Positions 1 to 64,000 of a stretch of 64,000 bases of DNA are shown here, in pieces. The stretch lies in IMG/VR virus record IMGVR_UViG_3300008050_000030, one strand, 5' to 3'. The notes under the pieces are model-generated. The model was not told where the DNA came from, did no database searches, and was given only the letters and a program-made list of their open reading frames with translations. How positions within the stretch are numbered: the first letter of the stretch is position 1; every line of letters starts with the position of its first letter. The stretch comes from a virus. The translations under genes were made by a program, and so were the position numbers.

Positions 1-710
1 TCCGAACCCTAGCTGACTTCGCTCTCCCCTTGGGCTGGCGAGTGTGGCATCTGCTGGCCGGGCTCCCTGCCGCCGGCGCCGCGGAAGCCACCCTCTGGGA
101 CAGCGGAGGCCTCTACCCCTGGGCGAGTCTGGTCGGTGGTCCGCACCCCATGGAGATCCTCGCCGGGGCCGCCGACACCAACAAGCGCATTCGGGTCACC
201 GGCATCCGTGCAGGCGCGCTCGTCACGGAGACCAAGACCACCAACGGCGCCAACGGCAGCACGCCGGAAGCCCTCGTCGCCCCCTTCGACCGCGTTCTGT
301 TGGTCGAGGCCCTGGATGCCTGCGCCGGTGCGGTGTCGGTCCGCATCGTCGCGGGAGCAGTCGTTGTTGCGACGATCGCAGCTGGACTGGGCACCTCCCG
401 CATGGGCGTCTTCTCCGTGCCGGCGAACCACCGAGGCTACGTGATCCGCACGGAGTCCTGGCTGAGCGCCTCCGCGGATGTGGAGACCAGGGTCTACGGC
501 CGCCTGGCCGCCACGGACGCCTTCGCTCTGCGGCACCACGGGCCGTGCGGCACGGGACCGAGGGACCTCATCGACATGGGCTTGGGGCCGATGAGCGGTC
601 TGGACTTCCCTGCCGGGTCGGACATCGACATGCGCGCCATCGAATTGACCGGCGTCGTCACCCCCAGAGTGGGCGCCGCCTTCAAGGTCATCACGGTCCC
701 CAACGGGTAG
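1..710 (+). CDS. hypothetical protein, 5'-truncated (open to window start)
   Basis: Frame open from nt 3 to TAG 708-710; very high GC3; Gly/Ala/Val/Thr-rich, possibly structural. Confidence 0.6.
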   Translation, partial: RTLADFALPLGWRVWHLLAGLPAAGAAEATLWDSGGLYPWASLVGGPHPMEILAGAADTNKRIRVTGIRAGALVTETKTTNGANGSTPEALVAPFDRVLLVEALDACAGAVSVRIVAGAVVVATIAAGLGTSRMGVFSVPANHRGYVIRTESWLSASADVETRVYGRLAATDAFALRHHGPCGTGPRDLIDMGLGPMSGLDFPAGSDIDMRAIELTGVVTPRVGAAFKVITVPNG

Positions 711-1090
711 TGGCCACTGACGAACAGCAGCAGGCCGCCGACAGGGCGATCGACAACGCCAAGCACAAGAGGTTCTGGGACAGCCGGAAGTTCTGGTTCG
801 GCATGGCTACCATCGCCTCTTGGACGTACCTGTACGACCGCATGCTGACGCTGGGCATCGGCGCGGGGGCCAAGTCCCTGGAGATCCCCCAGGAGCTCTG
901 GTGGGCCATGGTCATCAAGGGTGCGCTGGAGGCCTTGATCTTCGGTGGCGTCGCTGCGCTGGACGCCTACGCCACGAAGCTACCCTTCTCGGCGATGATC
1001 AACGGAGTGACCGGCCAGGTCACTCCTCCGAAGAGGGAGCCGGAGGAGTCTCCGCCGGCACCGAAGGCGCCTTCGTCAACGGAGCCGTGA
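710..1090 (+). CDS. hypothetical membrane protein
   Basis: GTG start overlaps upstream TAG (TAGTG); two hydrophobic helices; high GC3; 3' end overlaps a convergent minus gene. Confidence 0.5.
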   Translation: MATDEQQQAADRAIDNAKHKRFWDSRKFWFGMATIASWTYLYDRMLTLGIGAGAKSLEIPQELWWAMVIKGALEALIFGGVAALDAYATKLPFSAMINGVTGQVTPPKREPEESPPAPKAPSSTEP

Positions 1091-1436
1091 TCCCCTCCTT
1101 CTTGTAGAACTCGAGCGGCGGCTGCTCGAACCCCTCAGGGGCTTCCCCGCACTTCACCGCGGCCTTGTCCGCCAAGTAGGCGTTGAGCGCGTCGATGTCG
1201 CTGCTCATCTGCTGGAGCTGCTGCTCCTGCGCCTCCAGCCGCTCCTGCACCTTCATCAGCGGAGGAGCGTTCTCCTGGGGCGGAGCAGCCGAGTCGTCAT
1301 CGTCGGAGGCCGAGTCGTCGTCATCCACGACGAGGAAGGGCGGCCCCTCCCGGTAGGTGTCGTCGAGCCACTGGGCCCAGGCGGCCGTCCAGATGAGGGC
1401 GAGGGCGAGCACGAGGAGAATGGTCAGTTTGCGCAT
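1020..1436 (-). CDS. secreted acidic protein with N-terminal signal peptide
   Basis: MRKLTILLVLALALIWTAAWA signal-like N-terminus; D-rich tract; coiled-coil; high GC3. Confidence 0.65.
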   Translation of the reverse strand: MRKLTILLVLALALIWTAAWAQWLDDTYREGPPFLVVDDDDSASDDDDSAAPPQENAPPLMKVQERLEAQEQQLQQMSSDIDALNAYLADKAAVKCGEAPEGFEQPPLEFYKKEGITAPLTKAPSVPAETPPAPSSEE

Positions 1437-1439
1437 GAT

Positions 1440-1724
1440 CTACTCGATCTGAGCGACCGCGAGGGTCAGCCCGTCCAAGGATTTGCGGATGTAGGTCAGG
1501 CTCTCGTCGAGGCGCGCGTCGCGTACCTCTCGGGCCTGCTTCGCGGTCTCCAGGGACTTGACGCGCTCCGTCAGGGCCACGACCTTCGCCTGCTCGAGCA
1601 CGAAGTCCTGCTGCAGGTCGTGGAAGGCCAGGTAGCCGGCGAACACCATCGGGAGGACGACTCCCGCGTACTTGCCGAGGCCCCGCACCCACGGAGGAAG
1701 CATCACTGGTTTGTCGTCGGACAC
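1440..1724 (-). CDS. hypothetical membrane/coiled-coil protein
   Basis: GTG start preceded by AGGAGTAGCC; packed 4 nt after upstream gene; high GC3. Confidence 0.65.
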   Translation of the reverse strand: MSDDKPVMLPPWVRGLGKYAGVVLPMVFAGYLAFHDLQQDFVLEQAKVVALTERVKSLETAKQAREVRDARLDESLTYIRKSLDGLTLAVAQIE

Positions 1725-1732
1725 GGCTACTC

Positions 1733-2242
1733 CTACTCGGTGAGTCTCTTCAGCACCCAGGCCACGGCGCCCATCTTGTCGAGCACGAAGTAGACCCCGC
1801 CCATCAACAAGAACTGGAAGGGCTTGTTGTTCCAGAGTTCTACTACACCTGCCCGGATGTCCCTGGCCAAGTCCTTCTTCTGGTCCGCCTTGTCGGCCGC
1901 GGCAGCGGCCTGCCTCTCCCCGGCCTTCACCAGCCGTTCACGCTGGTCCTCGGCCTCCTTGAGGAGGGCGATGATCTCCCGTTGCACAGGCGCTTGGCCC
2001 CTCAACCACGCCAGCAAGCTCTCGTTGGCCTGCTGGGACTGCACGGCGACCTTCTTCATCTCGAGGAGCAGCCGCACCCAGCGGGCCTCGGGGTCTTCCC
2101 CTTCCCCGGTGGCGAACAGGTAGGCCCGCAGCAGTCGAGCCCGTCGCGGATACTCCTGGGAGATCTCTACGAGAAACTGCTCTACCTCCTCCTGTGTGGG
2201 GATCTCCAGGGAGACCCCGACCGGCTCTTCGGGCTCTGACAT
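1733..2242 (-). CDS. hypothetical protein (169 aa)
   Basis: High GC3 ORF in a tight minus-strand operon. Confidence 0.7.
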   Translation of the reverse strand: MSEPEEPVGVSLEIPTQEEVEQFLVEISQEYPRRARLLRAYLFATGEGEDPEARWVRLLLEMKKVAVQSQQANESLLAWLRGQAPVQREIIALLKEAEDQRERLVKAGERQAAAAADKADQKKDLARDIRAGVVELWNNKPFQFLLMGGVYFVLDKMGAVAWVLKRLTE

Positions 2243-2245
2243 GGA

Positions 2246-3148
2246 TCATCTCGATCGCGGCGAGGGAAGGGGGGCAACGCACTTCAGGCACATACCGGGA
2301 GCGCGCAGGGCCACCCCATACATACCGTCGAACTCCCCGTCCGTGAGAACGGACCCGAAACAGGTCAGCCAGGTGCCTGCGTTGGGGTAGTGGTTGAAGT
2401 TCAGCAGCTTCGTGATCGGGGGCGCCGACGGGTTCTTCTTGAGGGCGTCGAAGGCGGAGATGTGCGAGGGCTCTCCCCAGTCAACCAGCCGAGTACCGAC
2501 GGCATCTGCCGACGCGAAGCCGAACCACTTCTGCGCACCGCCTCCCGCGACCCGGATGTTCACGCCGTCCGCGTCCACCACCCACGCCAGGCAGTCGTCC
2601 ATCAGATCCAGCGTCTTCAGCCAGCCGTTGATGGTTGCGTGCTGCGGAGGAGAGGCCAGGACCGCATCGATTTCCGGGCTCGATGTGATGGCTCGTTCCT
2701 GGGCCTGTAGCCGCTCGACCGTTGCCTTGCCGGCCATCGCTTGCGCGATGAGTCGCTCCTGGGCGACTCTCAGGTTCCTCTCGACAGTCTCCAGTCGTTG
2801 TCCGAGGCCCGCGCTGTGCTCGAGGCGATCACGGCGGGCCTTCTCGTGCTCCTCCCGCACGGTCTCCTTGACGCCGTTCTCTTCCTGCTCGTAGTGGTGC
2901 GTCAGCACGCGGATGCCGGCGATGGCGCTCAGCGTGAGCGCCGCGGCGAAGAGCCGAGTCACCTCGGAAGCCGTCCCCCATCCAAGCAGTTCCAGCTGCA
3001 AGCTCATCGCCACGAGGAAGGTCAGGGCTGCTGAGCCGAGGTAGGCCTTCCTTCGGGGGGAGGACAGCTGTCGAGATCGTACTCCCGACAGCAGCAGGAG
3101 CAGGGACATCGCGGCCAGGACGATCTCAAGGACCAGTGTGCCGAGCAT
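2246..3148 (-). CDS. membrane-anchored coiled-coil protein with globular C-terminal domain
   Basis: ATG preceded by GGAGTAGCCG; N-terminal TM helices; long coiled-coil; 300 aa. Confidence 0.7.
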   Translation of the reverse strand: MLGTLVLEIVLAAMSLLLLLSGVRSRQLSSPRRKAYLGSAALTFLVAMSLQLELLGWGTASEVTRLFAAALTLSAIAGIRVLTHHYEQEENGVKETVREEHEKARRDRLEHSAGLGQRLETVERNLRVAQERLIAQAMAGKATVERLQAQERAITSSPEIDAVLASPPQHATINGWLKTLDLMDDCLAWVVDADGVNIRVAGGGAQKWFGFASADAVGTRLVDWGEPSHISAFDALKKNPSAPPITKLLNFNHYPNAGTWLTCFGSVLTDGEFDGMYGVALRAPGMCLKCVAPLPSPRSR

Positions 3149-3268
3149 CGGCTACTCCATGGTGGGTGCCCCCCGGTTGTTGCGGCTCTGGGGAAGAGCG
3201 GACATCGCTCGTAGAGTACGTGGTGGTAAGCTCGCAGGGCAACAGCCGGATTTTGGGGCATAAGCGCC

Positions 3269-3529
3269 GTGGCCACCTCTTACGTCTCCTTCCGCGACAA
3301 GCGCGGGATTCACCTGAAGCTGGGCGACACCGCCCGGTTCTTCGATGGTGAACGTCGAGTCGTAGGCTGGGTGGAGAACCTCTCCGAAGGGAAGGTCACA
3401 TTGCGCTATCCCCAGACCCTGGTCCCCGTCAGCTCCGACGGCGGACCGACTCCTGAGCGAGCCGCCCCCGACTCCCCGAAGTGGGCCCGCCGCACTCTGC
3501 CTGCTGCCGAGGTGGAGCGGTGGGGGTAG
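3269..3529 (+). CDS. hypothetical small protein (86 aa)
   Basis: GTG start directly after GGGGCATAAGCGCC (motif-like); first gene of the + block. Confidence 0.5.
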   Translation: MATSYVSFRDKRGIHLKLGDTARFFDGERRVVGWVENLSEGKVTLRYPQTLVPVSSDGGPTPERAAPDSPKWARRTLPAAEVERWG

Positions 3530-4050
3530 AGGCGAAGCTCGACCTCGCTCTCCGACATTTGCTGCCCCGAGTCAAGTCCACCCCCCTCAACCTCCTGCGC
3601 GCGAAGAACACCACCGACGCGCTGAGGACGATGATCTGCTGCTGCTCGTGGGTCACGGGCAACGACGGCGACATCTACTGGTGCGGCAACAACGAGGGCA
3701 TCTCCATCTGGCGATGGAAGAAGGGATACGGCCGCGAAGAAGTCACGGTCCCCTGGAAGACCGCGCTGGTGCACGCTCACGAGTCCGGCATCCTGGTTGA
3801 CCTCATCCTCGACACCTACGAGTCCTTCGGCATGTATCGAGCGGATCATCTCCGTTGGAGAACCATGCACCCCTACGGTATGCTCACGACCCCCGGCGCC
3901 ATCCGAGACGAGGCGCGAAGACGAGGGTGGGATGACCCCGCCCCACCCGGAGAACAGCCAGATGCCCCGATTCCGCCGACGCCCGATCACCATCCGAAAC
4001 AGTCCTCCCGTGGCTACCACCCGAGGCGACGTCCTCGACAGCGACGGTGA
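3520..4050 (+). CDS. hypothetical Cys/Trp-rich protein
   Basis: GTG after GAGGTGGAGCG; strong GC3 to about 3840, then it decays; 3' end overlaps next gene by about 120 nt. Confidence 0.5.
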   Translation: MGVEAKLDLALRHLLPRVKSTPLNLLRAKNTTDALRTMICCCSWVTGNDGDIYWCGNNEGISIWRWKKGYGREEVTVPWKTALVHAHESGILVDLILDTYESFGMYRADHLRWRTMHPYGMLTTPGAIRDEARRRGWDDPAPPGEQPDAPIPPTPDHHPKQSSRGYHPRRRPRQRR

Positions 4051-4432
4051 GGCCGTCGCCGACTTCACCTTCTCCGTCCTGAAGACCCAGGTCGACGGCT
4101 ACGAGGCCGTCAAGAACGGCGTGAAGGAGGTCCTCGGCGACAACTCCGCCCCGCAGGTGGTCGACCTCGTCACCTCCATCGTCAAGCTGCAGGTGGGCGA
4201 GGACGAGGCCCACAGCCCGATGCTGAAGAGCCTCGTCGACGACCTCGGGGTCGACGAGGACGAGGTGGAGCTCGCCCAGGACATCATCCTGGCGGGCCTC
4301 GACATCACCGCCCTCATCGCCCAGGCCGTCAACAGCGGCAACCCGAAGGCGGTGCTGTGGCAGATCATGGGGCAGGTCAGCCAGATCATCCCCGAGCTCG
4401 AAGCGGACATCGCCGCGATCAAGCAGGGCTGA
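3929..4432 (+). CDS. hypothetical acidic protein (167 aa)
   Basis: ATG after GAGGGTGGG; high GC3 from the start; +1 frame relative to the upstream ORF. Confidence 0.6.
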   Translation, partial: GMTPPHPENSQMPRFRRRPITIRNSPPVATTRGDVLDSDGEAVADFTFSVLKTQVDGYEAVKNGVKEVLGDNSAPQVVDLVTSIVKLQVGEDEAHSPMLKSLVDDLGVDEDEVELAQDIILAGLDITALIAQAVNSGNPKAVLWQIMGQVSQIIPELEADIAAIKQG

Positions 4433-4512
4433 GGCCGTCGGAGGAAGCGCTGGTCCTGTCGGCGCTTCCTCCGGTACTCTGCCCAGTGTCCATTCCCTCG
4501 AAAGGAGCCCAG

Positions 4513-4794
4513 GTGGCTCATCCGTCTGTGCAGATCCCCGTCCTGTGCGAGGGGAAGCTCCAGCCGAACCCCGCCGTCATCAGCGCCAGCGAAGGCGACG
4601 TGACGATCCTGGTGGGCGCCAGCGCGCTGGTCTACCCCCGCACCGGAGTGGTGCGTCAGCTCATCAACCACTGCTACGAGGCCGACACGGTCCTGCAGGA
4701 CCACCTCCCCTACAAGGTCAAGACCTTCCAGCTCCTGGCAGCCCTCAAGAGGCTCGGGGTGTTCGGGCAGCGAGCGCGAGGCTGTGCCGCGTGA
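4513..4794 (+). CDS. hypothetical protein (93 aa)
   Basis: GTG 5 nt after AAGGAG; overlaps the ligase start by 11 nt. Confidence 0.55.
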   Translation: MAHPSVQIPVLCEGKLQPNPAVISASEGDVTILVGASALVYPRTGVVRQLINHCYEADTVLQDHLPYKVKTFQLLAALKRLGVFGQRARGCAA

Positions 4795-6991
4795 TCTCAA
4801 ACCGCTGAAGGAGTTCGCCCCGGGCCTACCTGAGAAAGGTCGGGCCCGGGGTCTCCCTGCGGTCAAGGGGCGCCAGACCTGGGAACTGGCAGTACAAGAC
4901 CACGACGCTCATCGAGCGGGCAGGCACTTTGATCTTAGGTTGGGAGACCCCTCGACGGGTGTCGCGCACTCCTGGGCGTTGCCCAAGGCGAAGCTCCCCG
5001 GCCCCGGGGAGCGCCCCGTGCTCGCGGTACAGCAAGGCGACCACACCTTGGAGTACATGGACTTCCGCGGGAAGATCCCCTCGGGGTACGGCGCTGGGAC
5101 CGTGAAGCGGCATCTGCGGGACCAGGCGGAGGTCTTCCACGCAGATCCCGACAAGATCAAGTTCAACCACTACCGCGGCTCGGGGCACGACGAGTACATC
5201 CTGCGGCGCACCAAGGACAAGAACTGGCTGCTGCAGAACGTGACTCGGCACTCGGGGCGCACACCCGCCATGCCCAAGCCCAAGTACAAGGAGGAGAAGC
5301 GCGAGGCCCAGCTGACCCCCGAGGATGAGGGCAAGGTCTGGGCGCCGAAGGCGGACGGGTCTCACAACGTCTTCGTGCTGGAGAAGGGGAGGCCGATCCG
5401 TGCCTTCTCACACAGGCCGGCGAAGGCGCGGCGCACTGGCCTGATCGAGCACTCCCACAAGGTCCCCGGCCTGATGGACAAGAAGGTCCCCTCTCACCTG
5501 GATGGCACGATCGTCCGTGGGGAGATCTTCGCACGCCCGCATGGAGGAGGGCGACCTCTCCCTGCTGAGCGAGTCAGCGGCCTGCTCAACGCAGGGGTCT
5601 GGAAGTCCCGGAAGGGGCAGGAAGAGCACGGTCCGCTCGAGGTCATGACCTTCGACGTCGCCAGGTACCGCGGCAAGGACATGTCGGCTGCGCCCTACTC
5701 CGAGAAGCTGCGAGTGCTGAAGCAGGTCCAGGCGGAGTTCCCCGGCCTCAAGAGGACCCCAGTGGCCCGGACGAAGTCGGAGAAGCTCCAGATGCTGGAG
5801 GCCATCCGGCGCAAGGAGCACCCGCTCACCGATGAGGGCATCGTCGAGTGGGATCTCGCCGAGGGCACGAGGCCGAAGAAGTACAAGTTCAAGCCGGACG
5901 AGGACCTGGAGATCGTCGGCTTCTTCAAGACCAAGGGGGGCAAGTACGAGGGCACGCACGTCGGCGGCGTGCTGGTCAAGGACCCCAAGGGCAACGTCAG
6001 TCGTGTCGGCACCGGCTTCACCGACGACTTCCGCCGGCTGGCCCACGAGAAGCCCGAGCTCCTCATCGGGCGCACAGCCAAGATCACCTCGATGGGCAAG
6101 TACCCCAGCGGCAAGCTCCGCATCCCCTCCTTCCAGGGCTTGCACCCCGAGAAGAACGACCCCGACGACCTCAAGAAGCTCGAGGAGGCCGGGGTAACGC
6201 TGGAGCAGATGACCCGCACGAAGAAGGCGCACATCACCATCCTCACGGGCGGCATGGGAGCAGGCAAGAGCACTTGGGCCGAGAAGCATCGGGGCAAGTT
6301 CGACTTGGTCCTGGGGACAGACACGGGCAGCCCAGACGGGAAGGGCGGGTACAGCAGCCCCTCGAAAGAGACGAGGGACCGCATTCGCCAGGAGAAGGAT
6401 GAGCAGGCACTTGCGGCCCACAGGGCAGGGAAGCGAGTGTTGCTGGAGGGTTTCCCCAAGGGGATTCTCCAACACCCGAGGTCTCTGGCCGCAGCCGATC
6501 AACGGCTGGTCATGGGGACAGGGCCCGTGAGAAGGCTGTTCCGTGTCGCGAAGCGCTCAAGGCAGCGGGGAACCTCCACGCTAGAGGATTTGGCCTACGC
6601 AGCTGGGACGTTCAAAACGGACCGGGAGAGCTACAGGAAGATCAAAGAGCACGGGCCCCTCACAAAGGTGGCCTCAGCACTGCTGCGCGGGAAGACGGCC
6701 GCCCTGCTCCCACTCAACAAGCCCGTCGTCGTCTCCAAGACGAAGCAGAAGCACATCGACAGCTGGGAGAAGCGCAAGGGCAAGGAGGACCTGGTCTCGA
6801 CCAACCTGGGCACCGTGGCGTACAACCCCAGCAGGAAGACGATGCACGTGGAGTTCGCCAAGGGTGGCCTGTACAGGTACTCCGGGGTCTCCCCGGAGAC
6901 CTACGCCGGCGTGCTGAAGGCGAAGTCCCACGGCAAGCACTTCCACAAGCACGTGAAGGAGCCGGGGTTCCGGTACAGGAGGCTGGTGTGA
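4784..6991 (+). CDS. multidomain nucleic-acid repair enzyme: LigD-type 3'-phosphoesterase + ATP-dependent ligase + P-loop polynucleotide-kinase-like + KTSC domain
   Basis: PE motifs (HFDLRLGD, SWALPKA, FRGKIPSGYGAG); ligase motifs I KADG, III HLDGTIV, IV DEGIVEW, V KKYKFK, plus VGTGFTD; Walker A ILTGGMGAGKST; C-terminal KTSC-like YRYSGVSPETYAGVLKAKSHGKHF. Confidence 0.85.
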   Translation: MPRDLKPLKEFAPGLPEKGRARGLPAVKGRQTWELAVQDHDAHRAGRHFDLRLGDPSTGVAHSWALPKAKLPGPGERPVLAVQQGDHTLEYMDFRGKIPSGYGAGTVKRHLRDQAEVFHADPDKIKFNHYRGSGHDEYILRRTKDKNWLLQNVTRHSGRTPAMPKPKYKEEKREAQLTPEDEGKVWAPKADGSHNVFVLEKGRPIRAFSHRPAKARRTGLIEHSHKVPGLMDKKVPSHLDGTIVRGEIFARPHGGGRPLPAERVSGLLNAGVWKSRKGQEEHGPLEVMTFDVARYRGKDMSAAPYSEKLRVLKQVQAEFPGLKRTPVARTKSEKLQMLEAIRRKEHPLTDEGIVEWDLAEGTRPKKYKFKPDEDLEIVGFFKTKGGKYEGTHVGGVLVKDPKGNVSRVGTGFTDDFRRLAHEKPELLIGRTAKITSMGKYPSGKLRIPSFQGLHPEKNDPDDLKKLEEAGVTLEQMTRTKKAHITILTGGMGAGKSTWAEKHRGKFDLVLGTDTGSPDGKGGYSSPSKETRDRIRQEKDEQALAAHRAGKRVLLEGFPKGILQHPRSLAAADQRLVMGTGPVRRLFRVAKRSRQRGTSTLEDLAYAAGTFKTDRESYRKIKEHGPLTKVASALLRGKTAALLPLNKPVVVSKTKQKHIDSWEKRKGKEDLVSTNLGTVAYNPSRKTMHVEFAKGGLYRYSGVSPETYAGVLKAKSHGKHFHKHVKEPGFRYRRLV

Positions 6992-7824
6992 TCATCCGAA
7001 ACGCCCTCGCAGAGGAGATCTTCAAGCTCGCCGCTCCCGTAGAGGAGTCCCCCGAAGGCGCCTCCCCCTCCTCGGGCGAGAGCGAGCTGAAGGAGGGCCC
7101 CTCAGAGTACTGGACCCAGCGCCGGCAGAAGGCTCGAGCGCACCGCGTCTTCAAGAACCTCCACGGACGCATGCGAACCGAAGGCGTGCTCACCGGGGCA
7201 GGCAAGTACCGCGTGGCCGTCCCGAAGCACGTGCTGACCAAGCAGGACCTCGAGAAGCACCTGGGCTTCGTGCCGGTCAACATCGCCGTGCCGGAATCGG
7301 GACAGCGGCAGTTCGGCAGCTGGAGGCACCCCTACCACAACAACCACGTGCACGATCACGACTCGCACTGGGTCATGCACGAGGACGATCACGCGTCGAC
7401 GACGATGCTGATGCACAAGCGAAAGCTCGAGCTGGCGAAGATCCGAGAAGCTCGGCGGTCGGGTGGCGGCGGGGGCGGAAGAAAGGGCAAGGACATCCCC
7501 GGCCTGGGCGACATCGCCAAGACCACCATCCAGGGCATGCCGCACCTCATCGGTGAAGGCGGGCCCGGCATCCTCTCGTACACGAAGAACCGCATCCTCG
7601 GCCGAGAGGGCATGCTCTCCATCGTGCAGAAGGGGCTGCCCAAGCAGTACCACCGGCGCGTGCGGCGGATGAAGGCGAGCCCGACCTACCAGCGGGCGGC
7701 GGCAGGCAGCCACGATGCCCGGGAGCAGATGCGGCACGTGGGCCGCCACGCCAACCAGATGCGGCAGAGCGCCATGCGGAAGCAGGCCGCCCTGGACGAG
7801 CTCCGTCGCTGGAGGAAATCGTAG
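6988..7824 (+). CDS. hypothetical His-rich protein coupled to the repair enzyme
   Basis: GTG overlaps ligase stop (GTGA); HPYHNNHVHDHDSHWVMHEDDH cluster; G6 linker; basic C-terminus. Confidence 0.7.
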   Translation: MIIRNALAEEIFKLAAPVEESPEGASPSSGESELKEGPSEYWTQRRQKARAHRVFKNLHGRMRTEGVLTGAGKYRVAVPKHVLTKQDLEKHLGFVPVNIAVPESGQRQFGSWRHPYHNNHVHDHDSHWVMHEDDHASTTMLMHKRKLELAKIREARRSGGGGGGRKGKDIPGLGDIAKTTIQGMPHLIGEGGPGILSYTKNRILGREGMLSIVQKGLPKQYHRRVRRMKASPTYQRAAAGSHDAREQMRHVGRHANQMRQSAMRKQAALDELRRWRKS

Positions 7825-7834
7825 ATCTCCTGTG

Positions 7835-7867
7835 GGATGAGTAGAGTACTGATCCCCAGGAGGCTGC
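7835..7867 (+). promoter_or_regulatory. plus-strand copy of the start-associated cassette
   Basis: GGGATGAGTAGAGTACTGATCCCCAGGAGGCTGCATG. Confidence 0.5.
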
Positions 7868-8407
7868 ATGCACGGATGGGCGCGCGACCTACGTCGCGGC
7901 GATCTCTTGGAGCTGGTTGAGAAGGCGAACGGCACGCGACGTGTCCGGTACCGAGTAGGAGATCCTCTTAGCCGGGGAGACCACCGCGTCGGGTGGGACA
8001 TGCAGATGGTCGGCCCCAGCGGCGACACCATCGGCAAGGCCGTCCCCTACTACGACGCGGACATCGAGTCCGCCTTCCACCAGCTCCACCTCGACAACAA
8101 CCGCTACCCCTACGGCACGCGCGCCCTCCTCATGGTGCACATCACCTACGACGACGGACACGTCGCGCCGCAGCCGTGGGTAGAGGGGTCTGAGTGCCCT
8201 GTGGAGAGCTTCGAGGGGGCGAGCTTCGAGTACCGGGGCCAAGTCGATGCCCGGGCCGCCGGACTCCCTCCTGAGGAACTCTGGGCGCACCAGGACGAGC
8301 TCGTCCTGGGCAACTACCGATTCGTGGGGGCGGGCGGCGAGCTCCGCCCCTCTCCCCGAGACAGCTCCAGCAGCAGGCGCCGCATCCGGCGTTTCCGAGG
8401 ACGATGA
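7868..8407 (+). CDS. hypothetical protein (start possibly about 8002)
   Basis: Preceded by the + strand motif copy GGGATGAGTAGAGTACTGATCCCCAGGAGG; GC3 rises after about 8000. Confidence 0.6.
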   Translation: MHGWARDLRRGDLLELVEKANGTRRVRYRVGDPLSRGDHRVGWDMQMVGPSGDTIGKAVPYYDADIESAFHQLHLDNNRYPYGTRALLMVHITYDDGHVAPQPWVEGSECPVESFEGASFEYRGQVDARAAGLPPEELWAHQDELVLGNYRFVGAGGELRPSPRDSSSSRRRIRRFRGR

Positions 8408-8793
8408 CCGCACTGGATTACATCTGGAACTGGACGGGCCGCTGGGCCCTGAAGCTACTCGCCCTCGTGGGCGAAGAGGAGGCCGTCGTGGCCCAAGAAG
8501 AGATCATGCTCGGCAGCAGGCCGTGCGCGTCCATCACCCTGACCTCGAAGCACTTCGAGGTCATCGAGGACACGAAGGAGGCCCTCATCGGGGGCAGCAT
8601 CTACATCAACGGCAAGCAGCACCACCTGATGGGGCTGAAGGTCGTGGACAAGGACGGGGAGTGGGTCCCCGTGCACGACCCGGACGGGTGGTACGACTCC
8701 GTCTGTGCCCTCGACCAGATCAAGTTCGGCGTCACGGAGATCGAGGGCCTGGACGGGCTCTGGATCCTCTGGACCCACCCCGCGGAGCACTGA
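8404..8793 (+). CDS. hypothetical protein (129 aa)
   Basis: ATGA overlap with upstream gene; high GC3. Confidence 0.7.
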   Translation: MTALDYIWNWTGRWALKLLALVGEEEAVVAQEEIMLGSRPCASITLTSKHFEVIEDTKEALIGGSIYINGKQHHLMGLKVVDKDGEWVPVHDPDGWYDSVCALDQIKFGVTEIEGLDGLWILWTHPAEH

Positions 8794-9074
8794 TGCTGCG
8801 GCTCAACCTGCCGAGGCTCACCGAGGACCTCAGGAACAGGCTCAACGGCTGGCGAGTGGCGTACGTGAACATCGAGGAGGCCCGGACGATCGGGACCTTC
8901 GACCCGCCGTGTGCGTACATCAAGCTCACGAACTGCCTCGGCTATGTGGACGTGGTCGCAGACGGCGAGGTCTTCCTGGACAACGAGAACTGGCAGATGC
9001 CGCTCAAGAGCTTCAAGAAGCAGAAGCACGCCGCGGCCTGGCTGGTCACGCGGCTGGCGAAGGGGAACCAATGA
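8793..9074 (+). CDS. hypothetical protein (93 aa)
   Basis: TGATG overlap with upstream gene; high GC3. Confidence 0.6.
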   Translation: MLRLNLPRLTEDLRNRLNGWRVAYVNIEEARTIGTFDPPCAYIKLTNCLGYVDVVADGEVFLDNENWQMPLKSFKKQKHAAAWLVTRLAKGNQ

Positions 9075-10204
9075 TCACCAACGAAGAGGAGGCTGAGTGC
9101 CCTCTGTGCACGAACGGGACGCTCGGCATCAGCCCCGACCAGGAGAACGGCGAAGCCGAGCTGGTCTGCCGAGGCGAGTGCGGCAGCTACGTGCCCGTGC
9201 AGATGTGCGACTGGATGCGCTACCGCGGCAAGCTCTGCGGTGGGAAGCTCCACATCGTGGAAGGCTCCGGCGCCTGGTGCGGGGAGTGCGAGACGATGTT
9301 CGCCGACGGGAAGGGTCTGCAGGCGGCGTTGAACATGCTGGGCGTGTTCGGGAGCTTCCTCGACGATGACCACACCGAGGCGGACTACGAGAAGTACAGC
9401 GACGTGCTGGGGTTCGTGCAGGGCCACCTCATCGGAGCCGTGAAGCCCGCAGAGCCCACCTGCTGGGTTCTGCTCTACCACCACCGCCACGGCACCGACG
9501 TGGACGTTCACCCGTCTCGGACGGTGGCTGAGGCGGTCGGAGCGTCCATCGTGGCGGACAACCGCCACGAGTTCCCCGACATCCCGAAGGAGTGGTCCAA
9601 CGAGAAGTGCTACGAGCGCTGGGAGGACATGACGGAGGGCATCGAGCGTTTCGAGCTCGTGGAGCGGCCGAGCCCGCTCCCGGCGGTTGCGGCCAACGCT
9701 CAGGCCCTCGTGCCGGTGCCCATGGACGAGGCGTGGATCGAGCAGCTCACCGCTGAGATCGAACGATGGAGGGCTGACGGGTCGGTGCCGATGATGCCGA
9801 TGGACGTGGAGGTGTTGCGCATCCCACCCAACACGCACGGGCTGGAGTCGTTGATGGCGTTCAGCACGGCCCACATCACCCCGGAGACGTGCGGGCGGCT
9901 GGAGGCCGGCGCCAAGTACGCGCGCATGGTCCCCGGACCGAGCAGGACCCGGATCGACGAGATCAAGACGCAGCACGGGCACGTGCCGCGAGATCAGTGG
10001 CTCGAGGCCAGCTTCCTGCGTCAGCGCGGGATGATGCGCCCCGAAGGCTTCCTGCTCCACGTCCCCGAGAACCCTGACGACTGGCCCGAGATGCCCGATG
10101 ACCTGGAGGCCCTGTTCCTCAAGGCGCGGACCAACAACTGCTGCTGGCTGCTGCTCGACGCGGATGGCCCGAAGCACGATGACCTGCCGACCTGGGAGTG
10201 GTGA
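9071..10204 (+). CDS. zinc-finger-containing hypothetical protein (377 aa)
   Basis: ATGA overlap; N-terminal CPLC...CRGEC...CGGK...CGEC cysteine clusters. Confidence 0.7.
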   Translation: MITNEEEAECPLCTNGTLGISPDQENGEAELVCRGECGSYVPVQMCDWMRYRGKLCGGKLHIVEGSGAWCGECETMFADGKGLQAALNMLGVFGSFLDDDHTEADYEKYSDVLGFVQGHLIGAVKPAEPTCWVLLYHHRHGTDVDVHPSRTVAEAVGASIVADNRHEFPDIPKEWSNEKCYERWEDMTEGIERFELVERPSPLPAVAANAQALVPVPMDEAWIEQLTAEIERWRADGSVPMMPMDVEVLRIPPNTHGLESLMAFSTAHITPETCGRLEAGAKYARMVPGPSRTRIDEIKTQHGHVPRDQWLEASFLRQRGMMRPEGFLLHVPENPDDWPEMPDDLEALFLKARTNNCCWLLLDADGPKHDDLPTWEW

Positions 10205-10734
10205 TGACCGACAAGAAGTTCTACCGGACCGTGTTCCGCATCGAGGTCCTCGGAGACGAGTCTCTCATCGACGAGTCTCTCGACATGAAGGACATCCACG
10301 AGATGACCTACGAGGGCCCCCGATCCGGCCGGTTCCTCGACACCTTCGAGGAGGAGGTCACTCCCGCCCACATGGGGCACCTGCTGGAGGCTCAGGGGTC
10401 GGACCCGCAGTTCCTGCTGGGCGACGCCTGGCCCATGAAGCAGGAGCTGGGGAAGCTCGAGTTCGCCTTCAAGACCACGGGGAGCGTTCGGTCGAGCTGG
10501 CCGAGCGGATCGACGAGCTGCGAGCTGACATCGAGGAGGCTGAGCTGTGAAGCAGAACGGACCATGAACGACGTGGCGGAGCGCCAGGGCTGGAACGAGG
10601 CGACCAAGCTCGACCTGGTGTACCGCTTCCTCAACAACCTCGACGTCCTGCAGAAGCGCGAGGACGAGGCACCCCTCGACCACTTCAAGCGGTGGCTCGA
10701 GAACAAGGCCAAGTGGGAGAACAACGATGCCTGA
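10204..10734 (+). CDS. hypothetical protein; coding signal switches to the -1 frame near 10480 (that frame stops at 10550)
   Basis: ORF frame turns Ser/Arg-rich while the -1 frame reads ERSVELAERIDELRADIEEAEL*. Confidence 0.45.
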   Translation: MTDKKFYRTVFRIEVLGDESLIDESLDMKDIHEMTYEGPRSGRFLDTFEEEVTPAHMGHLLEAQGSDPQFLLGDAWPMKQELGKLEFAFKTTGSVRSSWPSGSTSCELTSRRLSCEAERTMNDVAERQGWNEATKLDLVYRFLNNLDVLQKREDEAPLDHFKRWLENKAKWENNDA

Positions 10735-10924
10735 TTACCGAGTCCCCTTCGTTCGCCAGTCGACCGAGAAGGGGTACATCGCGGTCGAAGCCAGCAGCCC
10801 CGCGGACGCAGCGAAGATCGCACAGGAGATGCTCGACGAGAGCGACGAGTGCATCACCTACGCCAAGTACGGGCAGTGCGAGACGATCCTGCAAGACGCC
10901 GTGCTGGCCCCGGAGGACAAGTAG
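10727..10924 (+). CDS. hypothetical small acidic protein
   Basis: 65 aa; high GC3; overlaps upstream stop. Confidence 0.55.
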   Translation: MPDYRVPFVRQSTEKGYIAVEASSPADAAKIAQEMLDESDECITYAKYGQCETILQDAVLAPEDK

Positions 10925-10991
10925 ATGCCGATGATCTGGGCTGCCCACGAAGTGCTGGGAGTCCTGCTGGGCTGCCTGTCTGGAGACTGAC

Positions 10992-11267
10992 ATGAGCATC
11001 GAGAACGCGATGGAGGCGCCCGACATCGGGCCGGGCCCGGGCCGCCAAGTCGTCCGGGTCGTCCTGGAAGTCGAGCGGTACGTCTACGCCGACAACAAGG
11101 ACATGGTCGACGGCGCCTACGCCGACATGGCGAACGAACTGAAGACGGTGCTGCCCAAGGACGAGTTCGTGGCGCGCTGCGAGATCGTCTCGGCCCGGCC
11201 TGAGGACCACATCCACATCAACGACTGGCTGCGCGAGCGGTACGAGCCTGATGCACATCTGCCCTGA
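10992..11267 (+). CDS. hypothetical protein (91 aa)
   Basis: SD TCTGGAGACTGAC before ATG; high GC3. Confidence 0.65.
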   Translation: MSIENAMEAPDIGPGPGRQVVRVVLEVERYVYADNKDMVDGAYADMANELKTVLPKDEFVARCEIVSARPEDHIHINDWLRERYEPDAHLP

Positions 11268-11358
11268 CGAGATTATCGCTGCCGTGGCAACCATCACCTT
11301 CGCCAAGCCGAGCTGGCTGTGGTTGAAGATGAAGATCAAGGCCTGGAGAGAACGATGA
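11251..11358 (+). CDS. possible small hydrophobic peptide (35 aa)
   Basis: Ends with ATGA overlap onto the next gene; weak RBS. Confidence 0.3.
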   Translation: MHICPDEIIAAVATITFAKPSWLWLKMKIKAWRER

Positions 11359-11798
11359 CCCCCAACGAGATGACGAACATCCTCCACCTCGCCCTGTTGA
11401 AGAAGATGACGGAGATCTGCGAGGCCCTGGGGAAGAAGGCCGAGGACCTGGCCGTCGAGGAAGGTGTCGACTACGAGCACCTCCTCGACTTCATCCACCA
11501 GCGGCAGCTTCACCTGCCCACGGTGGTCGCGGTCTTCCGCGCCCTGGGCTTCAGCCTCGACCTGACGCTGACGGGGTACCCCGCCATCACCTTCCACCCC
11601 CTCGCTCCCGCGGAGGCCAAGAAGTACTTCGTCACGCTGACGGGGCTGGCCCGCATGAAGCAGTTCCAGGAGGTGCACGCGGACAGCGAGGAGGCGGCCA
11701 TCGAGGCCGCCTTCCTCCAGTCCGGCGACCGCGTCTGGAAGTACCAGGGGATGGTGGACGACACCCTCGAGGGCGACGCCGCCCTCAAGGAGAACTAG
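11355..11798 (+). CDS. hypothetical protein (147 aa)
   Basis: CTGGAGAGAACGATG initiation context; high GC3. Confidence 0.65.
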   Translation: MTPNEMTNILHLALLKKMTEICEALGKKAEDLAVEEGVDYEHLLDFIHQRQLHLPTVVAVFRALGFSLDLTLTGYPAITFHPLAPAEAKKYFVTLTGLARMKQFQEVHADSEEAAIEAAFLQSGDRVWKYQGMVDDTLEGDAALKEN

Positions 11799-11800
11799 GG

Positions 11801-12070
11801 ATGCCCACGTACCAGTACCGGCGCGAACAGCGCGTCACCATCGAGGCAGACAACGAGGATGCCGCCTGGAAGGCCGCGGAGGAGCTGCAGCTGACCAGCC
11901 GCGATGACGAGTCGGACGACAAGGGGGAGATGGAGCTCCTCGAAGGCGAGGAGTTGCGGGACTGGGGGTGCTGCGGGTGCACCTGCTCGGTCTGCATGAA
12001 CGGCCACTCCGGCGGCGCTCACGCGGAGAACTGCGAGAAGCGGATGGCGGCGAGGCAGGCCGCGGGGTGA
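11801..12070 (+). CDS. Cys-rich small protein
   Basis: AAGGAG SD; WGCCGCTCSVCMNGH cysteine cluster. Confidence 0.65.
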   Translation: MPTYQYRREQRVTIEADNEDAAWKAAEELQLTSRDDESDDKGEMELLEGEELRDWGCCGCTCSVCMNGHSGGAHAENCEKRMAARQAAG

Positions 12071-12627
12071 GCTGGTTCCTGTACGTCGTGGAGTGCAACG
12101 CTCGCGGCAAGCCGCTGTACACCGGCATCTCGACGAACGTCGAGCAGCGCGTCAAGACCCACAACGCCGGCAAGGGCGCGAAGTACGTGAAGGGGAAGCT
12201 CCCCGTCGTCCTGGTGGCGACGTGGGAGTACCCCGACAAGAGCACTGCGCTGAGGGCCGAGATCGCCTTCAAGAGCCTGAGCCGGCTGGCCAAGCAGATC
12301 TACGTCCAGTCCCCCGATCAGTGGGACTGGGAGAATCCGAAAAGACGACGCGTTCAAGCGGATGCTGAAGAAGCTGGGATGGAGAGGGTGATGGCCAAGA
12401 CCAGGATCGTTTCGAGCAAGGAGCTGACCTCTCGGTCGCTCCGGGCCGAGGACTACGTGGACAGGGAGACCGCCTGCTGGGGCTGCGGCAAGTGGTCCTC
12501 CACGATCTACTGCCAGGGGTGCGCCGACGCCGGCAAGGCGAAGTGCCCCCACGACAAGGAGGTCACCGACTGCAACGACTGCATGGTCGAAGGCGACCTC
12601 GCCCACGACGCGAGGAGGGAGGGGTGA
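12067..12627 (+). CDS. GIY-YIG nuclease superfamily protein with C-terminal Cys-rich zinc ribbon
   Basis: WFLYVVECNARGKPLYTGISTNVEQRVKTHNAGKGAKYVKGK matches the YhbQ/UPF0213-type GIY-YIG core; GTGA overlap start. Confidence 0.75.
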   Translation: MSWFLYVVECNARGKPLYTGISTNVEQRVKTHNAGKGAKYVKGKLPVVLVATWEYPDKSTALRAEIAFKSLSRLAKQIYVQSPDQWDWENPKRRRVQADAEEAGMERVMAKTRIVSSKELTSRSLRAEDYVDRETACWGCGKWSSTIYCQGCADAGKAKCPHDKEVTDCNDCMVEGDLAHDARREG

Positions 12628-13592
12628 GGCTCAACGCCGAGCGGATCGTGACCCTGAACCTGGGGCTCGGCCGCGACTCCATCGCGATGCTGCTGTTGCT
12701 CCTCGCCGACGCCCTTGTGGTGGACGGCGAGGAGCGGGGGCAGGAGGACATCGACGTCGTCGTCTTCAGCAACACCGGCGCGGAGTGGCCCCACACTTAC
12801 GCCTTGCTGCCGCAGATCAGAGAGCTGTGCGAGAGCGTGGGGCTCCGCTTCATCGTGCTGGAGAAGCCGCCCGCGGGTGCGTGGCAGCCGTGGCTGCACG
12901 AGAAGATGTCCCAGGGCATCAGCAAGCTGCTCCAGCCCTGGACCCAGGGCGAGTGGCGGACTATCGAGGAGAAGGCGGCCTCGGGCGCCTACCACCTGCG
13001 CCCGCCCATCATCGACGACTACCGCAGCCGCAAGACGGTGGTGTCCATCAGCAAGGGAGACTGCACCGACAACCACAAGATCCAGCCCATCCGCAAGCTC
13101 ATCGCCGACCTCGCGCGTGAGCGCTTCGACGTCAAGAGCAACGCCTCCTGGGGCCACCAGGTCCGCAAGGGCACCCGGCCGACACACCTGAGCCTCATCG
13201 GCATCGCCGCGGATGAAGCCAGCCGGGCGGAGGCGGAGAGCGAGGCGCAGTACGTCAGCGAGGCCTACCCCCTTCTGGAGATGGGCATCACCAAGGCCGG
13301 CGAGAGCGAGATCTTGGAGCCTTGGGGCTTCGATCACGTCTTCAAGAGCGGCTGCTACCACTGCCCCTACCAGCCCCCGGGCTGGTACTGGGTAGTGCGC
13401 GAGACCCTGCCGGACTTCTGGCTGGAGCTCCTGGAGTACGAGGCAGCTGCCCTGGCCGAGAACCCCCGCATGTTCGTCACCGGGAAGAAGCCCCTCGCCG
13501 ATGTGGTGGAGACCTGGAGAGCCAAGAACCCGGACGCGACCATCGAGGCCGTGCTCCGCAAGTCCTACAAGCGGTGCGGACGCGCCGCATGA
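12624..13592 (+). CDS. PAPS-reductase / DndC-like ATP-pyrophosphatase family protein
   Basis: VTLNLGLGRDS PP-loop-like N-terminus; C-terminal CYHCPY cysteines; GGAGGG SD; GTGA overlap. Confidence 0.65.
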   Translation: MRLNAERIVTLNLGLGRDSIAMLLLLLADALVVDGEERGQEDIDVVVFSNTGAEWPHTYALLPQIRELCESVGLRFIVLEKPPAGAWQPWLHEKMSQGISKLLQPWTQGEWRTIEEKAASGAYHLRPPIIDDYRSRKTVVSISKGDCTDNHKIQPIRKLIADLARERFDVKSNASWGHQVRKGTRPTHLSLIGIAADEASRAEAESEAQYVSEAYPLLEMGITKAGESEILEPWGFDHVFKSGCYHCPYQPPGWYWVVRETLPDFWLELLEYEAAALAENPRMFVTGKKPLADVVETWRAKNPDATIEAVLRKSYKRCGRAA

Positions 13593-13601
13593 GGAGCCCC
13601 G

Positions 13602-13898
13602 ATGTACCACATCTGGAAGTGCCTGAACTGCAGCTGGCAAGGAGCATCTCCTGCCCCACCCGAGTACGATGGAGATCGTGCGTCCTGCCCCGACTGTGAG
13701 GGCGTTGTCACTCGGTACGAGTGCGAGTTCCCCATCAAGATCACGATCTACAACTCGAAGGTCACCCACGGGGTTGTGCAGCCCCTGACCTGCCCAGCCA
13801 ACCGCTTCATCATCGTTCACGGAGCCATTGCCTGCTTCGACTGTGGGCAGCAGCTGGTCGCGGAGACCGTGAAGGTCATCGAGGTCGAGGAGGCCTGA
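13602..13898 (+). CDS. zinc-ribbon protein
   Basis: CLNC...CPDC...CFDC motifs; GAGGAG SD. Confidence 0.65.
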   Translation: MYHIWKCLNCSWQGASPAPPEYDGDRASCPDCEGVVTRYECEFPIKITIYNSKVTHGVVQPLTCPANRFIIVHGAIACFDCGQQLVAETVKVIEVEEA

Positions 13899-13904
13899 CG
13901 GATC

Positions 13905-14105
13905 ATGGGAGACTGCACGGCTATACCAGACACCATCCTCGCCACCGTCACCGACCTCGTCCGCGACTTCCTCTACTACGGTCGCAAGGAGGACGAGGAA
14001 CTCCCTCGGGGGAAGATCGAAGAGGCCCTTGCCAACGGCGACATCACCATCGAGCAGATCGTCACGAAGTTCGAGGAGGGTCTTCGTGAGAGGGTGCCGC
14101 AGTGA
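13905..14105 (+). CDS. hypothetical small protein
   Basis: 66 aa; high GC3. Confidence 0.55.
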   Translation: MGDCTAIPDTILATVTDLVRDFLYYGRKEDEELPRGKIEEALANGDITIEQIVTKFEEGLRERVPQ

Positions 14106-14431
14106 CCGACTGGAATCCGAGGTACATCGCCTACTGCGACTCCCTCGGCCTGACCCCTGAGCAGGAGCGCGCCAGCGTCGCCGAGCGCTTCCAAGGCTCC
14201 ACCACGATGCACGAGTTCATCATCTGGATGAGCGCGCGTCAGCGGGAGTTCCAGAAGGATCGGGAGTGCATCGCCAACGAGGACCCCGACCAAGAACGCT
14301 TCTGCTTCCACATGCACATCGCCTGCGACCGCGGGCAAAACGACTGGACGGCTTGGCTCCAAGAGCGGGCGATCCAGCTTCGAGAGGGCAGACCATGGAC
14401 TTCAATCTCCGGCAGCACACCCACCTGCTGA
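14102..14431 (+). CDS. hypothetical protein
   Basis: GTGA overlap start; 3' end overlaps next gene by 37 nt. Confidence 0.55.
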   Translation: MTDWNPRYIAYCDSLGLTPEQERASVAERFQGSTTMHEFIIWMSARQREFQKDRECIANEDPDQERFCFHMHIACDRGQNDWTAWLQERAIQLREGRPWTSISGSTPTC

Positions 14432-15510
14432 CCGTTGCAGGTTCCCGTGCCTACGGTATTCACACCGAGACCAGCGACGTCGACATGGCCGGCGTCGCCA
14501 TCCCCCCGAAGGAGTACACCTACGGCTTCCTGAAGAAGTTCGACCAAGCCGTCGGCAAGAGCCACTTCGGCGCCTTCGCGCACAGGCTCCACCTCGATGA
14601 GGCCCGGGCCTCCGTGAACGGGCTGGAGGGGGTGATCTACGACCTCCGCAAGTTCATGAAGCTGGCGTCGGACTGCAACCCCAACATCCTGGACGTCCTG
14701 TTCTGTCGCGACGATGAGGTCCGGCTCATGACCCCCACCGGCGAGTGGCTGCGTGACCGCCGAGACTGGTTCCTCAGCCAGAAGGCCAAGCACACCTTCA
14801 GCGGGTACGCGATGAGCCAGCTCAAGCGCATCCGTGGGCACCGGAACTGGCTACTCAGCCCTCCGACGGCGCCGCCCTCCCGGAGCGACTTCGGTCTGCC
14901 CGAGCGCACCGTCATCCCTGCTGATCAGCGAGGGGCGGCGCTGTCCCTGGTGAAGAAGCGGATGGCCTCGTGGGACGTGGACCTGGAGGTCCTGGACAAG
15001 CCGGACCGGCTCGCGGTGAAGGGAGAGCTGGAGGCGATGATGGTCGAGCTGCAGCTCGCCTCAGACACGGAGCTGTGGCAGGCCGCGGCGCGCACTGTCG
15101 GGCTCAGCGACAACTTCATCGACCTGCTGGAGCGGGAGCGCGGCTACCGCGCGGCCATGGGCAACTGGAAGCAGTACCAGAACTGGAAGACCAGCCGGAA
15201 CCCGGCTCGCGCTGCCCTGGAGGAGAAGTACGGCTACGACACGAAGCACGGCGGGCACCTCGTCCGCCTCATGAACATGGGGCTCGAGCTGCTCCAGACG
15301 GGGGAGCTCAACGTCTGGCGCGGCGACATCGACGCCGAGTTCATCCTCAGCGTGCGCGCTGGGCACCTCCCCTACGACGAGCTCATCCAGTGGGCCGAGG
15401 ACCGGGAGGCGCTGATGGACGAGGCGGTGAAGACCTCCCCGCTGCCGAAGAGGCCGAACCGCAAGAAGCTGGACGAGCTCTGCGTCCAGCTGATCGAGTC
15501 GAATCTGTAG
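14395..15510 (+). CDS. Pol-beta-superfamily nucleotidyltransferase (pfam10127-like)
   Basis: GSRAYGIHTETSDVDMAGVA is the NTase G-S...D-x-D signature; GAGGG SD before ATG. Confidence 0.7.
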   Translation: MDFNLRQHTHLLTVAGSRAYGIHTETSDVDMAGVAIPPKEYTYGFLKKFDQAVGKSHFGAFAHRLHLDEARASVNGLEGVIYDLRKFMKLASDCNPNILDVLFCRDDEVRLMTPTGEWLRDRRDWFLSQKAKHTFSGYAMSQLKRIRGHRNWLLSPPTAPPSRSDFGLPERTVIPADQRGAALSLVKKRMASWDVDLEVLDKPDRLAVKGELEAMMVELQLASDTELWQAAARTVGLSDNFIDLLERERGYRAAMGNWKQYQNWKTSRNPARAALEEKYGYDTKHGGHLVRLMNMGLELLQTGELNVWRGDIDAEFILSVRAGHLPYDELIQWAEDREALMDEAVKTSPLPKRPNRKKLDELCVQLIESNL

Positions 15511-15520
15511 ACGGAGAGCA

Positions 15521-16268
15521 CATGACCGAAGATCTGGACCGCTTCACCGCGGGCACGCACCCCTTCGCCTTGGTCCGCCGGGCCCCTCCCGAGTTGTTGG
15601 GGGCCCGGCGGAGCCACGAGGACGTCGAGAAGCTGCTGATGGGGGTGACGAGCTCGGACCTGCGCTATGCCTACCAGGACCCCAACTACGCCATCGTCCG
15701 GGGCTTCTCCGAGGAGAGGCTCAAGGAGCTGGGGATCGGCTACGACCTGGACCTGGGCGGCCACGAGTGGTCGAACCCTGCTCCGGATCACCCGCTCGTC
15801 AACGACTGCTGTGCGCTGTGGGAGAGCCCGGACCTGGACTACCTCGGCCTGCAGGACGTCGCGGGGTGGGACGTCGACCTCTGCGCCTTCGCTCCGAACT
15901 CGGGGCACTTCCAAGCGACGCGGTGGCCGCCCACCATGAGGGTGGACGGGGATCCCTACGATCTGGTCGGGCAGGGGATCTACTCCGAGACCGACCACGA
16001 CTGCATCTGCCACGGCGGCCTGGAGTACTGGACCGGCGCCGCCGGCGAACCCAAGGAGCCCATCACCCTCGACCAGCTCGGCGAGTGGTCGGAGAAGGGG
16101 GCGCTGCCCCCGAACATGCTCGCCGACGCCCTTCGTTGGAAGGGCCTGGCCTACTGGAAGTGCTCCGGCAACGTCGGAGACATCCCCTACCCCCTCTGTG
16201 ATCGCTGTGAAGGCGATGGACACGTCACCTCCCCTGGAGGGGAGTGGGCGCTCTACAGGAGAACCTGA
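15521..16268 (+). CDS. hypothetical protein (249 aa)
   Basis: GTAGACGGAGAGCACATG initiation context; high GC3. Confidence 0.7.
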
Positions 16269-16798
16269 TGCAGATTCTGACCGCCCCCCTCGTGGTGGCT
16301 GACCTCGACCTCGTGCAGGTCGTCCTCTGGAAGAAGGCCGTCGACTCGGCCCTGAACAAGGTGTCCGCCGAGGACACGGAGCTGCTTTGCGGCTTGCTCG
16401 ACTTCCTCAACGCTCTGCACGACGCCCACCCGGGCCTGGAGGACACCGCTCGAGCTGCCGAAGCCCTCACCGGCGAGGAGGAGCAGGACAACCTCGCTCC
16501 CGACGCCGTCGACCCCGACTTCGACCCGATGGCCATGCGCCACTGTGCCCAGGTCGGCCCCTTCGGCACGGAGGTCCCCTCCACCACGGACTTCGGCAAG
16601 AAGTACCGGGTCGAGTACACGGCCTACGGCAAGTGGGTCTGCTCCTGCCCCAACTTCCAGCAGCGCGGGGCGGTCTGCAGCCACATCAACACGGTGCAGT
16701 CGTCGCGATGCGACTGGCACCAGCTGCTCCACGGTGACGCCGCCAAGGCCCCCGACTACAAGTGCCCCAAGTGCGGCGGGCCGACCAGCGAGGTGTGA
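16268..16798 (+). CDS. SWIM zinc-finger protein
   Basis: CSCPNFQQRGAVCSHI fits the SWIM C-x-C-xn-C-x-H motif; AGGAGAACCTGATG context. Confidence 0.7.
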   Translation: MQILTAPLVVADLDLVQVVLWKKAVDSALNKVSAEDTELLCGLLDFLNALHDAHPGLEDTARAAEALTGEEEQDNLAPDAVDPDFDPMAMRHCAQVGPFGTEVPSTTDFGKKYRVEYTAYGKWVCSCPNFQQRGAVCSHINTVQSSRCDWHQLLHGDAAKAPDYKCPKCGGPTSEV

Positions 16799-16799
16799 G

Positions 16800-17759
16800 A
16801 TGCAGACCGACGACGAGCTGTACGCGAGCCTTGTGCTCCCCTGGGAGGCCGACAACGCCTCCTCCATCAACATCCAGGGCGCCGACGACCTCGACGCGGC
16901 GCTGACGATGGCGGACCTGGACTGGACCGCGGCGAGCCGCCCGCTCCTGTTCCGGGATCCCGACGACGAGACCAACCTGATCGAGGTGGAGACCCACAAG
17001 GCGGTGGTGCGGGAGGACACGCTGGACCAGATCGGCGTGGTCGGTGTCACCTACGAGATCGTGCAGAACCGAGAGGCTCTGTCCCTGCTCCGCGGCATCG
17101 CCGGCCGGGGCAAGGACCTCACCTTCGTCCGAGGAGGCACCTTCAAGGAGGGCCGGGTCGTCTGGGTGATGCTCAGCATCGACGACTTCCTCATCGAGCC
17201 GGTGCCGGGAGACGTGCTCATCCCCTACATCCTCATCTCGAACAGCCACAACGGCAGTCAGGGGGTGCGAGCCACGTTCTCGGCCCACCGACACGCCGGG
17301 CTGAGCGTGCACAACGTCGGTCGGGGGCTGAGTTTCCGGCACACGAGGCACGTGGTCGATCGGATGGAGCGCGGGGAGAGCGTCCTGGCCGCCGGGCTGG
17401 ACTCCTTCGAGCGGTTCCACGACTTCGCCCTCGACCTGGCGCAGCAACCGATGCCGCAGGAGGACTGGGAGGCCTTCCTGGACGCCTTCATCCCGCCCCC
17501 GGAGGAGGGAGTCCGCCCTGGGCGCCGCAACAAGGCCAGGGCGACGCTCACGCGCCTCTTCGAGTCCGGGCCGGGCACGGACATCCCGGGTGTCAAGAAG
17601 ACGCGCTGGGCGGCGCTCAACGCCGTCTCGCTGTGGCAGACGCACTTCGCCTCGTCCAAGGACGGGGAGAAGGCCCTGAACTCGCTCTGGTTCCAGAGCG
17701 GGGCGTCCAAGCTGGACGTGGCGGCAGGCCTGCTGAGGAAGCTGCACGCGGTGCGGTGA
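16800..17759 (+). CDS. DUF932-like phage/plasmid-associated protein
   Basis: ILISNSHNGSQGVRATFSAHR resembles the DUF932 core; last gene of the + block. Confidence 0.65.
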   Translation: MQTDDELYASLVLPWEADNASSINIQGADDLDAALTMADLDWTAASRPLLFRDPDDETNLIEVETHKAVVREDTLDQIGVVGVTYEIVQNREALSLLRGIAGRGKDLTFVRGGTFKEGRVVWVMLSIDDFLIEPVPGDVLIPYILISNSHNGSQGVRATFSAHRHAGLSVHNVGRGLSFRHTRHVVDRMERGESVLAAGLDSFERFHDFALDLAQQPMPQEDWEAFLDAFIPPPEEGVRPGRRNKARATLTRLFESGPGTDIPGVKKTRWAALNAVSLWQTHFASSKDGEKALNSLWFQSGASKLDVAAGLLRKLHAVR

Positions 17760-17770
17760 TCAGAGCTAAG

Positions 17771-17805
17771 CAAGGACCCCGACCGTCGTGGTCGGGGTCC
17801 TTGCG
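17771..17805. terminator. bidirectional hairpin between convergent blocks
   Basis: CAAGGACCCCGACC-GTCGT-GGTCGGGGTCCTTG preceded by GCTAAG; a second, smaller hairpin follows. Confidence 0.6.
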
Positions 17806-17868
17806 AAAGGGAGTTTGTCTACGGACGAGATCGGCGTCCCTTATGAAAGGGTCGGGGCCGATCCTTTC

Positions 17869-18132
17869 TTAGCTGGAGTCGGGATCAGTGGCCTCAGCCA
17901 GCTCCTGGGGGGTCTTCTTGCGGATCAGCGCGCTGTACAGGTGGCGTTCGCGATCGATGCCCTTGATCATCACCTCGACATCCAGGGTCCGGGCCGCCCA
18001 GAGGGGGAAGTCACGGGGGAAGGAGGGGTCGCGGGTTCGGATGTCGAGGGAGGCTCCCGCAGGCATCTGTGTCCAGGCCGCCATGAGGAAGGCGAGGAAG
18101 GGGATCTCTTGCAGGTCGATGCGGTGTGTCAT
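17869..18132 (-). CDS. hypothetical protein (87 aa)
   Basis: High GC3; ATGA overlap with upstream small ORF. Confidence 0.55.
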   Translation of the reverse strand: MTHRIDLQEIPFLAFLMAAWTQMPAGASLDIRTRDPSFPRDFPLWAARTLDVEVMIKGIDRERHLYSALIRKKTPQELAEATDPDSS

Positions 18133-18224
18133 TTGAACGATTGGTAGATCTTCCACGCTAAGGCCACCGCGAGCGTCACCATGAGGGTGACGCCCGCGGC
18201 GAAGCCGAGGATGAAGCAGGTCAC
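18129..18224 (-). CDS. possible 31-aa hydrophobic membrane peptide
   Basis: GTGA-coupled to upstream gene; all codons GC3-rich; single TM. Confidence 0.3.
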   Translation of the reverse strand: MTCFILGFAAGVTLMVTLAVALAWKIYQSFK

Positions 18225-18487
18225 TCCAGGACGGGCCCGAGCCGTCGCTCGAGCTCGCCCCAGTCGAGGCCAGCGATGCCGGTGACCGGCTTGACCTTGT
18301 GGGTCGTCCAGGCCGCGGGGTCGACCCGCATCTCCAGAGGCGGGTCGATGTCGACGACGATGAGAGCCTCCCCCTCCTTCGCGGGCGGGAACATCTCTCG
18401 CAGACGGGCAGCATCATCTTGGGTGAACTCGGCGCCCTTGCACGATGAAGTGCACGGAACCTTTCCACAGTCAGCGCAGTGGATCAT
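18221..18487 (-). CDS. Cys-rich small protein
   Basis: GGGATAAGTAGAGTAGATCCCAACCAGGAGGCCCCATG upstream context. Confidence 0.6.
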   Translation of the reverse strand: MIHCADCGKVPCTSSCKGAEFTQDDAARLREMFPPAKEGEALIVVDIDPPLEMRVDPAAWTTHKVKPVTGIAGLDWGELERRLGPVLE

Positions 18488-18525
18488 GGGGCCTCCTGGT
18501 TGGGATCTACTCTACTTATCCCGCG
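18488..18525 (-). promoter_or_regulatory. start-associated cassette
   Basis: GGGATAAGTAGAGTAGATCCCAACCAGGAGGCCCCATG. Confidence 0.55.
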
Positions 18526-18531
18526 GATCGA

Positions 18532-19611
18532 CTACGAGCTGATCTGGAAGAGGTCAGCCTGCTCGAAGGCGACGGACAGCTTCAGCAGCCCCGAACGGAC
18601 GTCCCGGGCCATGTCCTCTCCGATGTCCACGACGTACTTGCGGATGGCCCGAGAGACCTGCCGCGCCGTGCCCTCCGGCAGCCGCACCTCCGGGACCCGG
18701 CCGGACTCCGCGTGCCGGGCCAGCAGGGCGCTCAGGCGGTCCTCCAGCTCACGGAGTTCGACCCCCATCGGGGCCGTCTCCTGGATGACGTTCTCTCCTC
18801 GCGGGAGCTGTCGCCGGCGGATGCGGGTGCCGTTCTCGCGCTCCACATCGCCCCCGCCCCCGAGGCCGAGGCCCGAAGCGGTGCGCCGCGTCTTCTTCAT
18901 CTCGTTCATCTGGGCCTTGATGGCCGGGCGCCCGCCCTGCGTGGCGACGGCGATGGGGCGCCCTTGCTCCCGGGCCTGGCGCTTGGCCTCCTCCTTCATC
19001 TCCCAGGCCTCCTCGTAGGTCAGCGGGGTGTTGCCCTTGGAGAAGGCTCGGACGCTTCGCTCGAGCTCGTCGTGCACCGACAAGGCGCCCAGCGTGTCGC
19101 GCTGGGCGTAGGAGCGCAGGGAGTCTGCCGACCGAGGGCGGTCGCGGTCATCTGCAGCAAAGGCCGCGCCCACGCCGAGGAAGGCGTACCGGGCAGCGTC
19201 GGACATGTCACCGCTGAAGGGCCCCTGGGCGGGCATGTCCCGGCTCTTGCTGAACTTCAGCTCCCGCGTCGGCGAGGAGTCCTGGATGGCGAGGATCATG
19301 TCCGCGTCGAAGGGGTGGCTGGCGAAGCCGGCCGGCTTCGCCATCTCGCGCGCCGCCAGGAAGCGGTTGCGGGACTCCGCGGCCCGCACGTCTGCGGCCT
19401 GCAGCTCGTGCTCGTGGAAGATCTCCCGGTGGCTGCGGTCGGCCTGGACCCACCAGAAGCCCGGGAGGTCCGTGACCTCCGAGACGACCTTGCCCACGAT
19501 GGGCCCGGTACGCAGAGCTCCTCCCGTGGGGGAGCGGTTGCCGATCTTGAACTCGTAGTAGCTGCCCTTGGTGGGCGAGGTGGCGACGATGTCGCCGATG
19601 TGGGGGATCAT
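18532..19611 (-). CDS. hypothetical protein (359 aa)
   Basis: CGGAGACACCATG context; high GC3. Confidence 0.75.
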   Translation of the reverse strand: MIPHIGDIVATSPTKGSYYEFKIGNRSPTGGALRTGPIVGKVVSEVTDLPGFWWVQADRSHREIFHEHELQAADVRAAESRNRFLAAREMAKPAGFASHPFDADMILAIQDSSPTRELKFSKSRDMPAQGPFSGDMSDAARYAFLGVGAAFAADDRDRPRSADSLRSYAQRDTLGALSVHDELERSVRAFSKGNTPLTYEEAWEMKEEAKRQAREQGRPIAVATQGGRPAIKAQMNEMKKTRRTASGLGLGGGGDVERENGTRIRRRQLPRGENVIQETAPMGVELRELEDRLSALLARHAESGRVPEVRLPEGTARQVSRAIRKYVVDIGEDMARDVRSGLLKLSVAFEQADLFQISS

Positions 19612-19844
19612 GGTGTCTCCGAATCGCCGCGGTAGTTGGCGGCTTCACGTAGGGAGCCCTCCCAGGTCAGGAGGGCGAAGGGTCCGGCGCCCAGCAGGAA
19701 CTGCGGGCCGTCGTACCAGTCTTCTTGGAGGCCCCAGACCCACTCGGATCGGGGCAGGAGCAGGTGAAGGGCGAAGCCTCGCCAGCCGGCGCAGATCAGG
19801 CCGGCGTTCTTCTCGAGGCCGAAGGACAGGAGCCAGGCGCTCAT
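19608..19844 (-). CDS. hypothetical Trp-rich small protein
   Basis: ATGA overlaps on both sides. Confidence 0.5.
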   Translation of the reverse strand: MSAWLLSFGLEKNAGLICAGWRGFALHLLLPRSEWVWGLQEDWYDGPQFLLGAGPFALLTWEGSLREAANYRGDSETP

Positions 19845-20979
19845 GGGACTCTCGTGGCGGGGATGTAGGGGAGGGACTCGTCGTTGGGGCTCTGGTGCGC
19901 GGCGACCTCGGTCACCTTGATGGCGGTCCACTCGTCGTGGTGCCTCAGGTGCTTGCCGCGCTCCACCAAGAGCTCCTTCAGCTCGTCGTCGTAGTCATCG
20001 CCGGGCATGTAGATCTTGTAGCCTCGCGCCGTGTACTTCTCGTGGTCCTCTCGGGTGATCGGCAGCTTGCCGCGCTTGAAGTACACCCGCTCGTGGCGGG
20101 CGACGTCGAAGCGGTGGGAGTAGTGGCGCTTCACACGCCCCCCGCCCATCAGGTTCGGCATGCGCTCCTTGATCTCGGTCGTCTGCATCTTGACGATGTA
20201 GTAGGGCGGCGGGATGGGCCGCTTGATGCCCAGCTGCTTGCCGATCTTCTTCACCGCCATCCGGTAGGACAGGCGACGATCCCCCTCTTCGATGAAGGAG
20301 CGGTACTGCGTGAGCATCTCGGCGATGCAGGTCAAGATCCAGGGGTGCAGTGTCCTCGGCGTCGGCCACATCATTCGAGTGCGGCTGAAGACGGTGGCGT
20401 AGACCAAGCGGCGGGTGCCGTCGGCCTGCTGCACTCGGTAGATCACCCAGTAGTTGTCGTTGGTCGTGAGCACGGCGCCGAGGAGCTCGGCGCCCACGAG
20501 GCCGATCTGCTCGACCATCTCCCCGGGGAAGTAGACCGACATCTGCTCCGGCTTGAAGCGCATTCCCTGCCCGAAGGCGAGGAAGCACACGTCGAAGGGG
20601 AGCGCCTCGGCCGGCGGCAGAGCATGCCCCGCTTCCGTGGTCATCTCCGCGATCTTGGGCCCCTCCGCCAGGTCCTCGGGGGTGGGCGTCCTGGTGAGGT
20701 CGAGAGGCTTCCAGTCGAAGCCGCACAACTCCTCGGTGATCCATACGTCCGTGCCGTGGTGCAGCGTGATGTAGGTCTGCGGCTGGATGAGGAAGAGCTT
20801 GGCCTCCCGGAGCAGACGCCACAGCCGGCCCGCCTCGTCGTCCGTCTCCTGCTTCCAGCCTCGCCCAGCCCAGAGATCCACCGTCGCAGACCCCTTCTCC
20901 CCTCTCGCCAGCTGCAGCGCCAAGCGCTTGGTCTCCATGAACGTCTCGATGGCCTCGGCGAGGCCCTTCTCCAGCGCCA
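19841..20979 (-). CDS. hypothetical protein (379 aa)
   Basis: Start chosen at ATG 20979 with GGAGGT SD; the upstream part of the longer ORF would translate the operator palindrome. Confidence 0.7.
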
Positions 20980-20995
20980 TGCGTACCTCCGCAAC

Positions 20996-21017
20996 TCTCG
21001 CAAGTATACCTGCGAGA
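20996..21017. promoter_or_regulatory. 22-bp near-perfect palindrome (operator candidate)
   Basis: TCTCGCA-A-GTATAC-C-TGCGAGA; two symmetric mismatches. Confidence 0.5.
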
Positions 21018-21087
21018 TAAAGGTAACGATCTCCGCGTCCCCACAACTGCCAGTTGGCAGCGGGGGACGGAGAAGGTCGGGTTTTCG

Positions 21088-21392
21088 TTACTTCTGGACG
21101 GCCTGCACCTTCGCGCGGGCCAGCACCAGCGCGAAGTCCTCCTTGGGGTGGCGCTCCCAGAGCCACTCGGGCCACTGGTCGAGCCAGGGGAGGACGCGGT
21201 CGGCGAGGTCGGTGGCGGCGCGGGCTTCACCGCGCTCCCGGACGTCGTTCAGGATGTCGATGTCCTCCTGCGTGGGCAGGGGGTACTGGGCGTAGCGGAG
21301 CGCCATGCCCTTGAACCGGGCGGTGGCCTCCTCCTTGCCGTTGCGGAGGGTGAGAGCGAGCAGCAGGCAGCGGTAGTACAGCATCTTCAGCA
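21088..21392 (-). CDS. hypothetical Trp-rich protein (101 aa)
   Basis: GGGATAAGGGAGATGAAGGAGATCCACATG context. Confidence 0.6.
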
Positions 21393-21413
21393 TGTGGATC
21401 TCCTTCATCTCCC

Positions 21414-21686
21414 TTATCCCTCCGGCGGGGGCTCCTCGTTCGTCTCTTCGTTGCTGCGGCGGGCCACGTACAGGTTCACCGGCCACTCGGGGTGGGCGTC
21501 GGGGGTGTAGGCGGCGTAGGCGCTGTAGCCCTCGCCCTCCCCAGTCTCCACGATCTCGATCAGGGGGTAGCCCTTCACGACGAGGATGTACCCCTCGGCC
21601 CGGAAGATGGTGCCGGGCGGTGGGACGACGGGGTAGTTGAAGACGTGCGTGTGGCCGTCTTGGTCTTTGGCGTAGATGGTGAGCAT
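21414..21686 (-). CDS. hypothetical protein (90 aa)
   Basis: Very high GC3; start ATG after CTGATCTGGACTCCCGC. Confidence 0.6.
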   Translation of the reverse strand: MLTIYAKDQDGHTHVFNYPVVPPPGTIFRAEGYILVVKGYPLIEIVETGEGEGYSAYAAYTPDAHPEWPVNLYVARRSNEETNEEPPPEG

Positions 21687-22081
21687 GCGGGAGTCCAGAT
21701 CAGGGGGAAGGGCGCGCTGGCCCAGAGTTGCCGGGCGGTCCAGTCGTAGCACTGATCGCCGACGTAGTTGAACGCGTGCCAGCGCACGCACTCGCGAGCC
21801 TGGTAGACGTAGGGGAAGTCGTAGAAGTAGCCCGTGAAGTCGGGGCTGTGGGACTGCATCTCGATCACGATGACGCCGAAGGTGGGGCGCTCTCCCCAAC
21901 CGTGCTCATCGAACCACGCTCGCTCCTCTTCGGTCTCGCACACCACGCCCTCGCGCAGCAGGAAGTCCATGAACTCTCCACTGGCTTCGACGCAGGCATT
22001 GGAGGCCTCGAAGGGGCTGCGATAGATGCTGCCGGCGCCGTTGGCGAAGGTGGTGACGGCCTCGTCCAATGTCATGGGCAC
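21575..22081 (-). CDS. hypothetical protein; true 3' end uncertain (GC3 decays after about 21690)
   Basis: GAGGAGG SD; GGGCATAAGG upstream; tail overlaps the next gene in its -1 frame. Confidence 0.55.
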   Translation of the reverse strand: MPMTLDEAVTTFANGAGSIYRSPFEASNACVEASGEFMDFLLREGVVCETEEERAWFDEHGWGERPTFGVIVIEMQSHSPDFTGYFYDFPYVYQARECVRWHAFNYVGDQCYDWTARQLWASAPFPLIWTPACSPSTPKTKTATRTSSTTPSSHRPAPSSGPRGTSSS

Positions 22082-22167
22082 CTCCTCGGATCACCTGCCT
22101 TATGCCCTGCAGATCGCTAAGGTTGCGACGCCCGAAGGCGTCGCAGGTGGAAGGTGGTGCCGAGGCT

Positions 22168-22446
22168 CTACGCCTCGGCGGTGGGGGCCGTGCCCCAGCC
22201 CGTCATCATGACGGGACGGTCGGGGCGCGGCATCGCCTTCATCGTCCGGGCCCGCAGCGACGCCGTCCGGGCGTCGAGCTCGGCGGCCTTTTCGTTGTGG
22301 AACCGCACCAGCGGTTCCACGGCCAGGGGCCCGAGCCGCTTGCGCTGCTCGACGATCCGTGCGTTGAAGCGGGCCAGCTTCTCGGTCTCTCGGAGGATGT
22401 CCTCCGCTTCGGCTTCGAGGGCTGCCAGGTCGGGGGGAAGTGCCAT
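22168..22446 (-). CDS. small coiled-coil protein
   Basis: Full cassette GGGATAAGAGAAGTAGACCACCAACCCTGGAGAAAGATCATG. Confidence 0.6.
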   Translation of the reverse strand: MALPPDLAALEAEAEDILRETEKLARFNARIVEQRKRLGPLAVEPLVRFHNEKAAELDARTASLRARTMKAMPRPDRPVMMTGWGTAPTAEA

Positions 22447-22486
22447 GATCTTTCTCCAGGGTTGGTGGTCTACTTCTCTTATCCCT
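22447..22486 (-). promoter_or_regulatory. start-associated cassette
   Basis: GGGATAAGAGAAGTAGACCACCAACCCTGGAGAAAGATCATG. Confidence 0.6.
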
Positions 22487-22515
22487 CGACCAGATCTACG
22501 AGTTGCGCCCCGCAC

Positions 22516-22878
22516 TCATTCCACAGGTTTCCACACTCCCATGTGCAGCTGGAACTGCCCCGTCTCGACGACCCCGAAGAGCAGGTCGCCGTGCTCCTCG
22601 AGCAGGTCTTCGACTCGTCCTTCGAGCTGGCCCCGAGTCAGGGCCGGCTCGCCCGGCCCCCCGAACCCGCTGCTGTCGCAGAAGAGGGTGTCGATTCGCT
22701 CGTGCTTCTCGTCGACGTCGTCGGCGCTGTCGCCGAGGTTCGGGAAGCCGCCGAGCTTGGCGACATCGGTCAGGCTGAAGAACGAGGAGGGGCTCAGGCG
22801 CAGGGGCTGCTTGCCTTCCTCTCGCGCCTTGTCCCCGGCCTCCCGGTTCAGCTCGTTGATCGTCTCAAGTCCCCACAT
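22516..22878 (-). CDS. hypothetical acidic protein (120 aa)
   Basis: AAGGAGTGACACGATG context; high GC3. Confidence 0.65.
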   Translation of the reverse strand: MWGLETINELNREAGDKAREEGKQPLRLSPSSFFSLTDVAKLGGFPNLGDSADDVDEKHERIDTLFCDSSGFGGPGEPALTRGQLEGRVEDLLEEHGDLLFGVVETGQFQLHMGVWKPVE

Positions 22879-22882
22879 CGTG

Positions 22883-23275
22883 TCACTCCTTGATCTTGTT
22901 CCAGCGCTTCACCGTTCGGGTGAATTGGCGCCACAGGGTGTCTCCGGGCCGTACCTTGTCCCGGGCCTGGCCCTCATCCGAGGTCTCCGCCCACAGCTCG
23001 TCGTCGGGGCCCAGCACCTGCCACCACCGTCCCGGGTCGGGCAGGGGAAGGAACCAGGCGATGGCCTCCTCCATGGCGGCATCGAACTCCTCGCGGGTCG
23101 GGTAGACCCCGTGGTTGGTGCCGCGCTTGCCGCTGCGGCTCGTGGTCGTGTAGCTGCCGCTCACCTTGTCGCCCCGCAACGACCAGCTCTCGTCGCCCTC
23201 GAAGCGGACGGCGACGAAGTCGGCGGTGCAGGTGAAGCCGATGACTCGGCCCCCGGCCTTGCCTCGAACAGTCAT
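22883..23275 (-). CDS. hypothetical protein (130 aa)
   Basis: CTGGAGAGATCATG context. Confidence 0.6.
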   Translation of the reverse strand: MTVRGKAGGRVIGFTCTADFVAVRFEGDESWSLRGDKVSGSYTTTSRSGKRGTNHGVYPTREEFDAAMEEAIAWFLPLPDPGRWWQVLGPDDELWAETSDEGQARDKVRPGDTLWRQFTRTVKRWNKIKE

Positions 23276-23526
23276 GATCTCTCCAGTTCCCACTGCCAGT
23301 GCTTGAGGATGTCGGGCAGGCGCTTCAGGGAGTAGAACGGCGGATGGGCGTAGTCGGACGCGCTGGGCTCGACCCAGTGACCGCCGGAGAAGACGACCGA
23401 GGTGATGCGTACCTCGGTCGTCTCGCCGTCTTCGTCCTCCCAGATGACGACGGTCCAGTCCTCTTCAGGCTGCGCCTCCATCTTCGCCAGCTTCTTCTTG
23501 CCGATGGGCTTCAGCTTCGGGCTCAC
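23272..23526 (-). CDS. hypothetical protein (84 aa)
   Basis: GTG after AAGGGGGTG; ATGA-coupled downstream. Confidence 0.6.
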   Translation of the reverse strand: MSPKLKPIGKKKLAKMEAQPEEDWTVVIWEDEDGETTEVRITSVVFSGGHWVEPSASDYAHPPFYSLKRLPDILKHWQWELERS

Positions 23527-23891
23527 GACACCCCCTTCGCACGTTCCTGTGCGCGTTGCAGGTGGGCGGAGGTGATGACGGAGACCACGAACAGTTCGTG
23601 ATCGACCTCCATCAGCAGTTCCTTGCAGTAGTACCGGCTGCGCACGGCGTGCCGGGTCTTCCGTGCGCAGACGGGGTCATCGCCGTGGGCGCAGTCGACG
23701 ACGCAGTCGGAGTAGCGGTCAGCGTCCAGCTCTTCGGTGACGTCGAGGATCAGCTCGTAGCCCTGCACGGTGGAGACGAGGAGCCTCTGGCCCACCGCGG
23801 AGTGCGCGAACCCGTGCAAGGTCACGTCCTTGAGGTCCACGACGTCGCCGCCGAGGCGGGCTTCCAGCACTTTGGGAACGATCACGTCCAT
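23523..23891 (-). CDS. hypothetical protein (122 aa)
   Basis: GAGAAGGG SD; high GC3. Confidence 0.65.
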   Translation of the reverse strand: MDVIVPKVLEARLGGDVVDLKDVTLHGFAHSAVGQRLLVSTVQGYELILDVTEELDADRYSDCVVDCAHGDDPVCARKTRHAVRSRYYCKELLMEVDHELFVVSVITSAHLQRAQERAKGVS

Positions 23892-24274
23892 CCCTTCTCG
23901 AGCTTGATGCTCTTCTCGGCGAGGAGCACGTCGGCACGTCCGTAGCTCATGTCCATGACGAAGAGCATCAGGAGCTGGGCCAGCTCGGCCCCGTTCTCGG
24001 CGACTCGCAGGGACTGGAGCATGTGGTCGTACTTCCCCTTGTCCTGGGCCTGGTCGCGCAGCCGCCGGAAGGGCAGCCGTGCGGTGTGGGCCTCGTCCCG
24101 GAACACGGTGTCGGACAGCCCCCAGCTGTGCGCGAGGTTGCGCACGGTCTCGGGAAGCTGCTCGAAGCGGGCCCGAAGGTCCTCAGGCGAGAGCTTCTCG
24201 TCGGGGCCGACCACGGTGTCGTGGAAGGCGTTCACTCCGCCGCGATCGGCGAAGAGTTCATCGGTGGTCTGCAT
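23882..24274 (-). CDS. hypothetical protein (130 aa)
   Basis: TGATG coupling to upstream gene. Confidence 0.65.
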   Translation of the reverse strand: MQTTDELFADRGGVNAFHDTVVGPDEKLSPEDLRARFEQLPETVRNLAHSWGLSDTVFRDEAHTARLPFRRLRDQAQDKGKYDHMLQSLRVAENGAELAQLLMLFVMDMSYGRADVLLAEKSIKLEKGWT

Positions 24275-24801
24275 CAGGCGTGGTCCACGAAGAAGCGCGG
24301 CAGCCGCTCAGCGGGCTCCGGCTCTTCTTGATTCGGGGTGTCGGCGACGTCGGCGTAGGGGGTGATGTAGAGCGAGTAGTCCTTCATCCGCTTGCCTCCT
24401 CCCAGGTCGATGTAGCCGTTCCAGGTGACCCGGACGGGGTCGCTGGGACCGACCTGCGAGGCATCGATGAGCTGGATGAGCTTCACCCCGGAGAGGGTGA
24501 AGGCGCCGACGCCGGGGACGATGATGAGCGCCACCTCGTAGGGGCCGTACTGCCCCTGGTACAGCGTCCGCCCGGCGTAGTAGCCGGCCAGCTCGCTGCC
24601 CTCCACCTCTGGGCGCCACCGCTGAGGCGCCCGGACCTGCTTCCAGTCGTAGCGCTCCAGGATGTCGTCGCCGACCACCTCAGGCCGCGGACGGCTCTTG
24701 AGGCACTCGAAGCAGGTCACCTTGGCCCAGTCCCTGGTGGAGTCGACGTCCTCCTCGGTGCAGTTGGGGGCTTCGGCGGAGCTGTACCAGTGCGTGATCA
24801 T
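24274..24801 (-). CDS. hypothetical protein (175 aa)
   Basis: GGAGGAGCGAGGATG context. Confidence 0.6.
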   Translation of the reverse strand: MITHWYSSAEAPNCTEEDVDSTRDWAKVTCFECLKSRPRPEVVGDDILERYDWKQVRAPQRWRPEVEGSELAGYYAGRTLYQGQYGPYEVALIIVPGVGAFTLSGVKLIQLIDASQVGPSDPVRVTWNGYIDLGGGKRMKDYSLYITPYADVADTPNQEEPEPAERLPRFFVDHA

Positions 24802-25199
24802 CCTCGCTCCTCCGGCTTGGCGCGCAGGCAGTCGGCGCAGGTGACCTCGGCCCACACCCCAGTGGTGTAGTCGTCGTCGCCTGCGCCGACGCAGTTCTTG
24901 GTGTCGGTGTGCCAGTGCGTCACGGCCCCGGCCTGGACCGGACCGACACCGACGTGCCCGACGAAGCCGCACTTGCACAGGAAGAAGGACGGGCCCTCGT
25001 AGTCGGCCTCCTGGGGGGCGAGCAGGACCACCCGGCTGTGGCAGCCGGGGCAGGTGCTCGACTCCATCTCGGTGACGATGTACGGGCTGGCTTCCGCCCG
25101 CTCGATCGACTCGACCTTCATGGTCAGCTCGAGCTTGATGCCGATGTCGCCGTCATCGTCGATGCCGACGAGGCAGCGGGGGCAGGTGAGATCACTCAT
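24798..25199 (-). CDS. zinc-binding protein with four CxxC pairs
   Basis: CPRC...CPGC...CKC...CADC; GGAGGG SD. Confidence 0.65.
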   Translation of the reverse strand: MSDLTCPRCLVGIDDDGDIGIKLELTMKVESIERAEASPYIVTEMESSTCPGCHSRVVLLAPQEADYEGPSFFLCKCGFVGHVGVGPVQAGAVTHWHTDTKNCVGAGDDDYTTGVWAEVTCADCLRAKPEERG

Positions 25200-25432
25200 G
25201 ATCAGGCTCCCTCCTGAGGATAGCTCCCTCCTCCATGGTGTCCCCGTGCTTGGGGGTGCCGAACTGGGTGATCTTGTTGTGGTGCGGGATCCTCTGCACG
25301 GCTCGAATCCCTCTGGCCGCGTAGGCTTGCCACGGTCCCCAGCTCTTGTCGGGGCGTCGCCGACGCCCCCACCTCTGGCCGCGAGTGAGGGCGCGGAGGG
25401 TGTCGCCCTCCTTGTAGACGGGACGCATGGCT
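25192..25432 (-). CDS. hypothetical basic protein (80 aa)
   Basis: GAGGAGTAGCCATG context. Confidence 0.5.
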
Positions 25433-25499
25433 ACTCCTCGGATTGAAAATGGGCCACACCGCTCGTAGAAGCTGGTGTGGCGGTCCGGCATGTCGGTGT

Positions 25500-25826
25500 T
25501 CAGCAAGTTGAGGATGTCCTGCATCCCCTCGGGCGCCCCCTCAAGGGCACGGGGTGCTTGCCCATGCAGAGCTCGCACACCGTGACCGTGGTGGTCAAGA
25601 ACACCGTCGTCAGCTCTTCGTCCGGGCCCAGAACCCGTGCCAGCGCGGCCTCGCCCCCGAGCATCATCGTCAGTCCCTGCTGGCGGTTCAGGGCGTCCGA
25701 CTTCACCCCGTGCCGCTCCAGCGTCATCCTCCAGAAGAGCGGGAGGCCGCCGGCGCCGATGGGCTTGTCGCACAGCTTGCAGATCGCAGCCGCCCGCAGC
25801 GCATCCTCACGCATGGGGCCCGCCAT
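25500..25826 (-). CDS. hypothetical Cys-containing protein
   Basis: TGATG coupled to upstream gene. Confidence 0.5.
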   Translation of the reverse strand: MAGPMREDALRAAAICKLCDKPIGAGGLPLFWRMTLERHGVKSDALNRQQGLTMMLGGEAALARVLGPDEELTTVFLTTTVTVCELCMGKHPVPLRGRPRGCRTSSTC

Positions 25827-26167
25827 CAGAGGTCCCGCAGCTTGATGTGGAAGGCGCCGGTCTCCTCGCGGAGGAAGAGGCGACGTTGGACGTACCAGAT
25901 CTCCTTGAACTCGGGGTAGCCCGGGTCGATGGGGAAGAGGGACAGGGAGACGAGGACCGTGACGGTCTCGACGTCGATGTCGTCGAAGCTGAGGTCCCGC
26001 ACGATCTCGAGGTCCAGCTCGCCGTCGATCGGGTCGATGCTGATGCGGACCGAGGTGACGTCGCCGTCGACGATGGCGTAGGCGAAGAAGTCCCCCATGT
26101 CGTCGACGAAGTAGCCCCACTCCATCGAGCGCAGGTAGGCGCACAGGCTGTTGATGTCGTCGCCCAT
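25826..26167 (-). CDS. hypothetical acidic protein (113 aa)
   Basis: GAAGGAGG SD; high GC3. Confidence 0.6.
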   Translation of the reverse strand: MGDDINSLCAYLRSMEWGYFVDDMGDFFAYAIVDGDVTSVRISIDPIDGELDLEIVRDLSFDDIDVETVTVLVSLSLFPIDPGYPEFKEIWYVQRRLFLREETGAFHIKLRDL

Positions 26168-26496
26168 CACGCACCTCCTTCGGCGGCCACGGCCTTGGAG
26201 TAGAGCGCGGTCAGCGAGGGGATGGGGGCGAGCCTCTTCCAGCGCTCCCCGATCCAGCCGTAGAAGAGGTCCCCGCTGTAGAGGATGTCGCCTCCACGGG
26301 GCCGCAACCCCTCCTGCAGGGCCCCCTCGGACTCGTTGAGCCAGCGCACGGCGAAGTCGTGGTCGGCGCGGTGTCCCGCGGGCACGGAACGGGTGAGGTT
26401 GACGCGGCTGTCCGGGGGAACGCCGGCGTTGGAGTCGGTGACGAAGAAGACGGTGCGCAGGTGGTCACCGTTGCGGAAGAGGCGGATGCGGTGCAT
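26167..26496 (-). CDS. hypothetical protein (109 aa)
   Basis: CCTGGAGATCTTCAATG context. Confidence 0.55.
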   Translation of the reverse strand: MHRIRLFRNGDHLRTVFFVTDSNAGVPPDSRVNLTRSVPAGHRADHDFAVRWLNESEGALQEGLRPRGGDILYSGDLFYGWIGERWKRLAPIPSLTALYSKAVAAEGGA

Positions 26497-26719
26497 TGAA
26501 GATCTCCAGGTCGGTCCACGACTGCCCGAGGCAGTGGTGCATGGTGGCGATGAAGGAGGTGCCGAGGCCCAGCTGGGCCTCCAGCCACTCCTGCGAGACG
26601 GCGTTGTCGTTGAAGCGGCAGGGGAATCCGCGAGAAGCGCAGTGCCCCAAGACGTGGGCAGGGAGTTCGACGAGCCGGCGCTGGCGCGTCTCGAAGATCT
26701 TGCCGGGTGCGCGAGGCAT
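26465..26719 (-). CDS. hypothetical Cys/His small protein
   Basis: Cassette GGGATAAGGGGCGTAGACCACCAACCCGGAGAACCAATG. Confidence 0.5.
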   Translation of the reverse strand: MPRAPGKIFETRQRRLVELPAHVLGHCASRGFPCRFNDNAVSQEWLEAQLGLGTSFIATMHHCLGQSWTDLEIFNAPHPPLPQR

Positions 26720-26995
26720 TGGTTCTCCGGGTTGGTGGTCTACGCCCCTTATCCCTCCCTCCAACTCTCAGTTGACGCTAAGGAGGGGCGCCACTCCCTC
26801 GACTGTCCCGGCGCACTCGCAACGGGACCAACACGAACTTCATGATCTTTGTCTCCAGGGGTGCGGTTGCCTTATCCCGCTGCGCACGCATGAAGGTGCA
26901 GGGGAGCGACCCTGGTGAAGGATCCCACGGGGAGGGTGTAGGGAGAGAGAGAGAGGGAGGGAGAGCAATGCTCGGGAGCCGGGATCTTGTCGAAC

Positions 26996-27011
26996 ACAAC
27001 TGCGCAGTTGT
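26996..27011. promoter_or_regulatory. perfect 16-bp palindrome ACAACTGCGCAGTTGT
   Basis: Longest version of the recurring CAACTG/CAGTTG half-sites. Confidence 0.55.
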
Positions 27012-27124
27012 CATTCGGCAGAGGCCGTGCGTCCTCCCAGAGAAACAGCAACACCTAGTTGCTCAACAGGGAACTGCGCAAGCGGTCCGAAATCTACGAC
27101 AACCGAGTGTCCTACGCTAAGCGA

Positions 27125-27153
27125 GACCCTCCCCCCAGCGTAGGGGAGAGGGT
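27125..27153. terminator. GC-rich hairpin
   Basis: GACCCTCCCC-CCAGCGTA-GGGGAGAGGGTC, preceded by GCTAAG. Confidence 0.55.
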
Positions 27154-27187
27154 CTGCTTCCAGAGTGCCACGCGGCGACCCCTGGAA

Positions 27188-27205
27188 GAGCGCCGCGCGG
27201 CGCTC
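27188..27205. terminator. perfect palindromic hairpin GAGCGCCGCGCGGCGCTC
   Basis: 18-bp self-complementary sequence just after the stop of the 27205..27405 gene. Confidence 0.55.
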
Positions 27206-27405
27206 TAGTTCGAGGTGTCGGGCTCCTCGGCCTTGGGGGCCTCGGCCTCCTCGGCCTTGGAGAACTTGCCCTTGATCCAGGTGACGGCCTTGCCACCGGT
27301 GCGGGACCAGATCGGCATGGCGGCGACGCCGCTCAGGAAGGTGAGGGCCAGCACGAGGGCGAGCTTGACGAGGGACTGGGCGGTGAAGCGGGCGATGGTC
27401 TTCAT
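27205..27405 (-). CDS. small single-pass membrane protein (MKTIA-family paralog)
   Basis: MKTIARFTAQSLVKLALVLALTF; full promoter cassette upstream. Confidence 0.55.
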   Translation of the reverse strand: MKTIARFTAQSLVKLALVLALTFLSGVAAMPIWSRTGGKAVTWIKGKFSKAEEAEAPKAEEPDTSN

Positions 27406-27588
27406 GATCTTGACTCCAGGGGTTGGTAGGAACGCGTCGCAGAGAGCACTTGCTTCCTGGACACTTCTCTTATCCCCCCGTAGAGGGCTGATTTCACGAG
27501 ATCCGTATATCTCTGCGGCTATCTCAATTCCTGGGCGAGGGGCCTTCATGAGGTAACTGTGTAGTGGCCGCCGATTCAGGGCCCGGAT

Positions 27589-27733
27589 GCCAACCGCTTG
27601 TTGTACCCCCCGCCGGTCGGGGACTTAGGCGTCAACTGCTTGTTGTAGTGACCGCTGGTTTGGGACCTGGGTGCCAACTGCTTGTTGCTCCCATATACCT
27701 GGCCCGGAATCTGGAGTGACAACCACTTGTTGC
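27589..27733. repeat. four tandem direct repeats with about 42-bp period
   Basis: Cores CAACCGCTTGTTG 27591, CAACTGCTTGTTG 27633 and 27675, CAACCACTTGTTG 27720. Confidence 0.7.
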
Positions 27734-27796
27734 TAAGGACAATCGGCCGGGGACCCGGGGCAACGGCATGCAGCCATGTACCCCGGGTCCCAGATC

Positions 27797-28135
27797 TCAT
27801 CGGCCACAGCCAGAGCACTCCGTGAGGGGGAGCCCCTGCTGCTTCTCGTGCCGCACCAGCCGCGGGCTGGTGAGCACGATCTCGTTGCTGTGTCGCCGGT
27901 TCCACGGCATCCAGAGCCGGGTGCGCAGCTCCACGCAGTCTCCGGGGGAGACGACCTTCATGTCCTCGCGGAACACGGAGATCTGCGTACGTGTACGGGG
28001 CACCTCGTACGTGTAGGTCTTGGTCCCGTCCGAGAAGACGTAGACATCCCAGACCTTGTCCGGGGCGCCCTTCTTCTGACGGCGGGCGTCCACCTCGCGG
28101 GAGACGAGGTGGACGCTCAGGGTGACGGCAGCCAT
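27797..28135 (-). CDS. hypothetical protein (112 aa)
   Basis: TGATG coupled; C-terminal CSGCGR. Confidence 0.6.
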   Translation of the reverse strand: MAAVTLSVHLVSREVDARRQKKGAPDKVWDVYVFSDGTKTYTYEVPRTRTQISVFREDMKVVSPGDCVELRTRLWMPWNRRHSNEIVLTSPRLVRHEKQQGLPLTECSGCGR

Positions 28136-28497
28136 CAGCCCAAGGTCACGGTGTCGAGGACCTCGTACACCCAGGCCTCGTGATCCCGGGCCTCACCGCG
28201 CCAGACCTGCTCGTGGCGGAGCATGATCAGCGTGGCCAGGTGGCCAGGCTTGTCGAAGTCACCGAGACGCTCCAGGAGCTTCTCCTTCATCTCCTTCTGG
28301 TACGCGTGGTAGGTCTCGCGGTCGACGCCGTCCGAGAGGTCGATCAGCCAGATCGGTCGGCCGACGAGGTAGCCCTGCAGGCTCATGAGGTAGTTCCGCA
28401 GCTCCATGCGGCGACGCATGGCCCGTCCGAAGAGGCCGACGATTCCGAAGAGGCCGACGATGACGAAGGTGATGAGGAGGCGGGCGAGGGTCTTCAT
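28135..28497 (-). CDS. small membrane protein (MKT-family paralog)
   Basis: MKTLARLLITFVIVGLFGIVGLFG; full cassette upstream. Confidence 0.65.
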   Translation of the reverse strand: MKTLARLLITFVIVGLFGIVGLFGRAMRRRMELRNYLMSLQGYLVGRPIWLIDLSDGVDRETYHAYQKEMKEKLLERLGDFDKPGHLATLIMLRHEQVWRGEARDHEAWVYEVLDTVTLG

Positions 28498-28560
28498 AGT
28501 GAGCTCCAGGGGTGGTTGGTCTACTTCTCTTATCCCCCAGTGACAACTCCCAGTTGTCGC
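28498..28560 (-). promoter_or_regulatory. promoter/5'-UTR cassette
   Basis: Minus sense: GACAACTGGGAGTTGTC ... GGGGGATAAGAGAAGTAGACCAACCACCCCTGGAGCTCACTATG. Confidence 0.6.
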
Positions 28561-28753
28561 CCAACGCTAAGGGAGGGGGATTGGCGATCCCCTTAGCCCA
28601 GATCCCGAAGGAGCTGGTCCCATGAGAGGAAACCTCACCTGCGGCCGGGGCGTCCGGCCGGCGGGGATCGAACCCGCTCCTGTTCATGCCCAGCCCCCTG
28701 CTGCGTGTACGTGGAGGTGCCGGCCTCACCGCAGCAGGGGGTTTGTCGATCAC

Positions 28754-29194
28754 TCAGACGACCCGGAGGCCTCGGGGGTTGCCGGACTCGTCGAGGCCGA
28801 GGGCCGCGCGCTGCTCGGGACCGAGCATGCCGGCCTCCATGAAGGCGTCACGCATCTGCTCTCGGGGCAGCACACCCTCCCAGCGCCACTCGACGGTGCC
28901 GTTGGGGGCGATGTGGCGCTGGGTGTGCGCCACCTCTCCTGGCCGGGCGAGGGCGTGGCCCACGTGCTCCGCCGGCAGGCGGAAGAGCGCGTACCCGACG
29001 TCGAGCTCGACGGACCCGTCGGGGTAGACCGCGGCGACGCGGGCCTCGGTGGGCTGGTCGACGGTCATCGTCTCCGGCTTGGCGGCGGGCTTGGTGGGCT
29101 TGGCGGCGGGCTTGCGCCATCCCAGCAGGGTGACGATGGCTCCGAGGATGAAGCCGAGGATCACGGGGGCGAACAGACGGATGAAGGCCTTCAT
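28754..29194 (-). CDS. membrane protein with Lys/Pro-rich linker (MK-family paralog)
   Basis: MKAFIRLFAPVILGFILGAIV; AKPTKPAAKP linker. Confidence 0.65.
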   Translation of the reverse strand: MKAFIRLFAPVILGFILGAIVTLLGWRKPAAKPTKPAAKPETMTVDQPTEARVAAVYPDGSVELDVGYALFRLPAEHVGHALARPGEVAHTQRHIAPNGTVEWRWEGVLPREQMRDAFMEAGMLGPEQRAALGLDESGNPRGLRVV

Positions 29195-29255
29195 TGGAAA
29201 CTCCAGGGGTTGGTGGTCTACTCCTCTTATCCCGCCGTACCAACTGCCAGTTGCC
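29195..29255 (-). promoter_or_regulatory. promoter/5'-UTR cassette
   Basis: Stop TGA then GGCAACTGGCAGTTGGTACGGCGGGATAAGAGGAGTAGACCACCAACCCCTGGAGTTTCCAATG. Confidence 0.6.
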
Positions 29256-29852
29256 TCAGTCGTACAGGCCCAGCGCAGCGACGACCGCGTGCGCCTTCTT
29301 CAGGGTCTTCTCATCGACCGACCCCCCCGGGTCGATCGAGACCCGGATGTAGATGCCGCTCCGCTCGAGCTCGTAGTCTTCGACGTAGGGGAGCGCCCGC
29401 TCCTCGGGCTCCTCCTGCGTCTCATGCGCGCTTGCGACGGCCAGGGCGTCGCTGAGGTAGCAGTTGCACCGCGGCTCCTCCTCCCAGCTGTTCTGGTGGG
29501 TGCAGGCGTCACCGTGCGCCTGGTCCGAGTCGGAGACGCGCTGGAGCACGGCTCGGAGCAGCGCGATCGTGTGCGCCTCTTCGGAGGGCTCGGAGTAGGT
29601 CTTCTCCGCGTCGCCCATGGCGAAGATGCGAGCCGGCTTCGCATGCGTCCGGAGGATGTTCTGGATCGGCCTTCCCATGAGGAGGCCGGTGGAGTCCTTC
29701 ACGCCGAGGATCTCCCACCCCTCGCCTTCGAGATCTTCGACCGCCTCCTTTGCGATGACGGCGGGACCGGCGATGCCGACCTGCGCACTCGTGGTGCTGT
29801 GGCGGATCTGAAGGAGCTGGGTGCGGGTCAACAGGATGTCTTTGTCTGCCAT
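29256..29852 (-). CDS. hypothetical protein (198 aa)
   Basis: Cassette upstream; high GC3. Confidence 0.7.
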   Translation of the reverse strand: MADKDILLTRTQLLQIRHSTTSAQVGIAGPAVIAKEAVEDLEGEGWEILGVKDSTGLLMGRPIQNILRTHAKPARIFAMGDAEKTYSEPSEEAHTIALLRAVLQRVSDSDQAHGDACTHQNSWEEEPRCNCYLSDALAVASAHETQEEPEERALPYVEDYELERSGIYIRVSIDPGGSVDEKTLKKAHAVVAALGLYD

Positions 29853-29965
29853 GATCTTCTCCGGGGAAGGGGTTCACACCTCTTATCCCCCCATACCAAC
29901 TGGAAGTTGTCAGCTAAGCAGGAGCGAGGGGGGACCCTCGCTGCGACTGCTTTCGGCCCGCCCCC

Positions 29966-30285
29966 CTAGAAGGGGGACAGGTCTTCCAGCCCGGTTCCGA
30001 ACCGGGCCCGGACTGCGTCCCACACGCGGCACGCCGCGTAGTACGGCAGCCCAATGGGTGCCGTCACCACCAGCAGGGCGGCCATGCCCGCGCGCTGCCA
30101 GCCCGACTCCGACGAGTCGGAGGCGAACCCGACCCCGGTCCCGTACAGGGACCCGAGCATCCTCGTCACCGTGACGGTGATGAAGGAGGCGGCGGCGAGA
30201 GCCAGCGGCCGGAGCGCTGCCGTGAGGCAGCGGGTCAGCAGGGTGGCGATGAACTTGGCGAGGAACTTGGCGATGGTCTTCATAT
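29966..30285 (-). CDS. small membrane protein (MKTIA-family paralog)
   Basis: MKTIAKFLAKFIATLL; CCCTGGAGTTCGATATG context. Confidence 0.6.
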
Positions 30286-30563
30286 CGAACTCCAGGGAAC
30301 GAAGACGGCAGGGGCGCGAGAAAACCTCGCAAAGCCTCCTGTTGGTGACACTTCTCTTATCCCCGAAACACCCCCTTTTTCTGCACTTTGCAGCTGCCCT
30401 CACGCCTCCCCATCGAGCGGGTAAGTGTGCCCCTCGGCCCCGGTCAAGGGGCGCGTTTGACGGGCGGGCCGCCCGAGCTATTGCTCCCAGAGTCAGCCAG
30501 GGGTTATTGCCCCTGACCTGTCGCGCGGGGATCGAACCCGCCTCCCTTCACACCTGTCGTCAG

Positions 30564-31151
30564 CTACCCAGCCGGACTCGAACCGGCCCTTTCCTGGATC
30601 GTCTGCTCTCGGTACCAGCACCAGTAGGTCTCGGTGTGGTGCCGCCGCCATGGGTTGTGCCCTTCCGGCTTCGGCACCAAGTCCCAGGCGACCCCGCGGC
30701 TGTGGGTGCGCCGAGGCCGCTGCTTGCAGCCGGGGTCGGGGTCGTGGATGCCCCAGTACTCCGACTTCAGCGCGTAGCAGTAGACGCGGCCCCTCCCTCG
30801 GCCCCAGCGGATGGCCTGATCGATCTCCCAGGGCAGGTCCGCCTCGGCGATCTCAGGCAGGTACCCGTGCTCCTCCACCAGCCGAGTGAGCATCCTCTGG
30901 CCCAGCGCCCTCCTCTCTGCCTTCGTCATCGGGATGAGCGGAGGCCGGGAGGGGAACTTGGGGAGCTCGCCCTCCCAGAGCCGCTTGCAGTCCCCGCAGA
31001 CGTCCTCGGCGAAGATGGACTCGAGCGGGCGCTCGACAGGGTCCTTGGGCAGCGCGTTGTGGTCGACGCCGGCGATGTGCGCCTTGCCTGTGTTCCACGG
31101 GTCCTTCAGGCCGAGCTGGTACTCGGTACGCCGGGCCTGGATGAACCTCAT
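30564..31151 (-). CDS. Cys/His-rich hypothetical protein, possibly HNH-like
   Basis: CGDC...CYALKSEYWGIHDPDPGC...H..H; preceded by a 12-codon uORF. Confidence 0.6.
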   Translation of the reverse strand: MRFIQARRTEYQLGLKDPWNTGKAHIAGVDHNALPKDPVERPLESIFAEDVCGDCKRLWEGELPKFPSRPPLIPMTKAERRALGQRMLTRLVEEHGYLPEIAEADLPWEIDQAIRWGRGRGRVYCYALKSEYWGIHDPDPGCKQRPRRTHSRGVAWDLVPKPEGHNPWRRHHTETYWCWYREQTIQERAGSSPAG

Positions 31152-31188
31152 GTCGGCGTCTCGCGGTAGGTCACGCTCAGGGACATGC

Positions 31189-31395
31189 TCACTTCCTCTC
31201 GTGGGACCGTCGAAGACGCTCGGCGCGCTGCAGGACCCCGGGCCTGCGGGGGCCCAGGCGCAGCTCTTCCCCGAAGCGGAGTCCGCCCTCGTCGAGGATG
31301 AACTTCTTGTGGAAGCCCGGGCCGTAGCCCGAACTCGCTCGAGGGTTCCTGGACCCGTGGGGGATGCCGCGGGCTTCCCAGCTGGGAATGGTCAT
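31189..31395 (-). CDS. hypothetical basic small protein
   Basis: CCTGGAGATCTCACCATG context. Confidence 0.5.
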   Translation of the reverse strand: MTIPSWEARGIPHGSRNPRASSGYGPGFHKKFILDEGGLRFGEELRLGPRRPGVLQRAERLRRSHERK

Positions 31396-31817
31396 GGTGA
31401 GATCTCCAGGCAGGGCGGGTTCTCGCCGCGAATGACGGAACAGCAGAAGGTGATCGAGCGGACGGGCGGCAGGGTGTTGAACTGGCCGCCCTTGCAGTGG
31501 TAGTCGCCGCCGTTGCCGCGCTCCCGGTGCGAGCTCCCCTCCTCCAGCCAGAAGGACTCTCGGTTGATCTCGTACCCGGATCGAGGCAGCCAGGTCTCGA
31601 AGTTGTCGGTCGCGGTGTTGATGTAGACGGTGGCGTCGAGCTCGCGCTCCTCGGACAGCCGGGCCTCCTGGAAGATCCAGAGGATGCCGGCCAGCGCCCC
31701 GATGATGATCAGGGTGATGAGCAGATCCATGCCGCTCATCGAGCCCCCGCCACCGCCCGAGCTGTAGTCGTTGTAGTCCCCGCCACCGCCGCCCGAATCG
31801 AACATTCCATCAGCCAT
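31392..31817 (-). CDS. Gly-rich N-terminus + TM helix protein
   Basis: SGGGGGDYNDYSSGGGGG then DLLITLIIIGALAGILWIF; AAGGAGAAGACCGATG. Confidence 0.65.
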   Translation of the reverse strand: MADGMFDSGGGGGDYNDYSSGGGGGSMSGMDLLITLIIIGALAGILWIFQEARLSEERELDATVYINTATDNFETWLPRSGYEINRESFWLEEGSSHRERGNGGDYHCKGGQFNTLPPVRSITFCCSVIRGENPPCLEISP

Positions 31818-31990
31818 CGGTCTTCTCCTTGTTGTGCGCGGTCACGCCCCGGCTGCGATGACGGCGACGAAGCCCGGGTCGGGACCGAAGTACCAGTAGA
31901 TCCGAGCACTCTTCCTTCTTGCCGAGTTCGATCACGTCTGTCTCCAGTTGGGTGTACCCGCCTTATCCCGTGAACAACTGTCGGTTGCTA

Positions 31991-32061
31991 ATCAGCGAGG
32001 GGGACTCGAACCCCCAACATCTCCTTTGCGCGGGAGGGCTCTACCATTGAGCTATCTCTGA
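31991..32061 (-). tRNA. tRNA-like gene with defective anticodon arm
   Basis: Canonical D-arm TAGCTCAATGGTAGAGC and T-arm GGGGGTTCGAGTCCCCC; acceptor stem with one A-G mismatch; anticodon arm is only CTCC/GGAG with an 8-nt loop lacking U33; no encoded CCA. Confidence 0.5.
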
Positions 32062-32097
32062 CACTCTTCTTATCCCCTCAACAACTCCCAGTTGACG

Positions 32098-32298
32098 CTA
32101 AGCGCAGAGCCCCTCGAAGAGGGGGTGCGCAGTCGTCTCAGGACAGATCGGAGAGCACGAGGAGGACCAGCCAGCGCCGGCCCCCTCACGCCAGATGACG
32201 TAGTCCTTGCCTTCGTGGCGGTGGGTCCCGCATCGGCGGGCGGTGCGGGGCGGCTTGTCCACGATCACCGCCACCCCCAGCCGGGTCTTGACCCTCAT
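32098..32298 (-). CDS. small Cys/His protein (66 aa)
   Basis: ATGA-coupled; stop TAG lies inside the CTTAGC element. Confidence 0.5.
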   Translation of the reverse strand: MRVKTRLGVAVIVDKPPRTARRCGTHRHEGKDYVIWREGAGAGWSSSCSPICPETTAHPLFEGLCA

Positions 32299-32766
32299 CC
32301 CGCGAAGTGGGTGAAGCGCGCTTCGCCCGTCTTCTCTTGGGGAGCGAGCGCGCCTGCGATGATGCGCTGAACCTGCCGCGCCATCAGGCGGAACCGGAAG
32401 TAGTCGATCCACTCGTGCTCGCGCTGGTGGTCCCGCAGCTCGAGCAGGGGCAGGGCCGCCTGGCAGAACTTGACCGCCAGCTCGGGGTTGACCACGGCGA
32501 CGGCCGCCACCATGTCCACCACGGCCTGTCCGTGGACGACGTGGATGCGCTCCCACCACGCGATGTTCTCCTCCCGCGAGGCGCCCGGGACGTCGGCGAA
32601 GACGTCCCGGTTGTCCTCCGTGATCTGATCGACGGCGGGTCGGGCGTCGGGGCAGGCGTCCAGCAGGACGTCGAAGAAGTCCAGCAGGAAGCCGTGGGTG
32701 CAGGAGTGGTCGTTGGCCAGCAACAGGCGCTGGAACTTCTCGGTCGGGTTCTCTTCGTTGAGCATG
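32295..32766 (-). CDS. hypothetical protein (157 aa)
   Basis: Cassette GGGATAAGGAGATCACAACCCTGGAGGAGCACATG. Confidence 0.65.
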
Positions 32767-32873
32767 TGCTCCTCCAGGGTTGTGATCTCCTTATCCCGCC
32801 GGACCCGCATCGGTTGCTAAGAGCGAGCGTCCACCGGACCCAGGAACCACGAGGGTTCCTGGGTCCGAGGACT

Positions 32874-33582
32874 TCAGCTCGCTGCCCGGGCGGAGAACCG
32901 CAGGACCCCCGGCTTGGCGACGTCCAGGAGTCCCTCGGCCCGCCACCGGAAGACGGTGGCCCTCTCGTTGAGCATCGTCGCCGTGCGGGTCGCGGCGTAC
33001 TGCTGCGCGGCGTACTCTTCTGCGGGACGGAGGAGAGCCGCCCATGCCTGCTCGTCGTACGGCAGCTCGAGCTCGAACTTCGCGTCCCCTGGGTCCGAGT
33101 CCGGGGGCGAGCCGGCGGCTTCCCACTCCGCGTAGAGGGCCTCGTCCTCGGCCACTACTTTCTGCAGCCTCTCCTGGAGGTCGGTGGTGTCCCAGTAGGC
33201 CGAGACGGCCTTGCGCGCCTCCTCGCGCTCGACCTTCTCCTTGGCTGCTGCGCGCTCTCGCCCCAGCGCGGCCTCGTGCCGCTCCAGGGCGCCGGCCGTC
33301 ATGGCCTTGATGTCTTGGAAGGCCGCAGCGGTGGCCTTGGCCACGATGGCGCGGTGGTGTCCCCGCAGGGCCTTGGCCAGGTCCGCGGAGATGGCCTTCT
33401 CTGAGAAGGTGGGGCCGTCGTCCACCTTCAGGGTGAGGCCGTCGCCGTCGTCCACGTAGAGGAGGAGCTTCAGGCAGCTCCCCTCGAACTTGCACTCGAG
33501 GTCGCAGAGGTCGACCTTCCACTCTCCGGGGAGGGCGTCGGCCGCGTCGAAGAGGGCGTCGAGGATGGTCTTCTTGCTCATG
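32874..33582 (-). CDS. hypothetical protein (236 aa)
   Basis: Cassette with CCCCCGGAGATCATCATG. Confidence 0.65.
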
Positions 33583-33647
33583 ATGATCTCCGGGGGTTGT
33601 GGTCTGCTTCTCTTATCCCTCCGCGGCAACCCCCAGTTGACGCTAAG

Positions 33648-33680
33648 AGAGGAGGGGCAGCCGTAGCCGCCCCTCCTCTC
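33648..33680. terminator. GC-rich hairpin
   Basis: GAGGAGGGGC-AGCCGTAG-CCGCCCCTCCTC between stop and next cassette. Confidence 0.55.
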
Positions 33681-33697
33681 CCTCGGCCGCCGCCGTC

Positions 33698-34225
33698 CTA
33701 CATGTCGTCGAAGCCGGCCGCCGCCGGCTCGTCGTCGGACACCCACTGGGTGCCCTCGGCGGCCTCGTCGGCGGGGACCGTGAAGGAGTCGGCCACCGCC
33801 TCGCGGCGGCGGCGCTCCTCGGCCAGGAAGGACGACGCCTGCGCCGCCTCGGCCTGCAGACCCGCCATGCGGGCGCGCATCTCCTCCATCTCCATCGCGA
33901 TGGCCTCCTGGCCGTTGCCGATGACCTCGAGCGCCGGGCGCTCGAGGCCGAAGATGGCGCTGACGGTGTCGTGGGCGGCGACGGCGGGGATCCCCGCCTC
34001 CGTCATCGTCGCGAAGGCCTTCGCGAAGGCCGTCGCCTTCGCCGTCGCCACCTCGACGCTCTGGAGGCGCACCTGGTGCACCCCCATCACGATGCCGGTG
34101 ATGGCGGACGTACCGAGCGTCACGAGGCTGGTGGCGTGTGCGAGTTCGTCTTCGAGGCGGGCCTTGCGCTCCTCGCGCTCGAGCTCCATCTCCTTGCGGC
34201 GGGCAGCGATCTGGTCCTTGGTCAT
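33698..34225 (-). CDS. hypothetical Ala/Glu-rich coiled-coil protein
   Basis: CCTGGAGACTGAGACCATG context. Confidence 0.65.
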   Translation of the reverse strand: MTKDQIAARRKEMELEREERKARLEDELAHATSLVTLGTSAITGIVMGVHQVRLQSVEVATAKATAFAKAFATMTEAGIPAVAAHDTVSAIFGLERPALEVIGNGQEAIAMEMEEMRARMAGLQAEAAQASSFLAEERRRREAVADSFTVPADEAAEGTQWVSDDEPAAAGFDDM

Positions 34226-34314
34226 GGTCTCAGTCTCCAGGTCGAGGGGAAGTTGAAGTCCTCGACACCTCTCTTATCCCTCCAACAACCGCCAGTTGCA
34301 CTCGGATCTAAAAG

Positions 34315-34385
34315 TTGAAAAACAAGCTCTCGGCGATGCCCAGGCCGAACGATCTCACCGAGAGCAGTCCTGATTGAGTGCGTTC
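34315..34385 (-). ncRNA. candidate small RNA with its own cassette promoter and a U-tract terminator
   Basis: GGGGGATAAGGAGAACG promoter copy at 34381-34396; 8-bp stem GCTCTCGG/CCGAGAGC (34326-34365) followed by TTGTTTTTCAACTTTTAG; no ORF. Confidence 0.35.
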
Positions 34386-34424
34386 TCCTTATCCCCCGAA
34401 ATCGGGGAGTTGCCGATCGGGGAG

Positions 34425-34455
34425 GAGGGACCTAGATCCCTCCTCCCCTTCTCCG
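34425..34455. terminator. GC-rich hairpin downstream of the kinase gene
   Basis: GGGGAGGAGGGA-CCTAGATCC-CTCCTCCCC. Confidence 0.55.
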
Positions 34456-34562
34456 CGGGCAGGCACCGAGGCGGGGTACAGACTCCACGCCTTCTGTTCG
34501 TGCGGGTCGCCCTCAGCCACGCTCTCGGGCATGAGTCCCGCCCTGCGGACTTTCGATCGAAC

Positions 34563-35012
34563 TCAGCCCCTATCCCAAGGAGGCACGGGGTTGCCGGCTC
34601 CCCAGGGGTGCTCCCACCTGGACCGCATGCGGCGAATCGCGTCCAGAGGGACCCCATGGCTGTTCCGCTTGAACAGCTGCTCGTCGGTGAGCCCTCCGTC
34701 GAAGAGGTCGACGATGAAGGTCTTCAGGCGGAGAGGGGAGTCGGAGAGCTGGAGGTAGGGCTCCAGCTCCCACCGAGTGCTGAAGGTGTTGGCCACCGCG
34801 GTGATGGGCTGCCCGGCCAGGACCGACTCCTGGGCGCCCTTGATGCACTGGGCGTGGGCCTGCGCCAGCTCCTGCGGCTTGAAGGTGTACGTGCCGTCCT
34901 CCGCGGTGAAGTAGTCGTCGGCCGAGAAGATGGCGGCGTCGAGGAGGTGAGCGAAGGAGGTCTTCCCCGAGCCGGGGAGGCCTCGAACGAGAATCAAGAT
35001 CTGGTCAGTCAT
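34563..35012 (-). CDS. P-loop kinase (AAA_33 / polynucleotide-kinase-like)
   Basis: ILVRGLPGSGKTSFAHLL Walker A near N-terminus; about 150 aa; ATGA-coupled. Confidence 0.7.
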   Translation of the reverse strand: MTDQILILVRGLPGSGKTSFAHLLDAAIFSADDYFTAEDGTYTFKPQELAQAHAQCIKGAQESVLAGQPITAVANTFSTRWELEPYLQLSDSPLRLKTFIVDLFDGGLTDEQLFKRNSHGVPLDAIRRMRSRWEHPWGAGNPVPPWDRG

Positions 35013-35134
35013 CCGAGCACCAGGGCGAGGAGAGCCAGCACCCCGAGGAGGGAGAGCCAGGGGAGGGAGACGATGAGCACGATGAAGAGCACCGTGTTGC
35101 GGGCGACGCGGCGGAGGTAGCGGAGGAGGCGCAT
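35009..35134 (-). CDS. possible 41-aa membrane peptide
   Basis: MRLLRYLRRVARNTVLFIVLIVSLPWLSLLGVLALLALVLG; weak RBS. Confidence 0.3.
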   Translation of the reverse strand: MRLLRYLRRVARNTVLFIVLIVSLPWLSLLGVLALLALVLG

Positions 35135-35142
35135 GGGTTGTC

Positions 35143-35778
35143 TCAGAGGACCGAGACGCCGCACAGCTCCCAGAGAGGCTGCGTGGTGATGTCGAGGACA
35201 TCGACGAGGCGGGCCAGCGCAGTGGCGCTGAGCTCGCGGACGTTCCAGTTCAGGGACACCTGGGTCTCCATCTCTCCGTGCCGCGGCCCGTTCACCCAGG
35301 ACTCCTCGGGGATGGGCCCGGGGCCGCGGTGGGTCGAGGAGCGGTCCAGGTGCGGGCGCTCGTCCATGTTGGTGAGTCGGCAGCCCTCGGACGCGGCCAG
35401 CTCCCGAATCTGCTTCCAGGTCTCGGCCTCGGCATCGAAGGCGATGAACTCCGTGGACAGGTCGATCATCTCCTTCTTCTCGGTCCACAGCCCGTAGACG
35501 CGCCAGCGCGACCGGCGGGCGACGACGTCCTGGAGCGGGCGGACGCGGGCCAGGAAGGCGCGCTCGCCGTCGGAGAGGTGCAGGAACTCCTCGGTCTGGT
35601 AGTGGAGGCGGATGGCCTCTCGCCACGCCGGAGAGTCGAGGCCGGCAGGTTGCTCGGGCGGCCACGTCAGGTTGGCGGCCTTGGCCAAGTCGGGCAGGTG
35701 GCAGGTGGAGACGTCGCGGAGGTACTCACCGTGGCGGTGAATCTCCCCGATGCTGTTGATGTGGAGACCGATCTGCAT
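35143..35778 (-). CDS. hypothetical protein (211 aa)
   Basis: High GC3; preceded by a 200-bp lower-GC leader carrying the TATACCTGCGAGAT box. Confidence 0.7.
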   Translation of the reverse strand: MQIGLHINSIGEIHRHGEYLRDVSTCHLPDLAKAANLTWPPEQPAGLDSPAWREAIRLHYQTEEFLHLSDGERAFLARVRPLQDVVARRSRWRVYGLWTEKKEMIDLSTEFIAFDAEAETWKQIRELAASEGCRLTNMDERPHLDRSSTHRGPGPIPEESWVNGPRHGEMETQVSLNWNVRELSATALARLVDVLDITTQPLWELCGVSVL

Positions 35779-35983
35779 TCATGTCCCTCGGTAAGCATTG
35801 TGGAGGTCGGGCCGACGATCGCATCGGAAAGTCTGTTGTGTCTTGTGCACGTCCGTCCTCTAGCAACCTCCTTATACCTGCGAGATCACAGCACTTTCAG
35901 GGCTAAAGATGCGGTCCTTTCGGTCCTAGATCGAGGTCACGACTCCTCTTGAAGTGATCACCTGTGGTTTTGATCTACTCTAT

Positions 35984-36166
35984 TTATGCCTCCAGGCGCC
36001 CGCGGATTTCACTCCGCAGGCGCCCATCAGCACGTTCTCTCAGCCGCCCCGTCAGGACGTAGATGACCTCGCCGATCGGGCGGGCGACGAGGTTGTGGGC
36101 GGTCCACTGCAGCCGGCGGGGAAGCCGGTCGAGCAGCGGGGCGAAGAAGCCAGTCTTCTGTTCCAT
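35984..36166 (-). CDS. hypothetical small protein
   Basis: CCTGGAGATCTGATG context; its stop lies inside a motif copy GGCATAAATAGAGTAGATC. Confidence 0.45.
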   Translation of the reverse strand: MEQKTGFFAPLLDRLPRRLQWTAHNLVARPIGEVIYVLTGRLRERADGRLRSEIRGRLEA

Positions 36167-36224
36167 CAGATCTCCAGGTAGGTAGGTGGTCGTCCTACTT
36201 ATCCAGGAAATCCGCCCACTTTCA

Positions 36225-36875
36225 TCAGCCGAGGGTGAGCCACTTCTCCTCGTACGCGGCGATGGCCTTGCACTCCTCCTCGATCTTGCCGAGGAGTTCG
36301 TCCGCCCCCACCGAGAGCCCCTCGAGCCCCTCGAGCATGTCCCGGTACCGCCGGTTGCCGCCGGCGAGGTTCCGCACGAAGCGGTGCGAGGACACCGGCG
36401 GCTTCGGCGCGTGCGACCCGATGATGTTGATGAGGGCGTGCGTCGCCCCCATCTCGGTGAAGGCGTCCCGCGCCGCCTGGGTGACTTGGCGGTCGGCGAG
36501 GAACGCGTCCGCCGTGTACACCACCGCCCCCACGAAGGCGGGGGTCAGGTCGGCGCCCTTCTTCTGGAACCAGGCGCGGTCTCCGACGAGGACCACCTCG
36601 CCCCGGTGGATCCGCGGCTTGAACATCTCCGGCTGCGGCACGGCGGGCCGCTCGATGGCGCCCGACACGACCATGTCGTACGCCCAGGCGGGCAGGGGCA
36701 CCATCTCCTGGCCGTTCTCCGGGAACTTGAACTCTGCGGCGGCCTCCGCCACGACATCCTGGATTTCGTGGTGGCGCCCGTCCGCGCAGAGGAACGAGGG
36801 GTCCATGACGGTGCCGACGGCGCCGCCGCCGATCTGGTCGAGGGCGAGGGGGTGGGTGAAGAGATTCATGGTCAC
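36225..36875 (-). CDS. hypothetical protein (216 aa)
   Basis: CGGAGACGTGACCATG context; high GC3. Confidence 0.7.
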   Translation of the reverse strand: MTMNLFTHPLALDQIGGGAVGTVMDPSFLCADGRHHEIQDVVAEAAAEFKFPENGQEMVPLPAWAYDMVVSGAIERPAVPQPEMFKPRIHRGEVVLVGDRAWFQKKGADLTPAFVGAVVYTADAFLADRQVTQAARDAFTEMGATHALINIIGSHAPKPPVSSHRFVRNLAGGNRRYRDMLEGLEGLSVGADELLGKIEEECKAIAAYEEKWLTLG

Positions 36876-36937
36876 GTCTCCGTGCCGGGGGAAGTTAGGG
36901 TCCCAGCACTCCTCTTATCCCTCCGTTGATCCCTAAA

Positions 36938-36979
36938 CGACGAAGGGCGCCCCACCAGTCGGTGGGGCGCCCTTCGTCG
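36938..36979. terminator. long GC hairpin
   Basis: CGACGAAGGGCGCCCCACC-AGTC-GGTGGGGCGCCCTTCGTCG. Confidence 0.6.
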
Positions 36980-36997
36980 GTGTCGCTCGGCGGAGGG

Positions 36998-37477
36998 TCA
37001 GGCGGCCTTGGCTTCTCGCGCCTTCTTGGCCTTCTTGGCCCGGCAGGTGCGGCAGTGGGACTGCGCGGCGACGCGGACCTTCTCGCCCTCCTTCTTCGTC
37101 TTCGTCTTCATGTTGCGGTAGCCGAACATCTTCGCGATGTCGCCCGTCTCGTTGCAGCTGGGGCAGGTCTTCTCGCCCGTCGGCCCACCCGTCGGCGTCT
37201 TCCGCTTCGCCGGCGTCTTCTTCGCCTTGGCCTTCTTGGCCGGCGCCTTCTTGGGCTTGGCGGCCGGGGCCTCGTCCGCGGCCAGCAGCTTGGTCAGCCG
37301 CGTCTGCGCGGGCTTCACGACGAGGACGCGGGCCTCTCGGGGCTCCACGCCGGCGTCGGTGTCCCCGACGAGGGCACGCAGCACATCGACGTTGTCCTCC
37401 TTGCGGACGGCGTTGCGGGCGTCGACGCCCCGCATGCCCAGGATCTCGGTGATGCGGTCTTCGGTGGTCTGGCTCAT
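36998..37477 (-). CDS. lysine-rich nucleoid-associated-like protein with C-terminal zinc ribbon
   Basis: AKPKKAPAKKAKAKKTPAKRK tract; CPSC...CRTC; N-terminal SAP/Rho_N-like helix. Confidence 0.7.
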   Translation of the reverse strand: MSQTTEDRITEILGMRGVDARNAVRKEDNVDVLRALVGDTDAGVEPREARVLVVKPAQTRLTKLLAADEAPAAKPKKAPAKKAKAKKTPAKRKTPTGGPTGEKTCPSCNETGDIAKMFGYRNMKTKTKKEGEKVRVAAQSHCRTCRAKKAKKAREAKAA

Positions 37478-37501
37478 GGTCTGGCTCCGGTGTGGGTTGA
37501 T

Positions 37502-37530
37502 CTGCGGATCTTGACAGCCAAGATCTGCGA
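37502..37530. promoter_or_regulatory. imperfect palindrome GCAGATCTTGGC-T-GTCAAGATCCGC
   Basis: 12-bp arms with 2 mismatches, upstream of the nucleoid-protein gene; contains TTGACA on the + strand. Confidence 0.45.
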
Positions 37531-37554
37531 TTGCAACTAAGAGGATCGGGTTTC

Positions 37555-37582
37555 GGCGGCCCCCCGAAAGGAGGGCCGCCGG
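37555..37582. terminator. GC hairpin
   Basis: CGGCGGCCC-CCGAAAGGAG-GGCCGCCG after the stop of the 2H phosphoesterase gene. Confidence 0.55.
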
Positions 37583-37588
37583 CAGGGG

Positions 37589-38059
37589 TTAGAGGGAGAC
37601 GGTCTCGCCCAGCTCGGTGCCGGGCTCGAACGCTGGGCCCACCGAGCTGAACGGGCTGCCGTCCTTGTTGACGAGGCTCAGGTGGAAGACCCGCCCCTCG
37701 TCGATCACGGGGATGCCCATGGCCCCCAGCAGGCGCATGCGCCAGCTGTGCCAGAGGGGCTGGTCCTGGAGCCTGCAGGCCCAGGACCATCGACCCGACT
37801 CCAGTTGCTGGAGCTGGGCCGAGAGCTCGATGCTCGCCCTCGGCGGGGCGGGCAACTCGTCCTCTCGTCCCACCCACGACTTGAGGATGTCGCGGTGGGG
37901 CTTGAGGCTCCCGAAGCTGCACACCGTGACGTGCAGCTTCCCGGCCGGGAGGGGAACACCTTCCTGGTCGGTGATGATCGCCTGCTGGAGGCGCGAGGCC
38001 TCCGCCAAGGCACCGACCCCTACGCCGACACCGATGAAGGTCTTGGAGATGCGCAGCAT
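37589..38059 (-). CDS. 2H phosphoesterase (LigT/CPDase-like)
   Basis: Two H-x-T/S-x motifs (LHVTVCSF and VFHLSLVN); AAGGAGG SD; TGATG-coupled. Confidence 0.7.
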   Translation of the reverse strand: MLRISKTFIGVGVGVGALAEASRLQQAIITDQEGVPLPAGKLHVTVCSFGSLKPHRDILKSWVGREDELPAPPRASIELSAQLQQLESGRWSWACRLQDQPLWHSWRMRLLGAMGIPVIDEGRVFHLSLVNKDGSPFSSVGPAFEPGTELGETVSL

Positions 38060-38358
38060 CACGCCTCCTTCTTCGGTGCGGGCTTGGGGTTGGCGGCCAG
38101 GTGCGCCTGGTGGCGCAGGTGCGCGTCCACGCCCTGGGCGTGCTCCTCCGCCTCCGTCTTGTTGTAGAAGATCTCCCCCGTCAGGGGGTCCTCGTAGGAG
38201 GCCGCCATCTGGGTCTGGCGGCGGAGGGAGGCACCCAGGCTGTCGGTCCAGGAGGCCCGCTTCTCGCGGGCCTCCCGGCTGAAGAAGACCTTGTAGATGA
38301 TGCCGGCGCAGGCGGAGTAGACGGCCACGATGAGCAGCCGGAGAGCGAGTTTCTTCAT
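38059..38358 (-). CDS. small membrane protein (MKK-family paralog)
   Basis: MKKLALRLLIVAVYSACAG; cassette GGGATAAGAGGAGTACACCCCCTACCTGGAGATCTCATG. Confidence 0.6.
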   Translation of the reverse strand: MKKLALRLLIVAVYSACAGIIYKVFFSREAREKRASWTDSLGASLRRQTQMAASYEDPLTGEIFYNKTEAEEHAQGVDAHLRHQAHLAANPKPAPKKEA

Positions 38359-38396
38359 GAGATCTCCAGGTAGGGGGTGTACTCCTCTTATCCCTG
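38359..38396 (-). promoter_or_regulatory. start-associated cassette
   Basis: GGGATAAGAGGAGTACACCCCCTACCTGGAGATCTCATG. Confidence 0.6.
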
Positions 38397-38399
38397 ATC

Positions 38400-38879
38400 T
38401 CAGGGGCAGTTCTCGTTCACGAACTCACGAGCTTCATCGGGCCGCAACTCGGCCCCGAAGTAGTCCTCCCGGGCGAAGGTCGTCTCCACGAGATCGTGTC
38501 CGTGGCGCCCCCAGCTGTGGGATCGCCAGACCCCGTCGTCGAGGCAGTATCCGGTGATGAGGACGAGCCTCTCGTCGAGAAGCCACTCGTGGGAGATGTT
38601 GGAGTGGCAGCGTCCGGCCTCCCCCTCCCGGAGCTGGATCTTCTCCGGGCGGTAGGGCTGGCCGCGCTCGAGGAGGATCTTCAGATGCTCCTCGATGCCG
38701 TTGACGCAGATCTCTTCCCCTCCCTCAGCGAGGAGCACCTCCCGCAGTCTTGCCAGCGCCGGCTGCACGCGTAGGGCGCTCTCGTACCTCGATCTCAGGA
38801 AGGTCAGTTGTCGTGGGGTCATCAGGCAGTCGTTGCTGAAGGAGTCGTTGAGCGCGCTTCGGCTCGGTTCCGAAGGCAC
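38400..38879 (-). CDS. hypothetical protein (GTG 38879 or ATG about 38822)
   Basis: Strong GC3; +1 frame relative to the 3' tail of the sigma factor ORF. Confidence 0.55.
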   Translation of the reverse strand: MPSEPSRSALNDSFSNDCLMTPRQLTFLRSRYESALRVQPALARLREVLLAEGGEEICVNGIEEHLKILLERGQPYRPEKIQLREGEAGRCHSNISHEWLLDERLVLITGYCLDDGVWRSHSWGRHGHDLVETTFAREDYFGAELRPDEAREFVNENCP

Positions 38880-39816
38880 CGCGCACTGCGCCGGCGGAGA
38901 CGCCGGGAGGGAGCACGGTCTCGGTCAAGATCTCGTAGGACTCCGCCATCCCGGCCAGAGAGCCTTCCAGCTCTCGGACACGGGCGCGCAGAGCCGCCAC
39001 GGTGTACAGGTCGTCCTCGGTCATTCCCTCCGCCATCTCGGCCATCTTCTTCATGGCCCGCAGCTCAAGTTGTCGTACACGTTCGCGAGTCAGGCCCATG
39101 TCGGTCCCGACCATCTCCAGGGAGTCGCCTTCCTTCACGAGCGAGGGGTGGCCGCCAGGAAGCATCCTTCGCCGAAGGATGATGTACCGCTCTCTCGCCG
39201 GAAGAGCCCCCAGGAGCATGCGGACGACCAGTTCTCGTCGAGAGGCTCGCCACTGGATGTCGTAGGCGTCCTCGGGGGTGTGTCGGTCGATGAACAGCTG
39301 GTGAGGAGGGCGGTCCTCGTCCCCCAGATCTTCTCGCTGCTCCCACCGCAGAACGGCCTGGAGCCGGATGAGGTCCTCCACGGGGCGGCCCACATCCTTG
39401 GACAGGCTCTCCATGAACTTGTCGTCTCCCAGGGTCTCCGAGACGGAGTTCCCGGTCTTCATCATGTGCCGGGTGATGCGAACCAAGGCCGCTTGTGCCC
39501 AGGAGGAGCGAGTGGCCTTGAACTGGTCCTTTTCGAGGCGGCGGTAGCGCTGGAGAAACGCCTTGATCCAGTGGTAGCAGTAGGTGGACAGGCGGGCCTT
39601 CTCGGGGTCGTACTTCAGCACGGCTCGGTGGAACCCCATGGCGACCTCCTGGAAGGCGTCATCCGGGTCCAGACCCTTGCCGTGCGTGTGCACCATCTTC
39701 CAGAACAACTGCACGTACGAGCGCGTGAGCGTGTTCATGGCGTTCGAGTCCCCCGCCTGTGCAGCGCGAGCAAGCCGGTCCTGCTCCTCTGCCGGGAAGG
39801 GAGGTAAGGGGGTCAT
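38725..39816 (-). CDS. RNA polymerase sigma factor, sigma-70 family
   Basis: Region 2 (STYCYHWIKAFLQRY) and region 4 (GLTRERVRQLELRAMKKMAE); GCTGGAGGTGCCGATG context; coding GC3 fades after about 38880. Confidence 0.8.
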   Translation of the reverse strand: MTPLPPFPAEEQDRLARAAQAGDSNAMNTLTRSYVQLFWKMVHTHGKGLDPDDAFQEVAMGFHRAVLKYDPEKARLSTYCYHWIKAFLQRYRRLEKDQFKATRSSWAQAALVRITRHMMKTGNSVSETLGDDKFMESLSKDVGRPVEDLIRLQAVLRWEQREDLGDEDRPPHQLFIDRHTPEDAYDIQWRASRRELVVRMLLGALPARERYIILRRRMLPGGHPSLVKEGDSLEMVGTDMGLTRERVRQLELRAMKKMAEMAEGMTEDDLYTVAALRARVRELEGSLAGMAESYEILTETVLPPGVSAGAVRGAFGTEPKRAQRLLQQRLPDDPTTTDLPEIEVRERPTRAAGAGKTAGGAPR

Positions 39817-39830
39817 CGGCACCTCCAGCG

Positions 39831-39856
39831 GTGCCCGGCACGAAGGCCGGGCACCG
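39831..39856. terminator. perfect 10-bp-stem hairpin
   Basis: GGTGCCCGGC-ACGAAG-GCCGGGCACC between the HicA/STAS-like and sigma genes. Confidence 0.6.
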
Positions 39857-39867
39857 CGGTATCTGGC

Positions 39868-40756
39868 TCAGGACCGCTCGACCACGATGGTCGGCAGGCC
39901 CTCGGTGGTCCGCTCCTCCAGCAGCAGCTGGCCGCCGCGGGCGAAGGTGAGGCCGGACAGGTTCTGGAGGCGGCACAACCGCTCCAGCGCCCAGCCGATG
40001 GTCTCCAGGTTGGACAAGTCGACGACGATGTCGCCACGGTAGTCGAAGCCGATCCCCTCGGAGTCCGCCCGCATCTCTTCGCGCCAGGGCTTCGCCGTCT
40101 CCTCGACCTTGTCGGCCGGGCGGAGCTTGACCGGCGCCTTCTTCGGGGCCTTCTTGGCCGGCTCCTTGGTCGGCTCCGCGCTCACCCGCTCCACGACGCG
40201 CCCGAGGCGGTCGAAGCGGAACGGGGCCGTCTCCGGCGTCGTGAGCAGCGTGCCCAGTCCGCCGTTCTGGACCATCTTCGTCTCCATCGCGGTGAGGGTG
40301 AGGTGCTGCGCCGTCTTGCCGACGCTGGGGTCGAGCGCGGTCTTCCCCTTCGCCGCCGCGACGGCGTTGCGCAGCACGGAGCAGGTCGGGGAGCTGATGC
40401 CCTTCCCGTGCTCCTTCTTGACGGCCGACTGCAAGGCCGACTGCCCCGTCGCGGGGTTCTCGGCGACGACGTTGATGGCGGTGAAGCGCCGGCGAGCGGA
40501 CTCGCGCTGCTTGTCGGGCAGCTCGGCCCAGAGGTGGGTGGTCGTGGTCATGGTCTCTTCTTCCAGTTGTTTTCGCAGGGCGTTGTAGGCGCGCATGAGG
40601 CGGTTGGAGCTGTGCTTCCGCAGATAGCGCTTCTCCACCTTCAGGGACCGTCCGTCTGGCGATTTCCAGAGTTCGGACTGTCCTCGATTGCCCACACGCG
40701 ACCAGCCGTTGCGGGTCAGGAACTGGAGAATCTCGGTGGTCATGGGTGTCTTCATG
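39868..40756 (-). CDS. protein with HicA/YcfA-like N-terminal domain and STAS-like C-terminus
   Basis: GWSRVGNRGQSELWKSPDGRSLKV resembles the HicA core; C-terminal VVDLSNLETIG...LTFARGG; lysine-rich linker. Confidence 0.6.
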
Positions 40757-40869
40757 CTCGAGCCTCCAGGGGTAACAATGCCCTTATCCCGCGCAGATCC
40801 GCGCATTGCTAAGCGAGGGCCCACCCCACGGTGGGGTAGTCGCCGTGCGGCGGGCCCTGCTTCGGATCC

Positions 40870-41160
40870 TCAGCCGCCGGCGATGCGCCGGCGGACTCGG
40901 ATCCTCGTCCCCACCTGGAGAGGGGACGTTTCCTGGGGCGCCTCGGGAGGCGCCTGCACCTTCTTGGGCTTCGGCGGAGGTGCCGCCATCGCCCGCTGCC
41001 GGTGCATCTCGCGGGCGAGGGCCCGCTTCATCTTGATCTTCGCTCGTGCTCGGCGGCGCTTCATCTTGCGGGAGGGCTTGCGTCCTCCGCTACCGCTGCG
41101 CGTGAGCTTCTTCTGCGTTCCAGGTCGGGGGTGACCCCCGGTGTGGCGGTGGTGATCCAC
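40870..41160 (-). CDS. highly basic small protein
   Basis: KMKRRRARAKIKMKRALAREMHRQR; high GC3; weak RBS. Confidence 0.5.
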   Translation of the reverse strand: MDHHRHTGGHPRPGTQKKLTRSGSGGRKPSRKMKRRRARAKIKMKRALAREMHRQRAMAAPPPKPKKVQAPPEAPQETSPLQVGTRIRVRRRIAGG

Positions 41161-41181
41161 GTTCGTCTTTCGTGTGTGGGG

Positions 41182-41469
41182 CTACAGCAATCGCTGCCAC
41201 AGGGGCTTCTTGCGCTCTTCGATGCGGGCGAGGATCTCCTCTTCCGTCACCCCGGTCTCCTCGCGGAGCTGCGGGTGGTGGAGGAGGACGAGTTCCTCGG
41301 GCAGAAACCGCCCCATCGTCCCGTCGTCGAGCTGGTAGTCCACTCCCTCCTTCTCGAGCCGTGCCAGGTGGCTTGCGAAGGCGCCCGTGTGAGCGGCGAG
41401 GAAGGGGACCGTGAAGGGGAACATGGAGGCCGCGCCGGCCAACAGTCCCCAGATCAGTGCGTACAACAT
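41182..41469 (-). CDS. small membrane protein (95 aa)
   Basis: MLYALIWGLLAGAASMFPFTVPFLAA; AAGGGA SD. Confidence 0.55.
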   Translation of the reverse strand: MLYALIWGLLAGAASMFPFTVPFLAAHTGAFASHLARLEKEGVDYQLDDGTMGRFLPEELVLLHHPQLREETGVTEEEILARIEERKKPLWQRLL

Positions 41470-41536
41470 CGAACCGTCCCTTCAGGCGTGCGACGCCCCC
41501 CAGAATCGGGGGACGCCGCATTCCCTGGAGAAAGGA

Positions 41537-42370
41537 CTACTCCGCCTCGTCGGCGGGCTTGTCCTTGCGCCCCCGGTACCAGCGGGAGCCGGCCTTGACC
41601 GTTTCCGTGGTGACCGAGAGCCCCGCGCCGACCGTGACCACCACGGCGCGAGAGTTGGGCAGCCGGGAGATCTTCCCGGCCACGAGCTTGTAGAGGAGTC
41701 CGAAGGCCACGGCCTTCGCGACGGTGTTGACGGGGTCGAAGGCCGCTCGGCCGCTGATGCGGCTGTAGTCCAGGGCCACCTGGCCCCACGGCGTCGTGGC
41801 GCGCTTCGGGGCGGCCTCCTCGCGGGCCACCTTCGCGGCCCGCTCGATGGCCGAGGCCATGTCCGCCGTCATGGCCTCGCGGATGACGGCCTCGAGGCCC
41901 TTGGCCATGGCCTCCACCTCGTGGTCCTCGCTCACCTCCATCGAGAGGAGGTACTCGCGGACCACGCCCCCGAGCGCCTCGGGGCTGATGGCCGAGGAGA
42001 GGTCGTCCTTGGTGGGGACCTTGCCGTCGGCGACCATCTGGTTGAACTTGGAGACCTCGGCCTCCAGCTTCTTCCAGGTCTTCTGGCCGAGGATCGACTC
42101 GATGCGGGCGTCGACGGCGGGGCCGGCGGCCTCGAGGGCGGGGCCGGCGAGCGCCTTGGCCTCGTGCTTGAGCACGATGGCGCCGAGCTCGACGGCGAGG
42201 GCCTCGGAGACCTCCGGGCTGACCGCGTCGCAGTTGCCGACGGCGGCATCGAGCAGGAGCGCCATGACGACCTTCTGGTCGTCGGGGTTGAGCTCGTTGA
42301 GGGGGACGCTGACCACGTCCCCTCCTTCGGGGAGGATCACCTCGGTGGGGGCGGAACTGGAATCGGTCAC
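41537..42370 (-). CDS. Ala/Glu-rich hypothetical protein (277 aa)
   Basis: GTG start; cassette GGGGATAAGGCGACTACAACCCCAGGCACACGTGCCCCAACGGAGATACATCTAGTG. Confidence 0.7.
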   Translation of the reverse strand: MTDSSSAPTEVILPEGGDVVSVPLNELNPDDQKVVMALLLDAAVGNCDAVSPEVSEALAVELGAIVLKHEAKALAGPALEAAGPAVDARIESILGQKTWKKLEAEVSKFNQMVADGKVPTKDDLSSAISPEALGGVVREYLLSMEVSEDHEVEAMAKGLEAVIREAMTADMASAIERAAKVAREEAAPKRATTPWGQVALDYSRISGRAAFDPVNTVAKAVAFGLLYKLVAGKISRLPNSRAVVVTVGAGLSVTTETVKAGSRWYRGRKDKPADEAE

Positions 42371-42443
42371 TAGATGTATCTCCGTTGGGGCACGTGTGCC
42401 TGGGGTTGTAGTCGCCTTATCCCCTTCTTCTGGGCAGTTTTCA

Positions 42444-42461
42444 GGCAACTCAAAAGTTGCC
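42444..42461. promoter_or_regulatory. palindrome GGCAACT-CAAA-AGTTGCC in divergent intergenic region
   Basis: Perfect 7-bp arms; variant of the CAACT/AGTTG site. Confidence 0.5.
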
Positions 42462-42526
42462 AGTCGAGATCTGAAGGGCCATACTCCTGGTGCGGGTGTA
42501 TTCCCGCAGGAAGGAAGGGCTGTACG

Positions 42527-42709
42527 GTGTTGGCCGCGCTCGAGATCCCGCTGCAGAGAGTCGACCAGGAGATCTGGAAGGTCACCGAGACCTTGCGGAC
42601 AGCTCATGGGCGCGAGGCATCCGAGCTGCAGGCGCGGCTTCGGAAGCTCCGGCGCATCCGTGATCTGGCGCAGGATGTCGTGAACCTGCGCTCTCGCTCG
42701 GCGGCGTAG
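42527..42709 (+). CDS. small coiled-coil protein (60 aa)
   Basis: GTG after AAGGAAGGG; first gene of the + block. Confidence 0.5.
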   Translation: MLAALEIPLQRVDQEIWKVTETLRTAHGREASELQARLRKLRRIRDLAQDVVNLRSRSAA

Positions 42710-43494
42710 TGCGCCTGCGTGTGATGCACGTGGGCCCCGAGCGAGGCGCCCACGAAGGGTCCCGCCTGCTCTGGGAACGAGCATCGGCGGGTGTCGGCCC
42801 CTCGGCGTACCTGCCGATCCCGGAAGGCATGAAGGACCGCGCACTCCGGGACTGGCTCGTCTTCCAGAGGAAGAAGCACCGTCCCTCCCTCCTGGTCACG
42901 CACTGCGACGATGCGGTCGGCCCCGCAGCCTGGGCTGCGGGGTCGGCCCGTGTCCTATGCCACCGCTACACCTCGAAGGCCCTTCAGAGGAAGACGGTCA
43001 AGGGAGCGTCTCGCCGCGTCACCTTCATCGTGCATTCCCTGGAGGCCGAGGAAGCCGTCACGGCAGTCAGCGCCGTTGCGAAGGTGGTGGACCCGCTCCC
43101 TCTGGAGCTGGAGCCCAGCGCCGCTCCCGAGACCTACGCGGTGGGGACCGTACGAGCGGCTGACGCAGAGAAGATCAGGGGCCACTTCTTGATCCATGGG
43201 GTCGAGATCCCGGTGATCTCAGGAGACGAGCTTTCGGTTTTGCGAGGGGCGTCCGTCGTGGTAGATCTGGCGCCCTCGCCGGAGCCCAACCAGGTCTTGT
43301 TGGAAGCGCAGAGGTGGGGGAGACTGGTGGCCGTTCCCGAGGGGACGCCGCATCTCTCGGCGTACGGGGAGGAGGCGCTCGTGTTCAGTCCCAGAACCCT
43401 GTACAGCATCTTGCTGTCTCCGCCCGAGTTCCCGGAGCCGCGTCGCTTCCGCGGCCTGCAGCAGCTCCGGCAGATCTACCTGGGGGCCTCGTGA
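42709..43494 (+). CDS. hypothetical protein with glycosyltransferase-like C-terminus
   Basis: 261 aa; C-terminal EPNQVLLEAQRWGRLVAVPEG resembles the GT1 C-terminal motif (weak). Confidence 0.6.
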   Translation: MRLRVMHVGPERGAHEGSRLLWERASAGVGPSAYLPIPEGMKDRALRDWLVFQRKKHRPSLLVTHCDDAVGPAAWAAGSARVLCHRYTSKALQRKTVKGASRRVTFIVHSLEAEEAVTAVSAVAKVVDPLPLELEPSAAPETYAVGTVRAADAEKIRGHFLIHGVEIPVISGDELSVLRGASVVVDLAPSPEPNQVLLEAQRWGRLVAVPEGTPHLSAYGEEALVFSPRTLYSILLSPPEFPEPRRFRGLQQLRQIYLGAS

Positions 43495-43757
43495 GCTACA
43501 CCGTCCCACGCCTGAACCCCCGCGCGGCGAAGAAGACCGCTCGAACGGCCCGGATGGGGCGGCCCCGCCGCTCGGCGAGCTCCAAGGACACCGTCGACCT
43601 CCTCTCCCACGCCGGCGCGCTGGCCACGTGGTACCGCGAGGAGTTCCTTCCCTCCCCGCTGGGCGGCCTCCTTCGGGACGGGCTCGCCGGCGAGACCAAC
43701 GCCCTGGCCGACGCCGTCCGCACGGGCGACCTCGAGGAGATCGTCGAATGGCGATGA
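43491..43757 (+). CDS. hypothetical protein (88 aa)
   Basis: GTGA overlap; high GC3. Confidence 0.55.
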   Translation: MSYTVPRLNPRAAKKTARTARMGRPRRSASSKDTVDLLSHAGALATWYREEFLPSPLGGLLRDGLAGETNALADAVRTGDLEEIVEWR

Positions 43758-44041
43758 CGGGCGCGACGACGAAGGTGCTGACCCAGGAGGACGTAGCTCT
43801 CCTGGTGCGGGTGGAGAAGTTCGCGCTCACCATCGATGAGGTGCTCTTCTGCTCCGCGGACAGGTCGGCAGGGGAGAAGGTCATCTTCCTGTCGGTCGGC
43901 GTGGCGCGTGACGTCGGCCCGGCCCGTAGAACGTGGATCCACGGACTGCTCAGCAGCCGTGCCCAGCAACAAGGCTGGACCCCCAACATCCGGATCCTTC
44001 GGGGGTCTGGCAGAGGACCCAATGCTGAAAGTGATCACTAG
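43748..44041 (+). CDS. hypothetical protein (97 aa)
   Basis: ATG overlaps upstream stop by 10 nt. Confidence 0.5.
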   Translation: MAMTGATTKVLTQEDVALLVRVEKFALTIDEVLFCSADRSAGEKVIFLSVGVARDVGPARRTWIHGLLSSRAQQQGWTPNIRILRGSGRGPNAESDH

Positions 44042-44201
44042 CCCCAGGTGTCCGAAGTGCCAGCGAGAGAACATGCAGCGGTTCGGGTACCGGAAGGAGA
44101 AGGGCGGGTCGGAGTACGGCTGCCGGAACCCCGAGTGTCGACACACCCTCCTCGTCCCCACCCTCCGCTTTCGCCTGTCCCCGGTCCGCCCGACCCAGTG
44201 A
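44019..44201 (+). CDS. zinc-ribbon small protein
   Basis: CPKC...CRNPEC; GAGGA SD. Confidence 0.5.
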   Translation, partial: PMLKVITSPRCPKCQRENMQRFGYRKEKGGSEYGCRNPECRHTLLVPTLRFRLSPVRPTQ

Positions 44202-44383
44202 TTCAGGCGCTCGACGCTGAACGGCTCCGCAGGGGGCTGAGTCACAGGCAGCTGGGAGAGATGTGCGGGATGAAGCGGCAGCAGGTGAGCCGCCTGCTGG
44301 CCGGCAACGACCCGCGGCTGTCCACCGTACGACGCGTAGCCTCTGCGCTCGGAATGAAGCTCGGAATCCTCCTGGCTCCTTGA
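44198..44383 (+). CDS. XRE-family helix-turn-helix protein
   Basis: LSHRQLGEMCGMKRQQVSRLLAGNDPRLSTVRRVASALGMKL is the HTH_3 pattern; GTGA overlap. Confidence 0.65.
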   Translation: MIQALDAERLRRGLSHRQLGEMCGMKRQQVSRLLAGNDPRLSTVRRVASALGMKLGILLAP

Positions 44384-44414
44384 CAGTCCTCGCGGGACGA
44401 GTTCAGACTGTCAG
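44381..44414. promoter_or_regulatory. inverted repeat TGACAGTC-N18-GACTGTCA with promoter-like TTGACA / TACATA
   Basis: Lies between the HTH gene and the next gene; AT-rich TTTGTACATAC directly before the ATG. Confidence 0.5.
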
Positions 44415-44429
44415 CACGTTTGTACATAC

Positions 44430-44909
44430 ATGCCTCTATCCGCCTCCCAGATGAAGCTGCTTCGGAACCTCGAAGATCAGCCCTACGCCCAGCTGAGTCC
44501 CGACGACAAGCTGATGCTCCGCCGTTTGAAGGAGCGGGCGCAGGGGCTGTCGGCCGACATGACGAGGACGGGAGGCAAGTCGATCCTGGACATGATTCAG
44601 ATCGGCCAGGAGGAGGGTGCTGGTGCCGGAGCGCCCACGATGGCTCGTCGTCAGACGCGGCCGTCGCTGGCCCAGCCCTGTCGGAAGTGCCAGACCCTGA
44701 CCCGGGCGAAGGGCGCGGTGGGCAAGAACATCTATCGGTGCCCGAACGCGAAGTGCCGCTTCGTGTGGAGTGGTCCCACCTCGGTCCCCATCCAAGAGAT
44801 CCAGCCCGTGCCCGTTGTCCAGCCCCCCATCACGCCTCAGGAGGGTGGCCCGGAGTGGCTGGCTTCCGGGCAGAAGTCGCGGATCTACGCCAGCGGCAAG
44901 GAAGAATGA
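44430..44909 (+). CDS. zinc-ribbon protein (159 aa)
   Basis: CRKC...CPNAKC; high GC3. Confidence 0.65.
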   Translation: MPLSASQMKLLRNLEDQPYAQLSPDDKLMLRRLKERAQGLSADMTRTGGKSILDMIQIGQEEGAGAGAPTMARRQTRPSLAQPCRKCQTLTRAKGAVGKNIYRCPNAKCRFVWSGPTSVPIQEIQPVPVVQPPITPQEGGPEWLASGQKSRIYASGKEE

Positions 44910-44913
44910 CCCG

Positions 44914-45846
44914 ATGACCGATGTGCCCATCACGGACCAGGAAGTCCCGCAGTCCGAAATCGACCGCGCGAAGTCGTTGCTCGATCGTGCCCGCGGGGGG
45001 ACCGCGAACCGGGCGATCAGCCCGCCGCGAGAGAACACGCCCGCCTTCAGCTCCGTCATCCAGCAGGAAGGGCAGCCCGTGCCGCGCCCGGGGCTGCCCA
45101 CCATGCAGCCCGGTGAGCTGGCGCAGCGCCTCCAGACGGGTGAGGCCGTAGGGGGCGTTGGGGCTGCCTACGAGCAGAACCAGCCCTCCGCCCCGGCCCG
45201 CGGCCTGCGGAGGGAGACCGTGCAGGGGCTGAACGCCCTGGCGGAGGCTCAGGCAGCTCCCGCGCCGCCGCCCCAGGAAGAGATCGCGCCGACCGAGGAG
45301 GGCGCGGCCCCCGATGTCGAGGAGGACGGGCTCTCGGCCGAGGAGGTGGAGGCCACGCTCCGCTCCATCCAGGGCCGCACGGTCTTCTCCCCCATCCGGG
45401 ACCTCTTCGACAACGACCGCCGGGTGGCCCTGGAGAAGGACCTGCCCCCGCTGAGCATCAGCGACATCCTCATCAACCAGGACGCCCGCCAGGCCGTGCC
45501 CCTGACGAAGGGGCTGCACATCACCTACCGCTCCCTCAACGGGCACGAGACGGACTACATCGAGAAGTTCATCTGGGAGCGGTTCCAGGGGGACCTCACC
45601 CAGCAGATCTACGCCATGACGCGCAGCCTGGCCGCGCTGACCCTCTCCGTCGTCTCCGTCGGCAAGCAGAAGATGCCCGAGTGCCGGACGGAGGGCGGCT
45701 CGGTCGACGACAAGCTGTTCGAGACGAAGTGGCGGGCGCTCCTGCGCTGGCCGGGCTTCGTCCTCGAGGCCGCGGACATCAACCGGGTGTGGTTCGAGGA
45801 GCGCTGCGCGCAGCTCCTCGACGTAGGGGCGGTGGGAAATGGCTGA
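44914..45846 (+). CDS. hypothetical protein (310 aa) with slippery heptamer before its stop
   Basis: AAGGAAG SD; G_GGA_AAT at 45834-45840, two codons before TGA. Confidence 0.7.
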   Translation: MTDVPITDQEVPQSEIDRAKSLLDRARGGTANRAISPPRENTPAFSSVIQQEGQPVPRPGLPTMQPGELAQRLQTGEAVGGVGAAYEQNQPSAPARGLRRETVQGLNALAEAQAAPAPPPQEEIAPTEEGAAPDVEEDGLSAEEVEATLRSIQGRTVFSPIRDLFDNDRRVALEKDLPPLSISDILINQDARQAVPLTKGLHITYRSLNGHETDYIEKFIWERFQGDLTQQIYAMTRSLAALTLSVVSVGKQKMPECRTEGGSVDDKLFETKWRALLRWPGFVLEAADINRVWFEERCAQLLDVGAVGNG

Positions 45847-46349
45847 AGACCCCTGCCGGGTGGGCGCGGGCGAAGATCTGGTACGCCAAGCTGGATCGCT
45901 CCCCACGCCCGGGCTCCTGGCAGGAGGTCCTGGCCATCCTCGTAGTTCTTGGCGAGAGCGAGCTCGACGTGGCCAGGACGCGGGTCATGGTGCAGGCAGC
46001 GCGGCAGGCCAAGGACATCGCCGCCGAGTTCACGTCGTACGTGGACGCAGCCTTCCCCTACCGCCGCAAGGTGGAGGAGGAGGTCAAGAACCAGCAGCAG
46101 AAGGTGCTCACGCAGTGGACAGCCATGGGGAAGATCCCGATCATGCCTTCGGAGCGGGACGACCCGGAGAAGGGTCTCCGCGAGCGGCAGCGGGAGAAGG
46201 GGCGGAAGCTCCAGATGCCTCGGCCAGCGCCGAAGAACCTTCCCGGGGCGTGGACGCCGTCAAAGCGAACTCGATCTGCTTCCTCGACCGTGCCCGTCCC
46301 TGCGAGATCTCCTGTACGGCTGCACATCCCGTCGGGAGTAGCCGAGTGA
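45838..46349 (+). other. candidate -1 frameshift extension (about 167 codons)
   Basis: The -1 frame has high GC3 immediately after the slip site and no start codon before 45966. Confidence 0.4.
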
Positions 46350-46438
46350 CGTGCCTCCTCCTGCATCGGCCCGATACGGGGCCGCAGATCCTTCAACTGC
46401 CGGCACACCTGTCGGCTCCCGTCCCCAAGGTGACCCAA

Positions 46439-46776
46439 TGATTTCGTGCGTCGAAGCCGGCCAGACCGTGAACTTCCAGACCGGGGCGATGACCAACCGC
46501 TTGGTCCTCCGCAACAGCCGAGGCAACTCGGTGGAGCTCCACGTGGACGTGGGCGTCCTGCAGCAGGTCATGTCCCTCCTGGAGCAGGAGAAGGAAGCGC
46601 CCCCACAGGAGCCCGGCCTCTCGGACGAGGAGATCGCCATCATCCGGGCTCACCGGGCCCAGGCGCCTCCCCCGAACACCGAGGAGCTCGCTGACCGGCT
46701 GATGCGGGGCGAGGAGATCGGCGACGAGCTCTTCGAGGACGAAGAGCAGCCCCTCTCCACCCCCTTCCAGGGCTGA
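46439..46776 (+). CDS. hypothetical acidic protein
   Basis: AAGGTGACCCAATG; high GC3. Confidence 0.65.
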
Positions 46777-46777
46777 C

Positions 46778-47116
46778 ATGTACCTGGCCGACCCCAAGGA
46801 GAAGATGGTCTTCGCCGCCGCCGACTTCGGCGGACGGGCCCGTCTCGGCTTGTCCGGGGGCAAGCTCTTCTCGGTGGCGGCCAGCAGGCTCATCACGCTG
46901 GCGGAGGCCGGCTACAACCGGGTGAGTGTGCAGTGGCCGCGGGCCGGAGAGGTCGTGGACCTGGACGGCCCGTACGAGCCCCACCTGGTCTACGAGGAGG
47001 GCAAGCCGGTGGCGGTGAAGTACCTCCAGAACGGCAGCGGGGACCAGCGGCTCTGGCTCTGTGCGGGTCAGGGGTTTGCCGCGGTGTTCGCGGTGACGAG
47101 GACTCCCGATGTCTGA
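46778..47116 (+). CDS. hypothetical protein (112 aa)
   Basis: Start 2 nt after upstream stop. Confidence 0.65.
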   Translation: MYLADPKEKMVFAAADFGGRARLGLSGGKLFSVAASRLITLAEAGYNRVSVQWPRAGEVVDLDGPYEPHLVYEEGKPVAVKYLQNGSGDQRLWLCAGQGFAAVFAVTRTPDV

Positions 47117-47414
47117 CGCGAAGGTGATGGAGCGCCTCCTGATCGTCGAGCACAAGCTCGACGCCCTCATCGGCGCGGCGCGTGTCGGCGTCCCCCCGAT
47201 GGCGTCCGGGCTGATGTGTCCGGCGTGCGAGAAGGAGATCTCCTTCTCCGCGGACTTCATGTCCAAGATGATCCTCCGTACCTGCGGCTGCGGGCACGGG
47301 CAACGAGCGCCGATGATTGGATTCGGCGACCTGAACAGTGGAGCAAGGAACGATGGCAGGACAGCTCAAGACGTACGGCTCGGACCCGAACGCAGCGATC
47401 TCGAGGAGGGTTGA
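47109..47414 (+). CDS. Cys-rich small protein
   Basis: CPAC...CGCGHG; GAGGA SD; 3' part overlaps next gene. Confidence 0.55.
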   Translation: MSDAKVMERLLIVEHKLDALIGAARVGVPPMASGLMCPACEKEISFSADFMSKMILRTCGCGHGQRAPMIGFGDLNSGARNDGRTAQDVRLGPERSDLEEG

Positions 47415-47730
47415 CCGAGGCCGGGCAAAGAAGCCGGCCTTCATCGGCCTGACGGTCGGCAAGGTGGTCGCCGTCAAGGTGCACGACCCCAAGGCCCGGG
47501 CGGACCGCACGCGCCTCGCGCTCGTCTTCAACGAGCACACCGAGTCGCCGCAGGTCCTCCTCTTCCCGGAGAACACGGCCTTCGAGAGCCTGCGGGACGA
47601 CATCACCCGCGAGGTCGCCCTCAAGGTGCGCGAGTTCCCCGAGTTCCTGGCCCAGCAGCCGGTGGCCTCCCTCAGCGCGGAAGAAGTCGCCGAGACCGTG
47701 ACCGCCGCCGGGGAGGCCGCGGAGCTGTGA
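47353..47730 (+). CDS. hypothetical protein (125 aa)
   Basis: AAGGAACGATG. Confidence 0.6.
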   Translation: MAGQLKTYGSDPNAAISRRVDRGRAKKPAFIGLTVGKVVAVKVHDPKARADRTRLALVFNEHTESPQVLLFPENTAFESLRDDITREVALKVREFPEFLAQQPVASLSAEEVAETVTAAGEAAEL

Positions 47731-48113
47731 GAGCCGATCAAGTCAGCCCACAAGGGAACTGGGTTTTCCTGCGCCTCGACGCGCGTCGGGAGCAGGTGGG
47801 GCTCATCCACCTGCCCGGCGAGACGACGGGCGTGGAGAAGGTGGGCCACAACACGGCGCACGTCGTGGCGGTGGGGCCTGGCCGGGACGAGGAGCGCGGG
47901 GACAAGGGCAAGGTCTACTGCTTCCGCCCCCGTCAGCACCTGTCCCCCGGCGACCGGATCCTCTTCCGGGACTTCCACCGGGAGTTCCACCCCATCAACG
48001 TGGAGGACGAGGGCACCTACTTCCTCCTCCACTTCAACGACATCGAGGCCGCCGTGGAGGAGGGTGTCCTCATCGGCGCGTGGTCGGGGATTCAGGATGC
48101 CGAGGCGGGTTGA
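47727..48113 (+). CDS. GroES/Cpn10-like co-chaperonin
   Basis: WVFLRLD...HLPGETTGVEKVGHNTAHVVAVGPGRDEERGDKGKV matches the GroES fold, including the mobile loop and the VVAVGPGR roof region. Confidence 0.7.
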   Translation: MRADQVSPQGNWVFLRLDARREQVGLIHLPGETTGVEKVGHNTAHVVAVGPGRDEERGDKGKVYCFRPRQHLSPGDRILFRDFHREFHPINVEDEGTYFLLHFNDIEAAVEEGVLIGAWSGIQDAEAG

Positions 48114-48294
48114 TGCCCGGCTCCGCGGGGAGCAAGATCCCTACCGGGCTCGGGGCCGCAAGGACCCGCACTCCTTCCGCCCCTTCGGGGAACCGCCGCA
48201 GGAAGGAGAAGAGGAGGGCGAGGTCTTCCTCGCCGAGGCCACTCGAGTGCTCATGGGGGAGATGGCGGCTCTCCTGACGAAGGGAAGACGATGA
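48097..48294 (+). CDS. possible small basic/acidic protein
   Basis: Moderate GC3; overlaps GroES-like 3' end. Confidence 0.4.
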   Translation: MPRRVDARLRGEQDPYRARGRKDPHSFRPFGEPPQEGEEEGEVFLAEATRVLMGEMAALLTKGRR

Positions 48295-48530
48295 ACGACT
48301 ACCGCAACCTCGCGGCAGCTGTGAACGAGGCCGAGGGACGACTGAACGACAGGGACCTGCGCGGGAACACCGTGGAGCTGCCTCCTCTCCAGTACGAGCT
48401 CGCCAAGTCCGAGGGAGACATGCTCCTGGGCCTGCGGGTGAAGCGCGGAGAGGCCGCTCGGGTGGTGACGCACGAGCGGTTCGGTCCCCAGCACGAGTCG
48501 ATCACCCTGCCGGAGCCCGCCGCACGATGA
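48291..48530 (+). CDS. hypothetical protein (79 aa)
   Basis: ATGA overlap. Confidence 0.6.
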   Translation: MNDYRNLAAAVNEAEGRLNDRDLRGNTVELPPLQYELAKSEGDMLLGLRVKRGEAARVVTHERFGPQHESITLPEPAAR

Positions 48531-49468
48531 CGATCTACCTACAGCGCGGCGACAAGGGCGCCCGTGGCGACGGCGCGAAGGGCGACTGGATCGTCTCCTG
48601 GCAGGCTTTCCTCGCCGGCGAAGGCCACTACGAGGGGGACTACAGCCCGCATTTCGGGCCCAAGACCCAAGCGGCCACCGAGTCGTTTCAGTCGGCTCAC
48701 ACCTTGATGATGGATGGGATCGTCGGGGACGGGGTCACCGCCACTGCGCGAGGGAGGGGCCTCAACCCTCCGTGGTCGCCGAACAAGAACGACACGACGA
48801 TCGAGCAGCTCGACGATGAGGACGAGGGGTACATGGACCCCGACTGGCCTCAGCCGGCAGACCTGGACGGCGACGGCCGCGCGGACCTGGTCTACCTCAA
48901 GGAGGCCGAACGCCAGAAGCTCTGGGGCCCACTCAAGTTCAAGGTGGTGGACGGCAAGCCGAAGCTGACCAACGACTGGTACAGCAAGTACATCCGCCGC
49001 GTGTTCGTGCCGCAGCTCAAGGGCGTCGACTGCTACGGCAGTCCCAGCAGCGGGAACGTGCTCTTCCACAAGCTCGCGATCCCGCAGCTGCTCGGCGCCC
49101 TCCAGGAGTGCGAGGACGAGGGGCTCATCGGCGACATCGAGTCGTTCGGCGGGACCTACGTGATGCGCTTCATCCGCGGGTCGACGAAGACGCTCTCGAA
49201 CCACGCGTTCGGAGTCGCCCCCGACTTCAACATGAAGGAGAACGGGCTCGGCAAGCAGCCGGCGCTCGTCGGCGAGAAGGGCACCCTGCGCCGCATCGTC
49301 AAGATCTTCGAGAGGTGGGGCTTCTTCTGGGGCGGCTGGTACCGCAACCGCAAGGACGGCATGCACTTCGAGTGCGTGAAGCTCATCCCGACGAACGAAC
49401 TCTGCGACATGGTCGCGCAGCTCAGCACGGTCGACCACATCCTCCCCTGGCTGAAGGACGTGGCATGA
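48527..49468 (+). CDS. endolysin: peptidoglycan-binding domain + M15 peptidase (L-Ala-D-Glu peptidase-like)
   Basis: PG_binding_1-like N-terminus (FGPKTQAATESFQSAHTLMMDGIVG); M15 motifs SNHAFGVAPD and DGMHFE. Confidence 0.85.
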   Translation: MTIYLQRGDKGARGDGAKGDWIVSWQAFLAGEGHYEGDYSPHFGPKTQAATESFQSAHTLMMDGIVGDGVTATARGRGLNPPWSPNKNDTTIEQLDDEDEGYMDPDWPQPADLDGDGRADLVYLKEAERQKLWGPLKFKVVDGKPKLTNDWYSKYIRRVFVPQLKGVDCYGSPSSGNVLFHKLAIPQLLGALQECEDEGLIGDIESFGGTYVMRFIRGSTKTLSNHAFGVAPDFNMKENGLGKQPALVGEKGTLRRIVKIFERWGFFWGGWYRNRKDGMHFECVKLIPTNELCDMVAQLSTVDHILPWLKDVA

Positions 49469-49785
49469 AGTTCGACCCCGCCAACATCGAGCTGCCTGCT
49501 GGGCAGGTCGCTGCGCTCTGCGAGCCGATCAAGGACCCCTTCCGCCCGGGCGACCGGGTGCACCTCGAAGACCGCGACGGCGTCGACGACCAGGTGACCC
49601 TGCACCTGGACGACGTCATCGTCCTCAGGAACCCGGACGGCCGGCTCACCCTGTCGCGGCTCGGAGTCATCAACACCCTCCTCGACCACGCGGCGCCCGG
49701 CCTCCGCTTGGTTGCCCACGTACCGGGCCCCTACGATGATCCCTCCGAGGGGCCGTTCGGGCTCAGCCTCCAGGTGATTCCGTGA
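49465..49785 (+). CDS. hypothetical protein (106 aa)
   Basis: ATGA overlap. Confidence 0.6.
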   Translation: MKFDPANIELPAGQVAALCEPIKDPFRPGDRVHLEDRDGVDDQVTLHLDDVIVLRNPDGRLTLSRLGVINTLLDHAAPGLRLVAHVPGPYDDPSEGPFGLSLQVIP

Positions 49786-49982
49786 CGGAGCCTGGGAAGT
49801 TCGAGTACCACCTCTGTGGAGATCGTACGATGGATTCCTACGGCATTGTCATGCGCCAATGGCTGTGTGCCTCCAAGGCAGGGCAGACATCGGGATGGCG
49901 CCTCGGCGCAGATGTCGAGGACATCCCCATCACCTTCTGCCCCTTTTGCGGGGTGGAGCTACCAGAGGAGCCGAGGCTGTGA
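49782..49982 (+). CDS. Cys-containing small protein
   Basis: GTGA overlap; CPFCG. Confidence 0.55.
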   Translation: MTEPGKFEYHLCGDRTMDSYGIVMRQWLCASKAGQTSGWRLGADVEDIPITFCPFCGVELPEEPRL

Positions 49983-50521
49983 GCAAGGTCAATCCCAGCT
50001 ACGTCCCCCTCCTGCTCTGCATCGACCCGAACGAGGAGCCCTGGTCCGCCCGGGAGCTCCGTGTCCTTGCCGTCGGCATGAGCAAGTGGGAGTGGGCGGA
50101 CCCCGTCCGCAAGAAGCGACTCCCCTCCCTGGTGGAGTTCACCGGCGACGAGCACAGCTGCGACGTCATCGTCCGCTGGGAAGACGACATGGGCATGACC
50201 GACGTGGAGGTCGATGACGACACCGCGGGCAAGGTGACCCGTTCCGTGCCCGTCCTCGGCTCCGTCGACACCGACCTCACCGGCCGCGAGAAGGTCATCA
50301 TGCGGCTCTCCCGCAAGATCTTCACCGAGGTCGATGCCACGAACTGGAGCCGGGCCGCCCAGCACGAGATCGGCCACTGCCTCGGCCTTCGGCACAGCGA
50401 CGGCGGCATCATGCAGGGCATCGGCCTGAGCCCGTCGTTCATCACCCAGCGCAACCGCGAGGCCGCGGCCGAGTTCCGCAACCAGGGTGTCGTCGGCGTG
50501 GACAGCCTCGAAGGGGATTGA
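49979..50521 (+). CDS. metzincin-type zinc metallopeptidase
   Basis: HEIGHCLGLRH is the HExxHxxGxxH signature; GTGA overlap. Confidence 0.7.
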   Translation: MSKVNPSYVPLLLCIDPNEEPWSARELRVLAVGMSKWEWADPVRKKRLPSLVEFTGDEHSCDVIVRWEDDMGMTDVEVDDDTAGKVTRSVPVLGSVDTDLTGREKVIMRLSRKIFTEVDATNWSRAAQHEIGHCLGLRHSDGGIMQGIGLSPSFITQRNREAAAEFRNQGVVGVDSLEGD

Positions 50522-50522
50522 A

Positions 50523-50759
50523 GTGATTCGGACGAATATCGAGGTCCAAGGCCACCGCTCGGACAAGGTCTGTCCCTCTGGGCAGCCCGGTCACCAGCTC
50601 ACCATCGTGCGCCAAGCCCTCGTCTGCAGCGAGTGCGGTGTCGCCCCCATCACCCGGTACTACCTCGAGGTGGACCAGGGAGACTACGACCGGGTGATCA
50701 AGCGCCTGGAAGGTCCCGTGCCCGTCACCAACAACAACCCTCCCTGCGAGTTCACCTGA
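50523..50759 (+). CDS. Cys-containing small protein
   Basis: GTG after AAGGGGATTGAA. Confidence 0.55.
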   Translation: MIRTNIEVQGHRSDKVCPSGQPGHQLTIVRQALVCSECGVAPITRYYLEVDQGDYDRVIKRLEGPVPVTNNNPPCEFT

Positions 50760-50761
50760 TC

Positions 50762-51244
50762 ATGCGCCTCTTCTCCTCCCCCTTCGAGACCGTCCTCGTC
50801 GCCGTCAAGCCCCGCAAGCAGGGCCCCGACGACGATCGCACCCTCGTCGTCGACCTCGTCGTGGACATCCTGGTGCCGGACCTCCAGATGGCCTACCAGA
50901 TCGACGACTGCGCCGGCGACATCCTCTTCGGTCCCACCGCCCAGCTGGTGAAGACCGTGCAGGTGGCGACGCGGCGCGCGAAGTGCGGTTCGTACGACAT
51001 CTCCGTCGGCTTCTCGCCCATCGCCGACGAGCAGGACGACGCCGTCGACCTCTTCTTCGCGCAGGCGCAGGCCAAGATCACGCACCTGAAGCCGGACCCC
51101 GAGGAGACCTCGATGGTCCGCGCGGTCCTGACGGTGTCGCCCGACGACCACCGCGCCGTGCAGCTGATGATGGAGAAGCTCGAAGACTCCATCTGGTGCG
51201 TTGCGACCGAGGCCATCATGGAGCAGGAGGACCGAGCAGCATGA
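50762..51244 (+). CDS. hypothetical acidic protein (160 aa)
   Basis: High GC3. Confidence 0.65.
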   Translation: MRLFSSPFETVLVAVKPRKQGPDDDRTLVVDLVVDILVPDLQMAYQIDDCAGDILFGPTAQLVKTVQVATRRAKCGSYDISVGFSPIADEQDDAVDLFFAQAQAKITHLKPDPEETSMVRAVLTVSPDDHRAVQLMMEKLEDSIWCVATEAIMEQEDRAA

Positions 51245-51462
51245 CCCCCACCAGAACCATCGCCGAGTGCCAGGACCTCGCCGAGCTGTGGCTCGGGGGC
51301 GAGAAGGACGCCGTGATCGAGCAGCTGGGCGGGGAGCCGTCGGAGCGGTTCATCGCCGACTACCGGCCGGGCGGCCCCTACGGCCTGCCCGTCCGAGAGA
51401 GCCTGAAGCTCGTGGACACCGTGAAGACGGCCGGCAAGGTCAAGACCAAGAAGGGCGCCTGA
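51241..51462 (+). CDS. hypothetical protein (73 aa)
   Basis: ATGA overlap. Confidence 0.55.
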   Translation: MTPTRTIAECQDLAELWLGGEKDAVIEQLGGEPSERFIADYRPGGPYGLPVRESLKLVDTVKTAGKVKTKKGA

Positions 51463-51821
51463 TGCACTGCTTCTTCCTCAACCAGAAGGAGGCCAACGAC
51501 CGCCAAGTCGCGCACCTCATCTCGGAGGGCACCTCGCAGGAGGCCGCGCAGCTCCAGGTCAAGGGGAGCCCTCCGGCCCCCATCCTCGAGGTGCAGTGGC
51601 AGTGGTTCCCCAACTTCATCGCCGTCGACCAGCCGATGCAGCGCCGCCTCTACGCGGCCTGGAACAAGCGCTGGGCCGGGCAGGAGGTGGTGGAGGGCGA
51701 GCTCGCCTGCGCCGCCGAGATGCACGAGTGGATCCTCAACTGGGTCACGACGCAGTACCCCTTCGTCAACGGCCTGCGCGACTACCTGAAGGGGATCGAG
51801 CAGGTCTCGCAGGCGGCCTGA
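51462..51821 (+). CDS. hypothetical Trp-rich protein
   Basis: TGATG overlap. Confidence 0.6.
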   Translation: MHCFFLNQKEANDRQVAHLISEGTSQEAAQLQVKGSPPAPILEVQWQWFPNFIAVDQPMQRRLYAAWNKRWAGQEVVEGELACAAEMHEWILNWVTTQYPFVNGLRDYLKGIEQVSQAA

Positions 51822-51822
51822 C

Positions 51823-52323
51823 GTGGCGGGGTATTGGGCAACTCGGCAGGAGAGCCGGTACTACCGCGCCGTCCTCCGGCTGGCCAAGAAGTACGCGGCG
51901 TCGGCGCAGAGCATGCTCGATGTCGGCACCGGGCCATGTCCCTACCCCGAGTGGTTCACCTGGATCCCTCGCAAGGTTCTCGTGGACAAGCGAGAGGGGC
52001 CTGCGGCACCCGGGACTGAGCGCATCTGCGCCGACTTCATGACGCTCGATATGGACGAGGCCTTCGACTTGGTCACCTGCCTGCAGGTGCTGGAGCACCT
52101 GCCTGACCCGGAGAAGATGGCGGCCCGGCTGCTGAAGCAAGGCAAAGCGGTGATCGTGTCGGTGCCGTACATGTGGCCCAAGGAGGCCTGCAGGTTCCAT
52201 GTCCAGGACCCGGTCAGCGAGAAGAAGCTCCTCTCGTGGTTCGGGGTGCCGGCGACCGAGACCTTGAAGGTGACCGAGCCAGGCACCAACGTCACCCGGC
52301 TGATCGCGGTCTTCGTTCTGTGA
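51823..52323 (+). CDS. class I SAM-dependent methyltransferase
   Basis: Motif I MLDVGTGPCP; post-I acidic LDMDEAFDLVTCLQVLEHL. Confidence 0.7.
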   Translation: MAGYWATRQESRYYRAVLRLAKKYAASAQSMLDVGTGPCPYPEWFTWIPRKVLVDKREGPAAPGTERICADFMTLDMDEAFDLVTCLQVLEHLPDPEKMAARLLKQGKAVIVSVPYMWPKEACRFHVQDPVSEKKLLSWFGVPATETLKVTEPGTNVTRLIAVFVL

Positions 52324-53051
52324 TCCGTCACCGCCAGCCCTCCTTCTCCGTGGGCTTGGCCGTGCGGGGTCGCGAGCCGGAGCGCCTGGCCAGGTGCCTG
52401 GCCAGCCTGCAGGCGCAGGAGAAGCGCCCGGTGCAGGTGGCTGTCGTGGAGATGCCTCTCGGAGGGGTTGTTCGGCACCGCCGGACCTGCCAGGAGTATG
52501 GGGCCAGGCACTTGGTCGTGGACCAGGTCGAGGGCCTCTTCCCTCTGGCCAGGTTGGCCAACATCGCGGCCAGGCAGCTCGTGGGCACGGCGACCCACTT
52601 CGTCAAGACCGACGTGGACGCCGTCTTCCTGCCCTCCGTGCTCCAGAGGCTGTCGTGGCGTCTGGAGGAAGGCCCCACCGACCTACTCAGCCTCCGCCCC
52701 CGCAGGCTCCCTGCGCACTACCTGTACCCTCGCCCGGGCCCAGTCAGGTGGGCCCGGGACGGCGTGATGGAGCCCGGGGACGAGAAGATGTGGGGCCTGT
52801 GCATGGTCCACGACTTCGACTCTTTCGGGGAGCTTCGCGGATTCGATGAGTCATTCGTGGGCTGGGGAGGAGAGGATCGGAACTACGTGCACCGCGCACA
52901 GCAGATCGGGAGGTGCACGGAGATGTTGGAGTGGGGCTCCCTGCTGCTGCACCAGTGGCATACTGTGGAGGAGGGCTCCAGGGTGAACGAGACCAAGCAC
53001 AAGGAGTGGCGCAAGAGGAAGCAGCGCAATGGGCCGGGGTGGGGTCGATGA
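52320..53051 (+). CDS. family 2 glycosyltransferase
   Basis: FSVGLAV...LARCLASLQAQ N-terminus; FVGWGGEDRNYVHRAQQIG C-terminus. Confidence 0.7.
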   Translation: MIRHRQPSFSVGLAVRGREPERLARCLASLQAQEKRPVQVAVVEMPLGGVVRHRRTCQEYGARHLVVDQVEGLFPLARLANIAARQLVGTATHFVKTDVDAVFLPSVLQRLSWRLEEGPTDLLSLRPRRLPAHYLYPRPGPVRWARDGVMEPGDEKMWGLCMVHDFDSFGELRGFDESFVGWGGEDRNYVHRAQQIGRCTEMLEWGSLLLHQWHTVEEGSRVNETKHKEWRKRKQRNGPGWGR

Positions 53052-53893
53052 TTCCCCCCACCAGAAAGGGCCGTCCGGGGGACCGGGCGCAGCCTCCGAA
53101 GCTGCCAGTGAAGATGCCGAAGGACCCGAAGTTCCGGCTGAGCGCGGTCATCCCTCTGCGGGACCGCCCGGCTAAGCACCTCGATGCGGCCTTGGGGTTC
53201 CTGGCAGCGCAGCGCCTGCCCATGGAAGAGGTCATCGTGGTGGACCAAGCCAGCCGGGCCAAGTTCCGGCAACGGTACGCGAAGGTCTGCGCCCGGCGAG
53301 GAAGTCGGAACTTCCCGGTGCGGCATGTGCTGCGCTCGGGCCCACCCAAGTGGAACAAGCCGATGGCGGCGAACTTCGGCATCCGCTCCACGTCGGAGAA
53401 GGCGACTCATGTCCTCAGCATGGACTGCGACATGCTGTTTGCTCCCCACGCGGCGGAGACCTTCCGCAGCCTGTCTCTGGGGAGCGAAACGGATCTTCTC
53501 GTGATCGGGCACCGGCACGACCTGGTGGACCCGGACCGAGTGCTGAAGCAAGCAGCACCCTGGAGCACCCTGGAACGCGCATCGAGGCTCACGGACCGCG
53601 TGGCGCACCCGTGGCACTTCGCGTCGAGGGAGTGGTTCTTCAAGATCCGCGGGTACGATGAGCGGATGTGGGGCAGGGGCGCCATGGATACGGACCTCTC
53701 CGCTCGAGCGGAGAGAGACAACGATGTCACTGTGGTGAGGCTCCGGGAGCAGCAGATCCTGGCGGTACATTACAGCCACGGCAGGCCGCCGTGGGAGCAA
53801 ACACGCAAGAAGCCCGAGACGATCCTGAACCGCCGCCTGAGGAACACCGACGAGTCGATCGTGCGCAACGACGAGACGTGGGGGACGACGTGA
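53048..53893 (+). CDS. family 2 glycosyltransferase (second copy)
   Basis: LSAVIPLRDRPAKHLDAALGFLAAQ; RGYDERMWGRGAMDTDL. Confidence 0.7.
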   Translation: MIPPTRKGRPGDRAQPPKLPVKMPKDPKFRLSAVIPLRDRPAKHLDAALGFLAAQRLPMEEVIVVDQASRAKFRQRYAKVCARRGSRNFPVRHVLRSGPPKWNKPMAANFGIRSTSEKATHVLSMDCDMLFAPHAAETFRSLSLGSETDLLVIGHRHDLVDPDRVLKQAAPWSTLERASRLTDRVAHPWHFASREWFFKIRGYDERMWGRGAMDTDLSARAERDNDVTVVRLREQQILAVHYSHGRPPWEQTRKKPETILNRRLRNTDESIVRNDETWGTT

Positions 53894-54051
53894 GCTGCAA
53901 CTGCAGGAAGAAGCGCGAGCGGAAGAAAGCGCCGAAGAGTGCCCGCAAGAGCACGACTCGTGTAGTGTACACACAGCGTGGCGTACATCGCAGAAGTCGG
54001 GGCGCCAACGAGCAGGTCGACCAGAAGGTGAGGCGGATCGGTGAGCAGTAA
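53890..54051 (+). CDS. possible basic small protein
   Basis: GTGA overlap; K/R-rich. Confidence 0.4.
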   Translation: MSCNCRKKRERKKAPKSARKSTTRVVYTQRGVHRRSRGANEQVDQKVRRIGEQ

Positions 54052-54061
54052 GGATGCACGG

Positions 54062-54229
54062 ATGCAGATCCGCCTTCCTGAGGATCTGAAGCAGTTCGCC
54101 ATCGAAGAGGCCGCCGAGGACGCCCAGGCAGGGGGCAACGTCTCGAAGCTGCTGAGAGGCATGCTCGAGGCCCGGCGGGAAGAGAAGCGGGCGAGGACGC
54201 TCGAAGGGATCAAGACGCATGAGTTCTGA
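54062..54229 (+). CDS. ribbon-helix-helix (CopG/Arc-like) protein
   Basis: MQIRLPEDLKQFAIEEAA...NVSKLLRGMLE; AAGGA SD. Confidence 0.55.
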   Translation: MQIRLPEDLKQFAIEEAAEDAQAGGNVSKLLRGMLEARREEKRARTLEGIKTHEF

Positions 54230-54899
54230 GCAAGTCGAGCGCGCTCACCGCCTGCAGCGGACGGATCCCGCCGGCATGGCCCGGCAGCTGCGCGAGCAGC
54301 TGGAGCAGGGCGGGGTGTCGGCCGCGGTCCTCAACATCGAGGAGCGGGTTCTCCTGGTGGTCCGCTCCGCTCAGGCGCAGCAGCAGATCGACCTCCGTGA
54401 GGAGGAGCAGATCGTCGCGGCGTCCCTGGACCCCCTGGATCGCGCCCAGGAGAACCTCACGGAGTTGAACGTCCGCGGCCTCTCGCTGCGCGGCGCTCTC
54501 TTCGAGGCCGCCGACGCTGCCGCTCAGGAGGGCGGGACGGTGGTGGCCTGGGTCTGCGGCGATCCCGCCGCAGTGGCCGAGCGCCTGGGCCGCAGAGCCC
54601 CGCGCATGCAGAACCAGCACCTGTTCCTCTTGCAGGCCCCCTTGCGGCACTCCTCGCGCCTCGACACGGCCGACCTCGTGGCGTGCGTCGGTCCGTCGCT
54701 CGATGACCCCAGCGAAGTGCTGGGTGGCATCCTCATCCACCTGGAGGACACGGCCTCCGAGGGAGCTCGACGTGAAGATTCTCCAGGTCCTGATCGAGAG
54801 CTCTCTGGTTCCCCAGCAGGCGGTCGGCCTCCTCGTGAAGCAGGGACTGCTGGATCAGGCGGAGGCCGACCGCTTTGGGCGGGCCCCGCTCCCAGTTGA
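54219..54899 (+). CDS. hypothetical protein; last 130 nt overlap the next gene with junk-like translation
   Basis: ATG overlaps the RHH gene stop. Confidence 0.5.
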   Translation: MSSEQVERAHRLQRTDPAGMARQLREQLEQGGVSAAVLNIEERVLLVVRSAQAQQQIDLREEEQIVAASLDPLDRAQENLTELNVRGLSLRGALFEAADAAAQEGGTVVAWVCGDPAAVAERLGRRAPRMQNQHLFLLQAPLRHSSRLDTADLVACVGPSLDDPSEVLGGILIHLEDTASEGARREDSPGPDRELSGSPAGGRPPREAGTAGSGGGRPLWAGPAPS

Positions 54900-55224
54900 C
54901 AACGAGGGGCTCCGCGAGCTCGCAGAACGAGTAGAGGAGGCTCTCGCGGATGCCCCCGAGGCAGAGACGTTCGACGACATCACTCGCGGGGCGGATGTCC
55001 TGGTCCGCGGCCAGTTCGATGCCCACGAGTCCCTGGCCGGCAAGGTGTGCGGCCAGGTCCTCTACCTCCGGCTCCCGCCGGACGTGGACGAGGACAGCCT
55101 GTTCCTCCTGCTCCCGGAAGAGATCGAGATCGTGGCGTGGGGAGGCAGCACGGTCGGCGTGCAGTACCGCTCCCCCGAGGTGGTGCAACACCGCGGCCAG
55201 CGCTGGCTGCGAGCGGAGCTGTAG
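54770..55224 (+). CDS. hypothetical acidic protein (151 aa)
   Basis: GTG after GAGGGAGCTCGAC; high GC3. Confidence 0.55.
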
Positions 55225-55227
55225 GTG

Positions 55228-55743
55228 ATGTCCTTCGCGAAGAGGCTGGAGAAGGCCCTCCTGAACACCGGGACGGTGTCGTCCATCTGGAGCTGCGTAG
55301 GCACCCAGGACGAGGCGACGGCGCTGTGCCGTGCCAACGGAGCAACCCGACAGGAGAAGGAGCGGACCATGGAGGCCCTGGCCCGCCTCGTCGCGCCGGC
55401 CGGCGTCTTCGTCGCCAAGCAGTTCATCTGCAAGGAGGGCGCCTTCGGGTACACCTGGAACGTGTCCGTCTTCGACGAGGAGCACCTCCGCATCCTGGAG
55501 GAGGTGCACCTGGCCCCTCCTACGCCCCCGCCTGCCCGGAAGGAGCCGACGGAGGATGACGGCTGGCGGGTAGGCCAGAACGAGGAGGGGGAGGACTACT
55601 ACTTCCGGGACTTTGCACTGCCTCATGCACCCGGCGGAGATCGAAACGCTCCGTCCGATGGTAGAGGTGATGGCCTGCACCCGGCCCCGTTGGGCCACGG
55701 GCGTGGAGCATCGAGAACGAAGAGGAACAGCAGGCGACGATGA
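55228..55743 (+). CDS. hypothetical protein; GC3 decays in the last 40 codons
   Basis: ATG after TAGGTG. Confidence 0.5.
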   Translation: MSFAKRLEKALLNTGTVSSIWSCVGTQDEATALCRANGATRQEKERTMEALARLVAPAGVFVAKQFICKEGAFGYTWNVSVFDEEHLRILEEVHLAPPTPPPARKEPTEDDGWRVGQNEEGEDYYFRDFALPHAPGGDRNAPSDGRGDGLHPAPLGHGRGASRTKRNSRRR

Positions 55744-56540
55744 CGAACGATCTGAAGCGGCGGGAGGAGTACTCCCCCGGCACCATCAAGAAGCACCACG
55801 ACCTGCACCAGAGCCGTGAGGGTGCGCAGCACCCGGACGCGAAGCTGGCCCAGGGCGAGGTGGACCCGGGCCTCGTGGAGGACTTGAAGCAGTTCGTGGT
55901 CGAGACCGCGCTCGAGCGCGAGAAGAAGGCCCGCTACAAGATCGAGGTCACCTTCAGCTCCGGCCGCACCCCGAACGGCTTCCCGAACGGCAACGCCGCA
56001 GTCATCTGCATCTACTCCAGCGGATCACGGCTGCACGGAGGCGGGGACGAGCTCGCTCTGTGGTGCGAGCAGCGGGATCCCGGGGCAGGGAAGCTGGCCC
56101 AGTTCGACCCCTCCAAGCTGAAGCCGGTCCGCAGGAACGAGCGGCTCGGGTGCGGGAAGGTCATCCACCCCGACTCCGTCATCACCAAGAACGTGCCGAG
56201 CGGCAAGGGAGGCATGGTCAGCAAGCGGATCGCCATCTGCCCCCACTGCCAGCGATCCTGGGACGTGCGGTACCTCACCGAGGAGATCTACGGTCGGTGG
56301 ACCACGCCTCGGCTGGCCATGCTGCTGTCGAAGCTGTGGCGCCGTGCGGGAGCCAACGCGGACATCTACGTGAAGTACCATCACACGGACATCAGGTACC
56401 AGATGATGGAGAAGGAGCACGGCACCGCTACGGCCAGGAGGCTGCGCGGGGCAGTGATCTACCCGTTGCAGCGCATCCTGGCCGACACCGCCACTGGAGC
56501 AGCTCTGGAGGCGCGTTTCCGCGCGCTTCTCTCGAGCTAA
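55740..56540 (+). CDS. hypothetical His/Cys-containing protein (266 aa)
   Basis: ATGA overlap; CPHCQRSWD. Confidence 0.65.
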   Translation: MTNDLKRREEYSPGTIKKHHDLHQSREGAQHPDAKLAQGEVDPGLVEDLKQFVVETALEREKKARYKIEVTFSSGRTPNGFPNGNAAVICIYSSGSRLHGGGDELALWCEQRDPGAGKLAQFDPSKLKPVRRNERLGCGKVIHPDSVITKNVPSGKGGMVSKRIAICPHCQRSWDVRYLTEEIYGRWTTPRLAMLLSKLWRRAGANADIYVKYHHTDIRYQMMEKEHGTATARRLRGAVIYPLQRILADTATGAALEARFRALLSS

Positions 56541-56701
56541 GAAGTGGGGCAAAAGCAGGTGCGCGGTCTCTTCATGTTCAGAGGGAACACTCACCAGACC
56601 GCGCGGCCAAGGCCGGGGACCTGCCCCCTGCGGGGGGTCGGCGCCAACCAACCCGCGCGCCTTGACCGCCACCCTTATACCCCGGATCAGCGGAGTTTGC
56701 C

Positions 56702-56935
56702 ATGAAGGCCGCAGAGCTTGTAGAGCAGGTGAAGGGACTGGACGGCCGCATTGCCGTGTGGTCCCATCTCCTCGAGATCGCAGAAGCGTCGCTTCACCAG
56801 GAGGGGCGTGATCTCCCCGCCCAGGTGCGCGACGTCCCCAAGGAGAGCATCACCGAGGTCACGCAGGAGTTGGAGGCGCAGATCGCCGAACTGAAGACTG
56901 CGCGCGACGACCTCCTGGACATGGACGTGAGCTGA
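56702..56935 (+). CDS. small coiled-coil protein
   Basis: GGAGTTTGCCATG; TTGACC / CCCTTATACCCC upstream. Confidence 0.6.
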   Translation: MKAAELVEQVKGLDGRIAVWSHLLEIAEASLHQEGRDLPAQVRDVPKESITEVTQELEAQIAELKTARDDLLDMDVS

Positions 56936-57408
56936 TGGCCAAGGAACCGAAGACGAAGAAGGACCTGATCGCGAGGCTGAAGAAGGAGCTGCACACGTAC
57001 ATCGAGCAGCGGCTCGATGCCTTCCGCAACGCGGTCAACGAGGCCACCGAGGTCAACATGCAGCGCGTGGGTGGGTGGCTCAACCACACCTCCTACGCCC
57101 TCGACTTCCAGGTCGACCGTGTCTCGGCGCTGATCGAGCTGACCACGACCAAGCTCGGCATCGCACCGGAGGAGTTCGAGGCCGAGGTCAAGCGGCAGCG
57201 CGAGCTGCGCCTGGCACGGGTCGAGGAGGTCCGGCAGCAGCAGAAGGCGGCGCAGGAGGCGGCCAAGGAGGCCGCGGAAGCTCCGCCCGAGGAGGAGGCC
57301 GAGCGGCCTCCGACCGAAGAGGAGGTCCTCCTGGCTGCCTCTTCGGAGAAGTTCACGACCGGCCCCGAGGGGGATCATCCTCCCGAGGCGCAGATCTTCG
57401 GAGGCTGA
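56935..57408 (+). CDS. Ala/Glu-rich coiled-coil protein
   Basis: TGATG overlap. Confidence 0.65.
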   Translation: MAKEPKTKKDLIARLKKELHTYIEQRLDAFRNAVNEATEVNMQRVGGWLNHTSYALDFQVDRVSALIELTTTKLGIAPEEFEAEVKRQRELRLARVEEVRQQQKAAQEAAKEAAEAPPEEEAERPPTEEEVLLAASSEKFTTGPEGDHPPEAQIFGG

Positions 57409-57409
57409 G

Positions 57410-57586
57410 ATGGCGAAGCAGAAGACCCAGGTGCGCGGCGTCGAGGTGAAGACCCAGGTGCGCCAAGCCCCCAAGAAGGGGCTCAACAACCTCCGCTGTG
57501 GCTGCGGCGGGGTGCTGCAGCGTGACGGCAAGGGCGCGATGAGGTGCACCAAGTGCCGCACCTCCAAGGTGGAGACCCCTCTGTAG
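57410..57586 (+). CDS. zinc-ribbon peptide (58 aa)
   Basis: GGAGGCTGAGATG; CGCGG...CTKC. Confidence 0.5.
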   Translation: MAKQKTQVRGVEVKTQVRQAPKKGLNNLRCGCGGVLQRDGKGAMRCTKCRTSKVETPL

Positions 57587-57694
57587 ACTGCGGCGGTGTC
57601 GAATCGCCCCCGCCCTGCCCTCGTGTCGTTGATGTGGGTGGCTGCCGCGGTGGGGATGGCGATCGGGGTGCTCCTCCCGACATGCTGAGCTAAG

Positions 57695-57720
57695 AGGAGG
57701 GGCGCCGCGGCGCCCCTCCC
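57695..57720. terminator. GC hairpin between convergent blocks
   Basis: GGAGGGGCGCC-GCG-GCGCCCCTCC preceded by GCTAAG. Confidence 0.6.
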
Positions 57721-57721
57721 G

Positions 57722-58159
57722 TCACCGGCGTTTCCTTCGTCGTCGGCGGGGTTTCTCCTCGGGCGTGACGCCCTTCTCCAGGACCAGCAGCCTCAACAGG
57801 CGCTGGCAGTCCTTCACGCCGAAGCGCGCGATGTGTGCGTCCTCCTTGGTCAGTCCCATGGCGTCCTGCATCCAGCGGTACGCAGCCCCGCGGCTGTAGT
57901 CCCCCGTCTTCCAGAGCTGATCGAAGGCGGAGTGCGCCTTGTTCCTCCAGTGCTTGTCGGCCTGCTGGATGGGAATCCCCAGCGGGACGCCGTCGGGGTG
58001 AGCTCCGATGCCACCGAGGCAGTCGAAGCGCCCGTAGTGCTCGCAGCGGTAGTGGAGCCCGTACATGGATTTGCGCAGCTTGAGCTGCCCCGAGCACTCG
58101 GGCTCGGGGCAGCTCAGAGGGTGCTCCCAGTACGGGACGCCGTCGATCTCAACCAGCAC
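57722..58159 (-). CDS. Cys/His-rich hypothetical protein
   Basis: CPEPEC...CEHYGRFDC; basic tail RRRRRKRR. Confidence 0.65.
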   Translation of the reverse strand: MLVEIDGVPYWEHPLSCPEPECSGQLKLRKSMYGLHYRCEHYGRFDCLGGIGAHPDGVPLGIPIQQADKHWRNKAHSAFDQLWKTGDYSRGAAYRWMQDAMGLTKEDAHIARFGVKDCQRLLRLLVLEKGVTPEEKPRRRRRKRR

Positions 58160-58321
58160 GTCGGGCCTCGGAGACCCTCTTGATCGTCTCGAACTCCTCT
58201 CGGGACACCAGCTGCCGCTCCGCCACGGTCAGGTGGGAGTACTCCCACTTGATGTCCTTGAAGTAGTAGTGGCTGAGCTTCAGCAGCGCGATCAGCGCGG
58301 CCTTCTCGTCGTCGGTCATGG
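58149..58321 (-). CDS. hypothetical small protein
   Basis: AAGGA SD; ATGA-coupled to the ligase. Confidence 0.5.
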
Positions 58322-59797
58322 CAGTCCTTGGAGCTTCGAGTTGACGCACTCCTCCACTTCCTTGTCGTCGCGGAAGGCGACGATGCGGGGGTGGATCATG
58401 GCGTTGGTCTTGCCCCCCTCGGAGACGTAGAAGCGCGTGGAGTACTCCACGCGCACGACCAGGGGGTAGAGGTCAGGGTCGGCCAGGTTGGCTTTGTTCT
58501 CCTTCGTCAGGCCGCCTCCGCAGTCGCAGAGGTAGATCAGGTCGCCATCGTCGGTGAGCTGGTGCAGCGCCACGCTGCCCACCTGCCCCTGGTACTTCCC
58601 CGTGCCCCAGGTGCCGAGGCCCTGGTCCGGCTCCCAGTAGGCGATGCAGTCGTCCTCGTAGACCGGCTTGAGCTTCCCAGTGAACTTGCCCGGCCGGTCC
58701 GGCTTGCCGCGGAAGTTGTAGGCCCGATCGCCGAAGACGCCCTTGGGGTCGACGACCACCCAGCCCTCCCAGCCGTTGTACTGCGCGAGGGCTCGGGCGA
58801 TCTGGTCGAGGTGGACCACCACCTCCTCCTTGCCCCCGCCCTCCATGAGGACGGCCGTCGGGAAGAGGGACCGTCGCTTGGAGTAGCGGAGCTCGCGCCC
58901 CTCCTGACCGGCGGCCCAGATCACCGCGCGGATGCCCTCCTCCCAGACCTGCTTGGGGGTGAGGGTCTGCAGAGGGAGCAGCCACTGCGCGTCCTTGGTG
59001 AGCTCCTCGATGGTCCCCATGCGCTCCGAGAAGGTGCGCGTGGTCCCCACCATCTCCCCGTCCCACGCCCCGATGTCCCAGACGTACATCGAGAGCCAGG
59101 GGTTGCCTCCGGACTGCTGGAGCTGGAGCGCCTTGTTGGTGTAGGACTTGGTGACCTGCTGGACGAAGGCGAAGTCGTCCTTGCCTCCTCGGTCGGCGAC
59201 GAGCTCCCCCAGCAGGATGGAGTTCGGAGGGATGACGCCCTCCCGCAGCATCACGAGGACCTCCTCGTAGAGCATGGGGAAGCGCTCGGCCCAGAGGCGG
59301 TAGCTCTCCCCCTCCGCCTCTCGGTCATGGGTGGGCCGCATCCGACGGCTGTAGATCTCCACGTCGTCGTCGGTGGTGCGGATGACGTGCATCATCCCCT
59401 CGCGCTTCCGCCCGAAGAGCACGCCCTTGCCCAGCAGCACCTTCTTGAGGAGCGTGGCGGACAGCGTGTTGTCCGGCTTGTAGAAGCAGAGGGAGAGCGG
59501 CAACTGCTCGTCGGGGAGCAGGGCGATGGGGGCCGCGTCCTCGCCGTCCTCGAGGTACCCCTTGTACACCTGCAGCATGATCTTTCGGGCGGCCCGGTCC
59601 AGGGCGTAGTCCTCGGCGTCGATCTCGTTGGACTTGCCCACGTTGATGGCGCTGTAGGTGTGGGAGGTCTCCTGCATGGCGCCCCCGAGGACGCCGTGGG
59701 TGGTGGTTTCGGTCGCGCCGTCGACGCGGATGGTCCAGGCCAGCGTGTGCTTGCGGCCCTTCTGTCGGAACTCGCGGGTCTCACCCGTCCAGGCCAT
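58316..59797 (-). CDS. ATP-dependent DNA (or RNA) ligase
   Basis: Motif I KREGMMHVIR...IYSRR; III LLGELV; IV EGWVVVDPKG; V GKLKPV; VI HPRIVAFRDDKEVEE. Confidence 0.75.
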   Translation of the reverse strand: MAWTGETREFRQKGRKHTLAWTIRVDGATETTTHGVLGGAMQETSHTYSAINVGKSNEIDAEDYALDRAARKIMLQVYKGYLEDGEDAAPIALLPDEQLPLSLCFYKPDNTLSATLLKKVLLGKGVLFGRKREGMMHVIRTTDDDVEIYSRRMRPTHDREAEGESYRLWAERFPMLYEEVLVMLREGVIPPNSILLGELVADRGGKDDFAFVQQVTKSYTNKALQLQQSGGNPWLSMYVWDIGAWDGEMVGTTRTFSERMGTIEELTKDAQWLLPLQTLTPKQVWEEGIRAVIWAAGQEGRELRYSKRRSLFPTAVLMEGGGKEEVVVHLDQIARALAQYNGWEGWVVVDPKGVFGDRAYNFRGKPDRPGKFTGKLKPVYEDDCIAYWEPDQGLGTWGTGKYQGQVGSVALHQLTDDGDLIYLCDCGGGLTKENKANLADPDLYPLVVRVEYSTRFYVSEGGKTNAMIHPRIVAFRDDKEVEECVNSKLQGLP

Positions 59798-60404
59798 CGT
59801 CTGCTCCTTCGCTCAGCTTCAGCTGCTTCTGGTTCTCGCACCAGGCGTGGTAGCCCAGGCGGGTGTCGCCGTTGGCGACTTCGTACTGCCAGTCCTTCGA
59901 GGGGTTGGTCGGGTCCTCCTCCCAGTGGCCGGGCGTCTCGGCCTTCAGGCTGTCCTCCTGGTCGCGGATCCAGCTCTGGGTGCCTCCCCAGCGGATGTCG
60001 TCGCGCAGGATGAAGCAGGCCCAGCCCCCGTGCTCCCCCTGGCGGAGCTTGTCGCAGGTGAAGGCGCCCTCGACCCAGAGGTAGGGGTACTCCTCCTCGT
60101 CCAGGCCCGTGAGGATGTGCTGAAGGAGGGTCGCCCCGTCCTCCGAGAGGCCGTATTCGCAGAAGAGGTAGAACTTGCCGCCCTGGGGCTCGAAGTCCAG
60201 TCGCCCGTCGCGGTACTCGTAGGTGAGGCCCAGGGCAATGGCCTTGCGGTCGAGAGCGAGCTGTTCGGTGTTCTCGGGGTCGAGGACCGTGCCGTCGTCG
60301 AAGTCGATCGCGGCGTCGTCGGGGTCCCAGCGAAGGAGGTCCTGTTGGGCCTCGGTCAAGGGGAGGAGAGGGGAAACGGTCCCCTGGGAGTGGTTGTTGG
60401 CCAT
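59781..60404 (-). CDS. hypothetical acidic protein (207 aa)
   Basis: High GC3; coupled downstream to the ligase. Confidence 0.65.
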   Translation of the reverse strand: MANNHSQGTVSPLLPLTEAQQDLLRWDPDDAAIDFDDGTVLDPENTEQLALDRKAIALGLTYEYRDGRLDFEPQGGKFYLFCEYGLSEDGATLLQHILTGLDEEEYPYLWVEGAFTCDKLRQGEHGGWACFILRDDIRWGGTQSWIRDQEDSLKAETPGHWEEDPTNPSKDWQYEVANGDTRLGYHAWCENQKQLKLSEGADDGLDG

Positions 60405-60434
60405 GTCTGCTTGATCCTAAGTTTTCACGCGCAA

Positions 60435-60468
60435 GGGAGCCCCACCAGCTTGTGCTGGTGGGGCTCCC
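60435..60468. terminator. GC hairpin after the MVP-like gene
   Basis: GGGAGCCCCACCAGC-TTGT-GCTGGTGGGGCTCCC preceded by CCTAAG. Confidence 0.55.
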
Positions 60469-60488
60469 GGGTTGTCTGCGGACGAGCT

Positions 60489-63092
60489 CTACGCCTGGGC
60501 GTCGACCCCGTTGCTGGGCGCCTGGAGCGCTCCCAGCACCTTCTGACCGATCGCGGTGCCGCCGAGGACCGTGGCGATCGTGCCGCCGAAGTCCCCGCCG
60601 TCCAGCGCCGTCTGGACCTTGAGGGCCTCCGCGAGCTGGATGACCGTCTGCTTGTCGCCCAGGGCCATGATGGCCTGGGAGACGTCACCGCTGACGGCCT
60701 TCGCCTTGTCGGTGAACGCGGCCGTCTGCGCCTGGATGAGGGCCAGCTCGATGACCTGCTTCGCCTGGGAGAAGGCGATCTCCTGGTCCTGCCCGGCCTT
60801 GCGCCGGGCGATGGCCGCCGTGTTCCGCTCGCCGTCGATCGCGTCGGAGGCCTTCTGCAGCTCGAGCTGCTGCTCGTGCTCGGCCTTGGTGGCCAGCTGC
60901 CGCGCCTCCGTCTCGGTCTTGAGCCGCGCGATGGCTTCCAGCTCGAGCTTGGCGTTCAGCGCCGCGGTCGCATCCTTCACCTCCATGCCCTGACGCTTGA
61001 GGTCCTCACGCTCGGTGGTCGCCTTCAGCTGACGACGCGCCTGCTCCAGGCTCAGGTTGAGGGTGATGGCCTCGACGGCCGCGTTGGTCAGCTGCTCGCC
61101 GATCTGGCGGTGGAGGATCTGGATGTCCAGCACCTCCACGTCCTTCACGTGCAGCCCGTTCTCCTCGAAGCTCAGCCCCGCACGGGACGCGGCCTCGGTC
61201 TTCTTGCCCTCCTTCTTCTCGCCCAGGATGGTGTCGCGGACGAACGCCTCGCCGTTCTTGAAGAACGACTCGATGCTCTCCTTGCGCACCGCCGCCCGCA
61301 GCATGCTGCGCGCCCGGTCCGTGAGCATCTTCACGTAGTTGTCCACGGTGAACCACTTGCTGTCGTCGCCGGTGAAGTCGCACCGGAAGGACAGCTTGAG
61401 GTTCACCTTGACGTGGTCCGACGTCTCGACGGTGACCACGTCCGACACCTGGTTGTTGGCGACGCGCAGGTACACGTCGGTGATCAGGCGATCCGTCGTC
61501 TTCGGCTTGCCCGTGGACAGGCTGAAGTACTCCAGGTCCTCGTCGTACGCCAGCAGCACCGGGGCCGGGCCCGTCACCACTCGGCGGTTCCCCTGCTTGT
61601 CCACGATCTGGACCGCGTAGCCCGTGTGGATGTTGAGGAGCGGGGCGCCGTTGAAGCGGCCCGAGAGGGTCACCATCCGCGGCTCGGTGAAGTTGGACTT
61701 GCGGGTGAACTCGTCGCCCACCGCGGAGCCCGTGCCGTAGGAGACCGAGGACCGCGCGGCGACGGCGCCGTCGATGTTCTCGGTGCCCCCGCCAGCCCGA
61801 CGGATCTTCTTGTTCCGGCGCACCTGGCCCTCGGACACGGTGCCCGCCCGGGTGGACGGCGTGCCGCGCATGGCCCGGCGGAGGGCGTCGTTGTACTCCA
61901 TCACCTCCTGGTTGTTGGGGTACCAGTGGCCACACTGGCGGGGGGACAGGATGCGACGGACGATCACCTCCTCGACGGGGTTGGGGAGCAGCATCGCCGG
62001 CCCCTTGACCATGCGGATGACGCCCGTGGTGCGGTTCATGACGTACCGCGCGTCGCCCGCGGGGATGGCCACCGCGTAGGACTTGGCCTCGCCGTCGTAC
62101 TTCACGAACGAGACGTGCTCGGTCGGGAAGAAGATGGTGGTGTCCTTGCCCGTGATGAAGACCTCCTGGCCCTCCTCGAACTCGCGCCCCTTCTTGCCGT
62201 AGACCCCGTTGGTGTCCTTGAACCCCGCGATGAAGCGGAGGTGGACGCCCTGGATCGGCGACAGCTCGATGGGGCTGAAGATGCGAATCGGGTTGCCCGC
62301 CTCGTCGATCTCCTCGGAGTGGAACCGCTGCGTCGGCGCGGGGAACACCACCGCCGGGCCGCGGACGAACGACTTGTCGCCGCTCTCGTCGACCAGGATG
62401 CAGTACTCGAGCCGCTCCAGCGTCACCGCGTCGCGGACGTACGTCTTGTGCCGGTCCGGGACCACCTCCACGCCCGTGGGCGGGATGTAGTAGGACACGT
62501 CCGTGCCCTTGACCAGGTACAGCTTGCCCTCGGCCAGGTCGGCCGGGATGCCGCTGTCCGCCGAGGCGATCTCCGTCGAGGCGGTCTCCTCGCCCTGGTT
62601 CTCCGGGTTGGGGGCGGCCGGCTTCATGACCGCCGAGCCCCAGTTCTCCCGCGCGTCGTCCGCGTCGTAGACGCGGATCAGCAGGTACTGGTTGCTCCGG
62701 AGCTGGTGCCCCGGGATCAGCTCGACGTGCTGGTGCGGCCAGGGGACGAAGTTCGCCGGGCCGTTGATGACGACGCGGCGGCCCATGTCCAGCTCGGCGC
62801 TGGGGCGGCTGCCCTTGATCGGGAACGGGGCGTCGTCGGACGCCGGGTTCTCGAGGATGGCGTACTGGCCCTTCTCCACCAGGATGGCGTTGTGGACGGC
62901 GTCGTACATCTGGTCGACGGCCAGGATGGCGCGCTGGCGGTGGTCGTAGTTGACGGCCTGCTCGGCACCGCTGATCTTGACGACGGTGGGCCCCACGTGC
63001 ACGTGGACGACTCCGGTCGTCGACGTGTCCTGCACGAAGGCGTACTGCCCCACGGGCAGCACGAGGTCACTGTTGTTTCGGCGAGGATCCAT
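60489..63092 (-). CDS. major vault protein (MVP) homolog
   Basis: Colinear with eukaryotic MVP: repeat domains, then VVTVETSDHVKVNLKLSFRCDF (compare [22 protein letters not shown]), shoulder WFTVDNYVKMLTDRARSMLRAAVRKESIESFFKN, cap-helix coiled coil; CACCTGGAGATAGAGAATG start context. Confidence 0.85.
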   Translation of the reverse strand: MDPRRNNSDLVLPVGQYAFVQDTSTTGVVHVHVGPTVVKISGAEQAVNYDHRQRAILAVDQMYDAVHNAILVEKGQYAILENPASDDAPFPIKGSRPSAELDMGRRVVINGPANFVPWPHQHVELIPGHQLRSNQYLLIRVYDADDARENWGSAVMKPAAPNPENQGEETASTEIASADSGIPADLAEGKLYLVKGTDVSYYIPPTGVEVVPDRHKTYVRDAVTLERLEYCILVDESGDKSFVRGPAVVFPAPTQRFHSEEIDEAGNPIRIFSPIELSPIQGVHLRFIAGFKDTNGVYGKKGREFEEGQEVFITGKDTTIFFPTEHVSFVKYDGEAKSYAVAIPAGDARYVMNRTTGVIRMVKGPAMLLPNPVEEVIVRRILSPRQCGHWYPNNQEVMEYNDALRRAMRGTPSTRAGTVSEGQVRRNKKIRRAGGGTENIDGAVAARSSVSYGTGSAVGDEFTRKSNFTEPRMVTLSGRFNGAPLLNIHTGYAVQIVDKQGNRRVVTGPAPVLLAYDEDLEYFSLSTGKPKTTDRLITDVYLRVANNQVSDVVTVETSDHVKVNLKLSFRCDFTGDDSKWFTVDNYVKMLTDRARSMLRAAVRKESIESFFKNGEAFVRDTILGEKKEGKKTEAASRAGLSFEENGLHVKDVEVLDIQILHRQIGEQLTNAAVEAITLNLSLEQARRQLKATTEREDLKRQGMEVKDATAALNAKLELEAIARLKTETEARQLATKAEHEQQLELQKASDAIDGERNTAAIARRKAGQDQEIAFSQAKQVIELALIQAQTAAFTDKAKAVSGDVSQAIMALGDKQTVIQLAEALKVQTALDGGDFGGTIATVLGGTAIGQKVLGALQAPSNGVDAQA

Positions 63093-63172
63093 TCTCTATC
63101 TCCAGGTGCACACGGGGAACGGCCCGTATACTGCTCAAGTTGTGATGGCCACCGTCTGGCCGGGAGTCTTGA
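63093..63172. promoter_or_regulatory. divergent intergenic region (MVP-like gene / + gene)
   Basis: 80 bp containing GTATAC and CAACTTGAGCAG half-site-like sequences. Confidence 0.4.
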
Positions 63173-63370
63173 ATGAAGTTGCAGATGTCCGTGATCGATG
63201 GGGAGGTGCCTGCGTCTCCGGAGGAGATGAAGGCTCTCGTGGACGAGGAGCTCGCCCGCTTCGATCGGTGGTGGGCGGCACAACCGGGCCACGAGGACCC
63301 GATGCACCCGCTGGAGCGGATGCTGGTGGCCACCTACATCGTGCAGAAGCTCAGGGGAGAGATCCCCTAA
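63173..63370 (+). CDS. hypothetical small protein (65 aa)
   Basis: GGGAG SD; high GC3. Confidence 0.55.
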   Translation: MKLQMSVIDGEVPASPEEMKALVDEELARFDRWWAAQPGHEDPMHPLERMLVATYIVQKLRGEIP

Positions 63371-63492
63371 TGAACGCTCGAGACCTCTACCCTATGGTCG
63401 CACGGGGCGCCGGCGGTGGAGGTATGCACCGTTCTCTGCAGTACGGGGCTTATCCCCGGCATCCCGTGGGTCTTTCGCGGTAGGAGTCGTTC

Positions 63493-64000
63493 GTGGTCTG
63501 GACATCCTCACAGACGTCGGCCCTGACGGCGCAGTCCCAGCAGGGCTTCATGCAGCAGGCCCAGATGTCGCAGCAGATCGGCGTCTCCGTCGGCACGGCG
63601 CCGGCCTACATGCACGGGTACCAGAACCCGACTCCGCGCTTCGCACAGAACATGGCCGCCACTGGAGGCATGGGGATCCCTCTGGCGTCGGGCATGGCTC
63701 ACGGGGCGCTCGCCTACGCGGCCCCCACGGTCTTCAACCCGATGTCGGCCGGCATGGCGGGGTACGGCGCAGCCGGTGCAGCCGGCATGGGGACGGTCGG
63801 CGCGGTGGGCATGGGGCTCGGGGCCGCGGCGCTACCCATGGCCGGGATCGCCGCAGGGGCTCGGATGGGGCAGGAGGCCTTCGCCGGCTTCCGGCACGGA
63901 GCCTCGTTCCGCCAGCAGGCGTCGGCGAACATGAACTTCGTCAACACGTCCAGCATGACCGGGCGCGGGATGGCCACCAAGCAGGTCACCGAGATGGCCA
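63493..64000 (+). CDS. Gly/Ala/Met-rich protein, 3'-truncated
   Basis: GTG after AGGAG; very high GC3; GMG/AAG repeats; continues past window end. Confidence 0.6.
   Translation, partial: MVWTSSQTSALTAQSQQGFMQQAQMSQQIGVSVGTAPAYMHGYQNPTPRFAQNMAATGGMGIPLASGMAHGALAYAAPTVFNPMSAGMAGYGAAGAAGMGTVGAVGMGLGAAALPMAGIAAGARMGQEAFAGFRHGASFRQQASANMNFVNTSSMTGRGMATKQVTEMA

What the first reader, a model, noticed from the sequence alone, without database searches (positions are those of the whole stretch)
26765..27200. About 440-bp non-coding hub with purine tract, perfect palindrome, twin terminators and a mini-transcript
No frame shows the very high GC3 typical of genes here. The hub contains a cassette promoter copy (26870) that would drive only a 21-codon ORF (26778-26845) ending in a hairpin; a purine tract GAGAGAGAGAGAGGGAGGGAGAG; the 16-bp perfect palindrome at 26996; a lower-GC stretch; and two strong hairpins (27125-27153, and the perfectly self-complementary GAGCGCCGCGCGGCGCTC at 27188-27205). 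Candidate functions are an origin of replication, a packaging site or a regulatory RNA locus.
Basis: seen in the sequence. Interest (0 to 1): 0.55.

Follow-up and report, generated by a model that had tools for sequence, protein, structure and literature searches.

The report
Composite phage intergenic control region
The 485-bp gap is a real non-coding spacer in the early-gene block of an uncultivated ~188-kb phage, built from two strong terminator hairpins, spare copies of the phage's own operator palindrome, a length-variable GA repeat and two promoters that head a 12-gene operon; nothing supports a replication origin, packaging site or regulatory RNA.

Summary
All neighbouring genes are on the minus strand. 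Read in that direction, the gap holds: two very stable hairpins directly after the stop codon of a 66-aa gene; a CTTAGC element; two degenerate and two intact copies of the palindrome CAAC-N5/6-GTTG; a 26-nt GA/CT tract; a promoter box GGGATAAG with ribosome-binding site and a 21-codon ORF; then a second CTTAGC-palindrome-GGGATAAG promoter in front of a tightly packed 12-gene operon. GGGATAAG occurs 21 times (0.4 expected), always on the minus strand. The palindrome occurs 14 times (0.34 expected), always between genes. At eight promoters the palindrome overlaps the -35/spacer, which is the position of an operator. The "perfect palindrome" is a spacing variant of this operator. The GA tract is the only polymorphic spot in the gap, with three length alleles among near-identical strains. 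GC skew, DnaA boxes, AT content, Rfam, RNA folding and gene content give no support for an origin, packaging site or small RNA. The closest known kind is the composite terminator-promoter cassette (PeSL) of T4-like phages, here with an added operator. This is ordinary in kind, new in sequence and of modest interest.

The parts
27205..27405 (-). Gene C: 66-aa small membrane-type ORFan, the upstream transcription unit. Its stop codon overlaps the first hairpin.
   Evidence: GC3 0.98 and codon LLR +0.75. Called in the public assembly. No Pfam or PHROG hit.
27160..27210 (-). Terminator-like hairpin T1. It includes the 20-bp perfect palindrome 27187-27206, which can also fold alone at -15 kcal/mol. 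There is no U tail.
   Evidence: RNA fold -38.4 kcal/mol, z -5.7, 0 of 200 shuffles as stable. Palindrome listed.
27119..27160 (-). Terminator-like hairpin T2, a 17-bp stem. Its 3' side runs into CGCTTAGCG. There is no U tail.
   Evidence: RNA fold -32.6 kcal/mol, z -5.2. The same hairpin-then-CTTAGC layout occurs at other cassettes.
27116..27121 (-). CTTAGC element, the conserved junction between terminator hairpin and promoter part of the cassettes. Here it is followed only by degenerate promoter parts.
   Evidence: 12 of 15 minus-strand CTTAGC copies are intergenic, against 14% intergenic sequence. Alignment of promoters.
27071..27112 (-). Two degenerate palindrome copies: GGACACTCGGTTG at 27100-27112 and CGCTTGCGCAGTTC at 27071-27084 (10 of 14 match the N6 site). 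No GGGATAAG box follows. These look like a decayed cassette promoter.
   Evidence: Read directly from the sequence.
27049..27061 (.). Orphan operator-type palindrome CAACACCTAGTTG (CAAC-N5-GTTG), centred 177 bp upstream of the P2 box.
   Evidence: Exact family member; 14 copies in the window vs 0.34 expected. All copies are intergenic.
26996..27011 (.). The 16-bp perfect palindrome ACAACTGCGCAGTTGT, an N6 spacing variant of the operator. It is centred 125.5 bp upstream of the P2 box and 51.5 bp from the 27049 site.
26940..26965 (.). GA/CT tract with a 19-nt mirror repeat, able to form H-DNA. It is the only polymorphic spot in the gap: (TC)4, (TC)5 or (TC)6, plus a C3/C4 run nearby.
   Evidence: The contig of L037 ends inside the tract.
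26871..26878 (-). P2: a GGGATAAG promoter box without a palindrome. It is followed by a short leader and the RBS CCCCTGGAG (26853-26861).
   Evidence: One of 21 boxes, all on the minus strand, 0.40 expected. The RBS and start are nearly identical to those of gene C.
26778..26843 (-). 21-codon ORF MKFVLVPLRVRRDSRGSGAPP*, probably a leader ORF or remnant. Its stop TAG lies inside the next CTTAGC (26777-26782).
   Evidence: Codon LLR -0.34, GC3 0.73. The hairpin after it is weak (-8.5 kcal/mol, z -0.9). There is no extended homology to other cassettes.
26748..26774 (-). P1: palindrome CAACTGAGAGTTG (26762-26774), a 6-nt spacer and GGGATAAG (26748-26755). This is the main promoter and operator of gene A.
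   Evidence: Same geometry as seven other promoters: the palindrome ends 5-7 nt before the box.
22516..26719 (-). The operon headed by the gap: 12 tightly packed or overlapping ORFan genes (gene A is 26465-26719). It has one 71-nt internal gap and no internal GGGATAAG box.
   Evidence: Gene map, box positions, public gene calls.
27560..27735 (.). Array in the adjacent gap (outside the finding): four tandem 42-45-bp units, each carrying CAACAAGCAGTTG. The nearest site is centred 121 bp upstream of the palindrome-less promoter box of gene C (27469-27476). The gene D terminator hairpin (27745-27795) lies just upstream.
   Evidence: (TRF score 114), and 45 (hairpin -37.7 kcal/mol).

Best explanation
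The gap is the boundary and control region between two minus-strand transcription units in the early-type ORFan block of an uncultivated ~188-kb phage.

(1) Transcripts of the small gene C end at, or are stabilised by, two consecutive very stable hairpins that start in its stop codon. This insulates what lies downstream.

(2) Downstream lie parts of the phage's repeated terminator-promoter cassette: CTTAGC, two decayed palindromes and two intact ones. The palindrome CAAC-N5-GTTG is the binding site of an unidentified dimeric regulator. At eight promoters it covers about -33 to -21, which is operator position. Here the two promoter-less copies are about five helical turns apart and 125-177 bp upstream of promoter P2. 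I propose that they act as auxiliary operators. They would cooperate, for example by looping, with the operator in P1 and with the four-site array on the other side of gene C.

(3) P2 (box only, with an RBS and a 21-codon leader ORF) and P1 (operator plus box) together drive the 12-gene operon beginning with gene A.

(4) The GA/CT microsatellite between the auxiliary operators and P2 is a slippage-prone spacer.

Shown here: the anatomy, the enrichment statistics, the non-coding status, the hairpin stabilities and the polymorphism. Inferred: termination, promoter activity, regulator binding and looping.
For: All local genes are on the minus strand, and this is the largest gap of the 24-kb block; it sits directly in front of its longest operon.

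Hairpins: -38.4 and -32.6 kcal/mol, z about -5 to -6.

Promoter box: GGGATAAG occurs 21 times against 0.40 expected, all on the minus strand, each 19-47 nt before an RBS and start codon. One box lies 7 nt before the 5' end of an Rfam-confirmed tRNA, which fixes it as a -10-type element.

Palindrome: CAAC-N5-GTTG occurs 14 times against 0.34 expected, and all 16 N5/N6 copies are intergenic. In eight promoters the palindrome ends 5-7 nt before the box. Seven of the 16 sites lie within 1 kb around gene C.

Parallel layout: the nearest orphan site lies 125.5 bp from the P2 box in this gap and 121 bp from the gene C box in the next gap. Site spacings are 51.5 bp here and 42/42/45 bp there, close to whole helical turns.

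Read-through: there is no significant hairpin between the mini-ORF and gene A.

Non-coding status.

Phage sigma factor: a sigma-70-family protein is encoded in the same block.
Against: No experimental or transcript data are available.

The hairpins lack U tails, so they fail the canonical intrinsic-terminator pattern. They could instead be RNA-stabilising or processing structures.

No DNA-binding protein for the palindrome was found. Apart from the sigma factor, no helix-turn-helix family was recognised among 109 proteins. Gene A gave nothing: no family or PDB match, and the structure model was unusable at pLDDT 46.

The 16-bp palindrome has N6 rather than N5 spacing, which many dimeric binders would not tolerate.

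The degenerate copies and the decayed CTTAGC-palindrome suggest that part of the gap is relic sequence.

The only relatives available are at least 99.9% identical, so conservation cannot be used as a test.

The match of 121 and 125.5 bp rests on two cases only.
Confidence: 0.5

Rival explanations
1. Mostly relic. Only the hairpins and P1 (perhaps P2) are functional. The decayed CTTAGC-palindrome, the two orphan palindromes, the GA tract and the 21-codon ORF would be debris from recombination between, or decay of, terminator-promoter cassettes. This is the process by which PeSL cassettes reshuffle ORFans in T4-like phages.
For: CTTAGC at 27116-27121 is followed by a palindrome with one ruined half and no box, and a second 10/14 copy lies at 27071-27084.

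The P2 leader is 7 nt shorter than the usual one, and its ORF is only 21 codons with non-coding-like codon usage.

The RBS and start are nearly identical to those of gene C, but the homology stops there, as expected at a recombination junction.

The tract is unstable.

PeSL-mediated deletions leave this kind of junction (PMC2839356).
Against: Two orphan sites keep all 8 core bases. The chance of each occurring in 485 bp is about 0.003.

The neighbouring gap holds four intact in-phase copies at a similar distance from a palindrome-less promoter.

No cassette gain or loss is seen between the strains available.

No trace of a decayed protein was found.
Confidence: 0.28
2. Iteron-type replication origin or centromere-like partition site. 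The palindromes of this gap, together with the four-unit 42-bp array next door, would be bound by an initiator or ParB/SopB-like protein that also represses the eight promoters. Precedents are F sopC (tandem 43-bp units, each with an inverted repeat) and the dispersed centromere sites of phage N15; both are cited from my own knowledge.
For: Seven of 16 sites cluster within 1 kb. The array has a 42-45-bp period with one dyad-symmetric site per unit. Both gaps are somewhat GC-poor (0.62 and 0.59 against 0.667).
Against: There is no GC-skew turn; skew is positive on both sides and the minimum is at 4.7 kb.

There are no DnaA boxes and no AT-rich stretch: the lowest 40-bp GC is 0.475 in the gap and 0.425 next door, and the latter covers a promoter.

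No Rep, ParA, ParB, helicase, primase or polymerase family was recognised in the window or in the public gene calls for 10 kb on either side.

The same site has a fixed promoter geometry at eight genes, which a transcription factor explains more simply.
Confidence: 0.1
3. An unrecognised small gene. Candidates are a small protein, such as the 50-aa + strand ORF 26968-27120 that sits 4 nt after the SD-like GGGAGGGAGAG and ends just before hairpin T2, or a small RNA.
For: The purine tract gives a strong Shine-Dalgarno-like sequence upstream of ATG 26968. That ORF is followed by the two hairpins, which fold on either strand.
Against: The 50-aa ORF has GC3 0.53 and codon LLR -0.51, against at least 0.8 and +0.36 for real genes.

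There is no homolog and no gene call in any public assembly.

There is no + strand promoter match, no Rfam hit and no structure beyond the terminators.
Confidence: 0.05

Closest known systems
PeSL (promoter-early stem-loop) composite terminator/promoter cassettes of T4-like phages (PMC2839356; PMC4122927)
   Same: A short conserved motif joins a stem-loop terminator to a strong early-type promoter. It is repeated many times in one orientation between small ORFan genes in a plastic genome block. Each ORFan is thereby an insulated expression cassette, and recombination between copies can leave truncated junctions.
   Different: There is no sequence similarity; PeSLs are AT-rich with a GGGG...CCCC stem. 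Here the box is GGGATAAG with a CTTAGC junction, the hairpins lack U tails, and a subset of promoters carries an added palindromic operator. No cassette gain or loss was seen among the strains available, so the recombination role is untested.
Dispersed operator regulons of temperate actinophages: cluster A mycobacteriophage stoperators (PMC9283540; PMC6550527) and the conserved inverted repeats (CIRs) of phage phiC31 (own knowledge)
   Same: One short conserved site recurs many times in intergenic DNA. Some copies overlap early promoters, and others lie away from any promoter.
   Different: Stoperators are asymmetric 13-bp sites bound by a monomer and are orientation-dependent, whereas these sites are dyad-symmetric. 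No repressor or integrase was recognised in the window, and a lysogenic lifestyle is not indicated.
F plasmid sopC and phage N15 centromere sites (own knowledge)
   Same: This applies to the adjacent array: tandem ~43-bp units each hold one inverted repeat, and single copies of the same repeat lie in promoter regions elsewhere.
   Different: There are four diverged units rather than twelve near-identical ones. No ParA/ParB-type genes were found in the 84 kb examined. The gap itself holds only two irregularly spaced copies.
Hairpin-only ('I-shaped') terminators described for high-GC bacteria (own knowledge)
   Same: A long GC-rich stem lies directly after a stop codon without a U tract.
   Different: Whether such hairpins terminate at all is disputed, and function here is untested. 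Two occur in tandem.

Membership tests
PeSL-type composite terminator/promoter cassette | Conserved promoter motif repeated in intergenic spaces in one orientation | tested here: met
   GGGATAAG occurs 21 times against 0.40 expected, all on the minus strand and each upstream of an RBS and start. There are two copies in the gap.
PeSL-type composite terminator/promoter cassette | Stem-loop adjacent to the promoter that terminates the upstream unit | tested here: inconclusive
   Stable hairpins precede CTTAGC at several cassettes, including the gap. They have no U tail, and termination itself cannot be tested with these tools.
PeSL-type composite terminator/promoter cassette | Flanks small ORFan genes in a plastic region | tested here: met
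   Ten neighbouring proteins have no Pfam hit and one weak PHROG hit. Gene B has only itself among 5.8 billion proteins.
PeSL-type composite terminator/promoter cassette | Mediates cassette insertions or deletions between close relatives | tested here: not met
   The window and the ENA contig differ by 12 SNPs and two short indel loci over about 45 kb, with no cassette gain or loss. Only relatives at least 99.9% identical exist, so the test is weak.
PeSL-type composite terminator/promoter cassette | Sequence homology to T4-type PeSLs | tested here: not met
   The motif is different (GGGATAAG / CTTAGC in 66% GC DNA), and no phage record matches the region by DNA. Verdict: works like a PeSL but is not a member.
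Iteron-type replication origin | Array of regularly spaced repeats | tested here: not met
   The gap holds two intact sites 51.5 bp apart plus two degenerate ones. The regular 4 x 42-bp array is in the next gap.
Iteron-type replication origin | AT-rich unwinding element and/or DnaA boxes | tested here: not met
   The lowest 40-bp GC is 0.475. There are no DnaA boxes at up to 1 mismatch in 64 kb.
Iteron-type replication origin | Strand-composition switch at the site | tested here: not met
   G-C is +21 per kb to the left and +10 per kb to the right. The cumulative minimum is at 4746.
Iteron-type replication origin | Linked initiator or replication gene | tested here: not met
   No Rep, helicase, primase or polymerase family was found among 109 window proteins. 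The rest of the 188-kb genome was not examined.
Packaging (pac/cos) site | Position next to the terminase genes; defined genome ends | tested here: not met
   No terminase family was found in the window. Genome ends cannot be tested without reads.
Small regulatory RNA gene | Own promoter, own terminator, stable or conserved structure, or a known family | tested here: not met
   No Rfam match at E up to 1. No promoter box upstream of the core. Fold z -0.11. No diverged relatives are available for covariation.
Canonical intrinsic terminator | GC-rich stem-loop followed by a U tract | tested here: not met
   The stems are present, but the tails are UUCCAGG and UUAGCGU. The consensus scan does not call them.
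Operator of a phage transcription regulator | Dyad-symmetric site recurring at a fixed position overlapping promoters | tested here: met
   In eight promoters the palindrome ends 5-7 nt before the box, which places it at about -33 to -21. The TSS is calibrated by the tRNA.
Operator of a phage transcription regulator | A cognate DNA-binding protein | not testable with these tools
   No candidate was recognised.
Simple-sequence contingency locus | Repeat tract in a control region with length alleles among close strains | tested here: met
   (TC)4, (TC)5 and (TC)6 occur in genomes at least 99.93% identical. The tract lies 62 nt upstream of the P2 box.
Simple-sequence contingency locus | Tract length changes expression | not testable with these tools
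   Needs reporter assays or allele-resolved transcript data.

The most novel reading that the evidence does not exclude
The GA/CT microsatellite is a viral contingency switch. Slippage by 2-bp steps would change the helical phase and distance between the upstream auxiliary operators (26997, 27049) and the P2/P1 promoters. Sub-populations of an otherwise clonal phage would then express the 12-gene early operon at different levels. In this reading the whole 1-kb cluster of seven palindromes bracketing gene C acts as a looped nucleoprotein hub.
Probability: 0.08. Interest if true: 0.55.

Novelty: new member of a known kind. Interest (0 to 1): 0.28.

Why it matters
This phage lineage has essentially no annotated relatives, and the analysis gives a first readable regulatory grammar for it: a -10-type box (GGGATAAG), a CTTAGC junction, hairpin terminators and a palindromic operator. 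It also shows that the largest gap of the early block is the control region of its longest operon. This helps to annotate transcription units in similar metagenomic phages, and it suggests that PeSL-like cassette organisation has arisen outside the T4-like phages. The hypervariable GA tract and the seven-site palindrome cluster are concrete, cheap targets for experiments. None of this overturns current understanding.

Tried and rejected
Relatives for comparison:
- Megablast and blastn of the region against 50,697 phage records found nothing.
- Protein-guided scans of IMG/VR with gene B found nothing. A second scan was wasted on an out-of-frame translation of gene A.
- Promoter-pattern scans of viral, metagenome and genome collections gave only single chance hits in unrelated GC-poor contigs.
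- A homolog search with gene B found only itself.
- Only strains at least 99.9% identical exist, so covariation and conservation tests were impossible.

Decayed gene: tblastn of all 109 window proteins against the gap gave only noise. A local alignment of the mini-cassette against 13 other cassettes showed homology limited to the RBS and start.

Duplicated module: an alignment of 'last palindrome to P2' against the equivalent stretch of the next gap showed no homology.

Anti-Shine-Dalgarno pairing of the CU tract with the GA-rich P1 region: the pairing appears in the MFE fold, but the fold is not better than shuffles (z -0.63). Dropped.

Gene A as the palindrome-binding regulator, prompted by a helix-turn-helix-looking stretch: Pfam, NCBIfam and PDB gave nothing. 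The AlphaFold single-sequence model had pLDDT 46. The exhaustive HMMER search gave only spurious repeat-protein hits. This remains unresolved.

Locating the sigma factor with remembered RpoE and SigW sequences failed. It was found by Pfam instead.

Full report
CONTEXT. The window has 66% GC. It is a close variant (99.93% identity) of ENA metagenome contig ERZ27249009:k141_382418, which is 188,377 bp long. Identical or near-identical pieces occur in other samples: ERZ27249139, JGI 3300006923 and 3300025133, SRR5467136 and GCA_024449685.1. No phage record matches the region by DNA. Pfam recognises only a few of the 109 predicted proteins. These include a major-vault-protein-like 867-aa protein whose only phage relatives are huge uncultured phages at 38% identity, two ligase-like proteins, RlaP, DUF932, a lysin and a sigma-70-family protein. 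Just beyond the window lies an 1105-aa protein with a phage lysozyme domain. I take the element to be a large uncultivated phage. Genes form strand blocks. The finding lies inside a 24-kb minus-strand block (18.5-42.8 kb) made almost entirely of small ORFans.

THE OBSERVATION. The gap runs from the stop codon of gene C (27205-27405, minus strand, 66 aa) to the start codon of gene A (26465-26719, minus strand, 84 aa). At 485 bp (26720-27204) it is the largest gap of the block.

It is non-coding by every test I could run:
- No frame reaches the GC3 of real genes.
- All ORFs in the gap have non-coding-like codon log-odds. The exception is a 49-codon + strand ORF over the GC-rich hairpins, which has no RBS.
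- The public gene caller left the gap empty.
- The longest ORF has no match, not even itself, among 5.8 billion predicted proteins.
- No window protein has a paralog in the gap.

Each listed feature is at its stated place. Two corrections apply. The mini-ORF is 26778-26843. The hairpin after it is weak (-8.5 kcal/mol, z -0.9), so there is no 'mini-transcript'. A 16-bp perfect palindrome is not remarkable here in itself, because the window holds 13 palindromes of 16 bp or more against about 3 expected. The gap is not an assembly artefact: an independent assembly spans it.

THE REPEATED GRAMMAR OF THE BLOCK. Read on the minus strand, most genes of the block are preceded by a conserved cassette: a GC-rich hairpin, CTTAGC, often the palindrome CAACTGGSAGTTG, a 5-7-nt spacer, GGGATAAG-AGRAGT, a leader, CCCTGGAG and ATG.
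- GGGATAAG occurs 21 times against 0.40 expected, always on the minus strand.
- CAAC-N5-GTTG occurs 14 times against 0.34 expected.
- With two N6 variants, all 16 palindrome sites are intergenic, although only 14% of the window is intergenic.
- CTTAGC is intergenic in 12 of 15 minus-strand copies.
- One box lies 7 nt before the 5' end of an Rfam-confirmed tRNA. The box therefore behaves as a -10-type element with the start about 7 nt downstream.
- This places the palindrome at about -33 to -21. It overlaps the -35 region and spacer, which is the classical position of an operator.
- About half of the boxes have no palindrome, so the palindrome is a regulatory add-on and not part of the core promoter.
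- A phage sigma factor resembling RpoH/RpoS is encoded in the same block. Whether it or the host sigma reads GGGATAAG is unknown.

ANATOMY OF THE GAP, IN THE DIRECTION OF TRANSCRIPTION.
1. Two hairpins of -38.4 and -32.6 kcal/mol (z -5.7 and -5.2) begin in the stop codon of gene C. They have no U tails, so they are not canonical intrinsic terminators. The same hairpin-then-CTTAGC layout follows other genes of the block.
2. CTTAGC (27116-27121) is followed by a palindrome with one ruined half and no box, then by a 10/14 copy of the N6 palindrome. This looks like a decayed cassette promoter.
3. Two intact palindromes follow, at 27049-27061 and 26997-27010. They are 51.5 bp apart and neither has a box.
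4. The 26-nt GA/CT tract comes next.
5. P2 is a box without a palindrome (26871-26878), with a short leader. Its RBS and start are almost identical to those of gene C. It precedes a 21-codon ORF with non-coding-like codon usage.
6. P1 is CTTAGC, palindrome and box (26748-26782) in the standard geometry, followed by gene A.

Gene A opens a run of 12 tightly packed genes (26719 to 22516) with no further box. Upstream of the gap, in contrast, 27.2-34.3 kb consists of one- or two-gene cassettes. The largest gap of the block therefore heads its longest operon.

THE NEIGHBOURING GAP (27406-27796). It has the same plan: the gene D hairpin (-37.7 kcal/mol), CTTAGC, four tandem 42-45-bp units each with CAACAAGCAGTTG, and then a palindrome-less box for gene C. 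The nearest orphan site lies 121 bp from the box there and 125.5 bp from the box here. Seven of the 16 palindromes thus lie within 1 kb and bracket the gene C cassette. The spacings of 42, 42, 45 and 51.5 bp are close to whole helical turns. I read this as evidence that the orphan copies are functional auxiliary operators, acting through cooperative binding or looping. The evidence is thin, resting on two cases and no identified protein.

POLYMORPHISM. The window and the ENA contig differ by 12 SNPs, mostly at third codon positions, and by two short indel loci in about 45 kb. In the gap the only differences among four sequence sets lie in the tract:
- (TC)5 in the window.
- (TC)4 in ERZ27249009.
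- (TC)6 in ERZ27249139 and JGI 3300006923.
- A neighbouring C3/C4 run also varies.
One contig ends inside the tract. The tract is a 19-nt mirror repeat able to form H-DNA, and it is evidently prone to slippage. Whether its length matters for expression is unknown.

- Origin of replication. Cumulative GC skew rises through the gap (+21 per kb to the left, +10 per kb to the right), and its minimum is at 4.7 kb. There are no DnaA boxes and no AT-rich element. No replication genes were recognised.
- Packaging site. No terminase was found in the window, and the gap sits among early-type ORFans.
- Regulatory RNA. There is no Rfam match and no promoter for the 240-nt core. The core folds no better than shuffled sequence (z -0.11). 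The + strand score of z -3.2 comes from the same two hairpins.
- An anti-SD pairing of the CU tract with the P1 region appears in the fold but is not significant.

CONCLUSION. The gap is a composite transcription boundary and control region built from the phage's own terminator-promoter-operator parts. Some of those parts are intact and some are decayed.

Its nearest described analogue is the PeSL cassette of T4-like phages: small composite elements of a strong early promoter plus a stem-loop terminator that flank ORFans and recombine (PMC2839356, PMC4122927). The gap works like that but is not homologous to it, and it adds a dispersed operator. That operator recalls the stoperators of cluster A mycobacteriophages (PMC9283540, PMC6550527) and, from my own knowledge, the phiC31 conserved inverted repeats. 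The adjacent 42-bp array resembles F sopC in architecture (own knowledge). This keeps a centromere or iteron reading alive at low probability.

I rate the finding as a new member of a known kind, with modest interest.

Noticed in passing
window 27560-27735: There are four tandem 42-45-bp units, each with the dyad CAACAAGCAGTTG (TRF score 114, the strongest tandem repeat of the block). They lie between the gene D terminator hairpin and the palindrome-less promoter of gene C. The architecture resembles F sopC or an iteron array.
   Followed up: partly
window 38725-39816 (-): A 363-aa sigma-70-family protein (Sigma70_r2 + r4; best NCBIfam similarity to RpoH/RpoS) is encoded inside the same early-type block. 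A second sigma-like gene (Sigma70_r3, weak) lies just beyond the right end of the window (L038 1-438).
   Followed up: partly
window 31991-32061 (-): This tRNA is confirmed by Rfam (45 bits) and is driven directly by a palindrome-plus-GGGATAAG promoter. It has a 4-bp anticodon stem and an 8-nt loop; ARAGORN reads a four-base anticodon 'cgca'. It is possibly a quadruplet-reading or defective tRNA.
   Followed up: partly
window 29953-30029 and 30563-30657 (-); also ~28660-28680 and ~30525-30552: ARAGORN's tRNA-Pro and 95-nt tRNA-Thr calls are not supported by Rfam at E up to 0.1. Two other gaps contain T-arm-like GGGTTCGATCCCCGC sequences. These may be tRNA remnants or tRNA-like structures.
   Followed up: partly
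window 60489-63092 (-): An 867-aa protein carries major-vault-protein shoulder and Vault_3 repeat domains. Its only relatives in the phage collection are huge uncultured phages LR756500, LR756501 and LR756503 at about 38% identity.
   Followed up: partly
whole window, e.g. 8290-8309, 19320-19343, 47229-47248, 53696-53715, 57696-57719, 58433-58454: Long perfect palindromes are in excess: 7 of 20 bp or more against 0.17 expected, and 13 of 16 bp or more against about 3. Several lie inside coding regions.
   Followed up: no
window 16705-19725, 32180, 63207-63283: The window is not identical to ENA contig k141_382418. There are 12 SNPs, clustered at 16.7-17.2 kb and 19.6-19.7 kb and mostly at third codon positions, and a 1-nt indel in a C run at 32180. 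The indel lies inside a doubtful 66-codon ORF (32098-32298).
   Followed up: partly
window 4784-6991 (+), 14266-15510 (+), 58316-59797 (-): A nucleic-acid repair set is present: a LigD 3'-phosphoesterase + ligase OB + KTSC fusion, an RlaP-type nucleotidyltransferase and a second ATP-dependent ligase-like protein.
   Followed up: no
window 35944-35994 and gap 35779-35983: This is the lowest-GC spot of the window (0.35 over 40 bp). It sits in a 205-bp gap with a variant box (GGTATAAGG). If an AT-rich unwinding element exists in the window, this is the best candidate.
   Followed up: no
window 27405, 28497, 29194, 30283 (gene starts, minus strand): A family of small proteins with similar N-termini (MKTIARF..., MKTLARL..., MKAFIRL..., MKTIAKF...) and hydrophobic helices. 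Each has its own cassette promoter. They are probably paralogous small membrane proteins.
   Followed up: no
window 25429-25499: This is the only internal gap of the 12-gene operon. It holds an 8-bp GC hairpin (GCCACACC...GGTGTGGC) followed by CATTTTCAAT, a possible internal attenuator or terminator with a T run.
   Followed up: no

Follow-up and report, generated by a model that had tools for sequence, protein, structure and literature searches.

Five small genes in a plastic phage region

The window analysed here, 64,000 nucleotides in length, is part of the genome of an uncultured phage (approximately 188 kb, 66% GC) for which a search of the phage collections INPHARED and IMG/VR found no relative. 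Its minus-strand block between 18 and 44 kb is plastic and non-structural and is predicted to comprise about 20 short transcription units. Five small genes in this block, here g1 to g5, show strong coding character (GC3 0.93-0.98) and are also called on the source contig. The initial annotation had listed all five correctly save for one boundary of g4, which lies at 30283 and not 2 nt further on at 30285. The genes and their coupled partners are:

27205-27405, minus strand: g1, 66 aa, start MKTIARF, predicted TM helix ~12-32, basic flank after the helix and acidic tail
27797-28135, minus strand: gene of 112 aa, TGATG-coupled to g2, matching phrog_9988 (function unknown)
28135-28497, minus strand: g2, 120 aa, start MKTLARL, predicted TM helix ~7-24 followed by RAMRRRMELR; an ORFan
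28754-29194, minus strand: g3, 146 aa, start MKAFIRL, predicted TM helix ~7-25, then a Lys/Pro-rich linker and a C-terminal domain
29966-30283, minus strand: g4, 105 aa, start MKTIAKF, amphipathic N-terminus and two marginal hydrophobic segments (1.67 and 1.62)
37589-38059, minus strand: g5 partner, 156 aa, TGATG-coupled to g5, with two invariant HxT/S motifs
38059-38358, minus strand: g5, 99 aa, start MKKLALR, predicted TM helix ~8-26

The proteins had been described as single-pass membrane proteins, which agrees with the strong N-terminal hydrophobic segments of g1, g2, g3 and g5 (KD19 2.1-2.45) but not with the two marginal segments of g4, whose C-terminal part carries the conserved motif LPxWAA..W.AIQ..TG.GL. 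The AF2 model of g2 contains a helix spanning residues 2-46. Membrane insertion and topology are predicted from the sequences, and since the flank following the TM helix is more basic than the N-terminal tail in g1-g3, the soluble parts of these proteins may be cytoplasmic. The TGATG coupling reported for g5 also occurs at g2, and both proteins may tether their translationally coupled soluble partners at the membrane. The g5 partner had been labelled a 2H phosphoesterase, a name for which the two HxT/S motifs are the sole support, as the protein has no family match and no sequence support from Pfam or PDB.

A repeated, probable promoter cassette

Each of the five genes is preceded by the motif GGGATAAGAG(A/G)AGT, as had been claimed. 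This motif is the -10-like element of a composite cassette which often begins with a GC-rich terminator-like hairpin followed by CTTAGC, and continues through a -35-like element (CAACTNNNAGTTG or TGCAAC), the -10-like element, a conserved leader (AGACCACCAACC) and a Shine-Dalgarno sequence, CC(T)GGAG, about 6 nt upstream of the ATG. The promoter motif sits 25-80 nt upstream of the start codon and is separate from the Shine-Dalgarno sequence. Strong upstream GC hairpins (dG -38 to -44, z -3.5 to -6.6) accompany about one third of the copies, and a sigma-70 consensus promoter is not detectable in the cassette. The elements relevant to this region are:

18509-42423, minus strand: cassette array, about 20 copies across the entire non-structural block
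27463-27476, minus strand: g1 promoter motif GGGATAAGAGAAGT, followed by a 57-nt non-canonical leader
28523-28536, minus strand: g2 promoter motif, palindrome CAACTGGGAGTTG upstream, canonical leader AGACCAACCACCCCTGGAG
29220-29233, minus strand: g3 promoter motif, canonical leader
30350-30363, minus strand: g4 promoter motif, followed by a 66-nt leader starting GTCACC
31991-32061, minus strand: tRNA-like gene (45 bits in Rfam), starting 1-2 nt past the cassette motif at 32063-32076
38381-38394, minus strand: g5 promoter motif, short leader
38725-39822, minus strand: phage sigma-70-family factor with regions 2 and 4

Exact GGGATAAG sites number 21 in the window, all of them on the minus strand, against 0.40 expected, and the 14-mer promoter motif occurs at 13 sites against 0.58 expected. 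When sister-phage loci are included (five related genomes), all 55 cassette copies lie on the gene strand. The cassette probably acts as a promoter, and the copy that precedes an ORF-less tRNA-like RNA points to transcription rather than translation. Because the tRNA-like gene starts immediately after the cassette motif, the transcription start is predicted to lie directly downstream of ...AGT. The sigma-70-family factor encoded at 38725-39822 is a putative candidate for reading this promoter.

The cassette is not specific to the five membrane-type genes. Most copies are followed by genes for soluble proteins and about 15 further units with a cassette at their head are non-membrane; the cassette would serve the entire minus-strand block as a general promoter. 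Neither does the likeness of the five genes run at the DNA level from the promoter into the first codons, as had been proposed: g5 alone has CCTGGAGATC, the 5-8 nt that separate Shine-Dalgarno sequence and ATG differ in all five genes, and the leaders of g1 and g4 are unrelated to the canonical leader.

A shared heptad in three of the five genes

The start MK(T/K)(I/L)A(R/K)(F/L) had been attributed to all five genes. MK does form the first two residues in every case, but the heptad MKT(I/L)A(R/K)(F/L) is confined to g1, g2 and g4, where it is written with the same codons; g3 and g5 match other starts at MK alone, with different and rare codons. Composition-matched shuffles, the check suggested with the initial annotation, separate the genes in the same way, since the similarity of g1, g2 and g4 was reached in 0 of 5000 shuffles even with MK fixed, while g3 and g5 show nothing beyond MK. 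Under column-permutation nulls that allow for the search of all genes, the three-way match has a corrected P of about 0.005-0.03 and the best single pair one of 0.03-0.05. Three of the five genes thus share a seven-residue start slightly beyond chance.

Most of the DNA identity between g1, g2 and g4 is due to codon bias, as AAG, ATC and TTC account for 0.98, 0.96 and 0.99 of usage within their codon families. The T, A and R codons are nevertheless identical despite usages of only 0.57, 0.54 and 0.43 (P ~0.013 given the amino-acid identity). Among 113 genes, 13 have lysine as the second residue, and no pair is commoner than KT at residues 2-3. The soluble gene at 32874-33581 begins MSKKTIL, encoded by AAGAAGACCATC. 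Of the 19 genome-wide matches to the exact 21-mer, about 10 fall at the beginning of unrelated signal peptides or lipoproteins from diverse bacteria, and around half of the small membrane ORFs of the sister phages fit the pattern M-[KTN]-x-hydrophobic-[AIL]-[RK]-hydrophobic.

Separate lineages behind a similar start

An all-against-all BLASTP comparison of the five proteins without residues 1-7 gave no match, and the TM helices and everything past residue 7 are unrelated among the five, in keeping with the earlier remark that the parts after the anchor diverge completely. In hhalign comparisons the g1 family scored 0.5% with the g4 family and 1.3% with that of g5, and none of the five proteins matches Pfam, PHROG or PADLOC.

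Separate sets of orthologues exist for g1, g4 and g5 in sister phages, among them L005. That of g1 (L005 7123-7281, 42% identity) starts MTAIARA and has no promoter of its own; as it already contains IAR, part of the heptad is ancestral to g1. The orthologues of g4, P0053 and P0054 (the latter at L005 6693-7031), are its sole relatives among 1.84 billion representatives. They begin MVAILSR and MNAFLKA, and because neither retains the heptad it would have arisen in the lineage of the present phage; the leader in L005 is nonetheless of the same type as that of g4. The g5 orthologues in L002 (MKIVARI) and L038 (MKALARV) have kept both the promoter and the TGATG coupling, and g3 weakly matches L005 2328-2696 (E = 0.002). 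A single five-member paralogous family was also considered and is largely refuted by the unrelated TM segments and bodies, the unrelated profiles and the separate orthologue sets: the five are not detectable paralogues and show no homology to one another.

Gene order near the cassettes differs between the two phages. The g4 and g1 orthologues adjoin each other in L005, whereas four genes lie between g4 and g1 here, and the orthologue of the gene at 32874-33581 is found on the opposite side of the tRNA-like gene, which indicates that cassette units have moved between this phage and L005.

Origin of the likeness

On balance, the likeness is best explained by an array of terminator/promoter/Shine-Dalgarno cassettes in a plastic region, similar to the PeSL elements described below, which drives unrelated signal-anchor ORFans whose charged N-terminus is narrowly constrained. 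Each short transcription unit would be headed by one common composite regulatory cassette; in five units the gene behind it happens to encode a small protein with a signal-anchor at the N-terminus. These five genes would be fast-evolving accessory ORFans from at least four separate lineages. Their resemblance may then consist of three independent layers stacked upon each other, namely the shared promoter, leader and Shine-Dalgarno sequence; ATG-AAG (MK), which is frequent at gene starts; and a constrained signal-anchor n-region, M-[KT]-x-hydrophobic-[A/I]-[R/K]-hydrophobic, for which the codon set is extremely biased. The near-identical heptad shared by g1, g2 and g4 would have emerged by convergence, as an unlikely yet not extraordinary draw from a narrow distribution of n-regions. 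Besides the improbability of the three-way match and of its synonymous codons, other observations count against convergence: g1, g2 and g4 supply the top three of 6328 gene pairs in nucleotide identity over codons 2-8, and g1-g4 all lie inside 3.1 kb, a clustering that would equally fit local duplication or recombination. Constraint alone does not force the heptad either, since L005, which has the same cassette, shows no repeated heptad among its membrane ORFs.

These observations give some weight to a weakened version of the module idea in the initial annotation, according to which the first 5-11 codons (ATGAAGACC(A/C)TCGCC...) of g1, g2 and g4 passed from one locus to another as DNA copies. 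With the repeated promoter/Shine-Dalgarno cassette as the seed, gene conversion or recombination would keep the 5' coding ends in concerted evolution and leave the bodies unrelated. The three-way match (corrected P = 0.005-0.026), the identical synonymous codons, the lineage-specific appearance of the heptad at g4, the lack of a comparable repeat in L005 and the shifted cassette units all favour such transfer, and PeSL cassettes are documented as mediating exchanges of this kind (PMC2839356, PMC4122927). It is nevertheless unlikely: no continuous tract of identity exists, the spacers before the ATG vary in length and sequence, the leaders of the three genes are unrelated, the identical run is just 15-21 nt and made up entirely of preferred codons, and the IAR of g1 is already in its L005 orthologue.

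Pure coincidence, with the heptad as the extreme tail of some 6300 gene-pair comparisons, has a precedent in the window, where two unrelated soluble proteins have MQT(D/T)DEL(Y/F)A in common and nothing else (15/21 nt, 7/9 aa), and it accords with the modest significance of the best single pair. The three-way closure and the independent agreement at synonymous sites make it improbable. Selection on the mRNA, in which AAGACC(A/C)TC after the ATG provides a translation-initiation context that matches the shared leader, would place the likeness in an unstructured, A-rich RNA start within a 66%-GC genome and not in the protein. The frequency of K and KT at gene starts, the MSKKTIL start of the soluble gene at 32874-33581 and the shared synonymous codons are compatible with this, but most cassette-led genes start otherwise and sister-phage orthologues with the same leader use other starts and codons (e.g. 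ATGAAAATTGTCGCT in L002), so that it is very improbable. Least credible and largely refuted is the original proposal of five paralogues that arose by duplication of a promoter, leader and signal-anchor module fused to different effector domains, which accommodates the cassette, MK, hydrophobic N-terminus and unrelated C-terminus of all five and the proximity of four of them, but fails on the generality of the cassette with its mostly soluble products, the dissimilar TM segments, the MK-only starts of g3 and g5, the unrelated family profiles, the g4 orthologues without the start motif and the g1 orthologue without its own promoter. The earlier observation is therefore partly confirmed and its interpretation partly supported.

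Comparison with known systems

The closest parallel to the cassette array is provided by the PeSLs (promoter-early stem-loops), regulatory cassettes that T4-type phages carry in their hyperplastic regions (Arbiol et al. 2010, PMC2839356; Comeau et al. 2014, PMC4122927). Both are short composite motifs present in tens of intergenic copies of one orientation within a plastic non-structural region, and both span an upstream stop and stem-loop, a promoter (predicted here), and a Shine-Dalgarno sequence with the start codon. Both lie mainly upstream of ORFans, with a gene order nearby that varies between related phages. Unlike the PeSLs, the cassette has an unrelated sequence in which no sigma-70 consensus promoter can be detected, it includes a conserved, predicted transcribed leader of about 12 nt, strong hairpins occur at only about one third of its copies, and the phage is of high GC and without a relative in INPHARED and IMG/VR.

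The start-associated sequences (SAS/ESAS) of Cluster K mycobacteriophages, with the SAS reading GGGATAGGAGCCC, are also comparable (Pope et al. 2011, PMC3203893). They too are asymmetric GGGATA-type repeats of single orientation which are restricted to non-structural genes, often follow an inverted repeat and are conserved between phages, where they precede unrelated gene families. However, the SAS includes the Shine-Dalgarno sequence and is 3-7 bp away from the start codon, whereas the cassette motif lies 25-80 nt upstream with a separate Shine-Dalgarno sequence, and one cassette copy precedes a tRNA-like RNA without an ORF.

The protein starts resemble the n-regions of Sec/YidC-type signal-anchors and signal peptides, with a short basic N-terminus (K2, R/K6) followed by 18-22 hydrophobic residues, and in many bacteria unrelated lipoproteins and signal peptides open with the heptad MKT(I/L)AR(L/F). 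Phages also encode small early membrane proteins, such as T4 Imm, Sp and rI and lambdoid exclusion proteins of the Sie type. The five genes resemble no family in PHROG, Pfam or PADLOC, in sequence or in profile; by analogy they would nonetheless be of the same general kind, as small, single-pass and poorly conserved accessory proteins that are expressed from predicted early-type promoters in plastic regions.

Five small genes in one block of a high-GC phage

With a GC content of 66%, the window matches positions 19895-83894 of an ENA metagenome contig of 188,377 bp (ERZ27249009 k141_382418). PHROG matches to two ATP-dependent DNA-ligase-like proteins, a PAPS-reductase-like protein, an endolysin-like domain and a sigma factor identify its DNA as that of a phage. 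The two ligase-like genes are separate, at 5057-6991 on the plus strand and 58316-59797 on the minus strand (phrog_114, E = 4e-25 and 8e-13). A megablast search with 27-39 kb of the window found no near relative in INPHARED, and IMG/VR held no match for the promoter-plus-leader 19-mer or for two of the proteins. Sister phages are represented by metagenome loci: L002 was reached via a sigma fragment that is 48% identical, while L005, L027, L035 and L038 were found by scanning metagenomes for the promoter-leader pattern, and conserved genes in these four share 67-87% nucleotide identity with the window. Contigs that represent sister genomes are Ga0080013_1002674, Ga0080013_1005993, Ga0255047_10000297, Ga0255047_10002402 and Ga0496600_003784 (JGI 3300050007). 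A gene map based on GC3 places the five genes considered here (g1-g5) in one contiguous minus-strand block of about 18.2-44.2 kb.

27205-27405, minus strand: g1, 66 aa, starts MKTIARF
28135-28497, minus strand: g2, 120 aa, starts MKTLARL
28754-29194, minus strand: g3, 146 aa, starts MKAFIRL
29966-30283, minus strand: g4, 105 aa, starts MKTIAKF
38059-38358, minus strand: g5, 99 aa, starts MKKLALR

All five are real open reading frames with GC3 values of 0.93-0.98 and are called identically on the source contig; the initial annotation had located them correctly except for one coordinate of g4, which is 30283 and not 30285, a shift of 2 nt. No match to g1-g5 was found in Pfam, PHROGs or PADLOC. 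Their description as single-pass membrane proteins fits g1, g2, g3 and g5, which have a strong N-terminal hydrophobic segment (KD19 of 2.08-2.45 in Kyte-Doolittle windows), but is marginal for g4, where two weaker segments (1.67 and 1.62) accompany an amphipathic N-terminus with lysines at K2, K6 and K10. As in a signal anchor, a basic n-region leads into an h-region of about 15 residues or more, again marginally in g4. The single-sequence AF2 model of g2 contains a confident helix spanning residues 2-46, and this N-terminal helix is its sole confident part. By counts from the sequence, the flank behind the transmembrane segment carries a charge of +4 to +5 in g1-g3 compared with +2 in the N-tail, and this more basic flank raises the possibility that the soluble parts of these three proteins may face the cytoplasm. 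Such an orientation would agree with the fact that g2 and g5 are each translationally coupled to a soluble partner.

The coupling of g5 to the gene at 37589-38059 through a TGATG overlap, as initially annotated, is confirmed, and g2 is TGATG-coupled in the same manner to 27797-28135. The g5 pairing is kept as an ATGA overlap in L002 and as TGATG in L038, and the arrangement suggests that membrane anchor and soluble partner form conserved pairs, g2 with 27797-28135 and g5 with 37589-38059. Across Pfam, PHROG and PADLOC the sole match of the g2 partner is phrog_9988, a family of unknown function, and the g5 partner has none. The latter had been labelled a 2H phosphoesterase, a label that is favoured by two HxT/S motifs (H43-T45 and H126-S128) invariant across three orthologues but finds no support in sequence searches: Pfam returned no 2H family at E <= 10 for any orthologue of 37589-38059, and the sole hit of its profile among PDB sequences was a spurious haemoglobin (E = 0.29). 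A single-sequence AF2 model of this protein was unusable, with a pLDDT of 35.

A general predicted regulatory cassette

Each of the five genes has its own predicted cassette promoter, in agreement with the initial annotation, with GGGATAAGAG(A/G)AGT preceding all of them. About 20 units are headed by the cassette; five of these begin with g1-g5 and the others encode soluble proteins (e.g. those starting MALPPDL, MPRAPGK, MADKDIL, MSKKTIL, MTKDQIA and MNLFTHP). The window contains 21 copies of GGGATAAG against 0.40 expected, invariably on the minus strand, and the cassette 14-mer with up to two mismatches is found at 13 sites against 0.58 expected; cassette sites are intergenic and lie between 18.5 and 42.4 kb. 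The canonical form reads (hairpin)-CTTAGC-(G)TCAACTGGGAGTTG-N5-7-GGGATAAGAG(A/G)AGT-AGACCACCAACCCC(T)GGAG-N5-8-ATG; a weak CAAC element stands 17-19 nt ahead of GGGATAAG, and canonical copies have a CC(T)GGAG SD 5-8 nt before the ATG. The distance from motif to ATG varies between 18 and 66 nt, the SD being separate from the motif. Very stable GC hairpins (dG of -38 to -44 kcal/mol, z of -3.5 to -6.6) precede several copies, strong ones at 40789, 36920, 34394, 33618 and 32796 and a weaker one at 32075; the upstream hairpin is absent at g1, g3, g4 and g5. A consensus scan detected no sigma-70 promoter at the cassettes, and a resemblance to the sigma-28 -10 element (GCCGATAA) was rejected, as reading the upstream sequences by eye revealed no obvious TAAA -35 element.

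The position of the transcription start is indicated by a cassette copy at 32063-32076 that is followed by an RNA gene.

31991-32061, minus strand: tRNA-like gene (Rfam tRNA, 45 bits), beginning 1-2 nt past the cassette motif

This spacing makes it probable that transcription starts immediately after the cassette motif, and points to a role of the motif in transcription and not in translation. The anticodon loop of the element has 8 nt, with a 4-base anticodon 'cgca' according to ARAGORN. Its counterpart in L005 (about 4137-4210) keeps the acceptor, D and T arms, has an anticodon arm consisting of a 4-bp stem and a GCAA tetraloop, and is not called as a tRNA by ARAGORN. The window element may be a tRNA-like RNA instead of a decoding tRNA. 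Two further ARAGORN calls on the minus strand are probably false positives, both being below the Rfam threshold: a tRNA-Pro(cgg) at 29953-30029 overlaps the 3' end of g4, where the stretch encodes a C-terminal peptide conserved in g4 orthologues, and a 95-nt tRNA-Thr(ggt) at 30563-30657 overlaps the 3' end of a protein-coding gene.

A candidate, besides the host sigma, for the factor that reads these promoters is encoded in the same block.

38725-39822, minus strand: phage sigma-70-family gene, regions 2 and 4 only

The protein shares at most 33% identity with cellular RpoS/RpoD-type proteins and its gene sits downstream of a weaker cassette variant (40783-40790), so that, by its position, the factor could read cassette promoters or itself be expressed from one. 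The start of the gene is uncertain, the JGI call giving 337 aa and the maximal open reading frame 365 aa.

A second conserved leader class is also found behind the promoter, GTGTCG(R)GGAC...CTTCCCC(T)CGAC(Y)(Y)GGAG, which can fold a 5' stem-loop (TCGAGG/CCTCGA) and in several phages fronts orthologues of 36225-36869 and 33698-34225.

36875-36921, minus strand: second leader class, window
34226-34280, minus strand: second leader class, window
2454-2505: second leader class, L002
861-914: second leader class, L005
L038, minus strand: second leader class

One cassette (promoter 26871-26878) has as its sole gene a 21-codon open reading frame with a good SD, MKFVLVPLRVRRDSRGSGAPP (26778-26843, minus strand), which immediately precedes the following cassette at 26755; just upstream of the promoter at 26871-26878 is a low-complexity tract rich in C and T (about 26900-26960).

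DNA conservation had been described as running unbroken from the promoter into the first codons, and this does not survive closer comparison. The stretch of 5-8 nt that links GGAG to the ATG is different in each of the five genes, and CCTGGAGATC is confined to g5 among them. The leaders of g1 and g4 (57 and 66 nt, respectively) are unrelated to the canonical leader and to one another, while the canonical short leader of g2, g3 and g5 is likewise present in the soluble-protein controls. In L002 the orthologue of g5 retains promoter and leader with a different coding start, ATGAAAATTGTCGCT, which indicates that the regulatory part and the coding start evolve separately.

Separate lineages in a shuffled gene order

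The initial annotation further considered the five genes as a single paralogous family. The best pair in an all-against-all BLASTP comparison is g1-g4, with 44% identity over 32 residues (E = 0.012 in the five-sequence database), and nothing remains once residues 1-7 are removed (best E of 1.2-1.7). Likewise, hhalign gives the g1 family a probability of 0.5% with the g4 family and 1.3% with the g5 family. The shared N-terminal motif fails to persist in orthologues of g1, g4 and g5. The g1 orthologue in L005 is 42% identical and starts MTAIARA. Among 1.84 billion representatives g4 has exactly two relatives, P0054 (the L005 copy) and P0053, which conserve the C-terminus and start MNAFLKA and MVAILSR, respectively. 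Syntenic orthologues of g5 in L002 (MKIVARI, E = 7e-8) and L038 (MKALARV) keep the promoter and the stop/start overlap with the downstream gene. Homologue searches with g2 and g3 returned nothing or the query itself, apart from a weak L005 candidate for g3 (E = 0.002, starting MTRILVA). Judged from these comparisons, g1-g5 are separate lineages of accessory, putative membrane ORFans and not paralogues. What stands of the duplicated-module interpretation is the repeated cassette and the diversity of small membrane proteins behind it, but the paralogous module itself is not supported.

The cassette is common to the sister phages. Their loci and the window together contain 55 GGATAAG cassettes, every one of them on the gene strand and with the same core and leader. 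L005 is the counterpart of the window from 36 to 26 kb and contains 14 cassettes in 9 kb. The L005 orthologues of g4 and g1 adjoin each other, whereas four genes separate g4 and g1 in the window; the L005 orthologue of g1 has no promoter of its own, which implies co-transcription of the two. In addition, the orthologue of 32874-33581 and the g3-like gene are found on opposite sides of the tRNA-like element in L005 as compared with the window. These differences in gene order indicate that cassette-led units have been shuffled, and are consistent with shuffling mediated by the cassette.

The residual similarity of g1, g2 and g4

Comparison with composition-matched shuffles upholds the N-terminal similarity for g1, g2 and g4, which is matched in none of 5000 shuffles even if MK is fixed and only residues 3-7 are shuffled, but in g3 and g5 nothing beyond MK stands out. 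At the nucleotide level (codons 2-8) the three genes provide the top three of 6328 gene pairs in the window, with 17/21 identities for g1-g2 and 16/21 for both g1-g4 and g2-g4. Column-permutation nulls, in which each position retains its composition and the search is corrected for, give the three-way match P = 0.005 with all 113 genes, 0.011 with the 12 whose N-terminus is hydrophobic and 0.026 with the 13 MK genes, and the best single pair P = 0.025-0.053. The window pattern ATGAAGRMNHTCRYC has 4 matches against 0.01 expected; it was fitted to the genes and hence is not counted as evidence. The heptad with which g1, g2 and g4 begin can be described as a modestly significant residue.

The heptad is proposed to be mainly due to convergence within a narrow distribution of n-regions. 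Identity at K, I and F is a consequence of codon bias, with AAG, ATC and TTC accounting for 0.98, 0.96 and 0.99 of their respective codons. About half of the small membrane open reading frames of the sister phages fit M-[KTN]-x-hydrophobic-[AIL]-[RK]-hydrophobic (MTAIARA, MTTLIRF, MKIVARI, MKALARV and MNAFLKA), and no heptad is repeated in L005. The exact 21-mer ATGAAGACC(A/C)TCGCCCGC(C/T)TC occurs 19 times in 596 Gb of genomes, and in about ten of these cases it does encode the start of an unrelated signal peptide or lipoprotein, which marks the heptad as a legitimate but uncommon n-region. The resemblance of the five genes would be built up of three independent layers, namely the general regulatory cassette, ATG-AAG at gene starts, and a signal-anchor n-region under narrow constraint whose codons come from a very biased set. 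The preferred T, A and R codons have shares of only 0.57, 0.54 and 0.43, and g1, g2 and g4 agree throughout (P of about 0.013); other, rare codons are used in g3 (CGT) and g5 (AAA, GCT and CGG). Short-patch recombination as the source of the heptad is considered unlikely. Quite improbable is a more elaborate version, by which cassette function extends into the first 5-11 codons and recombination seeded in the cassette copies a promoter-leader-ATG-'MKTIA(R/K)F' patch from one locus to another, homogenising or newly supplying the membrane-targeting start of unrelated ORFans; g2, which has no homologue anywhere, would then have been newly built in this way. Were this true, membrane proteins would be made by a prokaryotic-virus analogue of 5'-exon shuffling. 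Whether it reflects convergence or concerted evolution of gene 5' ends on a micro-scale, the three-gene heptad offers a small testable case.

A second match confined to the N-terminus exists in the window: the unrelated soluble proteins encoded at 16800-17759 (plus strand) and 23882-24274 (minus strand) have their first nine residues in common, MQT(D/T)DEL(Y/F)A, and nothing else, with 15/21 identical nucleotides in codons 2-8.

Comparison with known systems

As first claimed, the five genes would have revealed a mechanism in which a module for both regulation and targeting is joined to arbitrary domains to yield new membrane effectors. What the evidence leaves is more ordinary, an array of PeSL-like cassettes in a novel high-GC phage which, among other genes, precedes unrelated small membrane ORFans. 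The uncultured phage group thereby gains a well-defined predicted promoter motif with a probable transcription start, and g5 with the HxT/S protein and g2 with the phrog_9988 protein become candidate host-takeover pairs.

In sequence the cassette motif is similar to the SAS/ESAS of Cluster K phages, a 13-bp element (GGGATAGGAGCCC) that lies 3-7 bp upstream of the start codon and contains the SD (PMC3203893). Identity with this element was rejected on account of position, the cassette motif being 18-66 nt from the start codon with a separate SD, and of the tRNA-like case.

The closest known system by analogy is the PeSL of T4-type phages, which comprises a stop/stem-loop, a promoter, an SD and a start, occurs before ORFans in hyperplastic regions and mediates modular shuffling (PMC2839356, PMC4122927). 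Like PeSL, the cassette is a repeated intergenic motif in one orientation, is located immediately 5' of ORFans in a plastic region and ends with the SD and start codon of the downstream gene. The two differ in sequence, promoter type, the conserved leader and phage lineage, and unlike PeSL the cassettes described here have no sigma-70 consensus promoter. The match is thus one of architecture and genomic behaviour, and it would imply that composite promoter/leader cassettes and cassette-wise gene shuffling exist well beyond T4-like phages.

Follow-up and report, generated by a model that had tools for sequence, protein, structure and literature searches.

What does a tandem array of short repeats do in a stretch of phage DNA that carries no gene? 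The question is raised by a locus in a viral metagenome sequence, for which the initial annotation described four tandem 42-bp direct repeats and suggested iterons, a parS centromere or a repressor-binding array. The window, meaning the whole 64,000-nt stretch analysed here, corresponds to positions 19895-83894 of a 188,377-bp ENA metagenome contig, and an identical 44-kb JGI contig exists.

Gene content of the phage contig

Its genes suggest that the contig belongs to a large tailed phage infecting a high-GC host (66% GC). Its gene content includes three tRNA calls, a GroES-like gene, an M15 endolysin-like domain, peptidoglycan-binding domains, a GIY-YIG nuclease, RlaP, two ligase-like proteins and a vault-like protein. 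The 867-aa protein encoded at 60489-63092 (minus strand) carries a major-vault-protein shoulder domain (E = 2.6e-25) and a vault repeat domain, which are unusual for a phage genome. From about 17.8 to 44.3 kb, all genes are leftward, small and without family matches; this part is referred to here as the early block. ARAGORN called a 73-nt tRNA with a four-base anticodon (cgca) in the block at 31990-32062 (minus strand), which may be frameshift-suppressor-like or a miscall, and an unusually long 95-nt tRNA-Thr(ggt) at 30563-30657 (minus strand). Five early-block genes on the minus strand (27205-27405, 28135-28497, 28754-29194, 29966-30282 and 38059-38358) start with MK[TAK][ILF]... and have one hydrophobic helix after the start, forming a set of small membrane proteins. 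A 120-aa small membrane protein holds a perfect 18-bp tandem duplication (28426-28461).

A search for ParB/Rep-like proteins had been proposed as a check of the array. Pfam analysis of the ~89 window ORFs gave no Rep, ParA, ParB or HTH family, and none is listed in the source gene calls of the two 10-kb flanks. No HTH, RHH, ParB or other DNA-binding family was found among the ~89 window ORFs and 8 ORFs of the related contig L196 described below, and Pfam and PHROGs gave no regulator candidate among the window and L196 proteins scanned. Of the ~124 kb that the 188-kb contig has beyond the window, ~18 kb was covered.

Structure and surroundings of the array

The CAACYRCTTGTTG pattern has exactly four matches in the 64-kb window, at 27591, 27633, 27675 and 27720 on the plus strand, and none in 100 dinucleotide-preserving shuffles. 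The core-to-core distances of 42, 42 and 45 bp equal 4.0, 4.0 and 4.3 helical turns. Tandem Repeats Finder reported a period-42 array at 27589-27687 with a score of 114, which is the highest-scoring tandem repeat of the window and the sole non-coding one. The four direct repeats, the positions of their cores, the recurrence at 42, 42 and about 45 bp and the four-turn phasing of the initial annotation were thus reproduced. The likeness between units reaches further leftward, to ~27560 (Table 1).

Pairwise identity is 85-100% for the 13-bp cores and only 24-72% for the 29-bp spacers. Units 1-3 are alike over their entire length; their spacers are 48-72% identical and their three cores agree at 12-13 of 13 positions. 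Taken at the spacer identity of units 1 and 2, the probability that at least 12 of 13 core bases are identical is ~0.001. The differences among array cores fall in the central bases of a dyad whose outer CAAC and GTTG are constant, and the cores are imperfect in the inner left half of this dyad. The JGI and ENA contigs are identical across the array, so they provide no population variation. A CRISPR-like array was considered and rejected, because the conserved part is only 13 bp and the 'spacers' are up to 72% alike; the near-identical repeats of at least 23 nt and unrelated spacers of a CRISPR (mini-)array are not present.

The array lies in a gene-free stretch of 391 bp (27406-27796; 390 bp in the initial annotation), in agreement with the gene calls of the source assemblies. 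Its two neighbours had been taken for small membrane proteins. This is right for the downstream gene at 27205-27405, but the upstream gene encodes a protein without a hydrophobic helix, whose operon partner (28135-28497) has one. The array is placed between the terminator hairpin at 27750-27791 and a dyad-less GGGGGGATAAGAG module preceding the 66-aa gene. The 112-aa upstream protein is an orphan in a 5.8-billion-protein set, its AlphaFold model (pLDDT 38) was unusable, and IMG/VR searches with the two neighbouring proteins gave no relatives. The array itself has no -10-like motif, and a scan for standard sigma-70 promoters gave nothing useful near it.

Table 1. Coordinates of the array, of its sequence relatives in the window and of the adjacent features.
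Feature	Position	Strand	Remark
Tandem array, four ~42-bp units	27560..27736	-	each unit opens with core CAACAAG[C/T][A/G]GTTG
Core 4, CAACAAGTGGTTG on the minus strand	27720..27732	-	first core in transcription direction
Core 3, CAACAAGCAGTTG	27675..27687	-	
Core 2, CAACAAGCAGTTG	27633..27645	-	
Core 1, CAACAAGCGGTTG	27591..27603	-	
Span of all 14 window CAAC-N5-GTTG dyads	21044..34298	-	
Single dyads, n = 10	21044, 26762, 27049, 28544, 29241, 29897, 31975, 32082, 33627, 34286	-	
N6 dyad variant, CAACTGCGCAGTTG	26997-27010	-	
Span of 19 GGATAAGR promoter-like modules	21412..42422	-	one orientation
Terminator-type hairpin closing the upstream two-gene operon	27750..27791	-	-37.7 kcal/mol, z = -4.5
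GGGGGGATAAGAG promoter-like (-10-type) module without its own dyad	27467..27479	-	122 bp downstream of core 1 centre
Conserved non-coding blocks CATGAAGGCCCC and TAGCCGCAGAGATATACGG, array-promoter interval	27503..27550	-	both in L196
66-aa single-pass membrane protein gene, downstream of the array	27205..27405	-	GGAG Shine-Dalgarno at 27414-27417
112-aa orphan gene, directly upstream	27797..28135	-	no hydrophobic helix

The array core and a dyad of promoter-like modules

The 13-bp dyad CAAC-N5-GTTG occurs 14 times in the window, compared with 0.34 expected, and all copies are within 21.0-34.3 kb. Other spacings are rare in the window: N2-N4 and N7 are absent, N6 occurs twice, and the three N8 matches include two that overlap N5 dyads. 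When the N6 variants are counted, 7 of the 16 dyads lie within 26762-27732. On the minus strand, the ten single dyads have the consensus CAACTGGSAGTTG. A weight matrix built from these ten sites only ranks the array cores 10th-14th among all window positions, and by this measure the array core is a variant of the CAAC-N5-GTTG dyad. CAAC and GTTG are invariant in the 16 window sites and in 10 sites of L196, while the centre varies, and none of the 26 sites shows covariation between the arms. Since the outer CAAC and GTTG neither vary nor covary, it is likely that the sequence is read, rather than pairing.

The motif GGGATAAGRG is present 19 times where 1.05 copies are expected, in a single orientation (minus strand) and within 21.4-42.4 kb. 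Eight single dyads start 19-21 nt upstream of GGATAAGR, with a gap of 6-8 nt to the motif, and most other modules have CAAC or GAAC alone at the dyad position. The typical module consists of a GC-rich hairpin, TTAGC, the dyad, 6-8 nt, GGATAAGRG, ~15-30 nt, GGAG and a start codon, and one module has a tRNA gene within ~13 nt after it. Based on this layout and on the nearby tRNA, GGATAAG fits a -10-type element with transcription starting just downstream, and we infer that GGGATAAGRG is a promoter, although GATAAG has no final T of the standard sigma-70 -10 element. The left arm of the dyad may double as a -35-type element, because CAAC or GAAC is kept at the same place in promoters without the full dyad. 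TTAGC was rejected as a -35 element, as it lies a variable 23-35 nt from GGATAAG. Apart from one dyad in L125, neither motif is present in L122 and L125, the loci on either flank that reach ~9 kb past the window ends.

Several observations accompany the promoter-like modules. The locus L122 (1-438), ~9 kb right of the window end, includes part of a 266-aa gene with a weak precomputed Sigma70_r3 match; its 146 available residues gave no Pfam match. The phage may encode a sigma-like factor, possibly relevant to the non-standard GGGATAAG promoters. A literature search on the GGGATAAG motif returned nothing usable. The boxes of host regulators, namely LexA GAAC-N4-GTTC, CIRCE and the DasR dre site, as well as integron attC core sites, were compared with the dyad by inspection and set aside owing to mismatched spacing or arms. 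The dyad at 21044 has no GGATAAG after it; instead, it is followed by a conserved leader (window ~20985-21056, minus strand; L196 9675-9750). Immediately ahead of the Shine-Dalgarno sequence of a 379-aa gene, this leader carries the inverted repeat CTCGCAGGTATACTTGCGAG; the leader is conserved in L196 and could act as a translational operator or an RNA hairpin.

Conservation of the locus in a related contig

The 359-aa protein encoded at 18532-19611 has a homologue of 39-41% identity on the syntenic 28.7-kb contig L196, a distant relative, and orthologous proteins of the window and L196 are 29-76% identical. L196 has nine dyads (0.25 expected) and nine GGATAAG motifs (0.73 expected), and judged by these counts it has the same dyad and promoter system as the window phage. 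Nucleotide searches of isolated phages and plasmids gave no relatives, and tblastn of 18 concatenated early-block proteins against phages gave no hit. Among three DNA patterns searched in IMG/VR, two had no match and the third had three, all of them by chance. A metagenome scan for CAACNNNTTGTTG occurring twice, a loose pattern, gave AT-rich chance matches among the matches listed. A genome scan for CAACAAGNNGTTG pairs gave 64 scattered matches in varied taxa; the GGATAAG module is present in none, and these matches did not look related to the array.

The first 6 kb of L196 has only two nucleotide-level matches to the window, namely the array region and a second non-coding stretch, and the genes flanking these two stretches in L196 are not homologous to those of the window. 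The array region aligns as L196 1282-1399 with window 27783-27672 (77.7% over 121 nt, E = 1.7e-17). The block TCCTTAGCAACAAGTGGTTGTCACTCCA around core 4 (27712-27739) is identical at 28 of 28 positions in L196 (1324-1351), and the hairpin at 27750-27791 is kept (-44.7 kcal/mol) with two compensatory pair changes. Conserved blocks extend down to GGGGGGATAAG. L196 has a second dyad, CAACAGGGAGTTG, 53 bp after its first, and the centres of this dyad and of core 1 both lie 48 bp from the conserved CATGAAGG (ATG) block. Cores 3, 2 and 1 of the window thereby occupy the place of the single second dyad of L196. L196 has two dyads at the locus and the window has four, so the array arose by tandem duplication that raised the copy number from 2 to 4, with cores kept and spacers drifting; in this alignment, one ancestral 42-bp unit was amplified threefold to give cores 3, 2 and 1.

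The only detectable homologue of the 112-aa orphan (29% identity) is encoded at L196 2524-2886, on the other side of the same non-coding locus. By this comparison, genes are shuffled between the putative promoter/terminator cassettes, while the 112-aa gene stays linked to the locus. The second, mostly non-coding stretch (26720-27203, minus strand; L196 2135-2530) is conserved directly downstream of the 66-aa gene. It contains an identical 15-mer GCAACTAGGTGTTGC (27048-27062), the N6 dyad CAACTGCGCAGTTG, a CT-rich tract and a GGATAAGG module (26870) followed only by a 21-codon ORF, and it possibly encodes a non-coding RNA or serves as another control region. L196 also has two terminator hairpins with a dyad on each side (607-685 and 1251-1343, dyads 66 and 80 bp apart), an arrangement not seen in the window.

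Evaluation of coding and RNA-level functions

The initial annotation had noted an ORF spanning the array that only translates the repeats with mediocre GC3. This ORF, at 27576..27905 on the minus strand with NKQL/NKWL/NKRL motifs, is present, and a genuine repeat-containing protein is very improbable. The frame is open, the 42-bp period preserves it, and GC3 in this frame climbs to 0.76-0.86 within the repeats. However, GC3 is 0.67 overall and 0.75 outside the overlap with the 112-aa gene, below the 0.89-0.99 of the three neighbouring genes (GC1/GC2 of the ORF are 0.52/0.58). The ORF overlaps the 112-aa gene by 109 nt and otherwise crosses the terminator hairpin, the source assemblies call no gene at the array, and the core changes are non-synonymous at codon positions 1-2 (Q/W/R). 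Conserved coding in relatives had been named as the result that would favour a protein; L196 is without two of the units and the frame is not kept. From the low GC3 relative to the neighbours and from the core variation on codon positions 1-2, the array is non-coding.

An element acting at the RNA level is improbable, though less so than a protein. In this reading, transcription of units 3 to 1 would start from a promoter in unit 4 (TTGTCA, 19-20 nt, TATATG) and yield a leader or small RNA. Its repeated CAAC-loop-GUUG hairpins would capture or titrate a protein that binds RNA, or stand ahead of a tiny conserved ORF (ATG at 27549). TTGTCA and TATATGG are common to both phages, and the small ORF MK(A/G)P..G...AA(E/D)IYG...RGDK can be aligned between them, differing by four synonymous changes and a 6-nt indel that keeps the frame. 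The whole region also folds slightly better than shuffles (z = -2.4), but mainly owing to the terminator, while the dyads as RNA hairpins reach only -1.0 to -1.4 kcal/mol and covary in none of the 26 sites. At ordinary modules, the dyad is upstream of the -10-like motif and hence outside that transcript. The putative promoter has a spacer of 19 versus 20 nt and a -10 element without its final T, the small ORF has no Shine-Dalgarno sequence, a GC3 of 0.50 and rare codons, and Rfam covariance models over 26500-28800 gave nothing relevant at E <= 1. The tiny ORF itself (27469-27549, minus strand; MKAPRPGIEIAAEIYG...RGDK) aligns with MKGPSNGFQVAADIYG...RGDK* at L196 1438-1527 (plus strand), and its 3' end coincides with the GGGGGGATAAG promoter motif; its conservation may be at the coding or the DNA level.

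Evaluation of replication, partition and neutral duplication

Among the three suggestions of the initial annotation, the iteron and centromere readings gained no support, and only the repressor-binding array agrees with the evidence. That the array is an origin, or another DNA-handling site for packaging or partition, at which an initiator, a terminase small subunit or a ParB-like protein would act on the repeated dyads, is doubtful. Direct repeats of a core are found on one helix face in a non-coding tract both here and in ori-lambda, where four dyad-symmetric iterons are bound by the lambda O protein, and in the parS/parC centromere repeats. The four phased dyad repeats are in keeping with such a site, as is a non-coding locus better conserved than the neighbour genes. 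The array lies in the lowest-GC kilobase of the window (0.632), flanked by the conserved short AT-rich islands TATATGG and ATATACGG, and some phage origins, such as those of T4 and T7, coincide with promoters. Nevertheless, a DNA-handling site leaves unexplained why the dyad stands at a fixed distance from the promoter motif in at least eight other places, and unlike those systems, the core here belongs to a promoter-tied motif family. The neighbours are the orphan 66-aa and 112-aa proteins and not an initiator gene (Rep/O-type); no parA/parB or parM/parR pair adjoins the repeats. No Rep, helicase, primase, ParA, ParB or ParR family appears in the window or in the listed calls of the 10-kb flanks. 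The cumulative GC skew, proposed as a check for an origin, is monotonic and shows no extremum at 27.6 kb, and the points of divergent transcription are near 17.8 and 44.3 kb rather than at the array. There is no marked AT-rich unwinding region, as the local GC of 53-61% is like that of other intergenic gaps of the block, and the copy number differs between the relatives (2 versus 4).

It is also possible, though we consider it unlikely, that function resides in two ancestral dyads only, core 4 and one other, and that the additional two 42-bp units came from a neutral tandem duplication or are a scar of recombination such as repeated promoter/terminator cassettes produce. L196 has just two dyads at the locus, units 1-3 are alike along the whole unit and are therefore duplicates, and modules are shuffled between the two phages as described for PeSL cassettes (PMC2839356). 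However, cores agreeing at 12-13 of 13 positions beside spacers of 48-72% identity would be unlikely without selection on the cores, and the 42-bp period is exactly four helical turns.

Comparison with known regulatory systems

Short dyads in many copies are known from the repressor operators of phages, including the conserved inverted repeats (CIRs) bound by the repressor of the Streptomyces phage phiC31, the dispersed operators of P1 C1 and the clustered, tripartite OR/OL operators of lambda. The likeness lies in a short dyad with many intergenic copies among the early genes, adjacent to promoters or overlapping them and frequently following a terminator directly; some copies are clustered, and in the known systems these are filled cooperatively. 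The differences are that no repressor gene was found among the proteins scanned, that the dyad is 13 bp with conserved arms of only 4-6 bp, and that the array has a four-turn period of 42 bp in place of adjacent sites ~23 bp apart. The array also overlaps no recognisable promoter, and the phage looks like a large lytic one, with no integrase or immunity genes seen.

The promoter-early stem-loop (PeSL) cassettes of the T4-type phages RB49 and phi1 combine a stem-loop terminator, an early promoter and a Shine-Dalgarno sequence before orphan genes in a hyperplastic region (PMC2839356). The 19 modules have this composition and are likewise repeated before orphan genes, with gene shuffling between cassettes among relatives; the array, having no -10-like motif, is not a cassette of this type. 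In contrast to the modules here, PeSL promoters fit the host sigma-70 consensus and the PeSL stem-loop itself is the palindromic part, and neither a separate sequence-invariant dyad nor a promoter-less tandem array is described there (PMC2839356).

A second comparison is offered by the SAS motif of Cluster K mycobacteriophages, a 13-bp asymmetric motif in one orientation before non-structural genes; an inverted repeat (ESAS) directly precedes roughly half of the copies and is suspected to be a site for a DNA-binding protein, since departures from it do not preserve pairing (PMC3203893). Both are GGGATA... motifs (GGGATAGGAGCCC there and GGGATAAGAGAAG here), and about half the copies here also have an upstream inverted repeat. 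SAS, however, is 3-7 bp from the start codon and includes the ribosome-binding site, whereas a separate GGAG follows ~15-30 nt downstream here and one module directly precedes a tRNA. The ESAS arms are 17 bp, and no tandem array is described (PMC3203893).

Operator reading and its implications

The general idea of a phased, non-coding array for protein binding, rather than a repeat protein, is supported by the promoter-linked dyad, and the repressor-binding version is favoured because at least eight promoter-like modules carry, always at the same position, a dyad of which the array core is a variant. Operator sets are characterised by the same sequence recurring at promoters and by dyad symmetry with invariant outer bases and a variable centre; both are found here, the former in the eight dyads 19-21 nt upstream of GGATAAGR. 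With about even confidence, we read the array as an auxiliary operator cluster with four sites for a candidate phage regulator of early promoters.

The regulator would probably be phage-encoded and dimeric, with one dimer on each dyad. The same protein would recognise the CAAC-N5-GTTG dyad overlapping the -35 position of ~8 early promoters; with GATAAG taken as the -10 element (-12 to -7), the centre of this dyad would fall near -27. A dimer at this place would compete with RNA polymerase and shut off a subset of the early promoters; we consider it a repressor because proteins bound near -27 normally block RNA polymerase. In the array, four sites spaced 4.0, 4.0 and 4.3 turns apart would be filled cooperatively on one face, each being probably weaker than the promoter dyads since the inner left arm has AA for TG. 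Once filled, the array might assist the neighbouring promoter of the 66-aa membrane-protein gene (27467-27479) as a set of auxiliary operators, store the regulator locally, or do both.

The operator reading agrees with the core sequence, which is CAACAAGCAGTTG on the transcribed strand compared with the consensus CAACTGGSAGTTG, and with the retention of cores while spacers drift. Against it, no DNA-binding family was found in the proteins scanned, and all four array cores have AA where the promoter dyads mostly have TG, so the array cores could be read by a different protein, or the AA could be shared by descent only. Part of the 'dyad' may also be a -35-type promoter element and not an operator. 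The comparative support comes from one relative, L196.

A wider reading concerns the ~1.1-kb, mostly non-coding locus formed by the array, the tiny membrane-protein gene and the second conserved stretch with three more dyads, which is better conserved than the surrounding genes. It is conceivable, but unlikely, that this locus is a control hub of the phage early programme, either as a titration or decoy array that times the shut-off of early promoters by sequestering the dyad-binding factor, or as a promoter-coupled replication origin. If so, it would represent a regulatory logic so far undescribed for large phages of high-GC hosts.

As an element, the array is most likely of an ordinary kind; the phage lineage that carries it is unstudied. 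If the operator reading is correct, a single 13-bp dyad would define a regulon of ~10 early promoters in this uncultivated 188-kb phage lineage, and the array would be the best bait for catching the regulator. Homologues of the early-block genes of this lineage were almost absent in the searches made. The practical value would be modest: promoters and operators usable as parts in high-GC hosts, and a way to approach the timing of early genes in large phages. The locus would also be a case of a non-coding control region that outlasts the genes around it in conservation and grows by tandem duplication of an operator unit.
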